Assembly: GCA_965368975.1 (NCBI GenBank)
Contig: CBDUPA010000002.1
Location: 96,001 to 160,000, forward strand
DNA: 64,000 nucleotides
Direction: 5' to 3'
Source of the DNA: an uncultured bacterium
GTDB taxonomy: Bacteria; Acidobacteriota; Thermoanaerobaculia; Multivoradales; JAHZIX01
The translations under genes and the position numbers were made by a program. The stretch's first letter is position 1. Each line of letters begins with the position of its first letter. Shown piece by piece: positions 1-64,000 of this stretch. The notes under the pieces are model-generated. The model was given only the letters and a program-made list of their open reading frames with translations, made no database searches and was not told the DNA's origin.

Positions 1-358
1 GCAGGATGCCCTCGTAGACCTTGCCGTAGTTCTTCTTCTCACCGTAGGCACCGATCTGCTTCAAGTACTCGGCGTCGGCATCGGTGAGCAGGGGAAAGTT
101 CAGGTCTTCCTTCTCGATGAAGTTGCAGTGGCTGGCCGCCGAGTCGCGGGACAGTCCAGCGATGTGGTACCCGTGGGCTTCGAATTCCTCCAGGCGATCG
201 CGGAAGTCCGTTGCCTCGACGGTGCAGCCAGGGGTGTTGTCCTTGGGATAGATATAGAGCACCACGCCGCGGTCGCCGGACAGGTCGCGCAGGGTGCGCG
301 TGTCGCCGTTTTCGTCGGGTAGCGACAGCTTGGGTAGTTGGCTTCCTTCTTCGAGCAT
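1..358 (-). CDS. bcp: Peroxiredoxin Bcp/PrxQ (3' end runs off the window)
   Basis: Not in the ORF track. Manual translation gives MLEEGSQLPKLSLPDENGDTRTLRDLSGDRGVVLYIYPKDNTPGCTVEATDFRD...YGEKKNYGKVYEGIL, with the PxxxTPGC peroxidatic motif. AGGAAGG RBS upstream. Confidence 0.93.
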   Translation of the reverse strand, partial: MLEEGSQLPKLSLPDENGDTRTLRDLSGDRGVVLYIYPKDNTPGCTVEATDFRDRLEEFEAHGYHIAGLSRDSAASHCNFIEKEDLNFPLLTDADAEYLKQIGAYGEKKNYGKVYEGIL

Positions 359-639
359 GATTCGGTTCCCTTCCTAGGAATCGTGATGGCTTGGAGTGGT
401 GAGGTTGTGGCAGGAGTTCCGCGGGGTGAGTATCCGTACGAGTAGCAGTGGCGCCCGCGGATGACCTGCCTGTCATCTTCCCGAAGTGCCGAGGCGAAAG
501 TCAAGGAAATAGCTCCGACGGTTGACGGGCGGCGTACTTTTGCCCCATCCTCTTATGGCTTCGGCAGGTGCTCCGCACCCGCGACTCATTTTCACCACGC
601 CTCCGCGCAGGCACCCATTGGATAGGGAAGCCCACTTTC

Positions 640-3315
640 ATGTCATCTCTCGTCATTGTCGAATCTCCCGCCAAGGCCAAGACCATCGGCCGCATTCTCG
701 GGCCCCAGTACACCGTCGAGGCCAGCTATGGACACGTGCGCGATCTGCCGGAGAGAGCCGACCAGATTCCGAAGCGGGTCAAGAAAGAGCCGTGGGCACG
801 GCTGGGCGTCAATGTGCAGAACGACTTCGAGCCCCTGTACATCGTGCCGTCGGACAAGAAGAAGTACCTCGACCGCCTCAAGGAAGCCATGGAAGGCGTC
901 GACGAAGTCCTGCTCGCGACCGATGAAGACCGCGAAGGTGAGAGCATCAGCTGGCACGTGATCAACGTGCTGAAACCAAAGGTGCCAGTGCGCCGCATTG
1001 CCTTTCATGAGATTACCGACGAGGCGATCCGGGAGGCGCTGTCGAATCCGCGCGCCATCGACGAGAACCTGGTGCGGGCGCAGGAGAGTCGGCGTATCCT
1101 CGACCGGCTTTTCGGCTACCAACTGTCTCCGGTGCTGTGGAAGAAGGTGCGTACCGGCCTGTCCGCCGGCCGCGTGCAGAGTGTCTGTGTCCGGCTGTGC
1201 GTGGAGCGCGAGCGCGAGCGCCAGCGTTTCCACTCCGCCCGCTTCTGGGACGCTGAGGCGACCTTCCAGGAGAAAGGCGTCCACTTCACGGCTCGCCTGA
1301 ATCGTCTCGGTGACCAGAAGGTCGCTTCCGGTGCCGACTTCGATGCCGCGACCGGCGAGCTGCAGAAGAGCAGCAAAGCCCGCTGGCTGCGCACCGAAGA
1401 AGACGTGCAGGAGCGCCTGCAGGCGTGGCGCCGTCCGTGGCAGGTGACCAGCGTCACCGAGAAACCGTTCACCCGCCGCCCCGCTCCGCCCTTCATCACC
1501 GCCACCCTGCAGCAAGAAGCCAACCGCAAGCTGGGCTTCGCAGCCCGCCAGACGATGCGCGTGGCGCAGCGGCTGTACGAGGGCGTCGACATGGGCGGCG
1601 AACGCGTCGGTCTCATCACCTACATGCGTACCGATTCGGTGACCCTGTCCAACAAGGCCTTGGGCGACGCACAGTCGTTGATCCGCCAGCAGTACGGCGA
1701 CGACTACACCAACGGTCCGCGCGCCTACTCGACCAAGAGCAAGGGAGCGCAGGAGGCACACGAGGCGATCCGACCAACCGAGATCGCCCGCACGCCCGAG
1801 AAGGTGAGCCGCTACCTGCAGCGCGACGAGCAGCGCCTGTACGAACTGATCTGGAAGCGCACCGTGGCCAGCCAGATGACCGACGCCAAGTTGCGTCGCA
1901 CCGCGATCGAGATCACCGCCAGTGATCCGGCAGGCGGCCCCGCGGGCATCTTCACTGCCAACGGCAAGAGCGTCGAGTTCCCGGGCTTCCTGCGTGCCTA
2001 CGTCGAAGGCTCGGACGATCCGGAAGCGGACCTGGCCGATCGCGAAGTCCTGTTGCCGAACCTGCGTCAGGGCGACGCATGCGATCCGAACAAGGCCGAG
2101 GCACGCAGCCACGAGACGCAGCCGCCAGCGCGTTACACCGAAGCCAGCCTGGTCAAGAAGCTCGAGGCCGAGGGCATCGGCCGGCCGTCCACCTACGCCA
2201 CGATCATCGACACGATCCAGAATCGCGGCTACATCGACAAGCAGGGCAACGCCCTGGTGCCGACCTTCACCGCCTTCGCCGTCACCGACCTGCTGGAGCA
2301 ACACTTCGCCGACTACGTCGATCTGGGCTTCACTGCACGCATGGAGCAGCAGTTGGACGAGATCGCGACCGGCGAGCTGGACTGGAAGGCACACCTGCAC
2401 CAGTTCTACTTTGGTGAGGCCGAAGAACCGGGTCTGGAGCGACGCATTCAGACCGCCGAGCCCAACATCGACTACCCGCAAATCGAAATCGGTATGCACC
2501 CCGAGAACCAAAGCGCGGTCGTGGCCAAGGTGGGCCGCTATGGGCCGTACCTGCAGTGGGAGAAAGCGGAAGGCGAACGCATCTCGGCGTCCTTGCCGGA
2601 CGGCCTCGCCCCTGCCGACCTGACGCTGGACGAAGCCGTCACGATGCTGCAGGCGGCACAGGAAGGCGCGCGCGAGCTGGGCACGGATCCCGAGACCGAC
2701 CTGATCGTCTACCTGGATCGCGGCCGCTTTGGACCGTACGTCCAACTGGGTGAAACGCCCGAGGACAAGAAGGCGCCCAAGCCCAAGCGGGCCTCGGTGC
2801 CCAAGGGCCTGGATGTCGGTCGCGTGACGCTCGAAGCCGCGCTCAAGTGGCTCTCCCTGCCGCGCACGCTGGGGCAACATCCGGAGAACGGTGAGGACGT
2901 CGTCGCGGCTTCGGGCCGCTTCGGACCCTTCATCAAGTGCGACAAGGAAACCCGCTCACTGACCGCCGACGACGACGTCTACAACGTCACCCTCGAGCGC
3001 GCCCTGGAATTGCTCGCACAGCCCAAACGCCGTGGTCGTGCCGCCACGCGCACCGTGCTCAAGGAGTTCGGCGAGGACAAGGACGGCAACAAGGTACAGC
3101 TGCTCGACGGCCGCTACGGCCCCTACCTCACCAACGGCGAACTCAACGCATCGCTGCCGCAAGGCACGAGCGCGGACAGCTTGACGCCCGAGTCTGCTGC
3201 TGAACTGCTCGCCACCCGGGGCAAGGCTCCCAAGCGCGGACGCAAGCACACCACGACCAAGGCGGCGGGGGCGAAGAAGAAGACAACGCGCAAGAAGACG
3301 CCTGCGAAGAAATAG
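640..3315 (+). CDS. topA: Type IA DNA topoisomerase I with C-terminal repeats and Lys-rich tail
   Basis: LVIVESPAKAKTI, ATDEDREGE, SAGRVQS, LITYMRTDS (catalytic Tyr), GIGRPSTYA, repeated GRYGPY/GRFGPY units. Start set at ATG 640. Confidence 0.97.
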   Translation: MSSLVIVESPAKAKTIGRILGPQYTVEASYGHVRDLPERADQIPKRVKKEPWARLGVNVQNDFEPLYIVPSDKKKYLDRLKEAMEGVDEVLLATDEDREGESISWHVINVLKPKVPVRRIAFHEITDEAIREALSNPRAIDENLVRAQESRRILDRLFGYQLSPVLWKKVRTGLSAGRVQSVCVRLCVERERERQRFHSARFWDAEATFQEKGVHFTARLNRLGDQKVASGADFDAATGELQKSSKARWLRTEEDVQERLQAWRRPWQVTSVTEKPFTRRPAPPFITATLQQEANRKLGFAARQTMRVAQRLYEGVDMGGERVGLITYMRTDSVTLSNKALGDAQSLIRQQYGDDYTNGPRAYSTKSKGAQEAHEAIRPTEIARTPEKVSRYLQRDEQRLYELIWKRTVASQMTDAKLRRTAIEITASDPAGGPAGIFTANGKSVEFPGFLRAYVEGSDDPEADLADREVLLPNLRQGDACDPNKAEARSHETQPPARYTEASLVKKLEAEGIGRPSTYATIIDTIQNRGYIDKQGNALVPTFTAFAVTDLLEQHFADYVDLGFTARMEQQLDEIATGELDWKAHLHQFYFGEAEEPGLERRIQTAEPNIDYPQIEIGMHPENQSAVVAKVGRYGPYLQWEKAEGERISASLPDGLAPADLTLDEAVTMLQAAQEGARELGTDPETDLIVYLDRGRFGPYVQLGETPEDKKAPKPKRASVPKGLDVGRVTLEAALKWLSLPRTLGQHPENGEDVVAASGRFGPFIKCDKETRSLTADDDVYNVTLERALELLAQPKRRGRAATRTVLKEFGEDKDGNKVQLLDGRYGPYLTNGELNASLPQGTSADSLTPESAAELLATRGKAPKRGRKHTTTKAAGAKKKTTRKKTPAKK

Positions 3316-3403
3316 TCGTCAAGAAGAAGCAGCCAAGAAGGTAGTAGGAGGGGCGCTATACTGGAAGGGTCGGTCACCGACACTCCAGGTAAGGAGGGAT
3401 GCC

Positions 3404-4105
3404 GTGAGTTCCCAAGGCGCCTCGCAAACAGGGATCCGTCGAGTTCTGCGTTCGCACCACGACGCGCGCAGAGCCTACGATCGCTTGAGCCGTTGGTACG
3501 ACTGGCTCGAAGGCAAGTGGGAGGAGACGCCGCGCCACCTGGGTGTCGAGATGCTGGGCCTCGGTGCGGGTGAGCACGTGCTCGAAGTCGGCTTCGGCAC
3601 CGGTCATGGCCTGGTCGAACTCGCCGGCTTGGTAGGCCACAGTGGCCGTGTCTACGGTCTGGACCTGTCCCTGGGCATGGCCCGCGAAACGCGTCGACGC
3701 CTACGTAAGCAGGGTGTCGACAACGTGCAGCTGCTCAGCGGCGACACTCTGCACGTACCGCTCAGCGACGGCACCATGGACGCCGTCTTCCTCAGCTTCA
3801 CCCTCGAATTGCTCGACACCCCGGAAATCCCACTCGCCCTCGCCGAGTTCCGCCGCGTCCTACGTCGCGGCGGCGCTGACAAGCAGCCGGGACGGGTAGG
3901 GATCGTGGCCCTGTCGAAGGAAGGCAAGCCGAGCCTGCCGACACGCCTCTACGAGTGGGGCCACGATCACTTCCCGAGCGCCCTCGACTGTCGCCCCATC
4001 TACGCCCGCCGGGCCCTGGAAGAGGCCGGCTTCGAGATCGACGCGTTCGAGATGACCGCGATCGGGAACCTCAAAGCCGAAGTCGTCGTGGGTTCGAGCC
4101 TCTAG
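3404..4105 (+). CDS. Class I SAM-dependent methyltransferase (UbiE/MenG-like)
   Basis: VLEVGFGTG motif I, YGLDLSLGM, EFRRVLRRGG. GTG start after AAGGAGG. Confidence 0.85.
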   Translation: MSSQGASQTGIRRVLRSHHDARRAYDRLSRWYDWLEGKWEETPRHLGVEMLGLGAGEHVLEVGFGTGHGLVELAGLVGHSGRVYGLDLSLGMARETRRRLRKQGVDNVQLLSGDTLHVPLSDGTMDAVFLSFTLELLDTPEIPLALAEFRRVLRRGGADKQPGRVGIVALSKEGKPSLPTRLYEWGHDHFPSALDCRPIYARRALEEAGFEIDAFEMTAIGNLKAEVVVGSSL

Positions 4106-6270
4106 AACGTAACCGCGACGCCGCCATGGGCTTCGAAGCCGGGTGCAGGCAGCACCGACGTGTTGCCGAAGCCGCGAGTGAAGTACTCCTCGTCGGTCAG
4201 GTTACGCAGGTTCACCTGCAGCTCCCACGGGCCGAAGTCGTACGCCAGGCTGGCGTCCAGCAGGACGTAGTCGTCCAGCTCGAAACCGTTGTCCTCGTCG
4301 ATGAACTGCTCACCGACGTAGCGCACACCACCGGCCAGCGTGAAGCCACCATCGAAGCGCTGGCTCACCCACAGGTTCAGCAGGTGCTCAGGCGTGAAGG
4401 CCGGCGTGTTGCCGGTGTAGTCGGCGACGAAGAACTGCGGCGGCTGGACCGGCAGGAAGACGATCTCGGCGAAGTTGGTCAGCTCGGCGTCGGTGTAGGC
4501 GTAGGCCAGCGACGCGCGCAGACCGGGCGCCAGCTCACCACCGATCTCGAACTCCAAGCCCTCGGCACGCTGGTCGCCGTTCTGGCGCGTGATGCCGAAA
4601 GCGTCCGGGATCGCGATATTCAGCCGGTCGACGCGGAAGGCGGCGAGTGACATCTGGACACGGCCGTCGAGCAGCTCAGCCTTGACCCCGGCCTCGATCT
4701 GTTCGCTCTCCTCCGGCTCCAGGTTGGCCGCGATACCGAAGGTCGACGGCGGCGCGAAAGCTTCGCTGTAGTTGGCGTACAACGACACCGCCTCCGACGG
4801 CGAGACGACGACACCAATCATCGGGCTGACCTCGTCGTAGTTCTTGGCGAAACGCTGCGCGTCGTCCTGGAAGTCGAGGTTGTCCCAGCGCGCGCCGAGC
4901 AACAACTGGAAGTGCTCCGAGAAGGTGATCTGATCGACGATGTAGGGCGCAATCACGTCCTGCTTGGCATCGGCACCGAGCGCCTGGCCGGGAATGGGGA
5001 ACAGCGGCTGTTGCGCCGTCTCGAACGGCGTGTTCAGGTCGAGTGGCGGCAGGTTGAAGACGTTGAAGGTGAACTCGTCGGTCAGGCGCGAGATCTCGAC
5101 GCCGAGCAGCAGGTTGTGCGTCACCGAGCCGGTCTCCAGGCGCCACAGGCCTTCGAGCTGGTTGCCATACAAGGTCTGGTCGTCGTCCAGGCTGAGCAGG
5201 CTGCGGAACAGTAGCTGCTGGCTGAACACCGGGAAGACCCCGTTGAAGATCGTGCCGCGGGACTCCCAGTCGAGGCTGCGGTACCAGGTCTTGTTGCGCA
5301 GAGTGAAGGTGTCCGAGACGTCGCTCTGGATGTCGATCTGGACACGGTCTAGCTGCTGGTCCGAGATATCGAACGGCGACTGGTAGCTGCGCGTGCGCGG
5401 CACGTCGGCGATCTGCTGTGGGCCGCCGAACGGGTTGGCACTGAACACCGGCAGGCCAGCGTCGGTCTTGTACTCGCTGTCGACGGTCTCCAGGTTGACG
5501 GTCACGGAAGTTCGCTCGCTGGGACGCCAGGTGAAGGACGGGTTGATGGCGAAGATCTCACTATCCTTGTCGTCGCGGTAGCCGTCGGAGCTGCGGAACA
5601 AGCCGTTGAGACGGAAGCTGAAGTCGCCGTCGTCGTTGACGAAGTTGGTGTCCAGGGTACCTTCGTAGGTGCCGAAGCTGCCGCCGCGCAGGCTCAGGCG
5701 AGTGAAGTCCCCCCCGGCGAGAGGTTGCTTGCGTACCAGATTCACCGTGCCACCGAGTGGGCTGCCGCCGTAGAGAAACGCGGACGGCCCCTTGAGCACC
5801 TCGACACGTTCAACGTTGTAGAGCTGGTAGAAGGTGGTCTCCGGCTCGGGCGCGCCATCGGTGAGGATCAAGCCACTCGACACCGAGTCGAGACCGCGCA
5901 CGACGAAGAAGTCCGAGACACCGTTGACGCTTTGCACGTTGACGCCGCTGACATTGCGCAGCGCGTCCCCCATCACCTGAGCGTCTTGTTGCTCGAGCAA
6001 CTCGGCGTCCACCACGCTGACGCTGGCAGGCGTTTCCCGCAGCGACAGCGGCAACTTGGCCGCTACGGTGTTGGAACTCGGGATGTCCGGCGGGCTGCCC
6101 TGCACGAACACTTCGTCTTCGATCACGGTCTTCGGACGCTCGTCGTCGTCCTGAGCCCAGGCCGGTACGGTCAAGGCGGAAAGCAGGAGCAGGGCGGCCA
6201 AGAACATTCGAGCGGCTGCCGAGACTTGGCGGCCAACCCACCGGCGGTAGGACTGGAGTGGGGAGTTCAC
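4102..6270 (-). CDS. TonB-dependent outer-membrane receptor (siderophore-receptor-like)
   Basis: Signal peptide, plug motifs ETPASVSVV and ERVEVLKGPSAFLYG..GGTVNLV, NLRNLTDEEY, C-terminal Phe. GTG 6270 preceded by GAGGAG. Confidence 0.93.
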   Translation of the reverse strand: MNSPLQSYRRWVGRQVSAAARMFLAALLLLSALTVPAWAQDDDERPKTVIEDEVFVQGSPPDIPSSNTVAAKLPLSLRETPASVSVVDAELLEQQDAQVMGDALRNVSGVNVQSVNGVSDFFVVRGLDSVSSGLILTDGAPEPETTFYQLYNVERVEVLKGPSAFLYGGSPLGGTVNLVRKQPLAGGDFTRLSLRGGSFGTYEGTLDTNFVNDDGDFSFRLNGLFRSSDGYRDDKDSEIFAINPSFTWRPSERTSVTVNLETVDSEYKTDAGLPVFSANPFGGPQQIADVPRTRSYQSPFDISDQQLDRVQIDIQSDVSDTFTLRNKTWYRSLDWESRGTIFNGVFPVFSQQLLFRSLLSLDDDQTLYGNQLEGLWRLETGSVTHNLLLGVEISRLTDEFTFNVFNLPPLDLNTPFETAQQPLFPIPGQALGADAKQDVIAPYIVDQITFSEHFQLLLGARWDNLDFQDDAQRFAKNYDEVSPMIGVVVSPSEAVSLYANYSEAFAPPSTFGIAANLEPEESEQIEAGVKAELLDGRVQMSLAAFRVDRLNIAIPDAFGITRQNGDQRAEGLEFEIGGELAPGLRASLAYAYTDAELTNFAEIVFLPVQPPQFFVADYTGNTPAFTPEHLLNLWVSQRFDGGFTLAGGVRYVGEQFIDEDNGFELDDYVLLDASLAYDFGPWELQVNLRNLTDEEYFTRGFGNTSVLPAPGFEAHGGVAVTF

Positions 6271-6520
6271 GGGAGGGTCTCCTCGAAGGGGTTGAGCCGG
6301 CACGGCGAGCAGGGGCCGTGCGGCGTGACTGGAAAGGGAAGGTGCCAGGCCGTGATGCCTGAGCGCCTTCGAATTCTGTCATGGATGAGGACGGTCCGGC
6401 CACGGCGCGAAGCCACCGACGCAGGGCGTCCGTACCTTGGTACGGTAGCTCGGCGGAAAGAGTTGCCTGTCCGCCAGAGCCGCCCATCTGGGAGCATCCT
6501 TGAGAACCTATCGGAGGACA

Positions 6521-7327
6521 ATGAGCATGAACGCAGTAGAAGAGAAGAACCGCTACCGCGCCGTAAGAGCCTGGTGGCTGCCGGCGATGTGGATCACGCT
6601 ACTCGTCGGGGGTGGCCTCGGTGACGGGACCGCCGCGGCACAGTCGAGCCAGCAGCTTCCCGAGATCGTCGAACGCTCGATCGCCTTTCACGGCGGCGAG
6701 AGCTACGCCGACTTCCAGGCCGAGCTGCAGTTGTGCTCACGCTCTGGCTGCTTCGACCTGCAGGTGAGGGAGCAGGGCGGCGTCTACGACTACACGGCCG
6801 CCGGAGCCAGCAGCGGGGGTCACTTGAAGGTGCGGGTGACCAACGACAGCGTCGAGCGCTGGCTCGACGGCGAATCCCAGGCGGTAGACACCGAGGACGA
6901 GCAGCGCTGGCGCGACTGGGTGTCGTCCAAGCTCTACTTCTGCTTCCTGCCTTACCGCCTGGCAGATCCCAGCGTCTACTTCCAGGATCTGAGCTTAGAG
7001 GACTGGAACGGCCGTCAGTTGCACAAGGTCAAGGTCACCTTCGCACCGGAGAGCAGCACCGATGCCAGCGACGAGTACCTCTACTGGTTCGACCCCGAGA
7101 GCGCCCGCCTGGAGCAATTCGCCTACAGCTTCGAGGGCAACCCGGGCGGCCTACGCTTCCGCCAGGGGCACAACTACCGGCGCGCCGGGGAGTTGCTCTT
7201 CTTCGACCAGCACAACCTGGGCGTCGAAGGTGACCAGCTGCACGTCGACGACCTGACGCCAGAGATGGTGGCCGACATGCGCACCGTGTCGGAAGTCGAA
7301 TGCCGCGATCCCAAGCTCGTGCGCTGA
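6521..7327 (+). CDS. Exported DUF6503-like protein
   Basis: Signal peptide, 'ERSIAFHGG', 'YFCFLPYRLADP', 'DEYLYWFDP' pattern. GGAGG RBS before ATG 6521. Confidence 0.7.
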   Translation: MSMNAVEEKNRYRAVRAWWLPAMWITLLVGGGLGDGTAAAQSSQQLPEIVERSIAFHGGESYADFQAELQLCSRSGCFDLQVREQGGVYDYTAAGASSGGHLKVRVTNDSVERWLDGESQAVDTEDEQRWRDWVSSKLYFCFLPYRLADPSVYFQDLSLEDWNGRQLHKVKVTFAPESSTDASDEYLYWFDPESARLEQFAYSFEGNPGGLRFRQGHNYRRAGELLFFDQHNLGVEGDQLHVDDLTPEMVADMRTVSEVECRDPKLVR

Positions 7328-7366
7328 GCGGACGACAGAACTCGAAGGACCAACGAGAAAACGGTC

Positions 7367-7404
7367 AAAAATCAAACAGGGCCCGGATCCCTGGATCCGA
7401 GCCC
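7367..7404 (-). terminator. Rho-independent terminator
   Basis: Minus strand reads GGGCTCGGATC-CAGG-GATCCGGGCCC followed by TGTTTGATTTTT. Confidence 0.7.
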
Positions 7405-7580
7405 ATCAAACTCCTTCTCCTCCTCCTGAGGCCCCTTTTGGGCTCGGGTCGCTTCCATGAGTGGCGACTCGAGAGTCCTGTCTAACCTCAGTCGGGTACG
7501 GAGCTGATTCGTCTCCAGCACCCGGTTTCAGCTTAGGAGTGCAGTTGCCCCCCTGAAGCGTGACACCGGTAGGAGGTTTT
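7367..7580 (-). ncRNA. Candidate structured small RNA or long 3' element (GGA-rich)
   Basis: Non-coding gap with several hairpins and nine GGA motifs on the minus strand, ending in the terminator. Family not recognised. Confidence 0.3.
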
Positions 7581-7586
7581 TTCTCA

Positions 7587-7763
7587 TCAGTCTTCGCTAT
7601 CGCGGCTGAATCGGGGCGGCCAGCGCCCCGCTCGACGCAGTGCCTGGACGAGCAAGTACTCGATCTGACCGTTGACACTGCGCAGTTCGTCATCCGACCA
7701 ACGCTGTAGAGCGTCGAACAGACGCGGATCCACGCGCATCAGGAAAGCTTTTCGCTTGGCCAC
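7587..7763 (-). CDS. Arc-family ribbon-helix-helix DNA-binding protein (58 aa)
   Basis: Not in the ORF track. Translates as [58 protein letters not shown], with an Arc-like [11 protein letters not shown] helix and a GAGGAG RBS. Follows the SPFH gene. Confidence 0.88.
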
Positions 7764-7789
7764 AGAGCGGCTCCTCGCTCGCGCTCGAC

Positions 7790-8731
7790 TCAGTTGTGCA
7801 GGGTACCGGTGTTGATCACCGGCTGCGTGTGGCGGTCACTGCACAGGACGACGAGCAGATTGCTGACCATCGCCGCCTTGCGCTCTTCGTCCAACTCGAT
7901 CACCTTCTGCTGCGACAGCATCTCGAGCGCGTGCTCGACCATGCCGACGGCACCTTCGACGATCTTCTGACGCGCAGCGACGACCGCGCTCGCCTGCTGC
8001 CGCTGCAACATGGCGGCGGCGATCTCCGGCGCGTAGGCGAGGTGACTGATACGCGCTTCCATGACTTCGACACCCGCCGCCCGCAAACGCGCCTGTACCT
8101 GCTTTCGGAGCTGCTTGGAGATCTCTTGCGTGTTGCCGCTGAGCGAGATCTCCTCGCCCTCGTTGCGATCGTAGGGATAGGCAGTGGCCAGGTTGCGCAG
8201 CGCGGCTTCGCTCTGCACACGCACGTAGTCGTTGTAGTCGTCGACGTTGAACATGGCCTCGGCGGTATCGAACACCCGCCACACGACGACGGCACCGATC
8301 TGCACCGGGTTGCCGCTGCTGTCGTTCACCTTCAGCTTGTCGGTTTCGAAGTTGCGGGTGCGCACCGATACTGCCGTCTTGGTGAAGAACGGATTGGCCC
8401 AGCGCAGCCCGGCATCGTGCACCGTGCCGCGGTAGTCACCGAACAACTGCAGCACTTTGGCCTCGTTCGGATTGACAACGAAGAGGCCGACCAGCCCCAG
8501 GATGCCCGTGAACATGGTCAGAAAGGCCGGAAGCAGGATGATCGGCTGGCCGGCTCGTGCGGCGACAACGATCAGAGCGATACCGCCGAGCAGCACCAGG
8601 AGCGACAAGAAAAGCATCGGCAAGCCGGCACGCGCCTGTACCTCGAACTCTTCGACATTCGTGCGTAGCGTCGGGACCATCTCGTCATGGTTGCCTCCAG
8701 GTGACACGGATTGAACTTCCTTCTCAGCCAT
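7790..8731 (-). CDS. SPFH/Band 7 domain membrane protein
   Basis: Two N-terminal TM helices, [52 protein letters not shown]. Confidence 0.93.
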
Positions 8732-8904
8732 CACGTTCTCCTTTGTTCCAAGATCCGGGAACGCGCCCGGACCGGTCACGAGTCAATTTGGGATCCGGTA
8801 CCGCGAAGGGACCGCTCGTCACGAACTTCGCTGATCGGGGGTCTTCCGGCGAGATGTACGGTCAACCAGGGAGTCAGAAGAACCCCGGGCGAGCCACCCA
8901 GGAC

Positions 8905-8932
8905 GATACCGAAACGATATCACTTCGATATA
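8905..8932. promoter_or_regulatory. Putative RHH operator upstream of the SPFH-RHH operon
   Basis: GATACC-N5-GATATC-N5-GATATA: three hexamers at 11-bp period. Confidence 0.5.
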
Positions 8933-9382
8933 CGCCCGCGAAAGGCCAGAGTTGCACAGAGGAAGCAATTGAGCCTCGCTAGCCACATCTCACGGAATTC
9001 TTCGTACCCGGAACCCCCCGCAGATCAACCACTAGCGACATGTCGTCGCACTCCACGGTCTTTTTTCTTATTAAGGCGCTGAAAACAAGATCAGAATGTT
9101 GTACAATTCAGGCGCCCTGAGGGAGGAGAGGTGGTAGAGGACCCAAGCAACTGGGCCACCGGATTCCTGTGGGACCGATGAAATCATCCCGTTGATATCC
9201 AGTGACTACGGAAGCTTGGTTTCCTAGGTGGCTCATCAGAGCCACGTACATGTGCTCCAGTGCAGGAATAACCGGTGTTGCCTGCCCGTGAGCGTTTCAA
9301 GGCTAAACCCTGGCTGGGTGATGCCGATCGGCTGAGTTGCACCAAGGACACCGTTGACTTGATCTGTAAGGAGTAGAAGACC

Positions 9383-9721
9383 ATGGAAGCTAGTGTTACT
9401 TCCCAAGACATCGCTCGGATCCGCGAGGACCTCGCCTACGCCCCGGATATCGAGGAAGCTGCCGAACTCATGAGCCTGGCCGGCAACGCAACCCGGCTGA
9501 AGTTGCTCTTTCTGCTAGAGAACCACGAAGAGATCTGCGTGTGCGACCTCGCCGAAATGCTCGGCGTGTCCGTGTCGGCAGTCTCCCAGCACTTGGCAAA
9601 GCTGAAGGCACGTGGCCTCGTGGCGCCTCGCCGTGATGCTCAGACCATCTACTATCGCTTGACCGACCACGCCTTCAACCAGAAGCTTCGCGAGAGCTTC
9701 CTGAAAGAGCTGAAGGGCTGA
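9383..9721 (+). CDS. ArsR/SmtB family transcriptional regulator
   Basis: NATRLKLL, EICVCDLA, SVSAVSQHLAKLK, RRDAQTIYYRL. Confidence 0.92.
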   Translation: MEASVTSQDIARIREDLAYAPDIEEAAELMSLAGNATRLKLLFLLENHEEICVCDLAEMLGVSVSAVSQHLAKLKARGLVAPRRDAQTIYYRLTDHAFNQKLRESFLKELKG

Positions 9722-9952
9722 CCCCGGCGGGCAGGCGCCCGCCCCCGTGCCTTGCTCCAACGCCCGTCGACATCGACCACAGCGGCTCTCGGCCCCGGTT
9801 GCGATCTCGGCGGGTGTTGTACGTCTGGGGCATCCTCGGCGAAGCCGTCGGCTCTTCGGACTGGACACGCGGCATCGGTTGGATAAACTTGCCGACGAAG
9901 CCGCACCGAGAGCGTAACCGAGCCGTCAATCCCTTCGGGGTAGGAGATCTCC

Positions 9953-10669
9953 ATGAGCCAGAGCCCGCGTCCCAAATTCACCTTTCTCGGCCACGCCACA
10001 GTGCGCTGCGACCTGCCGAGTGGGGAGGTCGTGCTGATCGACCCGTGGGTGAGCGGTAACCCGAGCTGCCCCGATGCCAACAAGGACTTCGACCGCATTG
10101 ATGCGATGCTGATCACCCACTCGCACGCCGATCACATGGCAGATGCCGTCGAGTTGGCCAAGCGGTTCAAGCCCAAGAAGGTCGTGGCTACCTACGAGCT
10201 GTGCCAGTGGCTCAGCAGCAAGGGAGTCGAGAACTGCTCCGGCATGAACCTGGGCGGCAGTCAGGAGGTGCTGGGCCTGCGCGTCAGCATGGTGCGAGCT
10301 GACCATTCGAGCAGCTTGGAAGAGGACGGCATGCTGCTGGACGGTGGCGTCGCCAGTGGCTTCGTGGTCAAGATGAGCACCGGCTACACCTTCTACCACG
10401 CGGGCGACACCGCACTGTTCTCGGACATGAACCTGATCGGAGAACTGTACCGGCCCGAACTCGCCTTCCTACCGATCGGCGACCTGTTCACCATGGATCC
10501 GCACCAGGCTGCCCGGGCCTGCCGTTTCCTCGGTGTCAGCCGCGTCGTACCGATCCACTGGGGAACGTTCCCCTTGCTCACCGGCACGCCGGAGCAGCTG
10601 AAGCAAGAGCTGCGGGATCTCGGCGCCAACTGCGAGGTGATCCGCCTCGAGCCCGGGGATAGCCACTGA
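9953..10669 (+). CDS. Metallo-beta-lactamase-fold hydrolase (UPF0173-like)
   Basis: FLGHA, LIDPW, THSHADH, YHAGDT, PIHWGTFP. AGGAG RBS. Confidence 0.92.
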   Translation: MSQSPRPKFTFLGHATVRCDLPSGEVVLIDPWVSGNPSCPDANKDFDRIDAMLITHSHADHMADAVELAKRFKPKKVVATYELCQWLSSKGVENCSGMNLGGSQEVLGLRVSMVRADHSSSLEEDGMLLDGGVASGFVVKMSTGYTFYHAGDTALFSDMNLIGELYRPELAFLPIGDLFTMDPHQAARACRFLGVSRVVPIHWGTFPLLTGTPEQLKQELRDLGANCEVIRLEPGDSH

Positions 10670-10818
10670 TCAAGCCAGTCGAGCCTCCCTCCTGGCCACC
10701 ATCCGCGCAGCGGCGCAATCGGGAATTTTGCAGTGACGATCCGTCCAAACCTTTGAAAGGCGTGGAGATTCTTCGCTTCTAAAGCTCAGGTATCCAGAGT
10801 GTAGAGAGGAGCACCGAC

Positions 10819-12789
10819 GTGCACGGACGATTTCGATTTGCCTTCAGCGCCCCATCCATTCTCCTGCTCAGTTCGGTGCTTTCGCTGCCAGCGCCGCCGG
10901 CACATGCGTCCTGCCCGGGCTCTGCCGCCGACGACTCTCCCGCCTTCGGTGCCGATCGCCAGTTGTGGGGCGAGCTGCGCCCGATGGATCCCGGACAGCT
11001 ACCCGCGGAGCGGGACAACTCTGACTTCAACCAGTTCGGCAGCTGGCTGAGCAACCCGTACTTCCAGTCGCTGGACATCGAGAACGGCTGGCTCTTCACC
11101 GCGGCCAGTCAACGCTTCCAGGTCTGGAACACCACACCAGACCCTGGGCAGCCCCAGCTCACCGCTGACATCGGCATCGACCGGATGGACCTCCTGTGGG
11201 GAGCCGACGCACACGCCTTCCTCATCTTCCAGGACGTCGATGCACCACCAGGCCGCGACGATATCGTCGCCCTGGTGGGCCACTTCGGCACTGGCTTGGT
11301 GGTCTTCGATACCGCGGACAAGGCTGACCCCAGAGTCATCTACCAGGACTCCGGCCCAGGCAATCCGCCGGTACGGAAGACCCCCCAGGTTTACAGCACC
11401 GAGATCGGCGGCCGAGCCTACGCTTTCGTCGCCGCTAAGAGTTCCTCGGGCGGCCTGCTGGTCTACGACCTCGACGCCGCCCGCGAGTTCTATGCCAACA
11501 ATCAGACCCGCTGCGTAGAGCAACATCCGCAACAGGATTGTGCCGGTGTCTTCCTGGGGCGTATCGGAAGCGACGAGGCTGCCGAGTTCGTCGACGGTAC
11601 GGGTTCCTACGTAGCCGTCTCCTCGATCGCCAACCCTTACGGGGTCAAGATCTGGGACGTCAGCAACCCGAACTCCCCTTCGTTGCTGCTGGATGACCTG
11701 CCTGACGATCTGGTCTGGGGGGTTGCCCTTTGGCAGGATGGAGGTAGCTACTACCTGGCACTACGCACTATCTTCGAACTGCGCATCTACGACGTCACCT
11801 GTATAGCCCAGGGGCCGTGCCAGCTGGGAAGCGCCATCTGGAGTCAAGCCGCGGACTTCCCGTCACAAGCTGGCCTGGGCACAGTGACCCATAGCTGGTC
11901 CGAAGAAACCCCCATCCTCTACTGGGGAGGCAGCAGGAATTGTCCGCTGTTCCCGCAAGACGAGTGGCTGCAAGACGTCAGCAATCCAGCGGCCCCACGC
12001 GAGATCTCGCCACCGGACCAGGTCATGGTTGGCGAGGATACCGTCACCTATTGGTCCTGGTACTACCCGTCACACAACTACTCCGGCTATTTCCAAGTCA
12101 AGCCGCTGGCCGGTAAGTTCCACGGCCCCTACTTCTATCGCGCCGCCTTCAGCCTCCTCGACGTGCACCAATGGACCACGATGCTTCCCCCGGTCGCCGA
12201 GTTCACGGTGTCGTCAAATCCAGCCTTCGTGGGCCGCGACCTCGACCTGACCGATATCTCGATCGGCCTGCCGCAGAACTGGGACTGGACCTTTGCACCG
12301 GACGCAACCCCAACCTCCTCGACCAACCAGCATCCGAGCACGGTGTTCAGCACGCCTGGCGTCAAGACGATCTCACTCGAAGTGCAGAACGCCGTTGGCA
12401 CCGACACCACGAGCCTGCAGCTCGAGGTGCAGAACCCGGAGCCGGCAAGCAGCGGTATCGCCGCCTCGACCACGGCGGCGCAGGTGTGCCAGACGCTGAT
12501 CTTCACGGCCCAAGACGTCACCGGCGAGCCGCCGCTCACAGTCACCTGGAAGGTTCTGGACGACCAAGACCTGACCGTCACCACCGGCACAGGCAACCCC
12601 TTCATCTGGAAAACACCGACCACGACAACGGCCGGCACCTACAGCGCCGAGGTCACCGTCGGCAATGCACTCGGTGAAGCCGTCCAGACGATCGAACTTC
12701 ACCTCGCGAACCCGGCCCATGGCCTGACGGCTCTGCACTGCGACGCATTCGAGCTGGGTGACCTGGGCGCCTGGAGCAGCACCCTGTAA
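10819..12789 (+). CDS. Secreted protein with propeller-like N-terminal region and PKD domain(s)
   Basis: Signal peptide, WDVSNP/DVSNPAAP repeats, PKD-like PVAEFT..WDWTF..FSTPGVKTISLEVQN, C-terminal CDAFELGDLGAWSS. Confidence 0.75.
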   Translation: MHGRFRFAFSAPSILLLSSVLSLPAPPAHASCPGSAADDSPAFGADRQLWGELRPMDPGQLPAERDNSDFNQFGSWLSNPYFQSLDIENGWLFTAASQRFQVWNTTPDPGQPQLTADIGIDRMDLLWGADAHAFLIFQDVDAPPGRDDIVALVGHFGTGLVVFDTADKADPRVIYQDSGPGNPPVRKTPQVYSTEIGGRAYAFVAAKSSSGGLLVYDLDAAREFYANNQTRCVEQHPQQDCAGVFLGRIGSDEAAEFVDGTGSYVAVSSIANPYGVKIWDVSNPNSPSLLLDDLPDDLVWGVALWQDGGSYYLALRTIFELRIYDVTCIAQGPCQLGSAIWSQAADFPSQAGLGTVTHSWSEETPILYWGGSRNCPLFPQDEWLQDVSNPAAPREISPPDQVMVGEDTVTYWSWYYPSHNYSGYFQVKPLAGKFHGPYFYRAAFSLLDVHQWTTMLPPVAEFTVSSNPAFVGRDLDLTDISIGLPQNWDWTFAPDATPTSSTNQHPSTVFSTPGVKTISLEVQNAVGTDTTSLQLEVQNPEPASSGIAASTTAAQVCQTLIFTAQDVTGEPPLTVTWKVLDDQDLTVTTGTGNPFIWKTPTTTTAGTYSAEVTVGNALGEAVQTIELHLANPAHGLTALHCDAFELGDLGAWSSTL

Positions 12790-12864
12790 CCCTCGGCGAC
12801 GGCGGGACCGCCGAAACCGATGCAGTGGTCTGTGGGTGGGACAGTCTGCTAGCATCGGAGCTGT

Positions 12865-13935
12865 ATGCTGAAACAACTGAGCCTCGCCGTACTACTGCTC
12901 GTCCCCGTGTGGACCGCTCCTTTGCCAGCGGCGGAGGGATCGATCTCCGGCACCGTTCGCGACGCTGACGGTAACCCCTTGGAAGGGGTCAAGGTGACCG
13001 TGCAGGCTGTGACCGGCGCAGAAGTGCAGATGGCGGTGAAGACCAACAGTCACGGAAAGTATCGGGCTGTTCTGCCCTACTTCAGCCGCGCTTTCCACTT
13101 CAGCCTGGAAAAAGACGGCTTCTTCACCCTTTCCGAGACCATCGAGCTAAATTTCACGCGGTCCAACGAGGTATTCAATGAGCGCCAGGACTTCGTCCTG
13201 CAGCCGCTACCGGAAGGCTTCGAGAGTTCCGCCGTGGTACGAGACGATGACGCCGCGCTCTACGAGTACCACCCGGCCAACGCACGGTACAACAGGGCCG
13301 CAGACTACCTGACGAAGGGCCGCCTGGCGGATGCTCGCGACCGCTTCCAAGCCATCGTCGATGAGTTTCCAGACTACGGCCGCGGCTTTACTGGTCTGGC
13401 CATGACCCACTTGCAGCTCGAAGACTACGTCGCCGCCAGCGAGGCCGCCGAGCGTGCTCTGAAGGTCTACGACCGCGACCTGCGCGCGATGCAGGTGAGA
13501 CACCAAGCCTATGCCGCCCTGGGCGACGAGCGGGCGGCGGCGACACTCGATGCCTTGCTGGCAGTGAAACCAGCGCCCGAGTTCGCGGCACTGGTCTACA
13601 ACGAGGGTGTCCGGCTACTCGAAGACGAGCACCTCGACGCCGCCGGCGCGCGATTCGAACAGGCCCTGCGCCTGGACCCCGGCAGACTCGACGCGCGGCG
13701 CGGTCACATTGACATCCTCTTCCAGCAGCAGGACTATGAGGCCGCCATCGAGGCGGCGGAAGAGTTCTTGCAGAAACAGGCATCGGACTTGCATATACTT
13801 CAGTTGCGCTACGAAGCCTACCGCGCCCTCGGCGACACTCGGAAGGCCCGCAGAGCCCGCAAGGATCTGGACGATGCACTCCAGCCCGAGGCTTCCGATA
13901 GCGACGATCCCTTCGACGACTACAACCCAGGATGA
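12865..13935 (+). CDS. Exported carboxypeptidase-regulatory-like domain + TPR protein
   Basis: Signal peptide, ISGTVRDADGNPLEGVKVTV, TPR helices (YNEGV..FEQALRLDP). Confidence 0.8.
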   Translation: MLKQLSLAVLLLVPVWTAPLPAAEGSISGTVRDADGNPLEGVKVTVQAVTGAEVQMAVKTNSHGKYRAVLPYFSRAFHFSLEKDGFFTLSETIELNFTRSNEVFNERQDFVLQPLPEGFESSAVVRDDDAALYEYHPANARYNRAADYLTKGRLADARDRFQAIVDEFPDYGRGFTGLAMTHLQLEDYVAASEAAERALKVYDRDLRAMQVRHQAYAALGDERAAATLDALLAVKPAPEFAALVYNEGVRLLEDEHLDAAGARFEQALRLDPGRLDARRGHIDILFQQQDYEAAIEAAEEFLQKQASDLHILQLRYEAYRALGDTRKARRARKDLDDALQPEASDSDDPFDDYNPG

Positions 13936-14077
13936 CCTCACCCAGAGACGGGTACACTTTCACCTGGAGACAAATCTACCCCGAGGACGCTCCCGCGTAC
14001 GGGAGCCCTATGGTGACTCCAGACCATCTGGAAGACCGCTCCGGAGCCAAGCTCCGGGAGACATATCAGGAGGAACG

Positions 14078-15364
14078 ATGAGACGCACAATCATCACCGT
14101 ATTCGCGCTGGCCCTGGTGCTGGCTCTGGGCATTCCGAGCGACCTGTGGGCCGCCGGTGAAGGCCGCATGTTCGGCACCGTCGTGGACGAGAACCAGGAG
14201 CCGATCGAAGGCGTCAAGGTAACCGTCACCTCGCCTGACTTCCCCGACTTTCGCGAAGAGCGGCTGACCAAGCGCCGCGGCACCTTCTCGATCGTCTTCG
14301 CCCGCGCCTACCTGTCCTACAACTACCGCTTTGAGAAGGACGGCTACCAGACGCTCGAGACCTCGGTGAAGACCAATCTGGGCGGTACGACGCGCAACAC
14401 CTTCGTGCTGGCGACGGAAAACACCATCCAGGTGCCGTCTGCCGACGCTGCCGCCGGCGGCGACGCCAACGCCCTGACCGTCGCTGTCTCCGAAAGCGCA
14501 CTCGCCCGCTTCAACGAAGGCGTGACCGCCTTCCAGGCCGGCGATCACGCCACCGCCGAGGCCGCCTTCAAGGAAGCGCTAGAGAAGGATCCCAACTTCT
14601 ACCAGGCCCACACCGCCCTGGCCGAGCTGTTCCTGAGCATCGATCGTCTGGAAGAAGCAGCCGCGCAGGCCGAGATGGCGCTGGGCGAGAACGCTACCGA
14701 CGCCGCTGCTCTGCGCATCCGCTACGACGCCTACCAAAAGGCTGGTAACGCCGAGAAGGCCGCCGAGGCCGCCGAGGCCTTGAAGGCCGCGGGCAACAAC
14801 ACTGAAGCCGCCAAGGCGATCTACAACGAGGGCGTCGACCTGAGCCATGCCGGCGACACCGCCGGGGCGGTGGCCAAGTTCCAGCAGGCAGTGCAGATGG
14901 ACTCGAACCTGATCCCGGCATTCAACGCCCTTGCGACGCTGTACATGCAGCAAGAGAACTGGGAAGAGGCCGCCAAGGCCGCCGAACAGCTGGTCACCCT
15001 GGAGCCCAACCACCCGCAGGCCCTACGCATCCGTGTCGACGCCTACGGCAGGCTCAGCGAGGCCGACAAGCTGCGCGATGCCCTGGTCGACCTCGGCACC
15101 GTAGACCCACAGGTCGCCGTCGAGAACCTCTACAACATGGGGATCAACCTCTACAACGAGAGCAAGACCGACGAGGCCGCGGCGATGTTCGAGAGCGCGC
15201 TGACCGTCAGCCCGGACTACCCGAAGGCGCACTACTACCTGGGTCTCGCGTACGTCAACTCGGGCAAGAACGACCTGGCCAAGCAGCACCTGGCGCGCTT
15301 CATCGAGCTGGCCCCAGAGGACAGCGAAGCGCCCCTGGCCAAGGAGATGATGAGCTACCTGTAA
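14078..15364 (+). CDS. Exported carboxypeptidase-regulatory-like domain + TPR protein (paralog)
   Basis: ATG 14078 after AGGAGG, signal peptide, GTVVDENQEPIEGVKVTV, multiple TPRs (AHYYLGLAYVN). Confidence 0.85.
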   Translation: MRRTIITVFALALVLALGIPSDLWAAGEGRMFGTVVDENQEPIEGVKVTVTSPDFPDFREERLTKRRGTFSIVFARAYLSYNYRFEKDGYQTLETSVKTNLGGTTRNTFVLATENTIQVPSADAAAGGDANALTVAVSESALARFNEGVTAFQAGDHATAEAAFKEALEKDPNFYQAHTALAELFLSIDRLEEAAAQAEMALGENATDAAALRIRYDAYQKAGNAEKAAEAAEALKAAGNNTEAAKAIYNEGVDLSHAGDTAGAVAKFQQAVQMDSNLIPAFNALATLYMQQENWEEAAKAAEQLVTLEPNHPQALRIRVDAYGRLSEADKLRDALVDLGTVDPQVAVENLYNMGINLYNESKTDEAAAMFESALTVSPDYPKAHYYLGLAYVNSGKNDLAKQHLARFIELAPEDSEAPLAKEMMSYL

Positions 15365-15417
15365 GCTCACCCCTCCCCTGAGGCAGAGTCTCCTCTGAAC
15401 GGGCGACTCGCACCTTG

Positions 15418-15453
15418 CGCCCCCGTGCCGGCTCGACCGCGCGGGGGCGTTCT
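15418..15453 (+). terminator. Possible terminator hairpin
   Basis: CGCCCCCGTGC...GCGCGGGGGCG stem with a weak T tail. Confidence 0.35.
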
Positions 15454-15540
15454 GCGTCCGGCCGCCGCGGCTGCACCGCTCTGCGCGTAACAACTGTCTC
15501 GGCCCCTGCGTAGAAGACGCTAGATGGAGAGGAGACCGTC

Positions 15541-17997
15541 ATGAAGCAGCTGTTCCAAGATCTCGTCTACGCCACCCGCATGCTGCGCAAGCGGCCCTGG
15601 GCCACCACTGTCGCCGTGCTGACGCTGGCCTTGGGCATCGGCGCCAACACCGCTATCTTCAGCGTCATCAGCGGCATCTTCCTGGAACCGATGCCGTTCC
15701 CCGAAGCTGAGCGTATCGTGGCCCTGGAGCGCGGCTACCCACAGGGCCGGGGTCCGAGCGTCTCCGAGCACAAGTACTTCTACTGGCGCCAGCAGAGCTC
15801 GTCTTTCCGCCACGTGGCGGTCTACGACTCGCTCGGCTCCGGCTTCAACCTGATCGGCGACGGCCGTCCCGAGCGTATCGCCGGCTCTCGTGTCAGCCAC
15901 GAATTCTTCGATGTCCTGGGCATTCGGCCCGCCCTCGGCCGCACCTTCCAAGCGACCGAGGATCTACCCGGCGGCCCACTGACCGTCATTCTCAGCGATG
16001 CCCTATGGAAGCGCCGTTTCGGCGCCGACACCGGCATCCTCGACCAGTCGATCGTACTCAACAACCGCTCGTACCAAGTCGTCGGCATCATGCCGCCGGG
16101 CCTGGAATACCCCGAGGGTGTCGAGTTGTGGACACCGCTGCAACTAAATCCCAACAGCGAAGAGTCCGGCCACTACCTGCTGTGCGCCGCTCGACTGGAA
16201 GACGGCGTGACGCTGGAACAAGCGCGCGCCGAGTTGGACGTCATCGGCCAGCGTTTCATCCACGAAGTCCTGGGCGAGACGGAGAGCCGGGAAAGCGTCG
16301 CCCTGACGCCACTGGTCGAGCAGCTCTATGGTGAACTACGCACGCCGTTCCTGGTCCTGATGGGTGTGGTGGTGCTGGTCCTACTGCTGGCCTGCGTCAA
16401 CGTCGCCAACTTGCAACTGGCGCGCGCCGCGGCACGCCGGCGCGAGATCGCCATCCGTACCACCCTCGGCGCTACTAGTAGTCGCATCACGCGTCAAATG
16501 CTCACCGAGAGTCTGCTGCTGGCCCTGCTCGGGGGCGGCGGCGGCCTGGTTCTGTGCGCGCTCAGCCTGCAGCCACTTCTGGCCTTGAGCCCGCAGCCCA
16601 TCCCGCGCGCCGACCAGATCGGCCTCGACCCGCGCGTCCTGCTCTTCACGCTCGTCATCGCCCTGGTCACGGGCTTGCTCTTCGGCCTGGCCCCAGCCCT
16701 GCAAACCCGCAAGCTGGATCTCAATGAGACGGTCAAGGAAGCCTCCACTGGATCCGGAGTCGGCGGTGGCAAGCGTAGCGGCCGTGGGCGCATGGCGCTG
16801 GTGGTCGCCGAGATCGCTTTGGCGCTCTTACCCATGCTCGGGGCTGGCTTGTTGATCAAGAGCTTCCTCGGTCTGCGCAACACCGATCCCGGTTTCGAGA
16901 CCGCCAGTGCCGTGCGCATGGCGCTATCGCTGTCCGAGAAGGACTACGCACACCCGCGTGCTCTCGACCAACTGCAGCGTGAGCTGATCCCGCAGCTCGA
17001 AGCCCTGCCCGGAGTCGACAGCGCCACGCTGGCGGTCGCCCTGCCGAATCAGATCGGCATGGACCTCCCCTTCAGCATCGACGGCCGCGATGGGGACGAC
17101 GCGGTCGTCGGCGGTCCGCAGTACCGACCGGTATCGCCGCACTACTTGGAAGCCATGGGCATCGAGTTGCTCCAGGGCCGTCCTTTCGACTTCCGCGACG
17201 GTGCCGACGCACCCCCCGTAGCACTGATCAACCAGCAGCTGGCCGACCTCGCCTGGCCCGAAGGCGACGCCATTGGAGCCCGCATCCGTATCGGTGCTGG
17301 CATGGGTAACACCCAGATGGGGGACACCAAAGGCCGCGAGATCGTCGGCATCGTCAGCGACGTGCGCGAGACCGGCCTGCAACGTCCTGTCCCGCCGGTA
17401 CTCTACGTGCCGCTACCGCAGATGTCGGAACGCCTGACCGCGATGGCGATCAGCATGCTACCGATGCAGCTGGCCGTGCGTGGCCAGGGCGCCCTGATGC
17501 CCTTGGCACGCAGCGTCCAGGAAGAAATCTGGGTCTACGATCCCGACCAGCCGGTCACCGACATCCAGACCCTCGACGCCTTGGTCTCTGACTCGATCGG
17601 CAACGAGCAGTTCCACATGACCCTACTCGGCATCCTCGCCGGCCTCGCGCTGTTGCTCGCCGGCGTCGGCATCTACAGCGTGCTCGCCTACCTGGTCGGC
17701 CAGCGCACGCGCGAGATCGGCATCCGCATGGCCCTCGGCGCCAGCACCCGTCGTGTCTCCCAGATGGTACTGCGCCAGGGACTGTGGGCGGTCGCCCTCG
17801 GCCTCGCCCTCGGCCTCGGTGGTGCCATCGTCGCCACCCGCGTGCTAGCCAGTCTGGTGGTCGGGGTCAGCACGACGGATCCGTTGATCTTCAGCGGCGT
17901 CTCACTGGTCCTCCTGGTCATCGCCCTGCTGGCCATGATCCTGCCGGCTCGCCGAGCGTCGAAGGTCGATCCGCTAGTCGCGCTCCGCTTCGAGTAA
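15541..17997 (+). CDS. Duplicated MacB/FtsX-type ABC permease (ADOP-type orphan permease)
   Basis: QDLVYATRMLRKRP, LTLALGIGANTAIFS, LACVNVANLQLAR, RTREIGIRMALGA, PARRASKVDPLVALR. No adjacent ATPase gene. Confidence 0.93.
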   Translation: MKQLFQDLVYATRMLRKRPWATTVAVLTLALGIGANTAIFSVISGIFLEPMPFPEAERIVALERGYPQGRGPSVSEHKYFYWRQQSSSFRHVAVYDSLGSGFNLIGDGRPERIAGSRVSHEFFDVLGIRPALGRTFQATEDLPGGPLTVILSDALWKRRFGADTGILDQSIVLNNRSYQVVGIMPPGLEYPEGVELWTPLQLNPNSEESGHYLLCAARLEDGVTLEQARAELDVIGQRFIHEVLGETESRESVALTPLVEQLYGELRTPFLVLMGVVVLVLLLACVNVANLQLARAAARRREIAIRTTLGATSSRITRQMLTESLLLALLGGGGGLVLCALSLQPLLALSPQPIPRADQIGLDPRVLLFTLVIALVTGLLFGLAPALQTRKLDLNETVKEASTGSGVGGGKRSGRGRMALVVAEIALALLPMLGAGLLIKSFLGLRNTDPGFETASAVRMALSLSEKDYAHPRALDQLQRELIPQLEALPGVDSATLAVALPNQIGMDLPFSIDGRDGDDAVVGGPQYRPVSPHYLEAMGIELLQGRPFDFRDGADAPPVALINQQLADLAWPEGDAIGARIRIGAGMGNTQMGDTKGREIVGIVSDVRETGLQRPVPPVLYVPLPQMSERLTAMAISMLPMQLAVRGQGALMPLARSVQEEIWVYDPDQPVTDIQTLDALVSDSIGNEQFHMTLLGILAGLALLLAGVGIYSVLAYLVGQRTREIGIRMALGASTRRVSQMVLRQGLWAVALGLALGLGGAIVATRVLASLVVGVSTTDPLIFSGVSLVLLVIALLAMILPARRASKVDPLVALRFE

Positions 17998-18051
17998 GAG
18001 CCTGGCTTCGAGTACGAGGCCAGAGATTTGGAGGACAGCAGGAACAACTCG

Positions 18052-19878
18052 TCAGCGCGGCTCGAGAACCTCCGCATGCCCCGGACCGCGACGATCACGC
18101 GCTCCCTCCAGGCTACCGTCAGCATGACGCCGGGCGGCCTGGATCTTGGGCACATGCTCGGACGGCACCAGCTCGTGACCACGACGCGCGAGTTCGGCTT
18201 GGGCCTCGGCGTCGAGGGTTCCCTCTTCGAACTCGACGCGATCAGGCAACCATTGGTGGTGCAGACGGGGACGGCTCACAGCCTCCTGGAGCGACAAGTC
18301 GTCGATCAACACGCCGAGCAATACTTGCAGCGTGCCCGTCGGGATACGCGAGCCACCGCGGCCTCCGATGACGATGAGTTCGTCCTGCTTGACTCCTTCG
18401 TTCGCACTCTCGACGGGGCGCCAAGCGACCGTCGGGCTCATCGATGACAGCATGCGCTTGCCGGGGCGAACCATGTTCGCCTCACCCTGGATCAGACCGT
18501 AGAAGTTGGGACGGCCCGGAGCGGTGGCGAAGTCGTCCATCTGGTTGTTCAGAAAGCCAACCTCGGGCACGTAGAGACCGCTGCCGAAGTAGTCGTTGAG
18601 GGTGGTCGTGAGCGCCACCGCATTGCCCTCGGCATCGATGACCGAAAGGTGCGTTGTCTCTGTCGACTCCTGCTGGGCAGATGCACCCAGGCTTTCCTCC
18701 CCCGGCCACCACGGCACGGCGGTCGACTCAGTGGCTGTGGATCGCGAGATCGACGCCTGACGACGCTGCAACCACTCGGCAGCAAGGAGCTGGTCGGGTT
18801 GGGCACCAGTCGTATCCGGATCACCGAGCAGGTAGCGGTCGGCAAAGCTGACGCGGAGCACTTCGCTGAGCACGTGCGCACGTTCGACGCTGCCGACCGG
18901 CAGCGATTCCCAATCCAGTGCATCGAGCAGTTGCAAGCTCTGGCCCAGAATGACGCCACCTGACGACGGCAGCGACATCGACGCAAAGTGCCAGCCAAAG
19001 GCTTCGAACTGCACTGGTTCGCGCCAGACAGCACGGTAGTTCTTCAAGTCGTCGAGCGTCAAGATGCCGCCATACCTCTGCGACGCCGCGACAATGGCCT
19101 CACCCGCTGGACCAGCGGTGATGCCTTCGGGACCGTGCTCGGCGTAAGCGTCGAGAGTCGGGATCATGCGCCGCTGCGCGACACGCTGGCCGAGCTTCAG
19201 AGGGCCACCACCCCACAGCCATGGATCCTCGTTCTCAGGGAAGCGAGCCAGCGTCTCGTGCTTCTTGGTCAGTCGCTCGTGCAGGTTGCCATCGACAATG
19301 AAGCCATGGTGCGCGATGTAGCGAGCGGGAGCGATGACATCCGGCCAGGGAAGGCGCCCGAAGCGCTCGTGCAGACGATAGAGCCCGTCCGGTGTGCCGG
19401 GAACTCCCGTAGCCAGCGGACCAACGCGCGAAGCCTTTGTGATCGGCTCACCGTCGGCGTCGAGGTACATCGTCGCCGACGCACCGGCGGGTGCGACCTC
19501 GCGAAAATCGAGGCTGTAGAGCACACCGTCGACGCGTAGCACCGCGAAGCCGCCACCTGCGAGGTTGCCGGCCTCGGGAAAGACGACCGCCAGCGCCAGC
19601 GCCGTGCCTACTGCCGCATCGATGGCATTGCCGCCCTGGCGCAGCAGCTGTAAGCCAGCGTCGGTGGCCATCAGGTGCTCTGAGGCGACCACACCGCCCA
19701 GCCTCGTTTGCTCGGCGGCGGGCACCTCCGGTGCCGGAGCTACGTCACCCCGCACCGGTGCTTGGGGTGTCACCGGCGGATCTGCCCACGTCGGCCCCCA
19801 CGTCGAAGCGCCCGCCAGCAGCAAGAGCGTCCACAGAAGAACTCCCGGTACCCGAGAAACGCGCGACATCCAGCTCAT
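18052..19878 (-). CDS. ggt: Gamma-glutamyltransferase
   Basis: GGNAIDAAV, LDFREVAP, ETTHLSVID (Ntn nucleophile Thr), NNQMDDF, PGKRMLSSMSP, RLHHQWLPD. Confidence 0.95.
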   Translation of the reverse strand: MSWMSRVSRVPGVLLWTLLLLAGASTWGPTWADPPVTPQAPVRGDVAPAPEVPAAEQTRLGGVVASEHLMATDAGLQLLRQGGNAIDAAVGTALALAVVFPEAGNLAGGGFAVLRVDGVLYSLDFREVAPAGASATMYLDADGEPITKASRVGPLATGVPGTPDGLYRLHERFGRLPWPDVIAPARYIAHHGFIVDGNLHERLTKKHETLARFPENEDPWLWGGGPLKLGQRVAQRRMIPTLDAYAEHGPEGITAGPAGEAIVAASQRYGGILTLDDLKNYRAVWREPVQFEAFGWHFASMSLPSSGGVILGQSLQLLDALDWESLPVGSVERAHVLSEVLRVSFADRYLLGDPDTTGAQPDQLLAAEWLQRRQASISRSTATESTAVPWWPGEESLGASAQQESTETTHLSVIDAEGNAVALTTTLNDYFGSGLYVPEVGFLNNQMDDFATAPGRPNFYGLIQGEANMVRPGKRMLSSMSPTVAWRPVESANEGVKQDELIVIGGRGGSRIPTGTLQVLLGVLIDDLSLQEAVSRPRLHHQWLPDRVEFEEGTLDAEAQAELARRGHELVPSEHVPKIQAARRHADGSLEGARDRRGPGHAEVLEPR

Positions 19879-20005
19879 CTTCAATCTCCTCAATCTCAGC
19901 TTCGACCTGCTCGGGTCAATCGACCCGTCTACATACCGTCAGCATTCTACAGCTGCCGTACAATGCTCGTCGCCACACCTACCCGACGCTGCCGAGGAGA
20001 CACTC

Positions 20006-20803
20006 ATGCTACGAACACTCGCTACTCTCACGCTATCGATTCTCGCCACCACCGCGGTGTTACCGGTACAGGATGCCACCGCATCCAGCAGCGCGCTTCC
20101 CAGCGCCGACGAAGTCCTACAGCGCTCGATCGCCTACCACGACCCGGACGGTCTGTGGTTCGAGTCGACCTGGCGCCTGACGCTGCGCGAGACACGTCCG
20201 AGCGGTCCTGACCGGCATTCCACCGTCGTCATCGACTATCCCGACAACCGCTTCGAGCTCGAGCAGCGGGTAACAGTCGAGGAGATCGAGTACAACCTTG
20301 AACAGCGGGTGGACTCCGACGGCAGCTGCACCTTTCGCGTCGACGGCTCGACGGATATCTCGGACGCCCAGCGAGAGAAGCTGCGCTTGAACTGCGAGCG
20401 CCTGAGCCTGCTGCGTAACTACTACACCTACCTGTGGGGCCTGCCGATGAAGCTGCGCGACCCGGGAACGCGCATCGACCCCGAGGTGAAGGCCCAGGGC
20501 TTCGAAGACGTGCCGGTCTACTCACTACGCGTCACCTATGACGAAGCCGTCGGCAGCGACATCTGGTATTTCTACTTCCGGCGTGACGACTACGCTCTGA
20601 TCGGCTACCGCTTCTACCACGACGAAGCCGCCAACGACGGCGAGGTGATCCAGCTGGCGCACGAACTCGACGCCCGGAGTGAGGCAGGTTTGTGCCTGCC
20701 CAAGGAACGCGCCTGGTTCACCCACGGCGAGGGTCGCTTCCTGGGCACCGACATCCTGGTCGACATCGAGCGACTGAACACCGCTGCGGGCGGAGGCGAG
20801 TAA
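20006..20803 (+). CDS. Exported DUF6503-like protein
   Basis: ATG 20006 after GAGGAG, signal peptide, RSIAYHDPDG, RNYYTYLWGLPMKLRDPG, VGSDIWYFYF. Confidence 0.75.
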   Translation: MLRTLATLTLSILATTAVLPVQDATASSSALPSADEVLQRSIAYHDPDGLWFESTWRLTLRETRPSGPDRHSTVVIDYPDNRFELEQRVTVEEIEYNLEQRVDSDGSCTFRVDGSTDISDAQREKLRLNCERLSLLRNYYTYLWGLPMKLRDPGTRIDPEVKAQGFEDVPVYSLRVTYDEAVGSDIWYFYFRRDDYALIGYRFYHDEAANDGEVIQLAHELDARSEAGLCLPKERAWFTHGEGRFLGTDILVDIERLNTAAGGGE

Positions 20804-21243
20804 TGCGCGACCTGTACACCATCTTCGTCGAGATCCCCGTGCAGTGGGGCGACATGGACTCTGTCGGTCACGTCAACAACGCTCGCTACTTCACCTATTG
20901 CGAGAGCGCCCGCATCCGGTTCTTCGAAGAGGTAGGACTGCCTGAGCACTGGAGTCAGCAGCAGGGGCCGGCCCTGGTGTCCGCAAGCTGCAACTTCTAT
21001 CGCCAGGTCCACTACCCAGCGCAGCTGGAAGTCGGCGTGCGTGCGATCAAGGTCGGCAAGAGTAGCTTCACCCTGGAGTATGCATTGTTTCGGGTCGACG
21101 AGAAGGCAGCGAAGAGGTCGAACGCGACGGAAGACCTCGTTGCGCAGGGCGAGTCGGTTGTGGTGTGGGTCGACTTTGAAGAGGGGAAGTCCAAGCCGCT
21201 GCCGGAGGAGCTGCGGGGGAGGATCGAGGCGGGGTGCTCCTAG
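20803..21243 (+). CDS. Acyl-CoA thioesterase (4HBT/YbgC hotdog family)
   Basis: VQWGDMDSVGHVNNARYFTYCESARI. TAATG coupling with the upstream gene. Confidence 0.9.
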   Translation: MRDLYTIFVEIPVQWGDMDSVGHVNNARYFTYCESARIRFFEEVGLPEHWSQQQGPALVSASCNFYRQVHYPAQLEVGVRAIKVGKSSFTLEYALFRVDEKAAKRSNATEDLVAQGESVVVWVDFEEGKSKPLPEELRGRIEAGCS

Positions 21244-21316
21244 CGCGTCCGATCTGCGACCAGAACGCGGGGCTCGACACTCCGCCGGCCCCGCGATCCT
21301 GGTCCGCACCGCCGGC

Positions 21317-21634
21317 CTACGACTTCGTGAAGACACTGGCTCCAAAGCCCGAGCCCCTCGCGTCAGACTTGGTCAGCGTCTTGCCGTCATTGCTGATCTC
21401 GAGATTGAATGTGCCCGAGCCCTGATTCTGCACGTTCGGCAGATCGGCCCACGTCACCTTGATCTGGTTGCCACTGACGGTGCCGTAGGCCACGTTGCCC
21501 CAGGTGTCGTCGTCCTTCGGGGGTTCGCCGTGCCAGAGAATGACGTTCTCTGCGCCGATCGTCACCTCGCGGATGTAGTAGTTGCCGGTCGTCGTCGATC
21601 CGTTGGACGTGGTCCAGGTTCCTGAGAGGCTCAT
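21317..21634 (-). CDS. Small beta-rich hypothetical protein
   Basis: AAGGAG RBS and coding-like codon usage. LSGTW..GNYYIR..WHGE..WGNVAYG..WADLP..GSG pattern. Confidence 0.75.
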   Translation of the reverse strand: MSLSGTWTTSNGSTTTGNYYIREVTIGAENVILWHGEPPKDDDTWGNVAYGTVSGNQIKVTWADLPNVQNQGSGTFNLEISNDGKTLTKSDARGSGFGASVFTKS

Positions 21635-21846
21635 GATGATTCTCCTTCTGAAGATCGTTGTGAGTGTTCGATGGCGCGATGACGCCGTCGCTGTCCTTCA
21701 CTCACACCATCGGGAACCACTGCCAGTAGGAGACATGCGAAATCGAAGTTTTTTCGCGCCCCGTTTCCTTGGCTTCGATCCAACGAGAAATGCCGCCTCG
21801 CGGCGGCATTGGTACCCAAGATCGAGCCGACGGCTGAGGCAGCCTG

Positions 21847-22305
21847 TCACCCCGGAGGATCGGTGACCGGATCGTTGTAGATCCTGGGATCGTCGTGCAC
21901 GACCTCACCGCTGGCGAGCCGGACGAAAATCCGATACCGAGCGTACGACGACGTGGCGCCGTCGGCGGCACCGTAGGAGAGAGCCAGCTTCACCGAGTTG
22001 GCGACCGCGTCGGAGTCCGTGGGCCAAGGCTTCGGAGACAGCGCCTCGAGGTTGCAAGCTCGGAGCTTCGACTTCGATGCCCAGTGACTCTCCGAGAGTT
22101 CCTGGTTCCCTGGACACACGTCGAAGCCGGCGAACTGCTGGTCCCCTTTGACTAGTTTGACCTCGAAAGTTCCACTACCCTGGCTCATGGGAGGCGTGAT
22201 CGAGCCATCCGTGCTCAAAGCCCAGTCCCCGGTGGCACCCGGGGCGGAGCTGTAGGTGAAGGTACCGTTGGCATCGACATCGACCATGATGATCAGTTCA
22301 GACAT
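21847..22305 (-). CDS. Hypothetical protein with C-terminal 'DDPRIYN' (DP-type) motif
   Basis: AAAGGAG RBS, directly downstream of the kinase, ends YRIFV..DDPRIYNDP. Confidence 0.7.
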   Translation of the reverse strand: MSELIIMVDVDANGTFTYSSAPGATGDWALSTDGSITPPMSQGSGTFEVKLVKGDQQFAGFDVCPGNQELSESHWASKSKLRACNLEALSPKPWPTDSDAVANSVKLALSYGAADGATSSYARYRIFVRLASGEVVHDDPRIYNDPVTDPPG

Positions 22306-22404
22306 GGGATTCTCCTTTCCTGGTTCTCGACTCTCTGCTTCTACAGGCGTGTACCACTGTCACCTACTACATCGTGGAACGCCGGGAGGCGGAGACACCG
22401 AGGC

Positions 22405-25068
22405 TCAACTTCCGGTACGCCAAGGACACAGGGCTTCGAGTCCTGGCTCGTTATAGGCCAGCGCCGCCAGCCGAGCACGGGCCGGCTCGGCGCCGTCGAG
22501 CCGGCCGAGGCAGCTGCAGGCCGCTACCCACGGCGCCACCAACCGCGGGTCCCGACTCTCTCGGGCAAATGCGGCGATGGAGGATTCAGCGCGCTCGAAG
22601 GCGGACTCGGCGGCAGCGCTCTCGCCTTCGAAGCTGCCGAGCAGAAGCAGGCTCTTGCTCAGCCAGCGATGGACCAAGCGATGCCTCGGTTGCTGTGCGG
22701 CGACACCTTCGAGGATCCGCACTGCCTCGAGCGCCGTGCCACGCGCCCCGGCATCGCCACGTCGTCGCTGCAGCAGAGCCCGATGATGCAGGCACACGGC
22801 CCGCGTCCAGCGCCACTTGGGTAGCAGCGGGTCCAGGTCGAGCAAGGAGTCGATCTCCCAGCAGCCGTTCTGTAAGGCCGCGGTCGCTGACGCCTGGTCG
22901 TCCTGGGCCAGGGCGGTCCGGGTGAGTTCCAGGTGACTCCAGGTCAACTTGAAGCGCCAGCTGGTGTTCGCCTGATCGTACGCCACCAGGTCGGTGAAGA
23001 TGTCTCGCTGCGACAGGAAGTGTTCCCGCGCGGCGGACCAGTCTCCCAGCATGGAGGAGTGGATACCCACCTGTCCGTGACTGGCGCCGAGGAAGTCTCT
23101 GCTGCGGGGGTCCTCGGAAGTCTCCTCGACGAGCGCGCGTCGGATCCCGAGTTCCGCGTGCAAGTGCTCACCGGCCTCTTCGAGACGCCCCAGGCTCAGC
23201 AGCAGGACGCCCACGGTATTGTGCGCTGCCGCCAGGTCCGCGCGCGCATCGGGCGCCGGATCGGAAGCTACCAGCTGCTGATCGAGCGTTAGAGTGGTGC
23301 GGAACTCCTCCAGTGCTCCTTCAAGGTCGCCCTCGGCTTCGAGCAGCGAGCCGAGATTGCTGTGGGCATGTGCCAGTTCGCGCTGCCAGTCCTGGTTGCT
23401 CGGCTCTCGTGCCACGACCTGCTTCGAAATTTCCAGGTACGCTTCCAGGGGACTGCGTGCCGCCGCCAGGTCTCCGCGCTGCCAGGCCACGTAGCCGACC
23501 CAGAAGTACGCCTGCCCCAGCTCGAACAAACGCTCGTTGTCGTCCGGCCACAGCTTTGACAGGCGCTCGGCGAGCGCCAACGACTCGGCCATCGGTCCGG
23601 CCGCGCCGTCGACATCGCCCTGGGTGATACGCACCTGACCGATCTGGCACAGCATGCGAGAGCGCCGCAGCAGTTCATCTTCGCTCAACTCTTCCGGTGG
23701 AACCGCGGCGAAGTACTTGACGGCTGCGTCCCCGACGTCGTCCAGGATGTCCAGACGTCGCAGGTCGTCCAGCTTGTCGTGCAGGTCCACCACCATGAAG
23801 CGGATCAACTCCTCGGCTTGCTGCTGGCGCGCCTCCGCGCGTTGCCGCGCCACGTCCACTCGCCAGGCCAGCACCGCGATCACCACGGACGAGACCACCA
23901 GCACCGCCAGCGCCAGCGCCCCCATGCCCACCAGCAGCCGGTGGCGCACCGCGAAGCGCGTCAGGCGATACGCCAGCCCGGCGGTGTAGGCCTCCACGAT
24001 CTCGCCGTCCAGATACCGCTGCAGGTCGGCCGCCACTGCCCGGGCCGACGTATACCGCTGCTCGGGCGCGCGCGCTATGCAGCACAGGATGATCGCTTCC
24101 AGCTCGGAGGGTAGAGTCGATATCACCTGGCGTGGCGGCGGTGGCTCACTCTCGACGACCTGGCGCAAGACCTGGAGCGTATTCTGTGCCGGAAACGGAA
24201 GTCGACCGGTCAACAGCCGGTACAGCATCATGCCCAAGCTGTAGACGTCCGCCCGACGATCGATCACGGAGTGCTCCGTCGAGCCCCCAACCACAAGTCG
24301 CTCCGGGGCGATGTACTGTGGCGTTCCGCCAGCCGAATCGGTGGTCGCGCCACCTTCACGGTTCAGCTCGACGGCGAGCCCGAAGTCGGTCACCAGCGCC
24401 TTGAGCTCCCCATCCGCCGTGCGGTCCACCAGGACGTTCGACGGCTTGACGTCGCCGTGCAACAAACCTTCCCGATGGGCGGCATGCAACCCTTCCGCGG
24501 CCTGGATCAACAACCTCACCTTGGCTTCCAGCGATAGCTCGGCCTCGATGTCCTCGAGCGTGCCGGCAGTCACCCGCTGCATGGAGATGAACGGGTGACC
24601 GTCGAGTTCCCCGTTGTCGTAGATCTCGAGCACATGCTCGTGCCGGATCCGCGCCTGCGCGCGCGCCTCGGCGAGAAAGGAGCGCACGATGTCCGGATCT
24701 TCGTGGGTCAGCAACTTCAGCGCCACCGTGCGTTCGAGCTGGCGGTCGAACGCCTCGAACACGCGGCCCATACCGCCCTTGCCCAGGCACGGCCCGAGGT
24801 CGTACCGCTCCTCGACCGGCATGGCGGCCGCCGACGCCAGCGTGGCGGGCTCCACCGAGTCCGACTGCAGCCGTGTCGCTGCGGGTGTCTCGAGAAACGA
24901 GTCCGTGAGGTCGCCGACAGCTTCGAGTCGCTGCCGCACCGCCTCGGCCAATTCCAGCTCCTCGAGCGCGAGATCCTGCAGATACGCCTCGCGTGGCTCC
25001 GACTCCAGCTCCGCCGCTGTCATTACAGCCTCGGTGAGCCGCAGCTCGGTTGCCGTCCCCGGCTTCAT
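22405..25068 (-). CDS. Membrane Hanks-type Ser/Thr kinase with C-terminal TPR sensor
   Basis: GKGGMG, VALK, HGDVKPSN, DFG, GTPQYIAPE, DVYSLG, TM helix, then TPRs. ATG 25068 overlaps the ECF stop (ATGA). Confidence 0.93.
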   Translation of the reverse strand: MKPGTATELRLTEAVMTAAELESEPREAYLQDLALEELELAEAVRQRLEAVGDLTDSFLETPAATRLQSDSVEPATLASAAAMPVEERYDLGPCLGKGGMGRVFEAFDRQLERTVALKLLTHEDPDIVRSFLAEARAQARIRHEHVLEIYDNGELDGHPFISMQRVTAGTLEDIEAELSLEAKVRLLIQAAEGLHAAHREGLLHGDVKPSNVLVDRTADGELKALVTDFGLAVELNREGGATTDSAGGTPQYIAPERLVVGGSTEHSVIDRRADVYSLGMMLYRLLTGRLPFPAQNTLQVLRQVVESEPPPPRQVISTLPSELEAIILCCIARAPEQRYTSARAVAADLQRYLDGEIVEAYTAGLAYRLTRFAVRHRLLVGMGALALAVLVVSSVVIAVLAWRVDVARQRAEARQQQAEELIRFMVVDLHDKLDDLRRLDILDDVGDAAVKYFAAVPPEELSEDELLRRSRMLCQIGQVRITQGDVDGAAGPMAESLALAERLSKLWPDDNERLFELGQAYFWVGYVAWQRGDLAAARSPLEAYLEISKQVVAREPSNQDWQRELAHAHSNLGSLLEAEGDLEGALEEFRTTLTLDQQLVASDPAPDARADLAAAHNTVGVLLLSLGRLEEAGEHLHAELGIRRALVEETSEDPRSRDFLGASHGQVGIHSSMLGDWSAAREHFLSQRDIFTDLVAYDQANTSWRFKLTWSHLELTRTALAQDDQASATAALQNGCWEIDSLLDLDPLLPKWRWTRAVCLHHRALLQRRRGDAGARGTALEAVRILEGVAAQQPRHRLVHRWLSKSLLLLGSFEGESAAAESAFERAESSIAAFARESRDPRLVAPWVAACSCLGRLDGAEPARARLAALAYNEPGLEALCPWRTGS

Positions 25069-25670
25069 CCCGCCTGCCGCAGTTCGCCGTGGAGCCAGAC
25101 GCGCACCGTCTTCCAGTCCCGCACCACCGTCCGCGTCGTGACGTCCAGAATCTCGGCCGCCTCCTCCACCGACAACCCCGCGAAGTAACGCAGCTCCACC
25201 AGCTTCGCGTGGCGCGGGCGTACTTCGCTCAGCTTGTTCAGGGCCTGGTGCACGCCCAGTACTTCTTCGGGTCGCAGCGTCAGTGGATCGGCCACCTCCG
25301 GCAGCGCTTCCCCCAAGCTCCTGACCTGCCCCGCCCCTCGTTTCCCCGCCAGCTGCCGCCGCGCCTCGTCCGCCAACACGAACCGCATCGCCCGCGCCGC
25401 CACGGCGAAGAAGTGACGCCGATCGTTCCACTCCACATCGTTGCCGAGCAGCCGCAAGTACGCTAGGTGCACCAAGCTGGTCACCTGCATACCCGACCGC
25501 CGACCGCGACTGCGCAGAATGCCGCCGGCCAACTTCTTCAGCTCACCGTAGAGCGCCGCCCAGAGGCGATCCGGAACCTCAGCGTCGCCGCCGCTGTGCC
25601 AAGCACGCAGTAGGCGCGTGATCTCACCCGGAGCCTGGGGAGCAGGGCTGTCACCTTCAGTAGATCGCAT
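25065..25670 (-). CDS. ECF sigma factor (STK-associated, TIGR02999-like)
   Basis: EITRLLRAW, LYGELKKLA, TSLVHLAYLRL, DRRHFFAVAARAMR, VELRYFAGLS..E..TVVRDW. Confidence 0.92.
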   Translation of the reverse strand: MRSTEGDSPAPQAPGEITRLLRAWHSGGDAEVPDRLWAALYGELKKLAGGILRSRGRRSGMQVTSLVHLAYLRLLGNDVEWNDRRHFFAVAARAMRFVLADEARRQLAGKRGAGQVRSLGEALPEVADPLTLRPEEVLGVHQALNKLSEVRPRHAKLVELRYFAGLSVEEAAEILDVTTRTVVRDWKTVRVWLHGELRQAG

Positions 25671-25692
25671 GAGCAAGAGTGATGCGCCAGAG

Positions 25693-25710
25693 CGCCTCGT
25701 GCCGGCGGTT
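25693..25710 (+). repeat. 18-bp direct repeat, copy 1 (CGCCTCGTGCCGGCGGTT)
   Basis: Identical to 26606-26623. Confidence 0.85.
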
Positions 25711-25865
25711 GCAGGTCATCAGAAATAACGGGAGACGCATGAAAGCATAGCAGAGACAACGCCGCAGAGATTCGGAAGGCTGACCCGCGGCAATGCCCCT
25801 CAAGCCCGATGGCTCGAATTGGCTTCCTTCGTTGGGGGCTGGCCGTCGAACGTCGTCCCCAGTGG

Positions 25866-26255
25866 CTATAGCGCTGATGCGATGTCCGTGGCTGCGAAAT
25901 CCTGGCCTTTGAACAGCAGCGATTCTTCGAGCGAAGCCGCCAAGGCATAAGAGAAGCAGTCGCCGTAGTTCAACCCGGCTGGATGCCGCCCCTTGCCGAA
26001 CTGGCTGAAGGCACGGCGCGCCAGCCTGCCCTGGGCCGCATCCACACTGACCAGCTGGATCTGTGCTCGATCCAAGAAGTCGTCCAGCTCGCGGATTCCA
26101 GCTGCACCATAGCGCGCCTCGAGCACCATGGATACTTCGACGAAGCTGGCTACAGACAACTTGCGAGAGGCGGCAGCTTCGATCACTTCGTTGAACGAGC
26201 GGCGTTCCGGCTCGTCTTGCAGAATAGCCAGCAAAGCAGAGGTGTCAATGACCAC
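25866..26255 (-). CDS. vapC: VapC PIN-domain toxin
   Basis: VIDTSALLAIL..E, FGKGRHPAGLNYGDCFSYALA, LLFKGQDF. Confidence 0.93.
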   Translation of the reverse strand: MVIDTSALLAILQDEPERRSFNEVIEAAASRKLSVASFVEVSMVLEARYGAAGIRELDDFLDRAQIQLVSVDAAQGRLARRAFSQFGKGRHPAGLNYGDCFSYALAASLEESLLFKGQDFAATDIASAL

Positions 26256-26267
26256 CAGCAATCCTGT

Positions 26268-26522
26268 TCATCCGGGCAAGCCGTTTTCGTCATAGCCCAG
26301 GATCTCCTCGGCAGACCGTGTATCCAGCACGGGTAAGGAGGAGCATCGGATCGCGATCTGGTCCAGTTCATCTGCCAGGCTCCGCTGTCTTTGCTCTCTC
26401 TGCAATCGCTCCAGGCGATCGAGTAAGGCACGGCGGACGGCTTCTGTCTTGGTTTCACCGGTCAGAACTGCCAAGGTCTCGGCGAGCTTCTCGGTTGCGG
26501 GGTTTCTGATATTGAGCGCCAT
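26268..26522 (-). CDS. vapB: VapB antitoxin (Rv0623-like)
   Basis: MALNIRNPATEKLA..LTGETKTEAVRRAL..ILGYDENGLP. GGAG RBS. Confidence 0.9.
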   Translation of the reverse strand: MALNIRNPATEKLAETLAVLTGETKTEAVRRALLDRLERLQREQRQRSLADELDQIAIRCSSLPVLDTRSAEEILGYDENGLPG

Positions 26523-26605
26523 GGTTTCTCCACGTACAGATCTATTCCCCATATGTAGTTCCCAATGTAGATCGTAGCACTCACGCTCAGGCTCTTTCCA
26601 CTCCT

Positions 26606-26623
26606 CGCCTCGTGCCGGCGGTT
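26606..26623 (+). repeat. 18-bp direct repeat, copy 2
   Basis: Identical to 25693-25710. Confidence 0.85.
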
Positions 26624-26800
26624 TGCAAGATTTGGATATGACTAGAATCGGCCGAAACATCACAGAGTCAGGACGGCATCACCCGGCACTGCGAAAGGCG
26701 AAACTCAACTGATACGCTGTCACCGATTTCACCAACTGGCTTCATAAAGGTCGGCGCCGCACCTGCTGCAGTGCCTTGAACTCGAGACGCCTCCTGATCA

Positions 26801-29512
26801 ATGCAGCACAAGACTCAGCTCTATTCGCCGTACCGGTCCTCCGACTTGGTGTCGCGACCTCGACTGCTGTCGAAATTGAACAACCACGACCGGCAGGTCG
26901 CACTGATCTCCGCAAGTGCCGGAGCAGGCAAGACGGCACTGTTGTCGCAGTGGCTCGCAGAGCATGGTGAGAGTATCGTTGTCTGGCTATCACTTTCCCG
27001 CCGAGACAATGACCTGCGACGCTTTGTCCGCAACCTCACCGGGGCAGTGGTCGATGGAATCTCCGGCGAGGTACCTGGTGAAGCAGGGCAGGAGAACCAG
27101 CGTGGACCGCAGGTAGCAGCTCCCGACCTGCAGGTAGTCCTGACCGAACTGCAGAAGCCCGAAATGCCTGTCACGCTGGTCTTGGACGACTACCACTTCG
27201 TCGAGAACACACGGGTGCACAAGTGGATGGGGCAGTTCACCAGGCAGTTGCCGGCGAACCTGCGCCTGGTCCTGAGCAGTCGTAACGACCCACCGTTTCC
27301 CCTCGGCCGTCTACGGGCCCAGAACCAGCTGCTCGAGATCCGCGACGACGACTTGAGATGGTCCGTCGACGAAGCCGACCAATTCTTCCACCACTTCGTG
27401 GGGAAGCGCCTGACCGGCCCTGAAGTCTCGCAGTTGTGGGCCAAGACGGAAGGCTGGATCACCGGCATGCAGCTAGCCGCCCTCGCGCTGCGACATCGGG
27501 ACCGAGTGGATGAACGTATCGCCTCCTTCGGCGGTGACCATCGGCACGTTGCGGATTTTCTGACCGACGAAGTCTTGTCGACGCTCGACCCCAGCCGGCG
27601 AACGTTCCTGCTCCAGACCTCGATCGCCGATAAGCTTTGCGCCCCGTTGTGTGCAACGTTGACCGGGAAGAGCCCTGAGCGGGCCCAGCAGCTATTGGAA
27701 GATGTGCACTCCCGGAATCTCTTCTTACAACCGCTGGATCCGCAGGGAAGTTGGTACCGCTACCACCACTTGTTCGCCGAGTTCCTGCGCTCGAAGCTGC
27801 GACAGAAGATAGACGGGCCAAAGATGGCGCGCCTCCAGCTGCGAGCCGCCAGATGGTTCCAAGCCCAAGGTGATGCAGAGTCCGGCATCGAGCTGGCTCT
27901 GGCGGCCATGCAAGAAGGGCAATCGCGTGAGGGCGAGGAAGCTCTGGACTACCTGGTTCACTGGCTCGAAGCGCACGGCCAGCAGCTGTTCACGCAGGGG
28001 CGGCGCTTCGAGGTCCAAGCCTGGCTCGACCAGATACCGGAAGCGAGAAAGTGTCAGAACCCCAAACTAGCACTGCTGGCGTGCAAGGTATTGAGCACGA
28101 ACCAACGCCCCGCGGAAGCTGCCCGCTTGCTGCAAGCAGCAGAACGAGCGCTCGACGGGATGGCAGCAACAGCTAGCGCGGCAACACGGCGAGCCCTGCA
28201 GGGTGAACTCCTGGTAGCGCGGGCGTCAATGGCCTTGCGCAAGTGGCAGATGGAGGACGTCGTCCATATCGCCGGGGCGGCCTGGACAGCACTCGGCATC
28301 GACGACTTGGCCCCTCGATGTCATGCCGCCTTGATGCTCGGCGTGGCTCAGCGCTGGCTGGGCCGAGACGCCCCCGCCTGGCAACATCTGCAGCATGCGG
28401 CCCGGCTGGCTGCACGATCCGAGAATGTGTTGATCTTCATCTGTGCCCGCGCCACCCAAGCTCGGGTGCGCCTGGACCAGGCCTGCCTGGTAGAAGCAGA
28501 GGCCTTGTGCCGCGACACGCTGCGGCAGCTGGACCAGAGAGGCTGGTCGCGCCTGCCGGCTGGAGCGTTTATACACACGACGCTCGGCGAGATCCTCTGG
28601 GAACGTGGAGATCCGGGGGCACAGACCGAGTTCGAACAGGCGCTGGCGCGCTTGCAGCAGATCGAGACTCCCCCCGAAGTTCGTCGGGAAGCGCTCGAAG
28701 TCTTGCAATGCTGGCTCCAGCTCATGGAGCTGGATAACTCCAGGCTCGGTGCTTCGGGCCACATTGCAGACATGGGGAAAGGCGTCGAGGGCGGAAGTGC
28801 GATGCCCGCCGATGTGCCCCCCGATGCCCGGACGATGCCGGTACTCGACTCCCTGGCCGTGCTGCAGGCACGACTGCAATTGCGGTTGGGAGGCCGTGAC
28901 GCTGTAGAACGGTGGTTGCAGCAGGAGAGCATCGCGCCCGACGCGGCGATGCAACCAGCCGACTTTCCCCGGTACGTGTTGCTGGCGACAGTACTGCTGG
29001 CGAACCAACCGAACCAGGCGCTGAGGGTGCTGGAACGGCTGATCGCACGAGCCAAGGAGGTCGGGCGCGAACGGTTCCTCATCGAAGCCTTGGTACTGCA
29101 GGCTGGCGCTGCACGCTGCCGCGACCAGGACCAGCTGGCGTCGGCATCCTTCCGCTCGGCAGTGGAGCTCGCTGCTCCCGAGGCGATCCTGCGCCCCTTC
29201 TTGGAGCATGGAGCCGAGCTGAGAGAGTTCCTGCCCGTGACAGCAGCTAAATATCCCGACATCGCCGAGCGCCTAGCTCGCCGCTGGTCCTCGGAAGCAT
29301 CCGCAGCGACGAATCTGGTCAAGCCCTTGAGTGCACGAGAGCGAGAAGTACTGCAGGTCCTCGCCCAAGGAGCGACGAATCGTGAGATCTCCGATCATTT
29401 CAACATCTCGCTCAACACCACCAAGACCCATCTGCGGAATCTGTACAGCAAACTCCGAGTCCAGCGTCGGAGCCAGGCGATTCTTCGCGCTCGCGAAATG
29501 GACCTCTTGTGA
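26801..29512 (+). CDS. MalT-like STAND/LuxR transcriptional regulator
   Basis: KTQLY..RPRL, Walker A SAGAGKT, Walker B LVLDDYH, TEGW, WYRYHHLF, C-terminal LSAREREVL..TTKTHLRNLYSKL HTH. Confidence 0.93.
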   Translation: MQHKTQLYSPYRSSDLVSRPRLLSKLNNHDRQVALISASAGAGKTALLSQWLAEHGESIVVWLSLSRRDNDLRRFVRNLTGAVVDGISGEVPGEAGQENQRGPQVAAPDLQVVLTELQKPEMPVTLVLDDYHFVENTRVHKWMGQFTRQLPANLRLVLSSRNDPPFPLGRLRAQNQLLEIRDDDLRWSVDEADQFFHHFVGKRLTGPEVSQLWAKTEGWITGMQLAALALRHRDRVDERIASFGGDHRHVADFLTDEVLSTLDPSRRTFLLQTSIADKLCAPLCATLTGKSPERAQQLLEDVHSRNLFLQPLDPQGSWYRYHHLFAEFLRSKLRQKIDGPKMARLQLRAARWFQAQGDAESGIELALAAMQEGQSREGEEALDYLVHWLEAHGQQLFTQGRRFEVQAWLDQIPEARKCQNPKLALLACKVLSTNQRPAEAARLLQAAERALDGMAATASAATRRALQGELLVARASMALRKWQMEDVVHIAGAAWTALGIDDLAPRCHAALMLGVAQRWLGRDAPAWQHLQHAARLAARSENVLIFICARATQARVRLDQACLVEAEALCRDTLRQLDQRGWSRLPAGAFIHTTLGEILWERGDPGAQTEFEQALARLQQIETPPEVRREALEVLQCWLQLMELDNSRLGASGHIADMGKGVEGGSAMPADVPPDARTMPVLDSLAVLQARLQLRLGGRDAVERWLQQESIAPDAAMQPADFPRYVLLATVLLANQPNQALRVLERLIARAKEVGRERFLIEALVLQAGAARCRDQDQLASASFRSAVELAAPEAILRPFLEHGAELREFLPVTAAKYPDIAERLARRWSSEASAATNLVKPLSAREREVLQVLAQGATNREISDHFNISLNTTKTHLRNLYSKLRVQRRSQAILRAREMDLL

Positions 29513-30804
29513 GCGAACCCCGATCTCATCCCGCCACGATCGGCCTGATGGCAGCCATCTTGGGGCTGCTGTTCTGTGACCATAGCCTCCTGTCTCCCAA
29601 CCTGACGGCCGCCGCAAGCGACCTCGGCTTGGACACCAGAGAGCGCGATCTTTTCCTGGGCGGAATCTTGACTTTCGTCGTCACCGGTACGGCGATGGTG
29701 TCGGCCTTGGTCTTCGGAACGCTTGCGGATCGATGGTCCCGGGTCGGATCTTTCGTACTCGCCGTCACCTTGGCCGAACTTGCCTGCCTCGGCATCCTGT
29801 GGGCTCGAGATTGGCCTCACGTCCTGGTGCTGCGCATGTGTACCGGAATAGGTCTGGGTGGTGCGCTGCCCGCAGCCTTCGCCATGGTCGCCGACCTTTC
29901 GTCACCACGCCGCAGAGCTTCTTCCGTAGCCCTGCTCTGGACAGCTCTCGGCGCCGGTATCATCGTGGGAGTCGTGGTCGCCGGACAGCTGGGTCCGGAC
30001 TTCGGTTGGCGCGTACCCTTTGCCGTGGTGGCGTTGCCGAATCTATTACTGGTAGGGCTCTTCGGCTGGCTCTTCCGCGACTGGGAGAGCAGATCGAGAG
30101 CGATCCCGGATTCTCTTGCCGACGCCAAGATCTCAACTCGCTTCCGGACGATCTTCGCCCAACCGGTCAACCGCTGGCTCTATCTGGAAGAGGTGTTCGA
30201 AGTCGTGCCGTTCGCGGTTCTGAGCACCTTCTTGCCGGACTTCTTGGCTCAGGATCGTGGCTTCTCCGTCGCGCAGGGCAGCAGCGTCCTAGCCGCCTTT
30301 GGTGCAGCTGCCATCCTCGGCAAGCTGGCGGGCGGCTGGCTCGGTGACAGGCTGTGCCCACACGGCCTGTGGACCTTGGCAAAGGTTGCCAGCCTGGCGC
30401 TGGCCACGGCGATCGTGCCGGCGCTGGGTATCCTCGCCTTGCCAGGGCTCACGGACGGTGGCAGCTTCGCTCTCGTCGTGAGCTTGGCTGGCCTGGTCGG
30501 ATTGCTGGCCCCCTTGCCGAAACCCCTCATGACGACTCTTCTCCTCGAGGTCAACCCAGCCTCGGTGCATGGCAGTGCCCTGGCTGGTCATCGACTGGCG
30601 GCCCATGTCGGCCAAGCCTCCGGCCCGCTGCTCGCCGGCCTGCTCATGCTGCTGTCGAGTCGCAGCCAGGCCCTGGGCATTCTGCTTTCGGCCTGGCTGG
30701 TCGCAGCAGTGCTCTGCTGGCCCGTGGCTCGAGCCTTGCACAACTCGCGCATGGTGAGCGACACGACTCCCGAAGCATCCTCGGGAAATCACCCTTTCGG
30801 GTGA
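29509..30804 (+). CDS. MFS transporter
   Basis: About 12 hydrophobic helices, motif A FGTLADRWSR, GGWLGDRL. Overlaps the regulator stop. Confidence 0.85.
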   Translation: MSEPRSHPATIGLMAAILGLLFCDHSLLSPNLTAAASDLGLDTRERDLFLGGILTFVVTGTAMVSALVFGTLADRWSRVGSFVLAVTLAELACLGILWARDWPHVLVLRMCTGIGLGGALPAAFAMVADLSSPRRRASSVALLWTALGAGIIVGVVVAGQLGPDFGWRVPFAVVALPNLLLVGLFGWLFRDWESRSRAIPDSLADAKISTRFRTIFAQPVNRWLYLEEVFEVVPFAVLSTFLPDFLAQDRGFSVAQGSSVLAAFGAAAILGKLAGGWLGDRLCPHGLWTLAKVASLALATAIVPALGILALPGLTDGGSFALVVSLAGLVGLLAPLPKPLMTTLLLEVNPASVHGSALAGHRLAAHVGQASGPLLAGLLMLLSSRSQALGILLSAWLVAAVLCWPVARALHNSRMVSDTTPEASSGNHPFG

Positions 30805-30908
30805 TGGCACAGGGCCCCGTGGCGTCATAGCCTGAGTGTAGTCACACTCAAGCTGAAGCCCGCCCGACCTCGGGCGAACGCTCCTAGATGACGCCACGGA
30901 GGTTTCGA

Positions 30909-31655
30909 ATGCCAGTTCGCCCCAGCCCCGCTTCACCGCAGCCAACAGCACAGGCTTCATTACGATTTCTCTCGCTTCTCATTTCGATCACCTGCTTGAT
31001 GGCTTGCTCCGCTCAGCAAGCCCCACAAGACGCCACGCACACCGCCTTCTCCGGCTTCCTGGGAGATTACTCACAGCTCCAGTCCACCGAGGACGACGAG
31101 ATGCTCCTGGTGTTTCGAAAGAAACCAGGCATCCTGGGCCAGTACAAGGCTTTCCTGGTCGAGCCGGTTCTCGTTTTCTTCGATTCTGAGACGACGGGCG
31201 GAGGCGTGGAGCCGGGTGAACTTCAGGAACTCGCCGAGTACCTGTATTCGGAGGGTACGGCACAGCTCGAAGAGGCCGGTTTCTCAGTCGTTGGACAACC
31301 GGGGCCAGGGGTCGCACGGGTTCGACTCGCGATCACCGGCGTACAACCCATTCGCCCCGCGCGCAACGTCGGCTCGAAGGTAGCAGGCATGGCTCTGGGA
31401 ATCGGCCTGCTCGTCCCATCGGTGGAAGTCGGCGGGGCTGCGATTGAAGCCGAGATCGTCGACTCCGAGACCGGGGAACGCCTGGTCGCGATCGTCGCTA
31501 GTGATCAAGGACGCCGCTTCTTCAATCTGAAGAACAGTGCTTCGCGCTGGGGAGACACCAAGGCTGTACTCAGAGCTTGGGCCAAGGCGTTCCGAGAGCG
31601 TCTGGAAAGTGTGCGCGACGCCGGGTCTCCAGAAACCTCCGAGGTTTCACCATGA
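30909..31655 (+). CDS. DUF3313-like lipoprotein
   Basis: Lipobox LMAC, FSGFLGDYSQL, PGPGVARVRLAIT, EAEIVDSETGERL. Start uncertain (30888 or 30909). Confidence 0.8.
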   Translation: MPVRPSPASPQPTAQASLRFLSLLISITCLMACSAQQAPQDATHTAFSGFLGDYSQLQSTEDDEMLLVFRKKPGILGQYKAFLVEPVLVFFDSETTGGGVEPGELQELAEYLYSEGTAQLEEAGFSVVGQPGPGVARVRLAITGVQPIRPARNVGSKVAGMALGIGLLVPSVEVGGAAIEAEIVDSETGERLVAIVASDQGRRFFNLKNSASRWGDTKAVLRAWAKAFRERLESVRDAGSPETSEVSP

Positions 31656-33538
31656 TCGGGTCGGCACGGTCGGTATACGGGCGGCCCGACGCGGCTCGCT
31701 CACTGTTCGATGTGCTGCGCGGGCGATGTCTCGCCATCTTACTGACCGTGGGCTGCTGGCCCCTGGCGCTGCACGCCGAGGCTCCGCCGAACTTCGTGCT
31801 GATCGTGGCAGACGATCTCGGCTTCTCGGATCTCGGTTGCTTTGGTGGCGAGATCCATACCCCAAATCTCGACCGCCTGGCGGTTCAAGGGCAGCGCTTC
31901 ACGAACTTCTATGTTTCCTTGTCGTGCTCACCCAGCCGCGCAATGCTGTTGTCGGGACTGGACAACCACGTGGTGGGTCTGGGCAACATGTACGAGCGGA
32001 CAGCACCCAATCAGCAGGGCCTCGACGGCTATGAAGGCGTTCTGCGCACGGATGTCACGACGATCGCGGATGCGCTGCGCCAGCAGGGGTACCACACCTA
32101 CATGACGGGCAAGTGGCACCTCGGTCACTCGCCCGCGCACATCCCGGCCGCGCGCGGCTTCGAACGCTCTTTCGCGTTGCTCAACTCCGCCGGGAGTCAC
32201 TTCGACCTGACCGGCTACAAGGTCGAGAATGAAGTCTCCGAGTTCACCCAGGACGAGACCTACTTGCGCGAGTTGCCCCGCGACTACTACTCCAGCAAGA
32301 CCTTCACCGACAAGCTGATCGACTTCATCGAAGCAGATCGGGCGGACGGAAAACCCTTCTTCGCCTACCTCGCCTACCAGGCCCCGCACGACCCCTTGCA
32401 GGTACCGGACCGGTGGTTGCGCCGCTACAAGGGACACTACGACCAAGGCTGGGACGCGTCTCGCGAAGCACGCATGACCCGCATGAAAGAGCTGGGCATC
32501 CTGCCAGAGCAGGCGAGCGCCGCACCTCGACTCTGGTTCATTCCCGCCTGGGAGGACCTGACGGGCATCGCCCAGGTCCAGGCCGCGCGCAAGATGGAGA
32601 TCTACGCTGCCATGGTCGAGTACATGGACAGCCAGATCGGGCGACTCCTCGACTACCTCGAGAGCCACGGACTCGCTGACGACACCTACGTGCTCTTCCT
32701 GTCGGACAACGGGCCCGAGGGCAACGACTCGATCGCCACCGCCAAGCGACAGCCGGCAACGGCAGCTGCCAACTTCTTCGCCCAGAACTACCGAACCGAC
32801 TTCGCGTCCTGGGGACGCAAGGACTCCTACATGGCGTACGGTCAAGCCTGGGCGCAGGTCTCGGCCACTCCGTTCTACATGTTCAAGGGCTCGATGTTCG
32901 AAGGCGGCATTCGCTCACCTCTCATCGTCTGGCACCGCGACAGCACCAAGGCGGGAGCTGTCAACACCGAAGACGTTCTGCACGTCAGCGACGTCGCTCC
33001 GACTCTGCTCGACCTCGCGGGCCTGCCCGTCGACCTGCTGCACGCTCGAGGCGCCGGTCCGCGGCACCTCGACGAGCAACAGCGCGCCGAGCTACAAGCC
33101 GGACAGTCCTGGAGAGCACTGCTGGGCGAAGCTTCGAAGGGCGAACCTCGTTCCGGTCTCGGTATGGAGATCTGGGGCGGGCGCGTGTATCGCCAGGGCC
33201 CTTGGAAGCTGACGTGGATGCACCGTCCCTTCGGTACCGACGACTGGCAACTGTTTCACGTCATCGACGATCCGGCCGAGCGCGTTGATCTGTCCGCACG
33301 GCATCCCGAGATCAGGGAACGGATGATCGAAGCCTGGAACGCCTACGCCCGCAGCAACAACGTCGTCCTGCCCGATCGAACCGATTACGACGGCATGGAA
33401 GACCGGCTACCACCCAGACCACCGGTCGAATCCCCAGGCTGGCCGCGCGGTCAGGAACCCAACTGGACGTCGGACGAAGACGAGCCGAGCACACCGCAGA
33501 ACGGCTCCCGAAATGAAGTACCGCAACAACTCCCCTGA
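31652..33538 (+). CDS. Arylsulfatase (Cys-type, formylglycine-dependent)
   Basis: PNFVLIVADDLG, CSPSRAMLLSG (CxPxR), GKWHLG, APHDPLQ, SDNG, EGGIRSP. Confidence 0.95.
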   Translation: MIGSARSVYGRPDAARSLFDVLRGRCLAILLTVGCWPLALHAEAPPNFVLIVADDLGFSDLGCFGGEIHTPNLDRLAVQGQRFTNFYVSLSCSPSRAMLLSGLDNHVVGLGNMYERTAPNQQGLDGYEGVLRTDVTTIADALRQQGYHTYMTGKWHLGHSPAHIPAARGFERSFALLNSAGSHFDLTGYKVENEVSEFTQDETYLRELPRDYYSSKTFTDKLIDFIEADRADGKPFFAYLAYQAPHDPLQVPDRWLRRYKGHYDQGWDASREARMTRMKELGILPEQASAAPRLWFIPAWEDLTGIAQVQAARKMEIYAAMVEYMDSQIGRLLDYLESHGLADDTYVLFLSDNGPEGNDSIATAKRQPATAAANFFAQNYRTDFASWGRKDSYMAYGQAWAQVSATPFYMFKGSMFEGGIRSPLIVWHRDSTKAGAVNTEDVLHVSDVAPTLLDLAGLPVDLLHARGAGPRHLDEQQRAELQAGQSWRALLGEASKGEPRSGLGMEIWGGRVYRQGPWKLTWMHRPFGTDDWQLFHVIDDPAERVDLSARHPEIRERMIEAWNAYARSNNVVLPDRTDYDGMEDRLPPRPPVESPGWPRGQEPNWTSDEDEPSTPQNGSRNEVPQQLP

Positions 33539-33557
33539 AGCCCCAGCGAGATTCGAC

Positions 33558-34580
33558 ATGAAACAACCCGCGCTCGCCCTCTTCCACCGACTCACCCCGC
33601 GCCTTGCCGCACTGTGCTCGATCTGCGCCTTCGGACTCGTCTGTGTGCTGCCGGCAACTGCGGCATTCGACGGCCCCCGTGTCTATTGGCCCTTGCCCAA
33701 GAACACCAACATCGTCTCCGGGCACTACCTGTTCGGTACCGCCAATGTCTCGTGGAGTCACTGGACCAACCTGGAACCAGAGTTCGACATCTCCAGTGAC
33801 CTCTACCTGCTCACGTACACACGCGTGCAGCCCATCTTCGGACGCACAGCCTACTTCCAGCTCACCCTACCGGCGGCGACGCTCGACCCGTCTTCGCCTC
33901 TTCCCGTGACAACGCAGGATACCTTCACCAATGGCATCGGTGATCCGTCCTTCTCGGCTACCGTCAACCTGTATGGCACTCCGGCGCTGAAGGCCAAAGA
34001 CTTCTTGCGGCACGACCTCGACACATCGATCAACCTGGGCATCCAGGTGACCGCTCCTTGGGGCGACTACGACAGTGAGGAATCGCTCAATGTGGGTGCC
34101 AACCAGTGGAAGACGCGGGTCGCGCTGCCGGTCGTGCAGTCTCTCGGTCCGTGGGTTCCCGGACAGCGATTCACGCTGGAGGTGATGCCCTCGGTCGTCC
34201 TGTTCGGTGACAACGACGACGCCCTGGGTAGTGAGATCGAACAGGATCCCCTCTACAGCGTCGAAGTCCACCTGACGCGTGACATGACACGTCAAGCCTT
34301 CATTTCGCTCGACTACACCTGGCTCGACGGTGGCGAGGAAACCTGGACCGACAAGGCAACCGGCATGACCTCGCGCACCACGCAGGGTCTCGATGCCCAA
34401 TTGCTGGGCGCCACCCTCGGCTTCGAGATCAACGATCACCTCCGCCTGTTCCTGACCCACATGCAAACCGTGTCCGAGGACGGCGACCGTGTCTCACTCG
34501 AAGGATCACTCACCAAGGTCACCTTCTCCTGGTCCTGGCACGACGTCCTCGAACGCGTGCAGCAGTTCCGCAGCGACTGA
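33558..34580 (+). CDS. Outer-membrane channel, MetA-pathway/SphA 'transporter' family
   Basis: Signal peptide, GIGDP, TAPWGDYD..NVGANQW, EQDPLYSVEVH. Start may be 33513. Confidence 0.75.
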   Translation: MKQPALALFHRLTPRLAALCSICAFGLVCVLPATAAFDGPRVYWPLPKNTNIVSGHYLFGTANVSWSHWTNLEPEFDISSDLYLLTYTRVQPIFGRTAYFQLTLPAATLDPSSPLPVTTQDTFTNGIGDPSFSATVNLYGTPALKAKDFLRHDLDTSINLGIQVTAPWGDYDSEESLNVGANQWKTRVALPVVQSLGPWVPGQRFTLEVMPSVVLFGDNDDALGSEIEQDPLYSVEVHLTRDMTRQAFISLDYTWLDGGEETWTDKATGMTSRTTQGLDAQLLGATLGFEINDHLRLFLTHMQTVSEDGDRVSLEGSLTKVTFSWSWHDVLERVQQFRSD

Positions 34581-34590
34581 AGCACCGACA

Positions 34591-35583
34591 ATGCTCTTTC
34601 ATCCAGGCTTCGCGGGTGCCATCCTGCTCGCCGCCGTGCTCTGCCAGGCATCGCCAGTCGAGACTCAGAGTACCGTTCCAAAGGACGTCCAGCCGGCGCC
34701 TTCGCCGGCACCACGGGGCATGATCTGGATTCCTGCCGGACGGACGACAATCGGCTCCGACCACCACTACTCGGAAGAGCGGCAGGCCCACGTGGTCGAG
34801 GTCGGGGGATTCTGGATAGATCGCTTCGAGGTGACGAACCAACGATTCGCGGAGTTCGTGGAGGCCACGGGCTACGCCACTACCGCCGAGCGAGCCACCG
34901 AGCTCGGATTTCCCGCCGCGGGCTCCGCCGTCTTTCAGCCCCCCACCGAAGGAGGAGCTGGCTGGACCTTCCTGGCGGGCGCCACCTGGCGCCACCCGGA
35001 AGGCCCCGGAAGTTCGATCGATGGTCGGTTGGATGAGCCCGTGGTGCATGTCTCCTTCGAGGATGCGGTCGCCTTCGCCACCTGGAGTGGCCGTACCCTA
35101 CCGACGGAAGAACAGTGGGAACACGCCGCCCGCCTCGGGCTCGGGGAGCCGGGTTCACCGTCGTGGCAGGCACCTGAGACGGCAACGGGAAAGCCTCTCG
35201 CCAATACCTGGCAGGGGTACTTTCCGCTCGAGAACCAGGCTCTCGATGGGTTCCCAGGTCGAGCTCCGGTAGGTAGCTTTCCACCTGACGAGCTCGGCGT
35301 CTTCGACATGATCGGCAACGTGTGGGAGTGGACCCGCAGTCCCTACTGTGGCCAGCACGGATCGACCAACGCGGGGACTTGTGAGCAGGACGGCTACGAC
35401 CCACAACAACCGGGAGGCTCGCCCGGTGTCATCAAAGGCGGCTCCTACCTCTGCGCTCCCACGGCCTGTCGCCGCTACCGTGCGTCCGCGCGCCAGCCGC
35501 AAGACCGAAGACTCGGGACCAATCACCTGGGCTTCAGGACCGTGGTCGAACCGACGTCCCCCACCTCCGAGAGTCGGAAGTAG
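34591..35583 (+). CDS. Formylglycine-generating enzyme (SUMF1/FGE family)
   Basis: EVTNQRF, WRHPEGP, PVVHVSFEDA, LPTEEQWE, DMIGNVWEW, KGGSYLCAPTACRRYR, HLGFR. Confidence 0.93.
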   Translation: MLFHPGFAGAILLAAVLCQASPVETQSTVPKDVQPAPSPAPRGMIWIPAGRTTIGSDHHYSEERQAHVVEVGGFWIDRFEVTNQRFAEFVEATGYATTAERATELGFPAAGSAVFQPPTEGGAGWTFLAGATWRHPEGPGSSIDGRLDEPVVHVSFEDAVAFATWSGRTLPTEEQWEHAARLGLGEPGSPSWQAPETATGKPLANTWQGYFPLENQALDGFPGRAPVGSFPPDELGVFDMIGNVWEWTRSPYCGQHGSTNAGTCEQDGYDPQQPGGSPGVIKGGSYLCAPTACRRYRASARQPQDRRLGTNHLGFRTVVEPTSPTSESRK

Positions 35584-35587
35584 CGGA

Positions 35588-38221
35588 TCAAGCCGCTACG
35601 GCTTGAATCCGCTTCAGGAGCACCCCGACGTTCGCAATCCGCTGATCCGGCTTCTTCTCTAGGCACTGCAGCAGCAACCGCTCCAGCTCCGCCGGAATCT
35701 CCGGCCAGTGCGCGCTCGGAGGGATCGGATCTTCGTTGATGTGCGCCACGACGATCTGCATGGCTGTTTTGCCAGAGAACGGTAGCTTGCCGGTGAACAT
35801 CTCGTAGAACACCATGCCGCAGGCGTAGATGTCCGCGCGCTGGTCGGGCTCTTCACCCTGCAGCTGCTCCGGTGCCAGGTAGTGCGGCGTGCCAACGAGA
35901 GAACCTGGTTCGGTCTGGCCAGCGGTTGTTCGCTTGATCGGACGCGCGATGCCGAAGTCCATCAGTTTGGCGTTGCCGGCGTTGTCGATGATCAGGTTCT
36001 CTGGCTTGATATCTCGATGCAGCACACCTTCCTGGTGTGCCGCCTGCAAGCCGGCGCACAGTTGACGCGCCAGCCGCAGGCCGGCGGACAGTGGCAGTCG
36101 TCCCGTCTGCTCCAGCAAGTACCGCAGCGTCAGGCCGCGTACGTACTCCATGGAGATGAAGGCAATGCCGGCCAGGTCGCCGAAATCGTAGGTCCGCAGC
36201 ACGTTCGGGTGGGTGATACGACGCGCCAGCTTGAGTTCGATCTTCAGGCGCTCCAAGCCTTCCGAATCGTCGAACGCTTCGCGCTTCAGGGTCTTGAGCG
36301 CCACCAGGTCGTCCAGCTCGCGATCCTTGGCCTTGTACACGACGCCCATGCCACCGCTACCGAGCACGCTCAACAGTTCGAAGCGGTTGCCCAGCACCGA
36401 GCCGGGACCGATGCCGGAAAGCGTCATCTGCGCCGAACCATCCGCCGACGTCATGGCAATGGTGCGTGACGTTGGCGCCAGGCCGGCGAGACGCTCGGCG
36501 GCATTGGCATCGAGCACAAAAAGTGGCTGCGTGCTGAGTGCGCCCTGCGACGCGTGCAGCTCGACGCCGGAGCGCTGGAAGCTATCCTGCAGTTCCTCAC
36601 GGACCGAGCGCGCAAGCAAGATGTCTCCCGGTGTCGCCTCGCGCAGGAGCGTGTCTAGTTGCAACACGACGGAGCCGACCAGAGCGTGCTTGGGGTGCTC
36701 ACCCCAGGCTACCGAGCCATACACGATCTCGCCTTGGGCCACCGCGACGGCGGGTGGATCTGCTTGCGAGAAGGCATCGTCCCCACGCAGGTGGCGTACC
36801 AGCTGGCCTGCCGCGACGACCGCGTTGAGGGTCGCTCCCAGGCCCTCGAAGCGCGCCAAGACGCGGTGGCCGGCCAGGGCTTCGATGTGACCATGGCGCG
36901 CGGCAACAGCGGAGGCGACCCTGCGGAGGTCACGGGTCACGCTTTCGATCGTCGCCTCGGCGTCGTTCTGACTGCGCAGCTGGGCGAAGCGTCGCAGCTC
37001 GACAGCCAGCAAAGCCACCGGTCGAACCGACGGGGCAATGAGAGCTTCCCCGACATCCGGGTCGGGCAGGTAACGCGACAGGTCACTGACGTAGGCTTCG
37101 ATCTCGGTCTTCTCGCGCAGGTCGCCGAGCAGGGAGTTGAAGGCACGCGCCAGCTGCGAGACCTCACCACCTCCGCTCTCCGGGATGCTGCGGCTGTAGT
37201 CTCCTTGCGCCGCCGCCTCGGCGGCTGTGACCAGTTGCTTGACGGGTTGCAGGGTACGACGTGACAGGGCGTAGGAGAGCACCAGGGCGATCAGTAGCGA
37301 CAGGCCGCCGGCGATCAGGATGGCACGCTGCATGGCCCGGTAGCCGCTCAGCTCGGCATCAACGGAGAAGAGGCTGACGGTGGCGCCCGCGATCTCGCCC
37401 GTGGAGTCGACCAGCGGTACGGCACTGGCACGATACCGGTCGTCCAACTCCACCTCGTAGCGCGTCACTTCTTCGCCACGCTCCAGCACCTGGCTGAGGA
37501 TGCCGTCACTCTGTAGCCGCTGGCGCAAGCGGTCGGCGAGAGCGGCGTCGAGAGTCGTCGCCGGGATCTGCAGTGAGCCGTCGGCTCGAGCGAGCACGAA
37601 GTTGACGTCCGAACCGCTGATGCGTTTGATCTCGGAGGCCAGGGCGTCGTCGACGGCGAAGCCGGTCACCAGCAAGCCGTAGAGGTCGAAGTTGGGACTG
37701 AGAATCGGCACCACGGCGGCCTGGAAGAGGCGGTCGCTCTCGAGCCAGAATCCCGCCTGCCGTTGCGATGCCGTGAGAACGGCCTCGACCAGCGGCATGG
37801 AGGAGAGATCAGAACCGAAGTCGCCTGGGCGGTCCGTGCGCACCAGGACCCGGCCTTCCGGGTTCAAGATAATCGCGAACTCGAAGCCCATGCTCTGCTG
37901 GCGCTCGCCCAGGATGTCGAGCATCGAGCCGCGATCGACGATCCCCTCCCCGTCCAGACCGCCGCCGGACGCCTCGATGATGTAGCTGGTGAACGGCGTG
38001 TCGTTGGAAAAGACCTGCGAGATCAACTCCAGCTGGTCGAAGCGACGCTCGCGCATCTCGGCCTGGATCGACTGGCTGGTCTCCAGGGAGCTTCGGATCG
38101 CCGTCTCGGCACTACGGTTGCCGATCAGATAGGTCACCCCGACGGCGGCCCCGATCGACAGCGTCACCAGCAGGGCGCTGATCAGGAAGATGCGAACTCC
38201 GAGAGGCAATGAGATGCGCAT
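35588..38221 (-). CDS. Membrane sensor: TM-Cache-like-TM-HAMP-degenerate class III cyclase-Ser/Thr kinase
   Basis: Two TMs, HAMP (PVKQL..GEVSQLARAFNSL), cyclase-like middle region, kinase GSGGMG/VALK/HRDIKPEN/DFG/APE. Confidence 0.88.
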   Translation of the reverse strand: MRISLPLGVRIFLISALLVTLSIGAAVGVTYLIGNRSAETAIRSSLETSQSIQAEMRERRFDQLELISQVFSNDTPFTSYIIEASGGGLDGEGIVDRGSMLDILGERQQSMGFEFAIILNPEGRVLVRTDRPGDFGSDLSSMPLVEAVLTASQRQAGFWLESDRLFQAAVVPILSPNFDLYGLLVTGFAVDDALASEIKRISGSDVNFVLARADGSLQIPATTLDAALADRLRQRLQSDGILSQVLERGEEVTRYEVELDDRYRASAVPLVDSTGEIAGATVSLFSVDAELSGYRAMQRAILIAGGLSLLIALVLSYALSRRTLQPVKQLVTAAEAAAQGDYSRSIPESGGGEVSQLARAFNSLLGDLREKTEIEAYVSDLSRYLPDPDVGEALIAPSVRPVALLAVELRRFAQLRSQNDAEATIESVTRDLRRVASAVAARHGHIEALAGHRVLARFEGLGATLNAVVAAGQLVRHLRGDDAFSQADPPAVAVAQGEIVYGSVAWGEHPKHALVGSVVLQLDTLLREATPGDILLARSVREELQDSFQRSGVELHASQGALSTQPLFVLDANAAERLAGLAPTSRTIAMTSADGSAQMTLSGIGPGSVLGNRFELLSVLGSGGMGVVYKAKDRELDDLVALKTLKREAFDDSEGLERLKIELKLARRITHPNVLRTYDFGDLAGIAFISMEYVRGLTLRYLLEQTGRLPLSAGLRLARQLCAGLQAAHQEGVLHRDIKPENLIIDNAGNAKLMDFGIARPIKRTTAGQTEPGSLVGTPHYLAPEQLQGEEPDQRADIYACGMVFYEMFTGKLPFSGKTAMQIVVAHINEDPIPPSAHWPEIPAELERLLLQCLEKKPDQRIANVGVLLKRIQAVAA

Positions 38222-38287
38222 GGGTAGGGCTTGTTGAATCCTAGGGCTGAGTCGGCTCGCGGGCGAGCGTCATTTCAGGTACGAACA

Positions 38288-38986
38288 TCAATTGTAGCGG
38301 TCGCGGCGGCTGTACGGCTTGCCGAACTTGTTCAGGTGCTCCGGCACGCGACGGCGGCTCAAGTCCAGGCGTAGCACCAACGTACCCTCGCGTGGAAGCT
38401 GGATGTCGACGGTCACTGGCTGTGCCCGCTCTTGCCACACCGTCAGCCGGCCCGGCCCGGCGGGCAGATCTTCCAGCCGGAAGCGGCCATCGACGCTCGG
38501 CCGAGTGTAGAAGGGCGTATCGAGCACCAGGATGTGGGCACTCATCGCATAGTGCACATTGCAGAAGACGCGTACCAGTCCGGCTTCGTCGAAGGTGTGG
38601 CTCTTGCCCTCGCCACGCCGGTACAGGCCGACGTCGAAGCGGTTGCCGGGCGACACCGAGAAGACGTTGTGCAAGATTGGATCTTCGTTCGGGAATCGCA
38701 CCGTGCCGCCACGTGGAATCACCAGCAGACCAGGCTCGAACTCTTTGTTGCGCGTCACCATGCTCAGCGGCTCGGCCGGCGGTTCGAGTTCGATCTCCGC
38801 GCCTTCCGTCGATGGCTGGTAGTAGACCACGACGTCTTCGACATCCGTCGTACGCAGTGCCTGACCACGCTCATTGAACAACTGGATGCGCCCGTTCAGC
38901 ACGTGCTGTGCCGCCGCCGGCCAGCTCACCAGGGCTAGCAGAACGGCGGCCAGGGCAGACCGAAATGGGGTCGTCGGCATGGGCAT
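38288..38986 (-). CDS. Exported cupredoxin-like protein with carboxypeptidase-regulatory-like segment
   Basis: Signal peptide, FEP..G.TVRFPNED..HNVFS, CNVHYAM (His/Cys/His/Met), GRFRLEDLPAG. Confidence 0.82.
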   Translation of the reverse strand: MPMPTTPFRSALAAVLLALVSWPAAAQHVLNGRIQLFNERGQALRTTDVEDVVVYYQPSTEGAEIELEPPAEPLSMVTRNKEFEPGLLVIPRGGTVRFPNEDPILHNVFSVSPGNRFDVGLYRRGEGKSHTFDEAGLVRVFCNVHYAMSAHILVLDTPFYTRPSVDGRFRLEDLPAGPGRLTVWQERAQPVTVDIQLPREGTLVLRLDLSRRRVPEHLNKFGKPYSRRDRYN

Positions 38987-39040
38987 GTTCAAGATCCTCG
39001 AGGCTCGGATCTTAGCAGATGCACGCGACCTCACCGGGCT

Positions 39041-40915
39041 CTAGTCTTGCTCGACCACGACCTGCTGGTCGACACCTTCGACCGCAACGTCCTGCTGCGA
39101 GCCATCCGGCCAGTGGACGCGTAGTGCCTCGACCTGCGTCGCGGAGCCGAGACCAAAGGTGACCGGCAGCTCGACCTGCGACAGGTAGCCCCGCGTTGGC
39201 ATCACCTGACGGCGTTGCATGACGCCGCCCACTGTCAGCTCGACCCAGGCTCCGATCGCATCGACGTTGGGTGCCTTGCCCTGCAAGCGCACGCGCAGCC
39301 AGTGGTGACCGGTCGCCTGGTCATTGCGCAGCAGCAACGGCCTACCGCCCACCTGGGTCAGGACGACATCGAGATCACCGTCGCCATCGATGTCGGCATA
39401 CGAGCAGGCGCGGCCCACCAGATCCTGGGCCAGAGCCCCGGTCAGCTCCGGCGGCACCGGCTCGAAACGCTCGCCGGTATTCCAGAACAGCTGTGCCGGC
39501 TGACGGTAACTCTGGCTCGGGTCGACGGTGGCAATCTCGTCTTCCAGGTGACCGTTGGTCTGCAGCAGGTCGAGTCGGCCGTCGAGATCGGCATCGAACA
39601 GGAACAAGCCGAAGGTCAGCATCCGGCGCGACGGCGCACCGATGCCCTCGCTGATCGACTCGTCGACAAAGAAGGTAGGATCGTCCTGGCTGACGTAGGC
39701 CGAGCTCATCTCGTTGGCAAAGTTGCCGATCAGGAAGGCCAGATGCTCGTCGTTGCGGTGATGGCCGACGTCAACACCCATGGCTCCGGTGGCATTGCCG
39801 TCGCGGTCGTAGGCCAGGCCGAAGAACTCGCCAACCTCTTCGAAGGTGCCATCACCCAGGTTGTGGAAGAAGAAGTTGCGCACCGTGTCGTTGGCCACGA
39901 AGAGGTCCATCCAGCCATCGGCATCGATGTCCGCGATGCCCAACGCCAGCGACTTGGCCTCCGGCACGCCGGTGGCGGCATTGCCAACCCGCATCCCCGC
40001 CTCGGCGGTGGCATCCTCGAAGGTGCCGTCGCCCAGGTTGCGGTAGAAGTAAGGGTAGGTGCCCTCGTAACTCTGCGGCGGTCCGTAAGCGCGGCCGACA
40101 CCAGCCAGCCGGAAGTCGAGCTGGAAGTCGATGTCTTTCGACCAGCGCACGTAGTTGGCCACGAAGAGGTCGAGGTCGCCATCGTTGTCGGCGTCGAAGA
40201 AGCCAGCGCCGGTGCTCCACTCACTGGCTTCACCGGCGACGCCCGCGCTTGCCGTCACGTCTTCGAACCGACCGTCGCCACGGTTGCGTAGCAGGCGGTT
40301 CTGGCCCACGGCGGTGACGAAGACATCGCGCCAGCCATCGGCATCGATGTCGCCCACCGCCACGCCCATGCCGTAGTGGCTGATGTCGAGCCCAGCGGCG
40401 ACGGTGACGTCCTCGAACGTGCCGTCACCGCGATTGCGGTAGAGCGCCATGGTCGGTGCCGGTACTCGCGAATCGTTGAACGGCCACGCCGTGGAGTTGA
40501 CGAACAGCAGATCGGCGTCGCCATCGTTGTCGTAGTCGAAGAAAGCAGCGCCGCTGCCCATGGTCTCGGGCAGCAGCTTGTCACCCGTGGCTCCGTTGAC
40601 GTGGGTGAAGTCGATACCGGCCGCGGCCGTCATGTCGGTGAAGATCACGGCGGGCAGGTCCCCGGCTTCACTGTGCACCACTCGCTCGGGTGCCTCTGCC
40701 TCGACCTCTAGCTCCGGTCCCTGCGTCTCCGTTTCACGGGCGAAGAACACGTAGAACAGGACGGCAAGTACAGCGGCACCGACGAGCACCAGCATCGAGA
40801 CGCGGAAGGCCTGGCCGATCACGGTGTCGTCGGTGCTGACGACCTCGCCTCCCTCGTCGAGAATCACATCTTCGTTGCCCCGCAACTCGTCGGGCGTCTG
40901 TCCATCATCCTTCAC
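39041..40915 (-). CDS. Membrane-anchored CRTAC1-family (FG-GAP repeats + ASPIC/UnbV) protein
   Basis: N-terminal TM, LLPETMGSG, many DxDxDG loops, DAIGA..GYLSQ..FGLG..VHWPDG. Confidence 0.9.
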   Translation of the reverse strand: MKDDGQTPDELRGNEDVILDEGGEVVSTDDTVIGQAFRVSMLVLVGAAVLAVLFYVFFARETETQGPELEVEAEAPERVVHSEAGDLPAVIFTDMTAAAGIDFTHVNGATGDKLLPETMGSGAAFFDYDNDGDADLLFVNSTAWPFNDSRVPAPTMALYRNRGDGTFEDVTVAAGLDISHYGMGVAVGDIDADGWRDVFVTAVGQNRLLRNRGDGRFEDVTASAGVAGEASEWSTGAGFFDADNDGDLDLFVANYVRWSKDIDFQLDFRLAGVGRAYGPPQSYEGTYPYFYRNLGDGTFEDATAEAGMRVGNAATGVPEAKSLALGIADIDADGWMDLFVANDTVRNFFFHNLGDGTFEEVGEFFGLAYDRDGNATGAMGVDVGHHRNDEHLAFLIGNFANEMSSAYVSQDDPTFFVDESISEGIGAPSRRMLTFGLFLFDADLDGRLDLLQTNGHLEDEIATVDPSQSYRQPAQLFWNTGERFEPVPPELTGALAQDLVGRACSYADIDGDGDLDVVLTQVGGRPLLLRNDQATGHHWLRVRLQGKAPNVDAIGAWVELTVGGVMQRRQVMPTRGYLSQVELPVTFGLGSATQVEALRVHWPDGSQQDVAVEGVDQQVVVEQD

Positions 40916-43860
40916 GGTTGGGCTCCTCCGGCGGCAGCCACCGGGGTCGAGAGCTTGGCGGGGGCCGCTATCGCTGGCAGCTCGAAGGGGGCGGCTCGAC
41001 GCGGCTCAGTGGACAGCTCATAGGCCCCCGGCCGCTGCAAATCGTAGATCACGATCGCTTCGGCGGCGTGGTTGGCCGCCGGATCGTTGGCACGTGCGAC
41101 GGCGACCGCGCGGTCTCTGGCGTTGTCGTCCGGCTTGTACTTCTTGTAGAGGTCGAAATGCTCCCGGGCTCGGTCTCCTTGCCCCAGGTCACGCAGGATC
41201 AGGCTGCAATTGTAGTGCGCCGTGACGTTCTCCGGGTCCAGCTCCAGGCTGCGCTCGAAGAGGCTCAACGCCTCGTGCAGCAGCGCCTGGCGCGGCGCCT
41301 TGCGTTCGTCGCCGCGCTCCAGCTTGGCGCGTTCGAACAGCGTTTGTCCCAGCTCGTTGAGCAGTCGGTAGTCCTGGCTGAAGTCGAAACCACGGCGGCG
41401 CAGGTCCTCGGTGTCGCTGTCGACGACGCTCTTGAAGTTGGCGATCGCCTCGTCCAGGAAACCGTTCTGCTTGTTGACCTGACCGGTGAACCAGGCGATC
41501 GACCATGGTGGTGCCGGCGGGTCAAACTCGGCGGCCCGGCGTAGGGCCTCGATCGCCTGGTCTTGCACCGTACCCTGGGCCAAGTAGACACGCGCCAGGT
41601 TGAGCGGGCCATCCGGCCGCCCGAGCGCCTCGACACGCGTGAAGGCCTCCTCCGCCTGTCGCAACTCGCCCTTGGTCTTGCCGCCCTTGCGCAGCAGACC
41701 GATGCCGTAGTCGTTCCAGCGCTGCCACTCGGGAATGGATGACGGTGGATTCTCGATCGCCCCATCGGCCACCTGCGCGCCGCGAACCGGGAAGGTCAGA
41801 CGATCCTCGGCCAGGGTCAGGATCGGCAAGTCGTTGACCCACTCGGGGTCATCTTGCACGAAACGCATGTAGGGGGTGTCGAACTTGCGGAACTGCAGCC
41901 GCGCCTCGACGTTCACCGGGCCACGCACCCAGGACGGCACCTCCAGCTTGAAGTGCACGGTGTCCGCCGCGCCCGGCGGGATCTGGTGGTTGTAGAGGGC
42001 GACGAAGATGTCCTGCGCGTTGCGCCGATCGATGCGGTTGCCGTCGCGGTCGAGGACGTAGGAATTGACGAAGTGCGACCACGGATCGACCCGGTTCGCC
42101 GCGTCCATGCCACCACTGCGCCCGATCGCCTCGCCATCGGCGGTCACCAGCACGTCGAGCCAGATCTGGTTCGAGTCGGAGGTGCCCTGTGTGAACAGGT
42201 GCCCCATCTTGACCGTGCGGATGACGATGTCCATCAGGTAGGTTTCACCTGGCTCCAGGGCCGGCACAGAAGGCCGCAAGGGCGCAGTCAGAGCACCATC
42301 TGTATGACCCTGCGCACGCAGACCGAAGATATCCAGCCGCATCACGCCCTCGTTGAACGCCCGGTGCGCCTCGTTGACCTCGGCCAGCGGCGCCGACAAT
42401 TGATCCCGCAGCAGCTGCGGCAAGGCCGTGTTGGCACTGGGGAACTGGTGGTCGTGGACCTTCAACTCACCGGAGCCGTCGAAGTCCTGAGCGGCGAACT
42501 GCTGCGACGACTCGAGCGGCATGTGGCAACCGTTGCAGTTCGACTCGGCCACCGGCGGGTAGTAGAAGCTGCTGACGCCGTGGCCCGAGACACCGCTCAG
42601 GTGGTAGCTGTCGTAGTGGTTCTGGCCGCGCAGCCACTTGTACTTGTTGAGTTCCTCGGGCAGGTGCACCTTGTGGCATGTGCCGCAGAACTCGGGCGTC
42701 GTGTGCAACGGCTTCAAGAAGGTACGCTGGTGCAGCGCCGGCTTGGCCTTGACCAGCTGCTGATTGAGCCATTGCAGCGATGGCGACTGGCTGAAGGTGA
42801 AGGGATAGTGGATCGGCTCTTCGATTGTGTAGTCGGCATTGCCGCGCACACTGTTGACGTGGGTGATGGCGTGGCACGACGTGCAGGTGATACCAGCCTG
42901 GCCGGCCGGATCGCCCACGTCGTCGAAGTCGGGATCGTCGAACTTGCCGCTGAAGAACACCACCGGATCATGGCAACCGGCACAGAAGCGCGCCGCCTGC
43001 AGATCGCCGTCCCGCTCCAGCGCCACCTGACGCGTCTCGCGCACGCTGAACAGGTAGGGAGGGTTGTTGAACGAGCTGAAGCGATGCACGCTGTTGGCCC
43101 AGCTGGCGTGGCTGTCTTCGTGGCATTCCTGGCAGTAGGCGTCGTTGCTCAACACGTGCTCCGGGATGAAGTCGCCGGTCGCGGTGCGCGCCAGCGAGGG
43201 AAAGAAGTAGGCCTCGCCTGACGCGGGGCCCTCGACGTCCCAGCGCCGCGGATCTTGCATCTGCCAGACCACCATCACCACGCCAAAGACCAGCGCCACC
43301 ACCGCCCAGCGCATCCCCACCTGCCACCGGATCTTCTTGCCCACCAACCGATGCAGCACGAACAACCAGCCCGCCACGAACGGCGTGATCACGTGCATCC
43401 AGTACGCCACCGAGCGCACCTGCGGGTCGTTGACCACGATCACGCCTTCGAGTCGCGTCAGGATGACGCCACTGACCAACAGCAAGATCGCCGTCGCGAA
43501 CAAGGCATAGCCAACCCGCACGGCACGGCGGTTGGGGCGGTTGTGAGAGTTGAAGATGTGGATGCCGCCAAAGACGATCACCGGCACGATGATCAGCACG
43601 CCGAGAACCAGGTGCACCAGGAACATGTTCATATAGAACCAGTTCTGGTACGTCGTCTCGTGGAGCCACTCGAAGAATGTGACGCCACCCAAGTACACCG
43701 CGTTGACCGCCAGCAGCGCGAACAGGCCGAACACCACGGCCAGCAGCTGTTTCAGCTTCGGACCCACGGCGCGCCGGTACTTGGGTTTCTTGGGCGGGTG
43801 CCTCTTGGCTGAGGCCGGAGCGTTCGGATCAGGTGTCGAGGAAGGTGCAGTGTCGTTCAT
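40912..43860 (-). CDS. Membrane multiheme cytochrome c + TPR protein
   Basis: About five N-terminal TMs; CQECH, CAGCH, CTSCH, CGTCH, CNGCH; C-terminal TPRs (RWNDYGIGLL, AHYNCSLIL). Confidence 0.9.
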   Translation of the reverse strand: MNDTAPSSTPDPNAPASAKRHPPKKPKYRRAVGPKLKQLLAVVFGLFALLAVNAVYLGGVTFFEWLHETTYQNWFYMNMFLVHLVLGVLIIVPVIVFGGIHIFNSHNRPNRRAVRVGYALFATAILLLVSGVILTRLEGVIVVNDPQVRSVAYWMHVITPFVAGWLFVLHRLVGKKIRWQVGMRWAVVALVFGVVMVVWQMQDPRRWDVEGPASGEAYFFPSLARTATGDFIPEHVLSNDAYCQECHEDSHASWANSVHRFSSFNNPPYLFSVRETRQVALERDGDLQAARFCAGCHDPVVFFSGKFDDPDFDDVGDPAGQAGITCTSCHAITHVNSVRGNADYTIEEPIHYPFTFSQSPSLQWLNQQLVKAKPALHQRTFLKPLHTTPEFCGTCHKVHLPEELNKYKWLRGQNHYDSYHLSGVSGHGVSSFYYPPVAESNCNGCHMPLESSQQFAAQDFDGSGELKVHDHQFPSANTALPQLLRDQLSAPLAEVNEAHRAFNEGVMRLDIFGLRAQGHTDGALTAPLRPSVPALEPGETYLMDIVIRTVKMGHLFTQGTSDSNQIWLDVLVTADGEAIGRSGGMDAANRVDPWSHFVNSYVLDRDGNRIDRRNAQDIFVALYNHQIPPGAADTVHFKLEVPSWVRGPVNVEARLQFRKFDTPYMRFVQDDPEWVNDLPILTLAEDRLTFPVRGAQVADGAIENPPSSIPEWQRWNDYGIGLLRKGGKTKGELRQAEEAFTRVEALGRPDGPLNLARVYLAQGTVQDQAIEALRRAAEFDPPAPPWSIAWFTGQVNKQNGFLDEAIANFKSVVDSDTEDLRRRGFDFSQDYRLLNELGQTLFERAKLERGDERKAPRQALLHEALSLFERSLELDPENVTAHYNCSLILRDLGQGDRAREHFDLYKKYKPDDNARDRAVAVARANDPAANHAAEAIVIYDLQRPGAYELSTEPRRAAPFELPAIAAPAKLSTPVAAAGGAQP

Positions 43861-44095
43861 GCAGTGAGTCTCCGCTGTGCCGGCAGCGTCGAAGAACAGG
43901 GAATTGCAAGCGAGTCTAGTTGGTCATCATAGCAGCAGCTCCCGATGACAGACGAAGCTACTGGCCACGGCTGCTTTGCCGTGCACTGCAAGAAAGTCGC
44001 GACTTTTTTGCAGTCGGGAGCACCCTTGGCCGGAGTAGCACCGGCCTGAATAGGCACTAGACCAACTTCAGGCGTGGGCTGCAAAGAGCGAGCTG

Positions 44096-47000
44096 CTACC
44101 GGCCCGGCACCCCACCGGCCAGAGGCCGGATGAACCGCAACCCTGGACGCGTGTTGTAGAACTCCCGGTACAGGCGATGCTCCGGCGTATCCGGATAGGC
44201 AGCCGGAGCCTCGTAGGGATAGCCGGGCATGGCGTGGTACGGCAGCGGCTCGACGGTCTGCGAGTGGCCGGTGTTGGCGTCACCATCCTTGGCCCAGCCG
44301 TCGACGAAGAGCAGGAAGTCGCGCGTCCAGCCGTCCGGCAGGGTGGGCAAGGTGTCCGCGTCGAAGGTGAGGCGCAACTCGTCGCCAGAGCCCAGAATGA
44401 CAAAGCGGTCGTCGATCTCTTCGAGCAGGGGGCGGACGTCGCCGAAGCGCGTGTACAGGCCGCGCGTCGGGTTCCACATGCTCAGTGGACGCAGCTCGGC
44501 GTAGACGAAACGTTCCGGCTGCTTGCGCTCGGGGTGCACGATGACCTTGGAGAAGCCACGAAAGCGCAGCTCGGCTTGCTCTGGCTGCAGCTCAGTAAGC
44601 TGGACGGGCGGAGCGCTGGGATCCGACCCGAGGAAGATCTCGTCCCAGTAGAGGCACAGGTTGGTGACGATGCGCACCTTCCGCGACGACGACAGCCAGC
44701 GGCCAGTGAGGTCGACGGCGATGGTCTTGGGCTTGCCGGCGGGGATACCAAGATCGCCGATCACGGTCTGCCAGGCACCGGAGTCGTCCTGCATCTGGAG
44801 GTAGGGCATGATCAGCTCCCGCTCGGGGTGCTGACTGACACCAAGGAAGGTGCTGCCGTCGGCCCAGTCGACCCAACCTGCGAGGACGAGGACGGAAGCA
44901 CCATCACTTGCCAGGGGCACATCCCCGAAGTCCAGCTCGAGATGATGCAGCTCGGCGACGCCGGCATAGTCGCGATCGAAGTCGTCGGGATACCGCTGGT
45001 CCTTGGCCATCAGGCGTTCGAGAACGTCACGGCCTTGGTGGTCGCGGGCGGCGACCGGATAGTGACGCTCTCCGACACCGTAGAGGCGGAACTCGGGGAA
45101 CGGCGGGCCGACGAACTTGTCGTTGGTGAAGATGTCGACCTTGGCCGGATGGTCGACCGCGATCAAGTGCAGCTGGTCGAGATAGGCGACCTCGCGCAGC
45201 TCTTCCGTGACGCGGATCTCGTAGCGGCTGCCATCTGGAGTCTCGATCGGCGCCAGCGCGTCGCCGGGGATCTGTACGTACTCGTCGTGATCGGCCAGGA
45301 AGTACTCGCCGTCTCCGGCCGCCGCGCCGAGAGGGGCGACACCGAGGATGTCGGTGATGAAGCGGTACTCTTCGCCGTCCCAGGTGAAAACCATCGGGCA
45401 CGAGCCAGAGAGGCGCGGCGCTTCTTCGTACAAGACACCCTGGTTCGCGTCCTGACGCGCTTCGTTCTGGATCAGGCCGTTGGGCCAGGTGATGCGTACG
45501 GCATCGACCTGCTCACTCCCCTTCTCGATGGGGCCGGCCTGCTCGATGGGGCCGAGACCGAAGTGCAGCGGTACACCGTCGTAAAGCCGTTTCTGGTAGC
45601 GCGCTCCGGCCCGCACCTCGACCTCCGCACCCGGTGCCAGCTGCAGGTTCTTGACCCCACGCAGCGCCACACGCAGGTACCCCCCGCCGCGTGTCTGGTT
45701 GCGCAGCAAGCTCAGCGTGCCGTCTGCCTCCAGAGCGGCGACGTCGACGCGGCCGTCGGCATCGAAATCGGCGCTGACCAGGTGCCGGGCGGAGGTGGGC
45801 CAGCCCTCGGCGGGCTGCGTGTCGGCAGCTCGGGCGGCAGCGAAGCGGCCCTCGCCACGATTGCGGTGCACGCCAGCGACACTCAGGAGTTCGCGAAGGG
45901 TGCGGTTCTCGACATCGGCGGCCGCGAGCGGCGCGCGAGCGTCGAGAGGCAGGGCGGTGAAGCCGAGGCTGCGCGTATCGCCTGGCTGGTTGCGCAGCAG
46001 GACGGCGCCTTCTGGCCGGGCAGCCAGCACGTCCGTCCAGCCATCGTGGTCGAAGTCACCGGCGTGCAGTTCGGTGGTGCCCGCGGGCACGGACGGCAGT
46101 GGTTCGATGGCGTAGCGGCCACCCAGGCGATCGCGCAGCAGAACGCCGGGGCGATCCTGGAAAGCGATGGCGAGATCCATGCCTTGCGTATCGGCCACCA
46201 GGTCGAAACGTGCGGCGGCGGTCGCTCGGCCTCCGGCGAACCGTTCGTCGACGAAGGGGAAGTCGGCGCTCTTGTCGTCGAACTGCAGGCGGCCGTCGGC
46301 ATCCAGGCCAGCGTTGCGCAGCAGAGCCGGTGTTGTACCGAGCAGGACGAGATCGACATCGTAGTCGTGGTCGTAGTCGAGCCAGATAGCGAGGTCGAAG
46401 GTACGCTTGGGCAGCTTGGCTGACGGGGACATCGACTGCGCGACAAAGCGGCCGCCCTGGTTGCGCCACAACTGGGGCCCCTCATCGGTGAGCACGGCGA
46501 GGTCGACCAGACCGTCGTTGTCGATATCTCCCGGTGCCACGGCGCGCACGGAGGCACACTCCGGATCCGGTGCACCACACAGGCCGCTCTCCGGCACCGC
46601 CTCTCGGCCGCCGCGCCAGAGGCGCATGCCGTGCGCGCCCCAGGCGAGGAGGTCCGAGCCGCCGTCGCCGTCCAGGTCGATCACGTGCAGGCCCGCCCGG
46701 GTCTGCGACGCCGGCAGTTGCGCCAGCTCGACGCGGTCGAAGCGCGGCTCGGCGCGCACCGCGACGTCGCGCACGGCGGCTGGGTCGATCGGGTCGTAGA
46801 GCTCGGCGTAGTAGGACCACTCCAGGTCTTCCGTCGTCCCGGCCGCCTGCTGCCGCTGCTTGAGCTCACGAAACACCGCCATCTCACGCTGTGCCTCTTC
46901 CTGACGTCGCAACTGCCGGTAGGTGGTGGCGAGCTGGAAGCGCGGACCGGCGAGATCGGGAGCCAGATCGGCGGCCTGCTGGAAGAACTCAATGGCGCGC

Positions 47001-47479
47001 TCGCGGTCGCCTTCCAGCTTGTGGAGCACGCCCAAGTTGTACTGGGTAATTGGCTCTTCCGGAACGCGCTCGGCCATGCCCTGCAATTGCACGATGGCGT
47101 CGGCGTGACGGCCCTGGTTCTTGTAGGCGATGCCGAGACAGAACCAGGTGTGCGGGATCGACGAATCTTGCCGCTGGGCCTTTTCCAGCTCGGCGATGCC
47201 TTTGTCTTCTTGGCCGGTCTGCAACAAGGCCAGGCCATAGTTGATGCGTTCGCGCACGGACTCGGGATTCAGCTCCAGGGCCTTGCGCAGCTCGTCAACC
47301 GCCTCGTACTGCGTCGCCGGATTCTCGTAGAACGCCTTGCCGAGGTTGCGGTGGTGCCAGAGCACGTCGTCTTGAGCTTGTGCTGCCGTAGAACTGAGAA
47401 CGGCCGCCAGCAGCAAGAGTGCACGCACGAACCTGGAAAGCGCAATCCGGGTAGGGGTAGGTCCATGTGCTTGCCTCAC
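44096..47479 (-). CDS. Exported TPR + FG-GAP + ASPIC/UnbV protein with C-terminal 'GSCP' domain
   Basis: Signal peptide, TPRs, DxDxDG loops, LHFGLG..ITWPNG, then GSCPMVFTWDG..EELREVAYLD..GWAKDGD. Confidence 0.88.
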   Translation of the reverse strand: MRQAHGPTPTRIALSRFVRALLLLAAVLSSTAAQAQDDVLWHHRNLGKAFYENPATQYEAVDELRKALELNPESVRERINYGLALLQTGQEDKGIAELEKAQRQDSSIPHTWFCLGIAYKNQGRHADAIVQLQGMAERVPEEPITQYNLGVLHKLEGDRERAIEFFQQAADLAPDLAGPRFQLATTYRQLRRQEEAQREMAVFRELKQRQQAAGTTEDLEWSYYAELYDPIDPAAVRDVAVRAEPRFDRVELAQLPASQTRAGLHVIDLDGDGGSDLLAWGAHGMRLWRGGREAVPESGLCGAPDPECASVRAVAPGDIDNDGLVDLAVLTDEGPQLWRNQGGRFVAQSMSPSAKLPKRTFDLAIWLDYDHDYDVDLVLLGTTPALLRNAGLDADGRLQFDDKSADFPFVDERFAGGRATAAARFDLVADTQGMDLAIAFQDRPGVLLRDRLGGRYAIEPLPSVPAGTTELHAGDFDHDGWTDVLAARPEGAVLLRNQPGDTRSLGFTALPLDARAPLAAADVENRTLRELLSVAGVHRNRGEGRFAAARAADTQPAEGWPTSARHLVSADFDADGRVDVAALEADGTLSLLRNQTRGGGYLRVALRGVKNLQLAPGAEVEVRAGARYQKRLYDGVPLHFGLGPIEQAGPIEKGSEQVDAVRITWPNGLIQNEARQDANQGVLYEEAPRLSGSCPMVFTWDGEEYRFITDILGVAPLGAAAGDGEYFLADHDEYVQIPGDALAPIETPDGSRYEIRVTEELREVAYLDQLHLIAVDHPAKVDIFTNDKFVGPPFPEFRLYGVGERHYPVAARDHQGRDVLERLMAKDQRYPDDFDRDYAGVAELHHLELDFGDVPLASDGASVLVLAGWVDWADGSTFLGVSQHPERELIMPYLQMQDDSGAWQTVIGDLGIPAGKPKTIAVDLTGRWLSSSRKVRIVTNLCLYWDEIFLGSDPSAPPVQLTELQPEQAELRFRGFSKVIVHPERKQPERFVYAELRPLSMWNPTRGLYTRFGDVRPLLEEIDDRFVILGSGDELRLTFDADTLPTLPDGWTRDFLLFVDGWAKDGDANTGHSQTVEPLPYHAMPGYPYEAPAAYPDTPEHRLYREFYNTRPGLRFIRPLAGGVPGR

Positions 47480-49455
47480 ATCCCACCCCGAATCTTTCGT
47501 TCCCCTTCGACCACCAGTGAAATCTCATTCACTGGCACCACGGTCATCGGCACCATGCTTTCGTTGTCATCCTCATCCGGTACCCAGATCTCGCGCGCCC
47601 CGGACGGCCAGCGTACCTCCAGCTTGACCACCCGCGATGCCGCACCGACACCGATGTGCACCCGCGTCGAACTGGAACTCGAGTAGGCGTTGCCGCCGTT
47701 GACCTCACGCAGGTAGGTCTCGCCATCGTCCGTGGTCAAGAGCACCCGCGCTCCGATGGCATCGCGGTTCGAGCGCGTACCGCGCAGGCGCAGCTGCACC
47801 CAGCCGCCGGCATTCTCTGCCACGGCGCGATAGAGCAAGGCAGGTTGGTTGGCGTTGGTCTGGTAGAGGTCGAGCAGGCCGTCGTTGTCGTAATCGGCCA
47901 TGGCGATGCCGCGGCCGTCCAGATCGTTGTCGACGCCCGCGTCGGCGGCCATTTCGCGGAACGTGCCGTCCCCGAGGTTGTGGAACAAGCGCTGCTTCTG
48001 GTAGCCGGACCAGGTCATGTCGCCGATGTCTGGATAGCTGTGCAGATTCGAGAAATCCATGTCCGGCGACAAGATGGCTTCGAGCAGCACCGGGATGTAG
48101 TTGCCCTCGCCCCTGGAGCGCAGGCCGTTGACCACGAAAAGATCTTCCCAGCCGTCGTTGTCGAAGTCGCCGAACTTGCCGGCCCAGCCCCAGTCGGTGT
48201 CGCAGGTGCCGGTCTCGCGGGCCAGGTCCAGGAAGGTGCCGTCGCCCACGTTGTGCCACAGCATGTTGCACTCACGCATGTACTCGTCGGTGATGTTGGT
48301 GACGTAGACGTCCAGGTGACCGTTGCGGTCGTAGTCGCCGAAATCGACGTTCATGCCCTTGCGCGTGTCGAAGCCACCGAGCGCTTCTTCGGTCACTTCG
48401 TGAAAGGTACCGTCGCCATTGTTGAAGAAGAGGCGATCAGTGCCGTAGTCGCCAGCCAGGTAGACATCCGGCCAGGCGTCGCCGTTCAGGTCCGCGTGGC
48501 CGACATCGAGCGTCCAGCCGGTGTGTCCGGCGAAACCCGCCGCCTCGGTGACGTTCACAAAGCCGCGACCGCCAGCCTTCTCCCCGGGAAGCCCGTTCTC
48601 CAAAGGAACATTGCGCCAGAAGGTGACGCCACCGCCGTTGTCGGCGTAGTCGAGATTGTTGGGTAGCACCTGCGGCGTCTCGAGATCGAGCAGGTTGAGC
48701 GGCTGGAAGTAGTTGCCGAGCAGGAGGTCGAGATAGCCGTCACGATCGGCGTCGAAGGCGACGACGGCAATGGTATTGCCGAACTCGGTCAGCCCCGCCA
48801 CCTGGCTGACGTCCTCGAAACGCCAGACGCCGGCTTCGTCGGGACCCAGGCTGCGGTAGAGCAGCGGCGTGCCGAAGCGTGCGACCAGCAGATCGCGCCG
48901 GCCGTCGTTGTCGTAGTCGAACCAGAGGGCGTCCGCGACGATCGACGAAGCGTCGTTGCCCCCCGCAACCCCTGCCTGCTCGGCGATGTCGGTGAAGCGC
49001 AGCTCGCCGGAAGGGATGAACTCGTTGCGCATCAGGTGATTCAGCTTTCCCGTGTCGGAGTCGGTGACGAAGAGATCGATATCCCCGTCATCGTCGAAGT
49101 CGCCCGCGGCTGCCGCGCTGCCACCATCGGTAAACATCTGTAGCACCTCGGCCTTCGGGCGATCGACGAACTTGCGCGTCGAGTGCACGAAGCGCACGCC
49201 CGCGGCGGCACCGATTTCTTCGAAGCGTGGCCGCGGCACGGCGGCCGGCGTCCCAGTGCTTGCCGGCGTCCCAGTGTTTGCTGGCGAGGGAGGGCTTGCT
49301 GGCGAGGGAGGGCTTGCTGGCGAGGAAGGGCTTGCTGACGAGGAAGGGGTCGCCGGTATCGAGGGGGGGGCTTGCCCCACGGCCGGTGTGCCCAAAACCA
49401 AGACACCCATACCCAGCATGCACACCAACGACCCACCCGCGAGATGTTCCATCAT
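47476..49455 (-). CDS. Exported CRTAC1-family (FG-GAP + ASPIC/UnbV) protein
   Basis: Signal peptide, Pro/Ser linker, DxDxDG loops, YVTNITDEY, WGWAGKF, SNRDAIGARV..VRWPSG. Confidence 0.9.
   Translation of the reverse strand: MMEHLAGGSLVCMLGMGVLVLGTPAVGQAPPSIPATPSSSASPSSPASPPSPASPPSPANTGTPASTGTPAAVPRPRFEEIGAAAGVRFVHSTRKFVDRPKAEVLQMFTDGGSAAAAGDFDDDGDIDLFVTDSDTGKLNHLMRNEFIPSGELRFTDIAEQAGVAGGNDASSIVADALWFDYDNDGRRDLLVARFGTPLLYRSLGPDEAGVWRFEDVSQVAGLTEFGNTIAVVAFDADRDGYLDLLLGNYFQPLNLLDLETPQVLPNNLDYADNGGGVTFWRNVPLENGLPGEKAGGRGFVNVTEAAGFAGHTGWTLDVGHADLNGDAWPDVYLAGDYGTDRLFFNNGDGTFHEVTEEALGGFDTRKGMNVDFGDYDRNGHLDVYVTNITDEYMRECNMLWHNVGDGTFLDLARETGTCDTDWGWAGKFGDFDNDGWEDLFVVNGLRSRGEGNYIPVLLEAILSPDMDFSNLHSYPDIGDMTWSGYQKQRLFHNLGDGTFREMAADAGVDNDLDGRGIAMADYDNDGLLDLYQTNANQPALLYRAVAENAGGWVQLRLRGTRSNRDAIGARVLLTTDDGETYLREVNGGNAYSSSSSTRVHIGVGAASRVVKLEVRWPSGAREIWVPDEDDNESMVPMTVVPVNEISLVVEGERKIRGGM
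49244..49349. repeat. 18-bp in-frame tandem repeat encoding a Pro/Ser/Ala linker
   Basis: GCCGGCGTCCCAGTG(C/T)TT x2, then GCTGGCGAGG(G/A)AGGGCTT x~4. Confidence 0.85.
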
Positions 49456-50339
49456 TCTTCCGGCTCCCCGGCTGCCATCTGCGACTCGCCGTGCTCCGCC
49501 TCGACCGATCGCTGGTCGGCAACCTCACCCGGCGTCGCCGACCGGTCGCCGGGCCACAGCGGCGTCAGGTCGGTATCGACGCGGTTCAACGGATCGAAGT
49601 AGTTCTCCAGATACTGGTTCAGCTCCGAGCCCAGCCGCGACAGGCGTGCGTCGAAAGCAGGCTGGTCGGGATAGCGGGTCTGGCCTTGGGCCCAGATCTC
49701 GCGCGCCTGGTCAACGTCGTCGAGCCGCCAGTAGGCATCACCGAGCGCCACCCAGGCGCGGCTGTGCAGCGGGTTGGTGGGCAACGCCTCGGCGATCTCG
49801 ATCGCGCGCTCCAGGTCTTCGATGCCGAGCTTGGTCCGGCCGAAGATCGCTGGCCAGAACACGTAACTGTGGCCTCGGGTGTAGAGGCCAAGCCAGGTCT
49901 CGGACAGTTCTAGCGAGCGGGTGAAGCTGGACAGCGCCTCGTTGGCGAGCAAGACCTGGGTGATCGAGCCCTCGGCCGGGATCTTGTCGACCAGTGCGTA
50001 GCCGAGACTCAGGTGGATCGTGGCGTCGTCAGGATGCTCCGCCGCGAGTTCCTCGAACAACTTCACCGCGCGTCGATACTCACCGGCAGCGATGATCTCC
50101 TGGCGATACTCGCTGGCCAGCAGCAGATCTCTCGGTGCCTCGCGCAGCTGAGCTTCGAAAGTGTCGAAATCCGGTGGGTCGGCACCCAGCTCCTCGGGTA
50201 GCACCCCCTGGGGTGACCTTTCCTGAGGAGATACCTCCTGGGGGGGGGCCTCCTGTGCCAGCAGGGGACCGGCCCAGAATGCCGCCAGCAGGAGAATCAA
50301 GATCGAACGCAGTCTCACGGAGGACAGTGTAGACATCAT
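49452..50339 (-). CDS. Exported TPR-like protein
   Basis: Signal peptide, helical repeats (IHLSLGYAL, AWVALGDAYWRL), 4-bp overlaps on both sides. Confidence 0.8.
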   Translation of the reverse strand: MMSTLSSVRLRSILILLLAAFWAGPLLAQEAPPQEVSPQERSPQGVLPEELGADPPDFDTFEAQLREAPRDLLLASEYRQEIIAAGEYRRAVKLFEELAAEHPDDATIHLSLGYALVDKIPAEGSITQVLLANEALSSFTRSLELSETWLGLYTRGHSYVFWPAIFGRTKLGIEDLERAIEIAEALPTNPLHSRAWVALGDAYWRLDDVDQAREIWAQGQTRYPDQPAFDARLSRLGSELNQYLENYFDPLNRVDTDLTPLWPGDRSATPGEVADQRSVEAEHGESQMAAGEPEE

Positions 50340-52258
50340 GGGAGCTTCTCCGGGTCGGGATGGTCCTGCACCGGCGGATCGGCGGTGAGCCGGCCGCCCT
50401 CGTGCAGGCGATAGAGGCGATCTGCCGCCAAGTCTTCGAAGGTCTGCTCGCGCCCCGAGGGCCAGACGACGCGCAGCCGCTCGACCTCGCGGGCCCCGGC
50501 GAGACCGAAGTGCAAACGCCGGCTGCTCTGGCTGGCGAAGCCGTTGCCGCCGTTGACAAAGCTGGTCTGCGTCACACCATCCGCCGTCAACCAGACGCGC
50601 GCACCCACGGCGTCACGGTTGGATGGAGGGGTGCCGTTGGGATCACCGATCAGTTCGAGCTGTAGCCACGCCCGCCGCGGCGCACGATTGCGGTACAGAA
50701 ACGGCTCTCGGCCGGCGTTGGTGACGAAGAGGTCGAGGCGGCCGTCCCGATCGAAGTCGGCGACGGCGACGCCACGGCCGTCGAGCTGGCTGTCCAGGCC
50801 GTGGCGCGCCGCGTCGTCCTGGAACAATCCCCCTTCGTTGTGGAACAGGCTGTTGCGCTGATACCCGCTGAGCGTTTTGTCGCCCATCGGTGGCCACTGC
50901 CGAGCGTCGGCCAGGTCGACGTCGGGTTGCACGATCAGCTCGAAGATGTCGAGCACATAGGTCGGTTCGCCAGCTGACACCCAGCCGTTGACCACGTAGA
51001 GGTCGAGCCAGCCGTCGTTGTCATAGTCGAAGAACTTGCCGGCCCAACCCCAGCCCGTGTTGTGCGTGCCGGTCTCGCGCGCGACGTCGGCGAAGGAGAG
51101 GTTGCCCTGGTTCTGCCAGAGGAAGTTCCCTTCGCGCATGTACTCGTCGGTGATGTTGGTGACGTAGATGTCGTAGAGACCGTCGTTGTCGAAGTCGCCC
51201 CAATCGACGTTCATGCCCTTCTTCGTATCGATGCCGATCGTCTTTTCGGTGATGTCGGTGAAGGTGCCATCGCCGTCATTGCGGAAGAAAGAGTCCGTGC
51301 CGAAGTCCGCGGCGACGTAGAGATCGTCGTCCCCGTCGTGATCGGCGTCGGCATGACCCAGATCGAGCGTCCAACCCGAGACGACAATGCCAACCTCGGC
51401 CGTCACGTCGGTGAAACGGGGACCGCCCTCCGAGGCTCCTTCCTTGCTGCGGGCATCGTTCCGGCTGCTCTCATTCCGGCTGCTGTCGTTTCGGAAGACT
51501 GTGACACCACCGCCGTTGGCCGCCGTCTCGAAGCTCTCCGGGAAGAAGCGCGGCGTTTCCGGATCGAAGAGATTGACCGGCGCGAAGTAGTTGCCCAGGA
51601 AGAGGTCGAGGTCGCCATCGAGATCGTAGTCGAAGGCGATGGCGACGATGCAGTTGAGGTAGCGCTCGAGCCCACTGCCGGCCGTGACGTTGCGGAAGGA
51701 GGGTTGACCGCCTCGCGGCGTCACGTTCTCGAACAGCAGATTCTGGCCAAAGCGCACCACCAGCAGATCGGGATCGCCGTCGTTGTCCATGTCGAACCAC
51801 AGTGCATTGGCCGAGGCATTACCCGCGTCGTTGCCCTCTGCGACGCCAGCGCGCGCGGCCACGTCGCTGAAGGTCAGGTTGCCTTCCGCATCGACGCCGT
51901 GGCTGCGGTACAGCTGATTGCGCCCCTGCTCGGACGAGTCGGTGACAAAGAGATCCTCCCAACCGTCACCGTCGAAATCGGCCACCGCCACCGCCGCACC
52001 CAGCGCCGTATAGCCCTCCATGATGTGGGCGTAGGGATTCTCGAACGCGCGGTTGCGGTGCGCGCGGGCCACGCCGGCTGCCACGGTGATGTCCTCGAAG
52101 TAGCTGGCCTCCGGCAGATCGCGCACCAGCTCCGGCGCGGGCGGTGGCACCTCCGGCGTGGACTCGCCGGGGTTCGAAGCGGTCGGCGCGGCCGCCACCA
52201 GAAGTACCCCAACCAGGGCTCCGGGAAACCAGGAAACAGAGAGTCGCCAACGCTGCAT
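50336..52258 (-). CDS. Exported CRTAC1-family (FG-GAP + ASPIC/UnbV) protein
   Basis: Signal peptide, DxDxDG loops, YVTNITDEY, WGWAGKF, NRDAVGARV..LHFGL..VWPSG. Confidence 0.9.
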   Translation of the reverse strand: MQRWRLSVSWFPGALVGVLLVAAAPTASNPGESTPEVPPPAPELVRDLPEASYFEDITVAAGVARAHRNRAFENPYAHIMEGYTALGAAVAVADFDGDGWEDLFVTDSSEQGRNQLYRSHGVDAEGNLTFSDVAARAGVAEGNDAGNASANALWFDMDNDGDPDLLVVRFGQNLLFENVTPRGGQPSFRNVTAGSGLERYLNCIVAIAFDYDLDGDLDLFLGNYFAPVNLFDPETPRFFPESFETAANGGGVTVFRNDSSRNESSRNDARSKEGASEGGPRFTDVTAEVGIVVSGWTLDLGHADADHDGDDDLYVAADFGTDSFFRNDGDGTFTDITEKTIGIDTKKGMNVDWGDFDNDGLYDIYVTNITDEYMREGNFLWQNQGNLSFADVARETGTHNTGWGWAGKFFDYDNDGWLDLYVVNGWVSAGEPTYVLDIFELIVQPDVDLADARQWPPMGDKTLSGYQRNSLFHNEGGLFQDDAARHGLDSQLDGRGVAVADFDRDGRLDLFVTNAGREPFLYRNRAPRRAWLQLELIGDPNGTPPSNRDAVGARVWLTADGVTQTSFVNGGNGFASQSSRRLHFGLAGAREVERLRVVWPSGREQTFEDLAADRLYRLHEGGRLTADPPVQDHPDPEKLP

Positions 52259-52261
52259 GCT

Positions 52262-54748
52262 CTAGTCTTCCTCCAATTCCGCGGCATCATCGGCCGCTCT
52301 CTGGGACGGATAGTCAGGCAGTTCAAGCTCGTCGCGGCCTTCGACGATGCGGACAATACGGTTGGCCAGTACCTGGGTGAAGCGCTGTTCGTGGCCAGAT
52401 CGCGGCCAGTACACGATGAGTTCGTCGATGATCGGCGCTGCGGCGACGGGTTCGCTCAGGTTGGGTTCGCTCGGGTTTGGTTCGCTTGAGCTTGCCGCGT
52501 CGGCGAATCGGCGTGTGCCTCCCAGGCCGAAGTGCAGGCGCAGGCTGTTCTGGGAAGCGTAGCCATCGCCCAATGCGACCTCGCGTAGCTGCTGGCTCTC
52601 GCCCTGCCGCAGCGTAACCCGCGCACCTACGGCGTCACGGTTGCTGCCATTCGGTAGATCGCCGGCTGCCCCGACCAATTCTACCTGTAAGAAATTCCGC
52701 TGCAGACCTACCTGGTTGCGCAGCAACGCGTGGCGATCTGTCGAGGCAGCGACAGCGATGTCGACCACACCACGATTCCAGAAGTCGGCGAACGCGGTGC
52801 CGCGGCTGTTGAGCAGCAAGTCGGTGCCGGCAGCACGCCCGATCTCCTCGAAGGTGCCGTCGCCACGGTTGCGCAGATGGCGGTTGCGTTCGAAGCCGTG
52901 CCACGAGCGCTCGCCGAAGTAGGCGGGATCGAAGAAGGTCCCCTCCTTGTACTCCTGCATGCGGTTGACCACGCTGTGCAGGAACTCTTGCTCGATCTCG
53001 GTGCCAGGCTGGTTGTACACCCAGCCGTTGACCGAGTAGATATCCTGCCAGCCGTCGTTGTCGAAGTCGGCAAAGCCGGAGCCCCAGAACCAGCCGGGCG
53101 GATTGGCGTTGGCCGCCCACGTGACGTCCTCGAAGGTGCCGTCGCCGCGATTGCGCAGCAACGTGTTGCCGGAGGCCATCTGCTGGAATACCTCGATCAT
53201 GCCGAAGCCACTCTGCCGTGCAATCTGCATGTAGAGCGGCATGTCCGACATCCACACTCCTTGCGTCCAGGTGTTGAGCATGTAACGACCAACGGTCGGC
53301 CATTCGGCGAACCAGCTCGACTCGGAGCGGATGTGGGCGACGTAGATGTCCTGCCAGCCGTCGTTGTCGTAGTCGCCGAAGGAAGCACTCATGCCGGCGC
53401 CGTAGGCCAGCGTCCCGGTGGCAACGGTGACGTCGGTGAAGGTGACATCCCCATCACTGCCGGTGCCGTCGTTGCGATACAGGGTCTTGCGCCCGAAATC
53501 ATTGACCACGTAGAGATCCGCGTCACCGTCCTGGTCGTAGTCACCGAACACCGAGCCCAAACACAGACCGACCTCGCCGACACCAGCCGACTCCGTGATG
53601 TTGGAGAATGTGCCATCGCCATTGTTGCGGTAGAGCTGGTTGTGCTCCCCGTTGCGGGCATAGAAGGTCGTTGGGATGCGCTCGCGCGGATCGAGATAGC
53701 GGCCGACGTAGAGATCCAGATCGCCATCGTTGTCGATATCACCGAAACTACCGACCGTTGTGCAGCAGTCTGCGCCGAGACCGGCGCGCTCGGTGACATC
53801 GCGGAAGGTCCCGTCGCCCTGGTTCTCGAACAGCTGGTTGGGCTGGAAGGTGCGACTGACGAAGAAGTCCTTGTCGCCATCGTTGTCCCAATCCGCGAAC
53901 AGGCCAACGCTGACACCGTCGAGACCACTCAGGCCAGCAGCGGCCGTGATGTCCTCGAACGTGCCGTCACCGACGTTGCGGTAGAGCCGGGATTCGACAC
54001 CATCCGGGATGAAAAGGTCGTGCAAACCATCCCCATCGAGGTCCGTCGTCGTGATGCCGGCCGGGCCGTAGCGCAGCATGCCGAATTTCAACGGCTCGCT
54101 CAGGAAGGGCGGATAGTACTGGTTCTCGAACGCGATGCCGGCATCCGCGGCGGTGTCGACGAACTGAGGCTCACTGCTGATCACTCGGTCGCCCTCGAGC
54201 AGTTCGGCACTGACGATTCTCAGCCCGGCCTCCCCTGCCGGCCGCAGCTTCATCTGGAAATAGGCACGGTCGATGCCGGCGCGCGCTTCGCCCCGCGGCA
54301 TACCGACCACCTCGAAGCGCACGCTGGCTTCCAACTCGTCACCCCGCCAGCGGTGCAAACGGTGCACGTGCAGCCGCACCTCGTCGACCGACTCCAACCC
54401 CTGCAGGTAGCGGTCCCAGGCTGCCGCCGCGGCAGCAGCGTCCTGAGACTGCTGGTCGGCCGCGAAGGCGTACGTGCGCACGCCATCCCGATCATCGCGC
54501 AGGCGGAGATTCGTCAACCCGAGGTCGGAACCAGCGAAGGTGTCCGCATAGGTGGCGCGAACAGCGTCGAGATCCCGAGCCTGCAAAGCGATCGACAACG
54601 CCTCCAGCGTCTGGCTGATCTGCTGGCCCGCAAGGAAGAACCGTGCCCCCGCGCGGCTCAGGTAGATGCCCGTCAAAACGGACAAGAGGATCGCCAAGAC
54701 GACGACAGCCAAGAGCCGCTGTCCCGTCTTCGAACGGAAAATACGCAT
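52262..54748 (-). CDS. Membrane-anchored CRTAC1-family protein with extra N-terminal (NTF2/SnoaL-like) domain
   Basis: N-terminal TM, ~170-aa alpha/beta insert, DxDxDG loops, SWHGFERN, SNRDAVGARV..LHFGLG..YWP. Confidence 0.88.
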   Translation of the reverse strand: MRIFRSKTGQRLLAVVVLAILLSVLTGIYLSRAGARFFLAGQQISQTLEALSIALQARDLDAVRATYADTFAGSDLGLTNLRLRDDRDGVRTYAFAADQQSQDAAAAAAAWDRYLQGLESVDEVRLHVHRLHRWRGDELEASVRFEVVGMPRGEARAGIDRAYFQMKLRPAGEAGLRIVSAELLEGDRVISSEPQFVDTAADAGIAFENQYYPPFLSEPLKFGMLRYGPAGITTTDLDGDGLHDLFIPDGVESRLYRNVGDGTFEDITAAAGLSGLDGVSVGLFADWDNDGDKDFFVSRTFQPNQLFENQGDGTFRDVTERAGLGADCCTTVGSFGDIDNDGDLDLYVGRYLDPRERIPTTFYARNGEHNQLYRNNGDGTFSNITESAGVGEVGLCLGSVFGDYDQDGDADLYVVNDFGRKTLYRNDGTGSDGDVTFTDVTVATGTLAYGAGMSASFGDYDNDGWQDIYVAHIRSESSWFAEWPTVGRYMLNTWTQGVWMSDMPLYMQIARQSGFGMIEVFQQMASGNTLLRNRGDGTFEDVTWAANANPPGWFWGSGFADFDNDGWQDIYSVNGWVYNQPGTEIEQEFLHSVVNRMQEYKEGTFFDPAYFGERSWHGFERNRHLRNRGDGTFEEIGRAAGTDLLLNSRGTAFADFWNRGVVDIAVAASTDRHALLRNQVGLQRNFLQVELVGAAGDLPNGSNRDAVGARVTLRQGESQQLREVALGDGYASQNSLRLHFGLGGTRRFADAASSSEPNPSEPNLSEPVAAAPIIDELIVYWPRSGHEQRFTQVLANRIVRIVEGRDELELPDYPSQRAADDAAELEED

Positions 54749-54801
54749 GCTAGAACTCCGATCTCCAAGCGCTTCGATTCATGTCTTATACACTCTACGA
54801 C

Positions 54802-55839
54802 ATGAGTACAACACTGCAATCCCCTGCCCAAGGGACACAACGCTACAGCGCCGCCGCCTGTCAGATCGACATGGCCAATCCCACCGACCGCCGCGGCATC
54901 GGCAAGAAGACCGCGCGCATGCTGCAGATGATCGACCAGGCGGTGCAGGGCTATTCCCCTTTCTTGCCCGTCAAGCTGGTGGTCTTTCCCGAGTTCGCGC
55001 ACGCCGCGCCCGTCTACCCGACTGCTGCCGAACTGTACGACAAGCTCGCCGTGCCGATCCCCAACGAGCACACGGAGCGCTACGTCGAGAAGGCCCGCGA
55101 GTACGGCGTTTATATCCAGACCGGCACGTTCCTGGAACGCGACGATCGCTACGGTGAGGTCGTCTTCAACACCACTTGCCTGATCGGCCCGGACGGCATC
55201 TTGAGCAAGTACCGCAAGGTCCACACCTGGATTCCGTGGGAAGTCCACGCCAGTCCCCACGACCTGCCGGACTACCAGGACGAGATCTACCCGGTCGTCG
55301 ACACCCCGATCGGCAAACTCGGCGTCGCCATCTGCTACGACTGGCTCTTCCCCGAAGTCCTGCGTCAACTCACCGCCAACGGCGCCGAAGTCCTGATCCG
55401 TGTCTCCGCCTATATGGACCCCTGGGGCGCCACCTCCCCCATGGATTGGTGGACCGTCGTCAATCGCTGCCGCGCCCTGGAGAACGTCGCCTACGTCGTC
55501 GCCTCCAACCAGGGTGCCAGCCTCAAGCACTACCCCCCCTTCTCCTGGCCCGGCGGCTCGATGGTCGTCGACTACGACGGTCGCATCCTCGCCCAAGCCG
55601 ACCCCGGTCCCGGCGAGAAAATCGTCGTCGCCCCCGTCGACATCAGTGCCCTGCGTCACGAACGCGGCGTGCGTCGCGGCCACCAGAACCTGGGGCACCT
55701 GCGGACCGAGACGTTGCCGATGTACCAGCAGAGCTTCTATCCCGGTGGCTGCGGCCAAGATGGGCTCACCATCGACGGCAACAACGAACGCACTGCCGCC
55801 GTCAAGAAGAAGCTCGGCTACTGCGAACCGGGCGAATGA
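54802..55839 (+). CDS. Nitrilase-family carbon-nitrogen hydrolase
   Basis: Catalytic triad VVFPEF / YRKVH / ICYDWLFPE. Start 54802 or 54781. Confidence 0.92.
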   Translation: MSTTLQSPAQGTQRYSAAACQIDMANPTDRRGIGKKTARMLQMIDQAVQGYSPFLPVKLVVFPEFAHAAPVYPTAAELYDKLAVPIPNEHTERYVEKAREYGVYIQTGTFLERDDRYGEVVFNTTCLIGPDGILSKYRKVHTWIPWEVHASPHDLPDYQDEIYPVVDTPIGKLGVAICYDWLFPEVLRQLTANGAEVLIRVSAYMDPWGATSPMDWWTVVNRCRALENVAYVVASNQGASLKHYPPFSWPGGSMVVDYDGRILAQADPGPGEKIVVAPVDISALRHERGVRRGHQNLGHLRTETLPMYQQSFYPGGCGQDGLTIDGNNERTAAVKKKLGYCEPGE

Positions 55840-56273
55840 AGCTTCCCCAGAGCTGGCGCATCCGCCTGATCAACTTCTACGCCCCCTACCTCGGTGCCGG
55901 CATCCGCGTGCGTCGCGATGGCACGGGCTACCAGATCCGCATGAAGCTCCGCTGGTGGAACCGGAACTACTTCGGAACCCACTTCGGCGGCTCGCTGTAC
56001 TCGATGTGCGATCCGTTCTACGTGCTGATCTTGGCCGAGCAGTTGGGAAGAGATTACATCGTGTGGGACAAGGCAGCGTCGATCCGGTTTCGGCGGCCGG
56101 GGAAGGGAGAGATGAGGGCGGATTTCCAGCTGTCAGGGGAGGAGATCGAGCGGGTGCGCGAGCTGGCGGACGCTGGGGAGGTCGTCGAGCCTACGTACTC
56201 CGTCGAGGTGAAGGATGGGAACGGGAAGGTCGTGGCGGAGGTGGAGAAGCTTTGTTATGTGCGGAGGAAGTGA
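55836..56273 (+). CDS. DUF4442 / PaaI-like hotdog-fold protein
   Basis: NFYAPYLGAGI, NRNYFGTHFGGSLYSMCDPFY, VWDKAASIRF. ATGA overlap with the nitrilase. Confidence 0.88.
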   Translation: MKLPQSWRIRLINFYAPYLGAGIRVRRDGTGYQIRMKLRWWNRNYFGTHFGGSLYSMCDPFYVLILAEQLGRDYIVWDKAASIRFRRPGKGEMRADFQLSGEEIERVRELADAGEVVEPTYSVEVKDGNGKVVAEVEKLCYVRRK

Positions 56274-56628
56274 GAGCAGAGGGCTGCATGCCTAAATTTT
56301 GATTGTGACACAAGATACTATTGACTAGGAATTCGTTATTTCGACATCACCAAGTCTTTGCGCGTAGTGAAGGTCACTTAGAGGAGCAGAGAAATGGCCC
56401 AGGATCAAATGTTCGGCAGTCTTATGAATGGTGTATATGTCGCCCCTGAGTTCATAGCTACCAGGAAGCTGGTGTTCTTTGGAACGTCGATCCTAAAAGT
56501 CACCCAATCGAGTTTCGGAAACACGGCGAAGACTCGAAGAGTTGCTGCAAACCCGCTCCAGCTTGTTGGACATCGAGCCGCGAGAGATCTACCCATTTCT
56601 CTCAGACTTCTAGACCCAATGGAGCCCT

Positions 56629-56736
56629 GGCCGGAGCGTGGGTGAGCTGGAAACGGCGTTCCGGGACTCGATCGACGACTATCTCAAGTTCTGCGTGCAG
56701 CGTTGCGAGAAACCGGACAAGCCATTCTCCGGGCGT
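56629..56736 (+). pseudogene. hicB: HicB antitoxin internal fragment
   Basis: GRSVGELETAFRDSIDDYLKFCVQRCEKPDKPFSGR matches the HicB mid-region. Both termini and hicA are missing. Confidence 0.75.
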
Positions 56737-56765
56737 CTCCCCCGAAGCCCAGCCGCCGAACTCGG

Positions 56766-56814
56766 CAAGGTTCTCGCGGTCCACGACGTGACCACCCGCT
56801 GCGACGACTGTGAT
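56766..56814 (+). repeat. Imperfect direct repeat of 58351-58399
   Basis: 44/49 identity, including a perfect 26-bp core TGACCACCCGCTGCGACGACTGTGAT. Confidence 0.85.
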
Positions 56815-56903
56815 TGCCACCGGTCGACCAAGAAGGGGAAAGCAGATTTAAATCTGCTTGTTGAGGGTTAACCATCTGCTATCCTCCACTCCCGGAGGTA
56901 GCC

Positions 56904-58028
56904 ATGCTGTTCCAATGCCCCGATCTACAAGCCGCTGAACTCGATGTCCTAGCCAAGATCGAGAAACTGCGACAAGAACTTGACTTCACCCTTCCGCCGC
57001 GACGCTGGTTCGGTCTGCTGCGCCGCAACACCTTTGCGCGCGCCATCCAGGGGTCCAACAGCATCGAGGGCTACAACGTCACCATCGACGACGCCACCGC
57101 CGCTGTCGAAGGCGAAGAGCCAATCGACGACAAGACCGAGGCGTGGGCAGCGGTGAATGGGTATCGCCTCGCCATGACGCTGATTCTGCAGAAGGCTGGG
57201 GACCCGCACTTCTCCTACTCGACTGAATTCCTCAATTCGCTGCATTTCATGATGCTGTCCTACGACTTGACGAAGAACCCAGGCTGCTGGCGCTCTGGTT
57301 CCATCTTCGTTCGCAACGAGATCGAAGGCGAGACCGTGTACGAGGGGCCGGACGCGGAGGAGGTTCCGGCTCTCATGCTCGAGCTGATCGAGGCCCTGAA
57401 TCAGCCGTCCGACGTACCGCCAGTGGTGCAGGCGGCGATGGGTCACCTCAACCTGGTGATGATTCACCCCTACTCGGACGGTAACGGTCGCATGGCCCGT
57501 GCGCTACAGACGTTGATCCTGGCCCGAGTGGGAATCTCGCGCAATCCGATCTTCGTCAGCATCGAAGAGTACCTGGGACGCAATACGCAGGCGTACTACG
57601 ACGTGCTCGCCGAGGTGGGAAGTGGCCGTTGGCAGCCGGACGGGGATACGAGACCCTGGATTCGATTCTGCCTCAAAGCCCACTATCAACAAGCCGCCAC
57701 GATCCGACAGCGGAGTCAGGTCTTGCATCGCCTGTTCGACGAGATCGAACGCTTGGCACAAGCCCAAGATCTACCCGAGCGAAGTATCGCTTCTCTGGCC
57801 GAAGCGGCAATGGGACTGCGTATCCGCAACTCCACGTATCGTTCGCTGGCGGACATTGCCGAAGGCACTGCCTCACGTGACCTGAAGCGCTTGGTAGAAC
57901 TCGGCTACCTCAAAGCCCACGGTAAGAAACGCGGACGCTTCTACGTGGCGGGCGAGGCGCTGCAACGACTTGCCCTGGAGGTCGGCAAGCCTGGGCGCAT
58001 GCGGGATCCTTTCGAAGAGTTGGGGTAA
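56904..58028 (+). CDS. Fic family protein with C-terminal winged HTH
   Basis: GSNSIEG (inhibitory-motif-like), HPYSDGNGRMAR Fic motif, TASRDLKRLVELG HTH. GGAGG RBS. Confidence 0.92.
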   Translation: MLFQCPDLQAAELDVLAKIEKLRQELDFTLPPRRWFGLLRRNTFARAIQGSNSIEGYNVTIDDATAAVEGEEPIDDKTEAWAAVNGYRLAMTLILQKAGDPHFSYSTEFLNSLHFMMLSYDLTKNPGCWRSGSIFVRNEIEGETVYEGPDAEEVPALMLELIEALNQPSDVPPVVQAAMGHLNLVMIHPYSDGNGRMARALQTLILARVGISRNPIFVSIEEYLGRNTQAYYDVLAEVGSGRWQPDGDTRPWIRFCLKAHYQQAATIRQRSQVLHRLFDEIERLAQAQDLPERSIASLAEAAMGLRIRNSTYRSLADIAEGTASRDLKRLVELGYLKAHGKKRGRFYVAGEALQRLALEVGKPGRMRDPFEELG

Positions 58029-58044
58029 ACAACGAGCTCGGTAC

Positions 58045-58269
58045 AATCTCCTCCTCGACCTGGGTGATCGGCTGGTCGCCACCGAAGTAAAATCGGGGCA
58101 GACGGTCGCGGGAGACTTCTTTGCCAACCTCGAACGCTTGCCTGAAGAGTTGCCGGAGGATCTCGCATCGCGCCTCGGCTCGTCCCGAGTCGTCTACGGT
58201 GGCGCGGAAGCCCAGCGACGGCGAGGAGTCGAAGTCGTACCTTGGAAGAGCCTGAAGGATCTTGAATAG
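58045..58269 (+). pseudogene. C-terminal remnant of an ATPase-associated DUF4143 (nuclease-like) domain
   Basis: LLLD..LVATEVKSGQTVAGDFFANL..VVYGG..VVPW, with no credible start and no N-terminal ATPase. Confidence 0.6.
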
Positions 58270-58285
58270 TAGGAGCCAGACTCGC

Positions 58286-58714
58286 ATGAACCTCCTCAGC
58301 AAGCTCGCCTCCATCTTCTCCCCTCGACGCCCGTCCGTCGTCGACGACGACAAGATCCTCGCAGGCCACGACCTGACCACCCGCTGCGACGACTGTGATG
58401 CACCGGGAGCGCGGATCATCTTGACGCAGAGCGAGGCCGGCTGGACGCTGGGTTTCTGGGGCTTCTGCGGCAGCAACAGCGGTGCCGATCCGATTTCCGC
58501 CGAGCGCGCGCAAGCTATTTTGCAGGCGTTTCAGGGACCCGATTTCGACGTCGACCAGATCGCCGCGGCGGGCTTCTATGACGATGCCGGCTACTGTCGC
58601 GACTGCGGGAAGTTCTACTGCGAAAGCCACTGGAACGTCACGCCGAATGGCTGCGGGACCTGTCCGGCAGGTCATTCCAAGAGTCTCGACCCGCACTGGT
58701 CCCCGGACCTCTAG
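58286..58714 (+). CDS. Cys-rich hypothetical protein (putative Zn-binding)
   Basis: CDDC, CRDC, CESHW, CGTCPAGH. AGGAG upstream. Confidence 0.7.
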   Translation: MNLLSKLASIFSPRRPSVVDDDKILAGHDLTTRCDDCDAPGARIILTQSEAGWTLGFWGFCGSNSGADPISAERAQAILQAFQGPDFDVDQIAAAGFYDDAGYCRDCGKFYCESHWNVTPNGCGTCPAGHSKSLDPHWSPDL

Positions 58715-58755
58715 TTCAGACACCGTCACAGCGGGTCGCCCTATACTGCGTCCCT

Positions 58756-59514
58756 ATGGACCCAGAACTTCTCGCTCTCCTCGCTGACCTCCACCTGCAC
58801 AACCACCGCCAAGGCCCCGGTAGTCCAGTTGCTTTCGCGCGGGCCCTCGATCTGTCCGGCATCGACGCTCAAGCCTCGCTCGAGATAGCCGACATCGGCT
58901 GCGGTACGGGCGCAACGTCGCTCTCACTCACCCAAACCACGCAGGCCTCGATCACCGCCGTCGATCTGCTGCCCGCTTTCCTCGACGAGCTGACCCGACG
59001 AGCCGATGCCCTGGGCGTTCGAGATCGGATCGAGGTGATCGAAGCCGACATGGGAGATCTGCCGTTCGAGCGCGAGCAGTTCGACGTGATCTGGTCCGAA
59101 GGCGCGATCTATAACCTTGGCTTCAGCCGAGGCATCCGGGAATGGCGCGAGTACTTGAAGCCCGGAGGTGTCCTGGTAGTGACGGAGATCACCTGGCTGA
59201 CGGCGAAAGTACCGGACGAGCTGCGCCAGCATTGGGAAGGCGAGTACTCCGAGATGGCGCTGGCGTCGACGAAGCTGAGGCAGCTCGAAGACTACGGCTA
59301 CACACCGATCGGCTACTTCGCCCTGCCCGCGGACTGTTGGCTAGAGGAGTACTACGTGCCGCTTGCAGCCGGCTTCGACGACTTCCTTGCGCGCCATGCT
59401 GCCGACGAGATGGCTCGGGAGGTCGTCGCTGCAGAGAAGCGGGAGATCGCGCTATACGAGAAGTTCCAGGACCACTACAGCTACGGTTGCTATGTGGCCA
59501 GGAAGGTCGCGTAG
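58756..59514 (+). CDS. Class I SAM-dependent methyltransferase
   Basis: RQGPGS, IADIGCGTG, FDVIWSEGAIYN, LKPGG. Confidence 0.9.
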   Translation: MDPELLALLADLHLHNHRQGPGSPVAFARALDLSGIDAQASLEIADIGCGTGATSLSLTQTTQASITAVDLLPAFLDELTRRADALGVRDRIEVIEADMGDLPFEREQFDVIWSEGAIYNLGFSRGIREWREYLKPGGVLVVTEITWLTAKVPDELRQHWEGEYSEMALASTKLRQLEDYGYTPIGYFALPADCWLEEYYVPLAAGFDDFLARHAADEMAREVVAAEKREIALYEKFQDHYSYGCYVARKVA

Positions 59515-59605
59515 GACGACCTTGTCTCTGTCGATAAGTGAGCAGCGATGCTGCCCACATCATCACCGGTCGTGCAACTACCGGCCGAACAAGAAAGGAC
59601 CAACT

Positions 59606-60460
59606 ATGAGATTCGCTGACCTGTCGTTCCTGCTGGTATGCCTCGTGCTGACCGTTGCGTGCGGAGGTGGAGACACTCCCGACGCCGCGTCGACGACCCC
59701 CGCCGACTCGGGAACCGAAGCTGCTTCGACCGATGAAGCGCCAGAAAAGCTCTGCGTCGACATGGGGCCGCAGACGCCGCGTGACATTTCCAACCCGGCT
59801 GGCACCAACGCCGTCACCTTCCCCGTCGCGCCGGCCGCGACGGAGATGAACCTGTGCAACATCCACACACACACCAACGCTGAGCACAAGGGTCCTGGCT
59901 TCAGTGTCTTCGTCAACGACACCGATTCCGGTGGCTATGCCTGCAACGAGACGGCCGGCCTCACCGAAGCCGAGCTGGCCGAGGCGCCGGGCGCCTACCA
60001 AGGCGTGAAGCCGGGGGACACGATCGAGGTGCACTGGGTACACACGACCTGCGACGCCACTCCGGGTGAAGGCCTCGGCGCCTGCGTGCCCGAAGGCTGC
60101 ACCGATCCGCTGCTGCGCGTCGAGACCCAGGTCTTCCTGGTCGTCAACGACCCGAACGCGCTCGACTTCACCACCATGGCCTATGGCGGCAACGTGGTGA
60201 ACGGTCTGCACCAAGCCAAGATGATCCCCTCCGATACCGGCACTCCGGTCCAGTTCCTCGGCTCTACGACGGGGCCGAAGTTCAATCAGTCGGAGTGTTC
60301 GCCGGCGCAGGTGACCTGGAACGTGCGTCCGCAGTGCGCCAAGTTGGACATCGCGTCGCTGCACCGCTGGGCCGAGAGCGAGAACGTCTTCGAAGAGACC
60401 AAGTCCCACGGCGTGCGTCAGTTGGTGACTGCTCCGGAGCTGCTGTCGCCGATCCAGTGA
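59606..60460 (+). CDS. Delta-class carbonic anhydrase-like lipoprotein
   Basis: Lipobox LTVAC, GPQTPRDI, MNLCNIHTHTNAEHK, IEVHWVHTTC, GSTTGP, CSP.QVTW, HGVR. AAAGGA RBS. Confidence 0.82.
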   Translation: MRFADLSFLLVCLVLTVACGGGDTPDAASTTPADSGTEAASTDEAPEKLCVDMGPQTPRDISNPAGTNAVTFPVAPAATEMNLCNIHTHTNAEHKGPGFSVFVNDTDSGGYACNETAGLTEAELAEAPGAYQGVKPGDTIEVHWVHTTCDATPGEGLGACVPEGCTDPLLRVETQVFLVVNDPNALDFTTMAYGGNVVNGLHQAKMIPSDTGTPVQFLGSTTGPKFNQSECSPAQVTWNVRPQCAKLDIASLHRWAESENVFEETKSHGVRQLVTAPELLSPIQ

Positions 60461-60536
60461 CATCGACCTGATCCGCGCCTTGCTGCACGGCCTCGCCTTC
60501 GGGCGGGGTCGTTGCTTTCGGGGAGGGGCCTCAGGT

Positions 60537-61763
60537 CTAGAGTCTAGACCGGTGCAGCACTTCCCCAAGCTCCTTCCGACTCCTCGCGCTCACTCCGGCC
60601 TCCCTGGACACATCGTCCCAGACAGCCACCGCCGAGGCGACGGCTTCGAAGATCGCCTCGGCCTCGTCTCGCGTCACGCCCGCCGGCCCCGCCAGCCGTA
60701 GCAAGTGCTCACGGCCCGGGGCGCGCCCTTCGTCGGCCACGGTCGTGCTGTGCTCCCCGCCGGGACCGTGGGAGAACACGAGATCGTAGGCTGGCGCCAG
60801 CCGCCACTCGCCGCTCTCCGTCATCAGGAAGGCGAAGTTCTTGACGTGATCGTCCCGATTGTGCGCCAGGACGTTGAAGGTCATGCGGCGATACACTTCC
60901 AACACGTCCTGGTGGTTGCGAGTCAGGACGCGGGTCACCTCCAGCAGCTGCCGGTAGTCACAGCTGGGCAGGCGGAAGTTGGCGTGGATCAGGTTGCCGA
61001 AGGTGTGGACGTGTACGCGCTGATTGCCGCGACGGTCGAAGCGCTCGACGCCGAAATAGCGACCTCCCTGCGCCGTTTCGAACAGGCGCGTCGCTGGCAT
61101 CTGGATACCAGCCTGACGCGCCAGCCGCGAGTAGGCCAGCTCGATCGGCCCGATGTCCGCCGGGTCTTGCTGTGAGCCGAACTTGACCATCCACGCGGCA
61201 TAGCCGGACGGCAATTCGCTCTCGCCGCTCAGGATCGAGTCCCCACGCAGTCCGATCAACACCTTGGGCCGCGCGCCACCGGGACTGCCACCGGCTCGTA
61301 GCAACTGCGGCAGCACGTCCGGAGCGCTGCCGTCGAGCACCTGTTCGGACGCGGTCGCCATCTCGTGCAGGTCGAGCAGCTGTGCATCGCGATCTGCGGG
61401 ATCGGACGGCGGATGATAGGTCAACGCGCCCATGGTGCGGGTGCCCAGAAAGGCCAGGCGATCGAGCACGGAGACCTCGGCGAGCACCGAGCCGCGCTGG
61501 CGCAGGAAGCGGTCCATCAGCAGCAGGCCCCAGGCGTCGGGTAGGGAGTCGTCGAACAGTCCGAAGATGGGGCCGAAGTCGACGTCCCGGTGCTCGACAA
61601 CTCCGGGCTGCGGTGGCAGCTTGAAGGGCGAGAGCCACAGGGGATCGCGCAGGAAAGCGGGATCGTATTCAAAGACGACGCGGCCTCGGCTCGGCAGCGC
61701 CAGCTGACCGATGACGCGCTCGACCCTAGATCGCCAGGTCAAGCGGACCTGCAGCTTCTTCAT
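60537..61763 (-). CDS. hipA: HipA family kinase toxin
   Basis: FEYD..LSPF, DSLPDAWG, SPGGARPK, ERFDR, NRDDHVKNFAFL, LAPAYD. Confidence 0.93.
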   Translation of the reverse strand: MKKLQVRLTWRSRVERVIGQLALPSRGRVVFEYDPAFLRDPLWLSPFKLPPQPGVVEHRDVDFGPIFGLFDDSLPDAWGLLLMDRFLRQRGSVLAEVSVLDRLAFLGTRTMGALTYHPPSDPADRDAQLLDLHEMATASEQVLDGSAPDVLPQLLRAGGSPGGARPKVLIGLRGDSILSGESELPSGYAAWMVKFGSQQDPADIGPIELAYSRLARQAGIQMPATRLFETAQGGRYFGVERFDRRGNQRVHVHTFGNLIHANFRLPSCDYRQLLEVTRVLTRNHQDVLEVYRRMTFNVLAHNRDDHVKNFAFLMTESGEWRLAPAYDLVFSHGPGGEHSTTVADEGRAPGREHLLRLAGPAGVTRDEAEAIFEAVASAVAVWDDVSREAGVSARSRKELGEVLHRSRL

Positions 61764-61773
61764 GGGGGCTTTT

Positions 61774-62079
61774 TCATAGGTGGCCACGCTGACGCTTCGG
61801 TTGCTCGTCACGCGCTTCCAGCTCAGCAATCGAGGACGCCGGAGGTGGCTCGAACAGGCGATCGAAGTCGTCGAGGCGGCCGAGGGCGAAAGCCAGCTTG
61901 AGCAGGTTCTGCAGCGACACCTTGCCGCTCTCCTCGAAGCGCCGCAGCGACCCCAGGCTGACGCCCGAGCGCTGCGCCAGCGTCACGCGACGCCACCCGC
62001 GCGACAGGCGTAGTCGTTTGAGGCGCTCGGCGAGCGTCGTGCTGATCTCTTCCGGGGTGTGTAGGGCGTAGGGTCGCAT
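61774..62079 (-). CDS. hipB: HipB-like XRE HTH antitoxin
   Basis: LAERLKRLRL..LAQRSGVSLGSLRRFEESG..LLKLAFALG, directly upstream of hipA. Confidence 0.85.
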   Translation of the reverse strand: MRPYALHTPEEISTTLAERLKRLRLSRGWRRVTLAQRSGVSLGSLRRFEESGKVSLQNLLKLAFALGRLDDFDRLFEPPPASSIAELEARDEQPKRQRGHL

Positions 62080-62212
62080 GACGGGTTGGTGTCTCCGGAT
62101 ACCGAACCCAGTGTATCGAAACCCCCACATAAACGCCAATATATGAGCTCTACATGCGATATAGATCGATAAACGTCTACATATTAACTGTTACAGCCTG
62201 ACTTCCATCGAG

Positions 62213-62944
62213 CTATAGCGTGATCCCCATCAGTCGACGCCAGTCGTCCAGCGACTTGATCTTCATGTAGGTGTTCTGCTTCAGCTCGTCGCCGATCGTC
62301 GATGTCGGTGACGGACCGTAGTTGTGGCCGGGATAGAGCACTGTATCCTCCGGCAACTTGGCCAGCTTGCCGGTGAGGGAGTGGTACATCGCCTCGGGAT
62401 CGCCACCGGGTAGATCGACCCTGCCGCAGCCCTGGACGAAGAGGGTGTCTCCGGCGACGAGACGGTTGTCGATCAGGAAGCATTGGCTGCCAGGGGTGTG
62501 GCCAGGCGTGTGGACGAAGCGGATCTGCAAGTCGCCGAGGTCCAGAGTGTCGCTGTCGTCGACCTTGCGCAAGTCGCTGTCCGAGACGCCGGTGACCTTC
62601 TTCAGTCCTTCGGCCTCGTGCTTGTTGACATAGAGGGGGACGCCCTTGCGTTCCAGCAGGGCTGCGGCGCCTTCGATCTTGAGACCGAAGAGGTCGCCGC
62701 CAACGTGGTCAGGGTGGTAGTGGGTGATCAGGGCGCCGGTGACTTCGTAGTCGTCGGTTTCGGCGAGGTCGAGCAGGCCGCCGACGTCCCAGGCAGGATC
62801 GACGACGACGGCTTGGCGTGTCTCGGGATCCCCGATCAGATACATGAAGTTGGCCATCTGGCCAGCCACCGGATGGCGCTGTGCGAGTTCGCGGCCGGAG
62901 AGCAGTTGACGGAAGTAGATGTCACGCTGGGTAGTGTCGCTCAT
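62213..62944 (-). CDS. MBL-fold hydrolase (glyoxalase II-like)
   Basis: NFMYLIGD, VVDPAWD, THYHPDH, HTPGHTPGS, GDTLF..GCGR, YPGHNY. Confidence 0.92.
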   Translation of the reverse strand: MSDTTQRDIYFRQLLSGRELAQRHPVAGQMANFMYLIGDPETRQAVVVDPAWDVGGLLDLAETDDYEVTGALITHYHPDHVGGDLFGLKIEGAAALLERKGVPLYVNKHEAEGLKKVTGVSDSDLRKVDDSDTLDLGDLQIRFVHTPGHTPGSQCFLIDNRLVAGDTLFVQGCGRVDLPGGDPEAMYHSLTGKLAKLPEDTVLYPGHNYGPSPTSTIGDELKQNTYMKIKSLDDWRRLMGITL

Positions 62945-62981
62945 GGCTCTATTGTGTGCCGTCACCCCCATCGGACGCCAG

Positions 62982-64000
62982 TTAGGAAGCTTGGGTGGTC
63001 CCCTGTGGCGCGACCTCTAGTCCTCTCGGCCGCAGGGTTCTCTCGAGCAGCGCCAGCAGGCCATCGACCGCCAGGGCGAGCAGGGCAGCGGGGAGAGCGC
63101 CCGCCAGGATGCGACGTTCGTCGACCAGCTGCAAGCCGGTGACGATCGGCTCGCCGAGGCCACCGGCACCGATGAAAGCGGCCAGCGTGGCGGTGCCGAC
63201 GGTGAGCACGGCGGCGGTGCGCACGCCAGCGAGGATGACGGGGGCTGCCAGAGGCAGGCGGACTTGCCGCAAGACCTGACCACCGGTCATGCCCAGGGCC
63301 GTGGCGGCCTCGACCGCACGCGGGTTGGCGTCACGAACGCCGGAGTAGGTGTTGCGCAGGATGGGAAAGAGAGAGTAGATCCACAGCGCCACGAGGGCAG
63401 GCAGAGTGCCGATGCCAAAGAGCGGAATCATGAAGGCGAGCAGGGCGATGGAGGGCACCGTCTGGGTGATGCCGACCGCGCGAATCACCGACTCCGCCCA
63501 GCCGCGTCGACGCTCCAGCCACAGACCGAGTGGGATGGCGAGCGCGGCGCCGAGGAGCAGGGCGGCGGCGCACAATCCCACGTGCTCGAGCGTGCGCTGA
63601 CCGAGGGCGGCGCGTTCTTGCCACAGGAAGCGCCAAAAGCCCGCTCGCCCGGTGGTACCCGAATTCGACGGCGCGGTATCGCTAGCCGTGTCGACCAGAC
63701 CCAGGTCGCGCAGGGCGTCGCGAGCGACGTTCGCTTCGCTGTCACCATCGACCTGCAAGCGCCGGTTGAGAGCGCGCAGGGTCTCTTCGTCCAGGGTATC
63801 GGCGAGCAGGGAGAGCACCACGGCGATTTCGGGGTGGCGTTGCAGTGCCGCGCCGGAGACGAGCGGCGCCGCCTGGTAGGGCGGGAAAAAGCCACGGTCA
63901 TCGTCGAGCACGACCAGGTCGTGCACCAGCAGGCGACCATCGGTGGTGTAGACGTCGAGCACGTCGATCTCACCATCGCCAGCAGCCTGGTATTTGAGAG
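62982..64000 (-). CDS. Osmoprotectant (glycine betaine/choline) ABC transporter, fused substrate-binding/permease (5' part outside window)
   Basis: DVYTTDG..LDDDRGFFPPY, QTVPSIALL, EAATALGMT, LAAFIGAGGLG. Confidence 0.9.
   Translation of the reverse strand, partial: LKYQAAGDGEIDVLDVYTTDGRLLVHDLVVLDDDRGFFPPYQAAPLVSGAALQRHPEIAVVLSLLADTLDEETLRALNRRLQVDGDSEANVARDALRDLGLVDTASDTAPSNSGTTGRAGFWRFLWQERAALGQRTLEHVGLCAAALLLGAALAIPLGLWLERRRGWAESVIRAVGITQTVPSIALLAFMIPLFGIGTLPALVALWIYSLFPILRNTYSGVRDANPRAVEAATALGMTGGQVLRQVRLPLAAPVILAGVRTAAVLTVGTATLAAFIGAGGLGEPIVTGLQLVDERRILAGALPAALLALAVDGLLALLERTLRPRGLEVAPQGTTQAS

What the first reader, a model, noticed from the sequence alone, without database searches (positions are those of the whole stretch)
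42520..43760. Cytochrome b-like membrane domain fused to a five-CxxCH domain and TPRs
Seen: the N-terminal TM helices carry two His pairs (FLVHLVLG...GGIH and YWMHVITP...FVLH), followed by CQECH, CAGCH, CTSCH, CGTCH and CNGCH, a beta-rich region and TPRs. Established: paired TM histidines ligate two b-hemes in di-heme cytochromes b, and CxxCH motifs attach c-hemes. Inference: a single-chain wire from the membrane to the periplasm, whose TPRs dock the overlapping downstream UnbV protein.
Basis: partly seen in the sequence, partly recalled or inferred. Interest (0 to 1): 0.72.

Follow-up and report, generated by a model that had tools for sequence, protein, structure and literature searches.

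The report
Membrane b/c haem protein with propeller partner
This gene encodes a membrane protein that probably carries two haems inside the membrane and five outside it, and holds a calcium-propeller partner protein with its tail, forming a widespread but unstudied bacterial electron-transfer unit whose substrate is unknown.

Summary
Window 40912..43860 (-) encodes a 982-aa protein with five TM helices, five CxxCH motifs, a beta-sandwich and a TPR arm. It overlaps the downstream FG-GAP/UnbV (CRTAC1-like) gene by 4 nt.

The four TM histidines are invariant in 36 genome homologues from several phyla. In 56 aligned sequences (this protein plus 55 distant representatives) the outer pair H83/H156 is kept in 53 each. 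The inner pair H101/H170 is lost together in six representatives, in at least three lineages, along with Gly117 on TM3. This fits two bis-His haem sites.

A confident model (pLDDT 91) gives a four-helix bundle that resembles cytochrome b6/b, CybB and FdnI. It scores no better than designed helical bundles, and I could not measure His geometry. The haem cap matches pentahaem c552 (5ZE8, Z 12.5).

Complex prediction supports TPR-propeller docking (0.89; best control 0.00). The partner follows the gene in 55 of 58 loci.

My searches found no paper on this module. This scan has met the same family on other genomes at least 15 times.

The parts
40912..43860 (-). Whole gene: 982-aa membrane b/c-type multihaem protein with beta-sandwich and TPR arm
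   Evidence: ORF and translation. More than 7,910 homologous protein clusters. At least 563 species genomes encode a relative.
43261..43761 (-). Five-helix membrane domain (aa 34-200). TM1-4 form the cytochrome-b-like four-helix bundle, and TM5 leads out to the periplasm.
   Evidence: AF2 helices 34-67, 74-105, 111-134, 146-173, 179-200 at pLDDT 91. K+R counts follow the positive-inside rule. VIA gives cytochrome b6 Z 11.0, CybB Z 11.0, HyaC Z 10.8 and FdnI Z 10.1, but designed bundles reach Z about 10.
43612..43614 (-). His83 (TM2, periplasmic side): candidate ligand of the outer b haem
   Evidence: H in 53 of 56 aligned sequences. Invariant in A1 and A4.
43558..43560 (-). His101 (TM2, cytoplasmic side): candidate ligand of the inner b haem
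   Evidence: H in 46 of 56. Lies 18 residues after His83 in 45 of 46. Lost together with His170 in 6 representatives.
43393..43395 (-). His156 (TM4, periplasmic side): candidate ligand of the outer b haem
   Evidence: H in 53 of 56. Aligns with the first helix-D haem ligand of cytochrome b in hhalign.
43351..43353 (-). His170 (TM4, cytoplasmic side): candidate ligand of the inner b haem
   Evidence: H in 45 of 56. Lies 14 residues after His156 in 45 of 45. Aligns with the second helix-D ligand of cytochrome b.
43468..43512 (-). Gly117...Gly131 on TM3, 14 residues apart: small residues that track the inner and outer His pairs
   Evidence: Four-His class: G117 43 of 44, G131 44 of 44. Outer-pair-only class: G117 2 of 6, G131 5 of 6. 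Spacing is 14 in 43 of 45.
42391..43164 (-). Periplasmic pentahaem cytochrome c cap (aa 233-490) with CxxCH at aa 243, 293, 326, 392, 442 (window 43120-43134, 42970-42984, 42871-42885, 42673-42687, 42523-42537)
   Evidence: Motifs. Conserved in 55-56 of 56. 5ZE8: Foldseek E 3.7e-4, VIA Z 12.5 over 199 aa at rmsd 4.1 A, profile E 1.4e-3. Pfam Cytochrome_C554 E 1e-07.
41776..42348 (-). Beta-sandwich domain (aa 505-695), probably the Ig-like 'stem' that follows the haem cap in this cytochrome family
   Evidence: Nine strands by DSSP, with most 10-residue blocks at mean pLDDT 80-90. The cap-plus-Ig-stem layout is described for MccSep (preprint 10.1101/2025.11.18.688581, section 7). The fold itself was not searched on its own.
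42160..42204 (-). Conserved loop G553-H554-x4-G559-T560-x-D562-x4-W567 in the beta-sandwich. His554 is a candidate fifth distal ligand or active-site residue.
   Evidence: H554 in 53 of 53 divergent full-length sequences; G553, G559, T560, D562 and W567 at 90% or more. The role is inferred.
41056..41742 (-). TPR arm (aa 707-935), predicted to dock the partner's propeller
   Evidence: Pfam TPR families. MamA Z 14.7. 46 of the 50 predicted interface residues lie between aa 728 and 938.
39041..40915 (-). Partner: 624-aa CRTAC1-like protein with an N-terminal membrane anchor, an FG-GAP propeller and a UnbV_ASPIC domain
   Evidence: Pfam. Human CRTAC1 9etn E 2.9e-29. Lies immediately downstream on the same strand in 55 of 58 loci. 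Predicted complex 0.89 against 0.00.
40912..40915 (-). GTGA overlap of the cytochrome's stop codon and the partner's start codon
   Evidence: Sequence. The same 4-nt overlap occurs in 25 of 60 related loci.

Best explanation
The gene encodes a seven-haem inner-membrane redox protein. TM1-4 form a cytochrome-b-like four-helix bundle. His83 (TM2) and His156 (TM4) hold a b haem near the periplasmic face. His101 (TM2) and His170 (TM4) hold a second b haem near the cytoplasmic face. TM5 leads into a periplasmic pentahaem c cap of the c552/ExtKL/MccSep type, followed by a beta-sandwich stem. The TPR arm then clamps the beta-propeller of the translationally coupled CRTAC1-like partner. Together they form a membrane-to-periplasm electron path that links the quinone pool, or less probably a cytoplasmic donor, to a periplasmic redox reaction at or beside the propeller. 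Shown here: architecture, topology, conservation and pairwise loss of the histidines, fold resemblance, synteny, and a predicted complex. Inferred: haem b occupancy, quinone coupling, direction of electron flow, and substrate.
For: All quoted motifs are present. The four TM His are invariant in 27 close homologues and in 36 genome homologues from Acidobacteriota, Planctomycetota, Gammaproteobacteria and others. Among 56 aligned sequences (this protein plus 55 representatives of 50%-identity clusters), H83 is kept in 53, H156 in 53, H101 in 46 and H170 in 45. Six representatives keep H83 and H156 but lack both H101 and H170. A quick tree needs at least 3 separate losses for this. Gly117 on TM3 goes with the inner pair and Gly131 with the outer pair: 43/44 and 44/44 in the four-His class, 2/6 and 5/6 in the outer-only class. 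The spacings are fixed at 18 (45 of 46) and 14 (45 of 45), and both place the two His on one helix face. A distant TPR-less paralogue in the same genome keeps H-x17-H, G-x13-G and H-x13-H in the same helices. The AF2 model of aa 1-500 has pLDDT 91.1 and pTM 0.84. Its TM1-4 align with cytochrome b6 (Z 11.0, 140 aa), CybB (Z 11.0, 141 aa), HyaC (Z 10.8) and FdnI (Z 10.1), all of which carry two b haems. The cap aligns with 5ZE8 at Z 12.5 over 199 aa. hhalign against cytochrome b of this genome and its relatives scores 31.5 (Prob 34.6%) and aligns H156, P160 and H170 with the helix-D ligands; the reversed control scores 19.3. The topology is N-in, and the genome has cytochrome c assembly genes. 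Partner docking gives ipSAE 0.89, 0.88 and 0.89, best of 3 controls 0.00, partner pLDDT 92, with the runs agreeing in at least 94% of contacts. That mark was reached by 116 of 157 solved complexes and 2 of 215 mismatched pairs. The partner gene follows in 55 of 58 loci, with the 4-nt overlap in 25 of 60.
Against: No curated b-type family matches the TM domain. Pfam at E up to 10 gives only Yip1 and two other unrelated families. NCBIfam gives nothing for it. Six-frame scans of this genome with PF00033 and PF01292 do not hit this gene. The hhalign probability is only 34.6%, and the helix-B histidines do not align with those of cytochrome b, since the spacing is 18 here against 14 there. The VIA Z of about 11 is not above designed helical bundles (8tn1 Z 10.1), and the tool warns that Z under about 13 is unspecific for helical bundles. 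Foldseek E-values for the TM hits are 0.15-1.7. I could not measure His-His distances. Two representatives lack only H170, and two lack more than the inner pair. The TM1 glycines are not conserved. Predicted interface residues are no more conserved than the rest: 15 of 50 against 140 of 396 are at least 90% conserved. Three of 58 loci lack the downstream partner. The first full-length model was poor in the TM and haem parts.
Confidence: 0.68

Rival explanations
1. The haem cap and beta-sandwich are themselves the enzyme, as in the related pentahaem polysulfide reductase MccSep. One c haem is the active site, completed by the invariant His554 loop from the beta-sandwich. The propeller only captures or presents a substrate, or regulates the enzyme.
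For: In MccSep the Ig-like domain sends a loop carrying the catalytic residue to haem 2, and four haems are bis-His (preprint 10.1101/2025.11.18.688581, sections 7-8). In this family only three non-motif His in the cap are universal: H259 in 55 of 56, H377 in 55 of 56 and H471 in 56 of 56. H386 is kept in 46 of 56. His554 and its loop in the beta-sandwich are kept in 53 of 53, and Met447 in 51 of 53.
Against: There is no Cys or Sec outside the CxxCH motifs in the periplasmic part; the only other Cys is C885 in the TPR arm, so MccSep-type chemistry is excluded. His554 may simply be the fifth distal ligand of an ordinary bis-His haem. The position of the loop relative to the haems was not tested, and it had low confidence in the full-length model.
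Confidence: 0.2
2. The membrane domain is only an anchor or binds something other than haem. The protein is then a membrane-tethered pentahaem c cytochrome that takes electrons from another quinol dehydrogenase.
For: No curated cytochrome b family matches the TM domain. The fold match is no better than for designed bundles. Some divergent members lack two to four of the histidines.
Against: A plain anchor would not need five helices with four buried His at fixed spacing, kept across phyla and lost in the pairs expected for haem sites together with the matching glycine. Nearly all natural TM matches in the fold search are two-haem b proteins.
Confidence: 0.12
3. The two b haems carry electrons across the membrane from a cytoplasmic donor, as in NOX, STEAP or cytochrome b561-type proteins, and not from the quinone pool.
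For: The NOX5 TM domain, STEAP1/2 and a bacterial NADPH oxidase are among the fold matches. The inner His pair lies 3-4 residues from the cytoplasmic helix ends.
Against: The protein has no cytoplasmic flavin or NAD(P)H domain; the N-terminus is 33 residues long. No conserved cytoplasmic partner gene was seen in the 80 loci. The closest profile match is to the quinone-reactive cytochrome b.
Confidence: 0.1

Closest known systems
CbcL of Geobacter sulfurreducens (single-chain dihaem cytochrome b fused to a nine-haem cytochrome c; menaquinol oxidase)
   Same: One polypeptide joins a transmembrane b-type domain to a periplasmic multihaem c domain, with no FeS, flavin or molybdopterin subunit (preprint 10.1101/2022.08.31.506072, passages read). 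It works as a quinol dehydrogenase (PMC7096707, passages).
   Different: CbcL has the 'three-helix' FdnI/Hyd-type histidine motif. Here all four His lie on two helices, as in bc1/b6f cytochrome b. The profile comparison favours cytochrome b (score 31.5) over the PF01292 type (18.5). This protein has five haems of the c552 type instead of nine, plus a beta-sandwich, a TPR arm and a dedicated propeller partner.
Pentahaem cytochrome c552 of Thermochromatium tepidum (PDB 5ZE8) and the 'PHC' group with Geobacter ExtKL/MccSep and GSU2801
   Same: It has five CxxCH motifs in a helical cap with the same fold (VIA Z 12.5, 199 aa, rmsd 4.1 A; Foldseek E 3.7e-4), followed by a beta-sandwich. The PHC grouping is described in PMC11976967 (passages), and the MccSep structure in the preprint's sections 7-8.
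   Different: Those proteins are soluble. None is described with a five-helix His-bearing membrane domain, a TPR arm or a CRTAC1-like partner. The catalytic Cys and Sec of MccSep are absent here. Sequence similarity is marginal (E 1.4e-3 over aa 233-331).
Cytochrome b of bc1/b6f complexes (PF00033)
   Same: It is a four-helix bundle with two His on the second helix and two on the fourth. The helix-4 motif aligns (aromatic-x-x-H-x3-P...H, 14 apart), and a G-x13-G pair lies on the third helix.
   Different: There is no HMM match. The helix-2 spacing is 18, not 14. The glycines on the first helix are not conserved. There is no Rieske or c1 partner; instead the c haems are fused to the same chain.
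Human CRTAC1 (PDB 9etn) and bacterial ASPIC/UnbV proteins (the partner)
   Same: The partner has FG-GAP propeller repeats and a UnbV_ASPIC domain, and matches 9etn at E 2.9e-29.
   Different: The bacterial partner is membrane-anchored and is encoded with a cytochrome. I found no function reported for bacterial members.

Membership tests
Cytochrome b of bc1/b6f (Pfam PF00033) | Match to the family HMM above its cut-off | tested here: not met
   Pfam scan of aa 1-240 at E up to 10 gave only Yip1, DUF2070 and BrkB. The PF00033 six-frame scan of this genome hit only a gene on contig C10.
Cytochrome b of bc1/b6f (Pfam PF00033) | Four-helix bundle with two haem-ligand His on helix B and two on helix D | tested here: met
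   H83/H101 lie on TM2 and H156/H170 on TM4 of a confident four-helix bundle. TM1-4 align with b6 helices A-D at Z 11.0. Haem binding itself was not tested.
Cytochrome b of bc1/b6f (Pfam PF00033) | His pairs 14 residues apart on both helices (the value for cytochrome b is recalled, and was seen in this genome's own cytochrome b) | tested here: not met
   TM4 spacing is 14 (45 of 45) but TM2 spacing is 18 (45 of 46).
Cytochrome b of bc1/b6f (Pfam PF00033) | Detectable homology by profile-profile comparison | tested here: inconclusive
   hhalign score 31.5, Prob 34.6%, 146 columns, with the helix-D His and Pro aligned. The reversed control scored 19.3 with Prob 1.3%.
Cytochrome b of bc1/b6f (Pfam PF00033) | Two non-covalent b haems bound | not testable with these tools
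   This needs haem extraction, spectra or a structure.
FdnI/HyaC/CybB-type dihaem cytochrome b (Pfam PF01292; the b domain type of CbcL) | HMM match, and ligand His spread over three helices | tested here: not met
   The PF01292 scan of this genome does not hit this gene. hhalign scored 18.5 (Prob 1.1%) against 15.1 for the reversed control. The conserved His lie on two helices only. Fold similarity is Z 10-11 and unspecific.
PHC pentahaem cytochromes (5ZE8, ExtKL/MccSep) | Five CxxCH motifs in a helical cap of the 5ZE8 fold | tested here: met
   Five motifs. VIA Z 12.5 over 199 aa, aligning aa 233-488 with residues 35-287 of 5ZE8. Foldseek E 3.7e-4, the only hit at E of 0.001 or less.
PHC pentahaem cytochromes (5ZE8, ExtKL/MccSep) | Ig-like beta-sandwich stem after the cap | tested here: inconclusive
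   A nine-strand region follows the cap at aa 505-695. Its fold was not searched alone, and the full-model search was filled by TPR hits.
MccSep polysulfide reductase | Haem-ligating Cys and catalytic Sec at haem 2 | tested here: not met
   The periplasmic part has no Cys outside the CxxCH motifs and no in-frame TGA. The NCBIfam ExtKL model scored 16.7 bits against a cut-off of 250.
TPR proteins | Tandem helical hairpins matching TPR profiles | tested here: met
   TPR_19 at 39.4 bits and TPR_16 at 36.5 bits are both above their cut-offs. MamA Z 14.7 over 171 of 175 residues.
CRTAC1 / ASPIC-UnbV family (the partner gene) | FG-GAP propeller repeats plus a C-terminal UnbV_ASPIC domain | tested here: met
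   FG-GAP_3 at 130.6 bits and UnbV_ASPIC at 71.5 bits. 9etn E 2.9e-29.

The most novel reading that the evidence does not exclude
The cytochrome and its CRTAC1-like partner form an undescribed respiratory-type enzyme. The seven-haem chain wires the quinone pool to a catalytic or substrate-binding calcium propeller. This would give the whole CRTAC1/ASPIC-UnbV family, which includes a human protein of unknown biochemical function, its first redox role. It would also add a widespread energy-metabolism module to Acidobacteriota, Planctomycetota and marine Proteobacteria.
Probability: 0.3. Interest if true: 0.85.

Novelty: new variant of a known kind. Interest (0 to 1): 0.66.

Why it matters
Single-chain b/c membrane cytochromes have so far been described for Geobacter CbcL, which its authors call unique. 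This family is a second, differently built solution. It has a bc1-like two-helix histidine motif, a c552-type pentahaem cap and a built-in docking arm.

It is far more widespread. More than 7,910 protein clusters match, and at least 563 species genomes from several phyla encode it, including the cultured planctomycete Saltatorellus ferox. It is about 60-70% identical across phyla, which implies a strongly selected function.

Its obligate partner belongs to the CRTAC1/ASPIC-UnbV family, for which I found no reported bacterial function. If the pair is a quinone-linked periplasmic redox enzyme, a common reaction in soil and marine bacteria is still unidentified. The pair gives a concrete handle for finding it.

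Tried and rejected
- **First full-length AF2 run.** It used 27 close homologues and gave pLDDT of about 45-55 in the TM and haem parts. I replaced it with a deeper alignment of aa 1-500.
- **Interface conservation.** There was no enrichment: 15 of 50 interface residues against 140 of 396 others are at least 90% conserved, Fisher p 0.82. The partner side gave 16 of 47 against 166 of 498.
- **Sequencing runs.** No public run was listed for window 39041-43860, and no RNA holder was listed.
- **ESM Atlas on aa 25-215.** The best named hit scored 0.84. A cluster with Cytochrom_B561 on 18% of members scored 0.83. Both are below the 0.9 level and are leads only.
- **Full-length model against the PDB by VIA.** The list was filled by TPR proteins, so the beta-sandwich stayed untested.
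- **Cupredoxin-like neighbour (38288..39034) as a conserved electron partner.** Rejected: it has no homologue in 0 of 80 related loci.
- **Ser/Thr kinase neighbour as part of the module.** It appears in 1 of 80 loci.
- **TM1 glycine pair G45/G59 as a cytochrome-b-like feature.** Rejected: 7 of 44 and 9 of 44.
- **Careful tree search.** It did not finish in the time allowed, so the count of three losses rests on the quick, midpoint-rooted tree.
- **Literature.** Searches for the cytochrome-CRTAC1 pairing found only a paper on a different CRTAC1 context, homologues of hydrazine synthase (PMC12758564, passages), and a paralogue list for Solibacter (PMC3174227, passages).
Full report
**The observation.**
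Window 40912..43860 (-) holds a 982-aa ORF. The finding's coordinates correspond to aa 34-447. All quoted motifs are present. His83 and His101 lie in FLVHLVLG...GGIH, and His156 and His170 lie in YWMHVITP...FVLH. CxxCH motifs start at aa 243, 293, 326, 392 and 442, and ten of the eleven cysteines lie in these motifs.

Pfam finds Cytochrome_C554 (E 1e-07) and several TPR families in this protein. It finds FG-GAP_3 and UnbV_ASPIC in the downstream gene 39041..40915. That gene's GTG start overlaps the cytochrome's TGA stop (GTGA). The start at 43860 has a GGAG ten bases upstream and follows a 235-nt gap after the previous gene.

**Topology.**
A deep alignment (120 rows) gave a confident model of aa 1-500, with pLDDT 91.1 and pTM 0.84. 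Its helices are 34-67, 74-105, 111-134, 146-173 and 179-200. Basic residues cluster in the N-terminus and in the TM2-3 and TM4-5 loops, while the TM1-2 loop has none. The protein is therefore N-in with five TM helices, and everything after aa 200 is periplasmic. This is required for haem attachment at CxxCH. The genome has three cytochrome c assembly genes.

**The histidines.**
All four are invariant in 27 homologues at about 70% identity and in 36 homologues taken from genomes of several phyla. I also aligned 56 sequences, namely this protein plus 55 full-length representatives of 50%-identity clusters at 33-62% identity. In these, H83 is kept in 53, H156 in 53, H101 in 46 and H170 in 45. Two of the rows are N-terminal fragments.

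The exceptions are informative. Six representatives keep H83 and H156 but lack both H101 and H170. Two lack only H170, and two lack more. A quick tree needs at least three separate losses for the six (the careful search did not finish).

Gly117 and Gly131 on TM3 follow the same split. G117 is present in 43 of 44 four-His sequences but only 2 of 6 outer-only ones. G131 is present in 44 of 44 and 5 of 6.

The spacings are fixed: 18 on TM2 (45 of 46), 14 on TM4 (45 of 45) and 14 for the glycines (43 of 45). Eighteen and fourteen residues correspond to 0 and 320 degrees of helical phase, so each helix presents both His on one face. H83 and H156 lie 9-10 residues from the periplasmic helix ends, and H101 and H170 lie 3-4 residues from the cytoplasmic ends.

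A distant TPR-less paralogue in the same genome matches only over aa 219-450, at 38% identity. It still has H-x17-H, G-x13-G and H-x13-H on its second, third and fourth helices. This is the pattern expected for two bis-His haem sites, each built from TM2, TM3 and TM4. I could not measure distances because model coordinates are not exposed to scripts.

**What the membrane domain resembles.**
No curated family matches it. By structure, TM1-4 align with cytochrome b6 (Z 11.0, 140 aa), CybB (Z 11.0, 141 of 174 aa), HyaC (Z 10.8), FdnI (Z 10.1), cytochrome b of bc1, NOX5 and STEAP. However, designed helical bundles reach Z of about 10, and the tool warns that such values are unspecific for helical bundles. 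Foldseek E-values for these hits are 0.15-1.7.

I then ran a profile-profile comparison. The query was a TM profile of 105 rows. Against cytochrome b from this genome and 24 relatives' loci, it scored 31.5 (Prob 34.6%, 146 columns) and aligned H156, P160 and H170 with the helix-D ligands. The helix-B histidines did not align. The reversed template scored 19.3. Against PF01292-type sequences it scored 18.5, with 15.1 for the reversed control.

The domain therefore works like, and is perhaps distantly related to, the bc1/b6f type of cytochrome b. It does not look like the three-helix FdnI type that CbcL carries. Membership in either family is not established.

**The periplasmic part.**
The cap (aa 233-488) matches pentahaem cytochrome c552 of T. 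tepidum. 5ZE8 is the only Foldseek hit at E of 0.001 or less (3.7e-4), with VIA Z 12.5 over 199 aa and profile E 1.4e-3. That protein has been grouped with Geobacter ExtKL and GSU2801 as 'PHC' cytochromes (PMC11976967). ExtKL is now described as MccSep, a polysulfide reductase with a haem cap and an Ig-like stem whose loop reaches haem 2 (preprint sections 7-8).

In this protein a nine-strand region follows the cap. Only H259, H377 and H471 are universal non-motif histidines in the cap. His554, in a conserved beta-sandwich loop, is kept in 53 of 53 sequences, and Met447 in 51 of 53. His554 may be the fifth distal ligand or an active-site residue; this is inference. MccSep's Cys and Sec are absent.

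**The partner.**
In 80 related genome loci, 55 of the 58 with at least 1500 nt downstream have a homologue of the CRTAC1-like gene immediately downstream on the same strand. By contrast, 10 of 67 have one anywhere in up to 6 kb upstream. The 4-nt overlap recurs in 25 of 60 loci. Two of the three exceptions have a polyprenyl synthetase gene there instead.

Complex prediction used aa 505-950 of the cytochrome with aa 80-624 of the partner, and 36-row alignments for both. It gave ipSAE 0.89, 0.88 and 0.89, with 0.00 for the best of 3 controls, partner pLDDT 92, and at least 94% of contacts shared between runs. That mark was reached by 116 of 157 solved complexes and 2 of 215 mismatched pairs. These counts hold only roughly here because my own alignments were used.

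Forty-six of the 50 interface residues on the cytochrome lie in the TPR arm. On the partner the contacts lie on propeller blades between aa 269 and 467. The only solved relative of the partner is human CRTAC1 alone, so the pass is unlikely to come from a remembered complex. Against this, interface residues are no more conserved than the rest of the protein.

**Distribution and literature.**
More than 7,910 protein clusters match the whole protein. For aa 1-480, 2,280 representatives of 50%-identity clusters match, 419 of them at E of 1e-30 or less. At least 563 species genomes carry the gene, including Acidobacteriota, Planctomycetota (among them the cultured Saltatorellus ferox), Gammaproteobacteria, Deltaproteobacteria and Latescibacterota.

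My searches found no paper on this pairing. One paper reports CRTAC1-family genes beside hydrazine-synthase homologues, which is a different context. Earlier notes of this scan describe the same family on other genomes at least 15 times. I re-tested their main claims here and agree with them.

**Verdict.**
The most likely mechanism is a 2b+5c haem path from the membrane to a TPR-held propeller partner (confidence about 0.7). Haem b occupancy, quinone coupling, direction of flow and substrate remain open. Each part is of a known kind, but the combination is an undescribed variant.

Noticed in passing
window 38288..39034 (-): A 248-aa ORF directly after the partner gene carries a blue-copper-like C-x2-H-x2-M motif (FCNVHYAM). 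It has weak Pfam hits to Copper-bind (E 0.0087) and CarboxypepD_reg (E 1.8e-4). It has no homologue in any of the 80 related loci, so it is a local addition.
   Followed up: partly
window 44096..54748 (-): Four more FG-GAP genes lie upstream in one co-directional, overlapping run: 44096..47479 (with TPRs), 47476..49455, 50336..52258 and 52262..54748. The last three carry clear UnbV_ASPIC domains, while the first has only a weak, below-cut-off match. A 295-aa TPR protein at 49452..50339 lies in the same run. With the partner gene, the window holds five CRTAC1-like paralogues.
   Followed up: partly
window 44096..47479 (-), aa ~590-1127: The C-terminal ~430 residues of the 1127-aa TPR/FG-GAP protein have no Pfam match. 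Eighteen of the 80 loci have a hit to this protein upstream of the cytochrome, e.g. L001, L008, L054 and L064 over the full length. It may be a third, optional component of the module.
   Followed up: partly
L082 688..2793 (-) (own genome, contig C1): This is a 701-aa TPR-less paralogue of the cytochrome. It has the same H-x17-H, G-x13-G and H-x13-H pattern. It has five haem motifs, the first written CxxxxCH (CGSSGCH). An overlapping FG-GAP gene follows it. A second copy of the module therefore exists without the TPR arm.
   Followed up: partly
L002 9006..9989; L068 4306..5436: In two of the three loci that lack the downstream propeller gene, a polyprenyl synthetase gene follows the cytochrome (in L002 with a 4-nt overlap). 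A hybrid histidine kinase comes next.
   Followed up: partly
window 40798..40915 (-), partner aa 1-40: The partner's short cytoplasmic N-terminus, just before its membrane anchor, is conserved across phyla: D29, D30 and I33 are nearly invariant and S40 is invariant (consensus DDxVIGRAFRxS). This is unusual for a simple signal anchor. It hints at a contact with the cytochrome's membrane domain, which I did not test.
   Followed up: no
window 35588..38221 (-): An 877-aa membrane sensor with sCache, HAMP and a Ser/Thr kinase domain lies directly downstream of the cluster. It is not conserved beside the module, appearing in 1 of 80 loci.
   Followed up: partly
window 31577..35583 (+): A sulfatase, a MetA-pathway outer-membrane-channel-like protein and a formylglycine-generating enzyme lie in a row on the opposite strand.
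   Followed up: no
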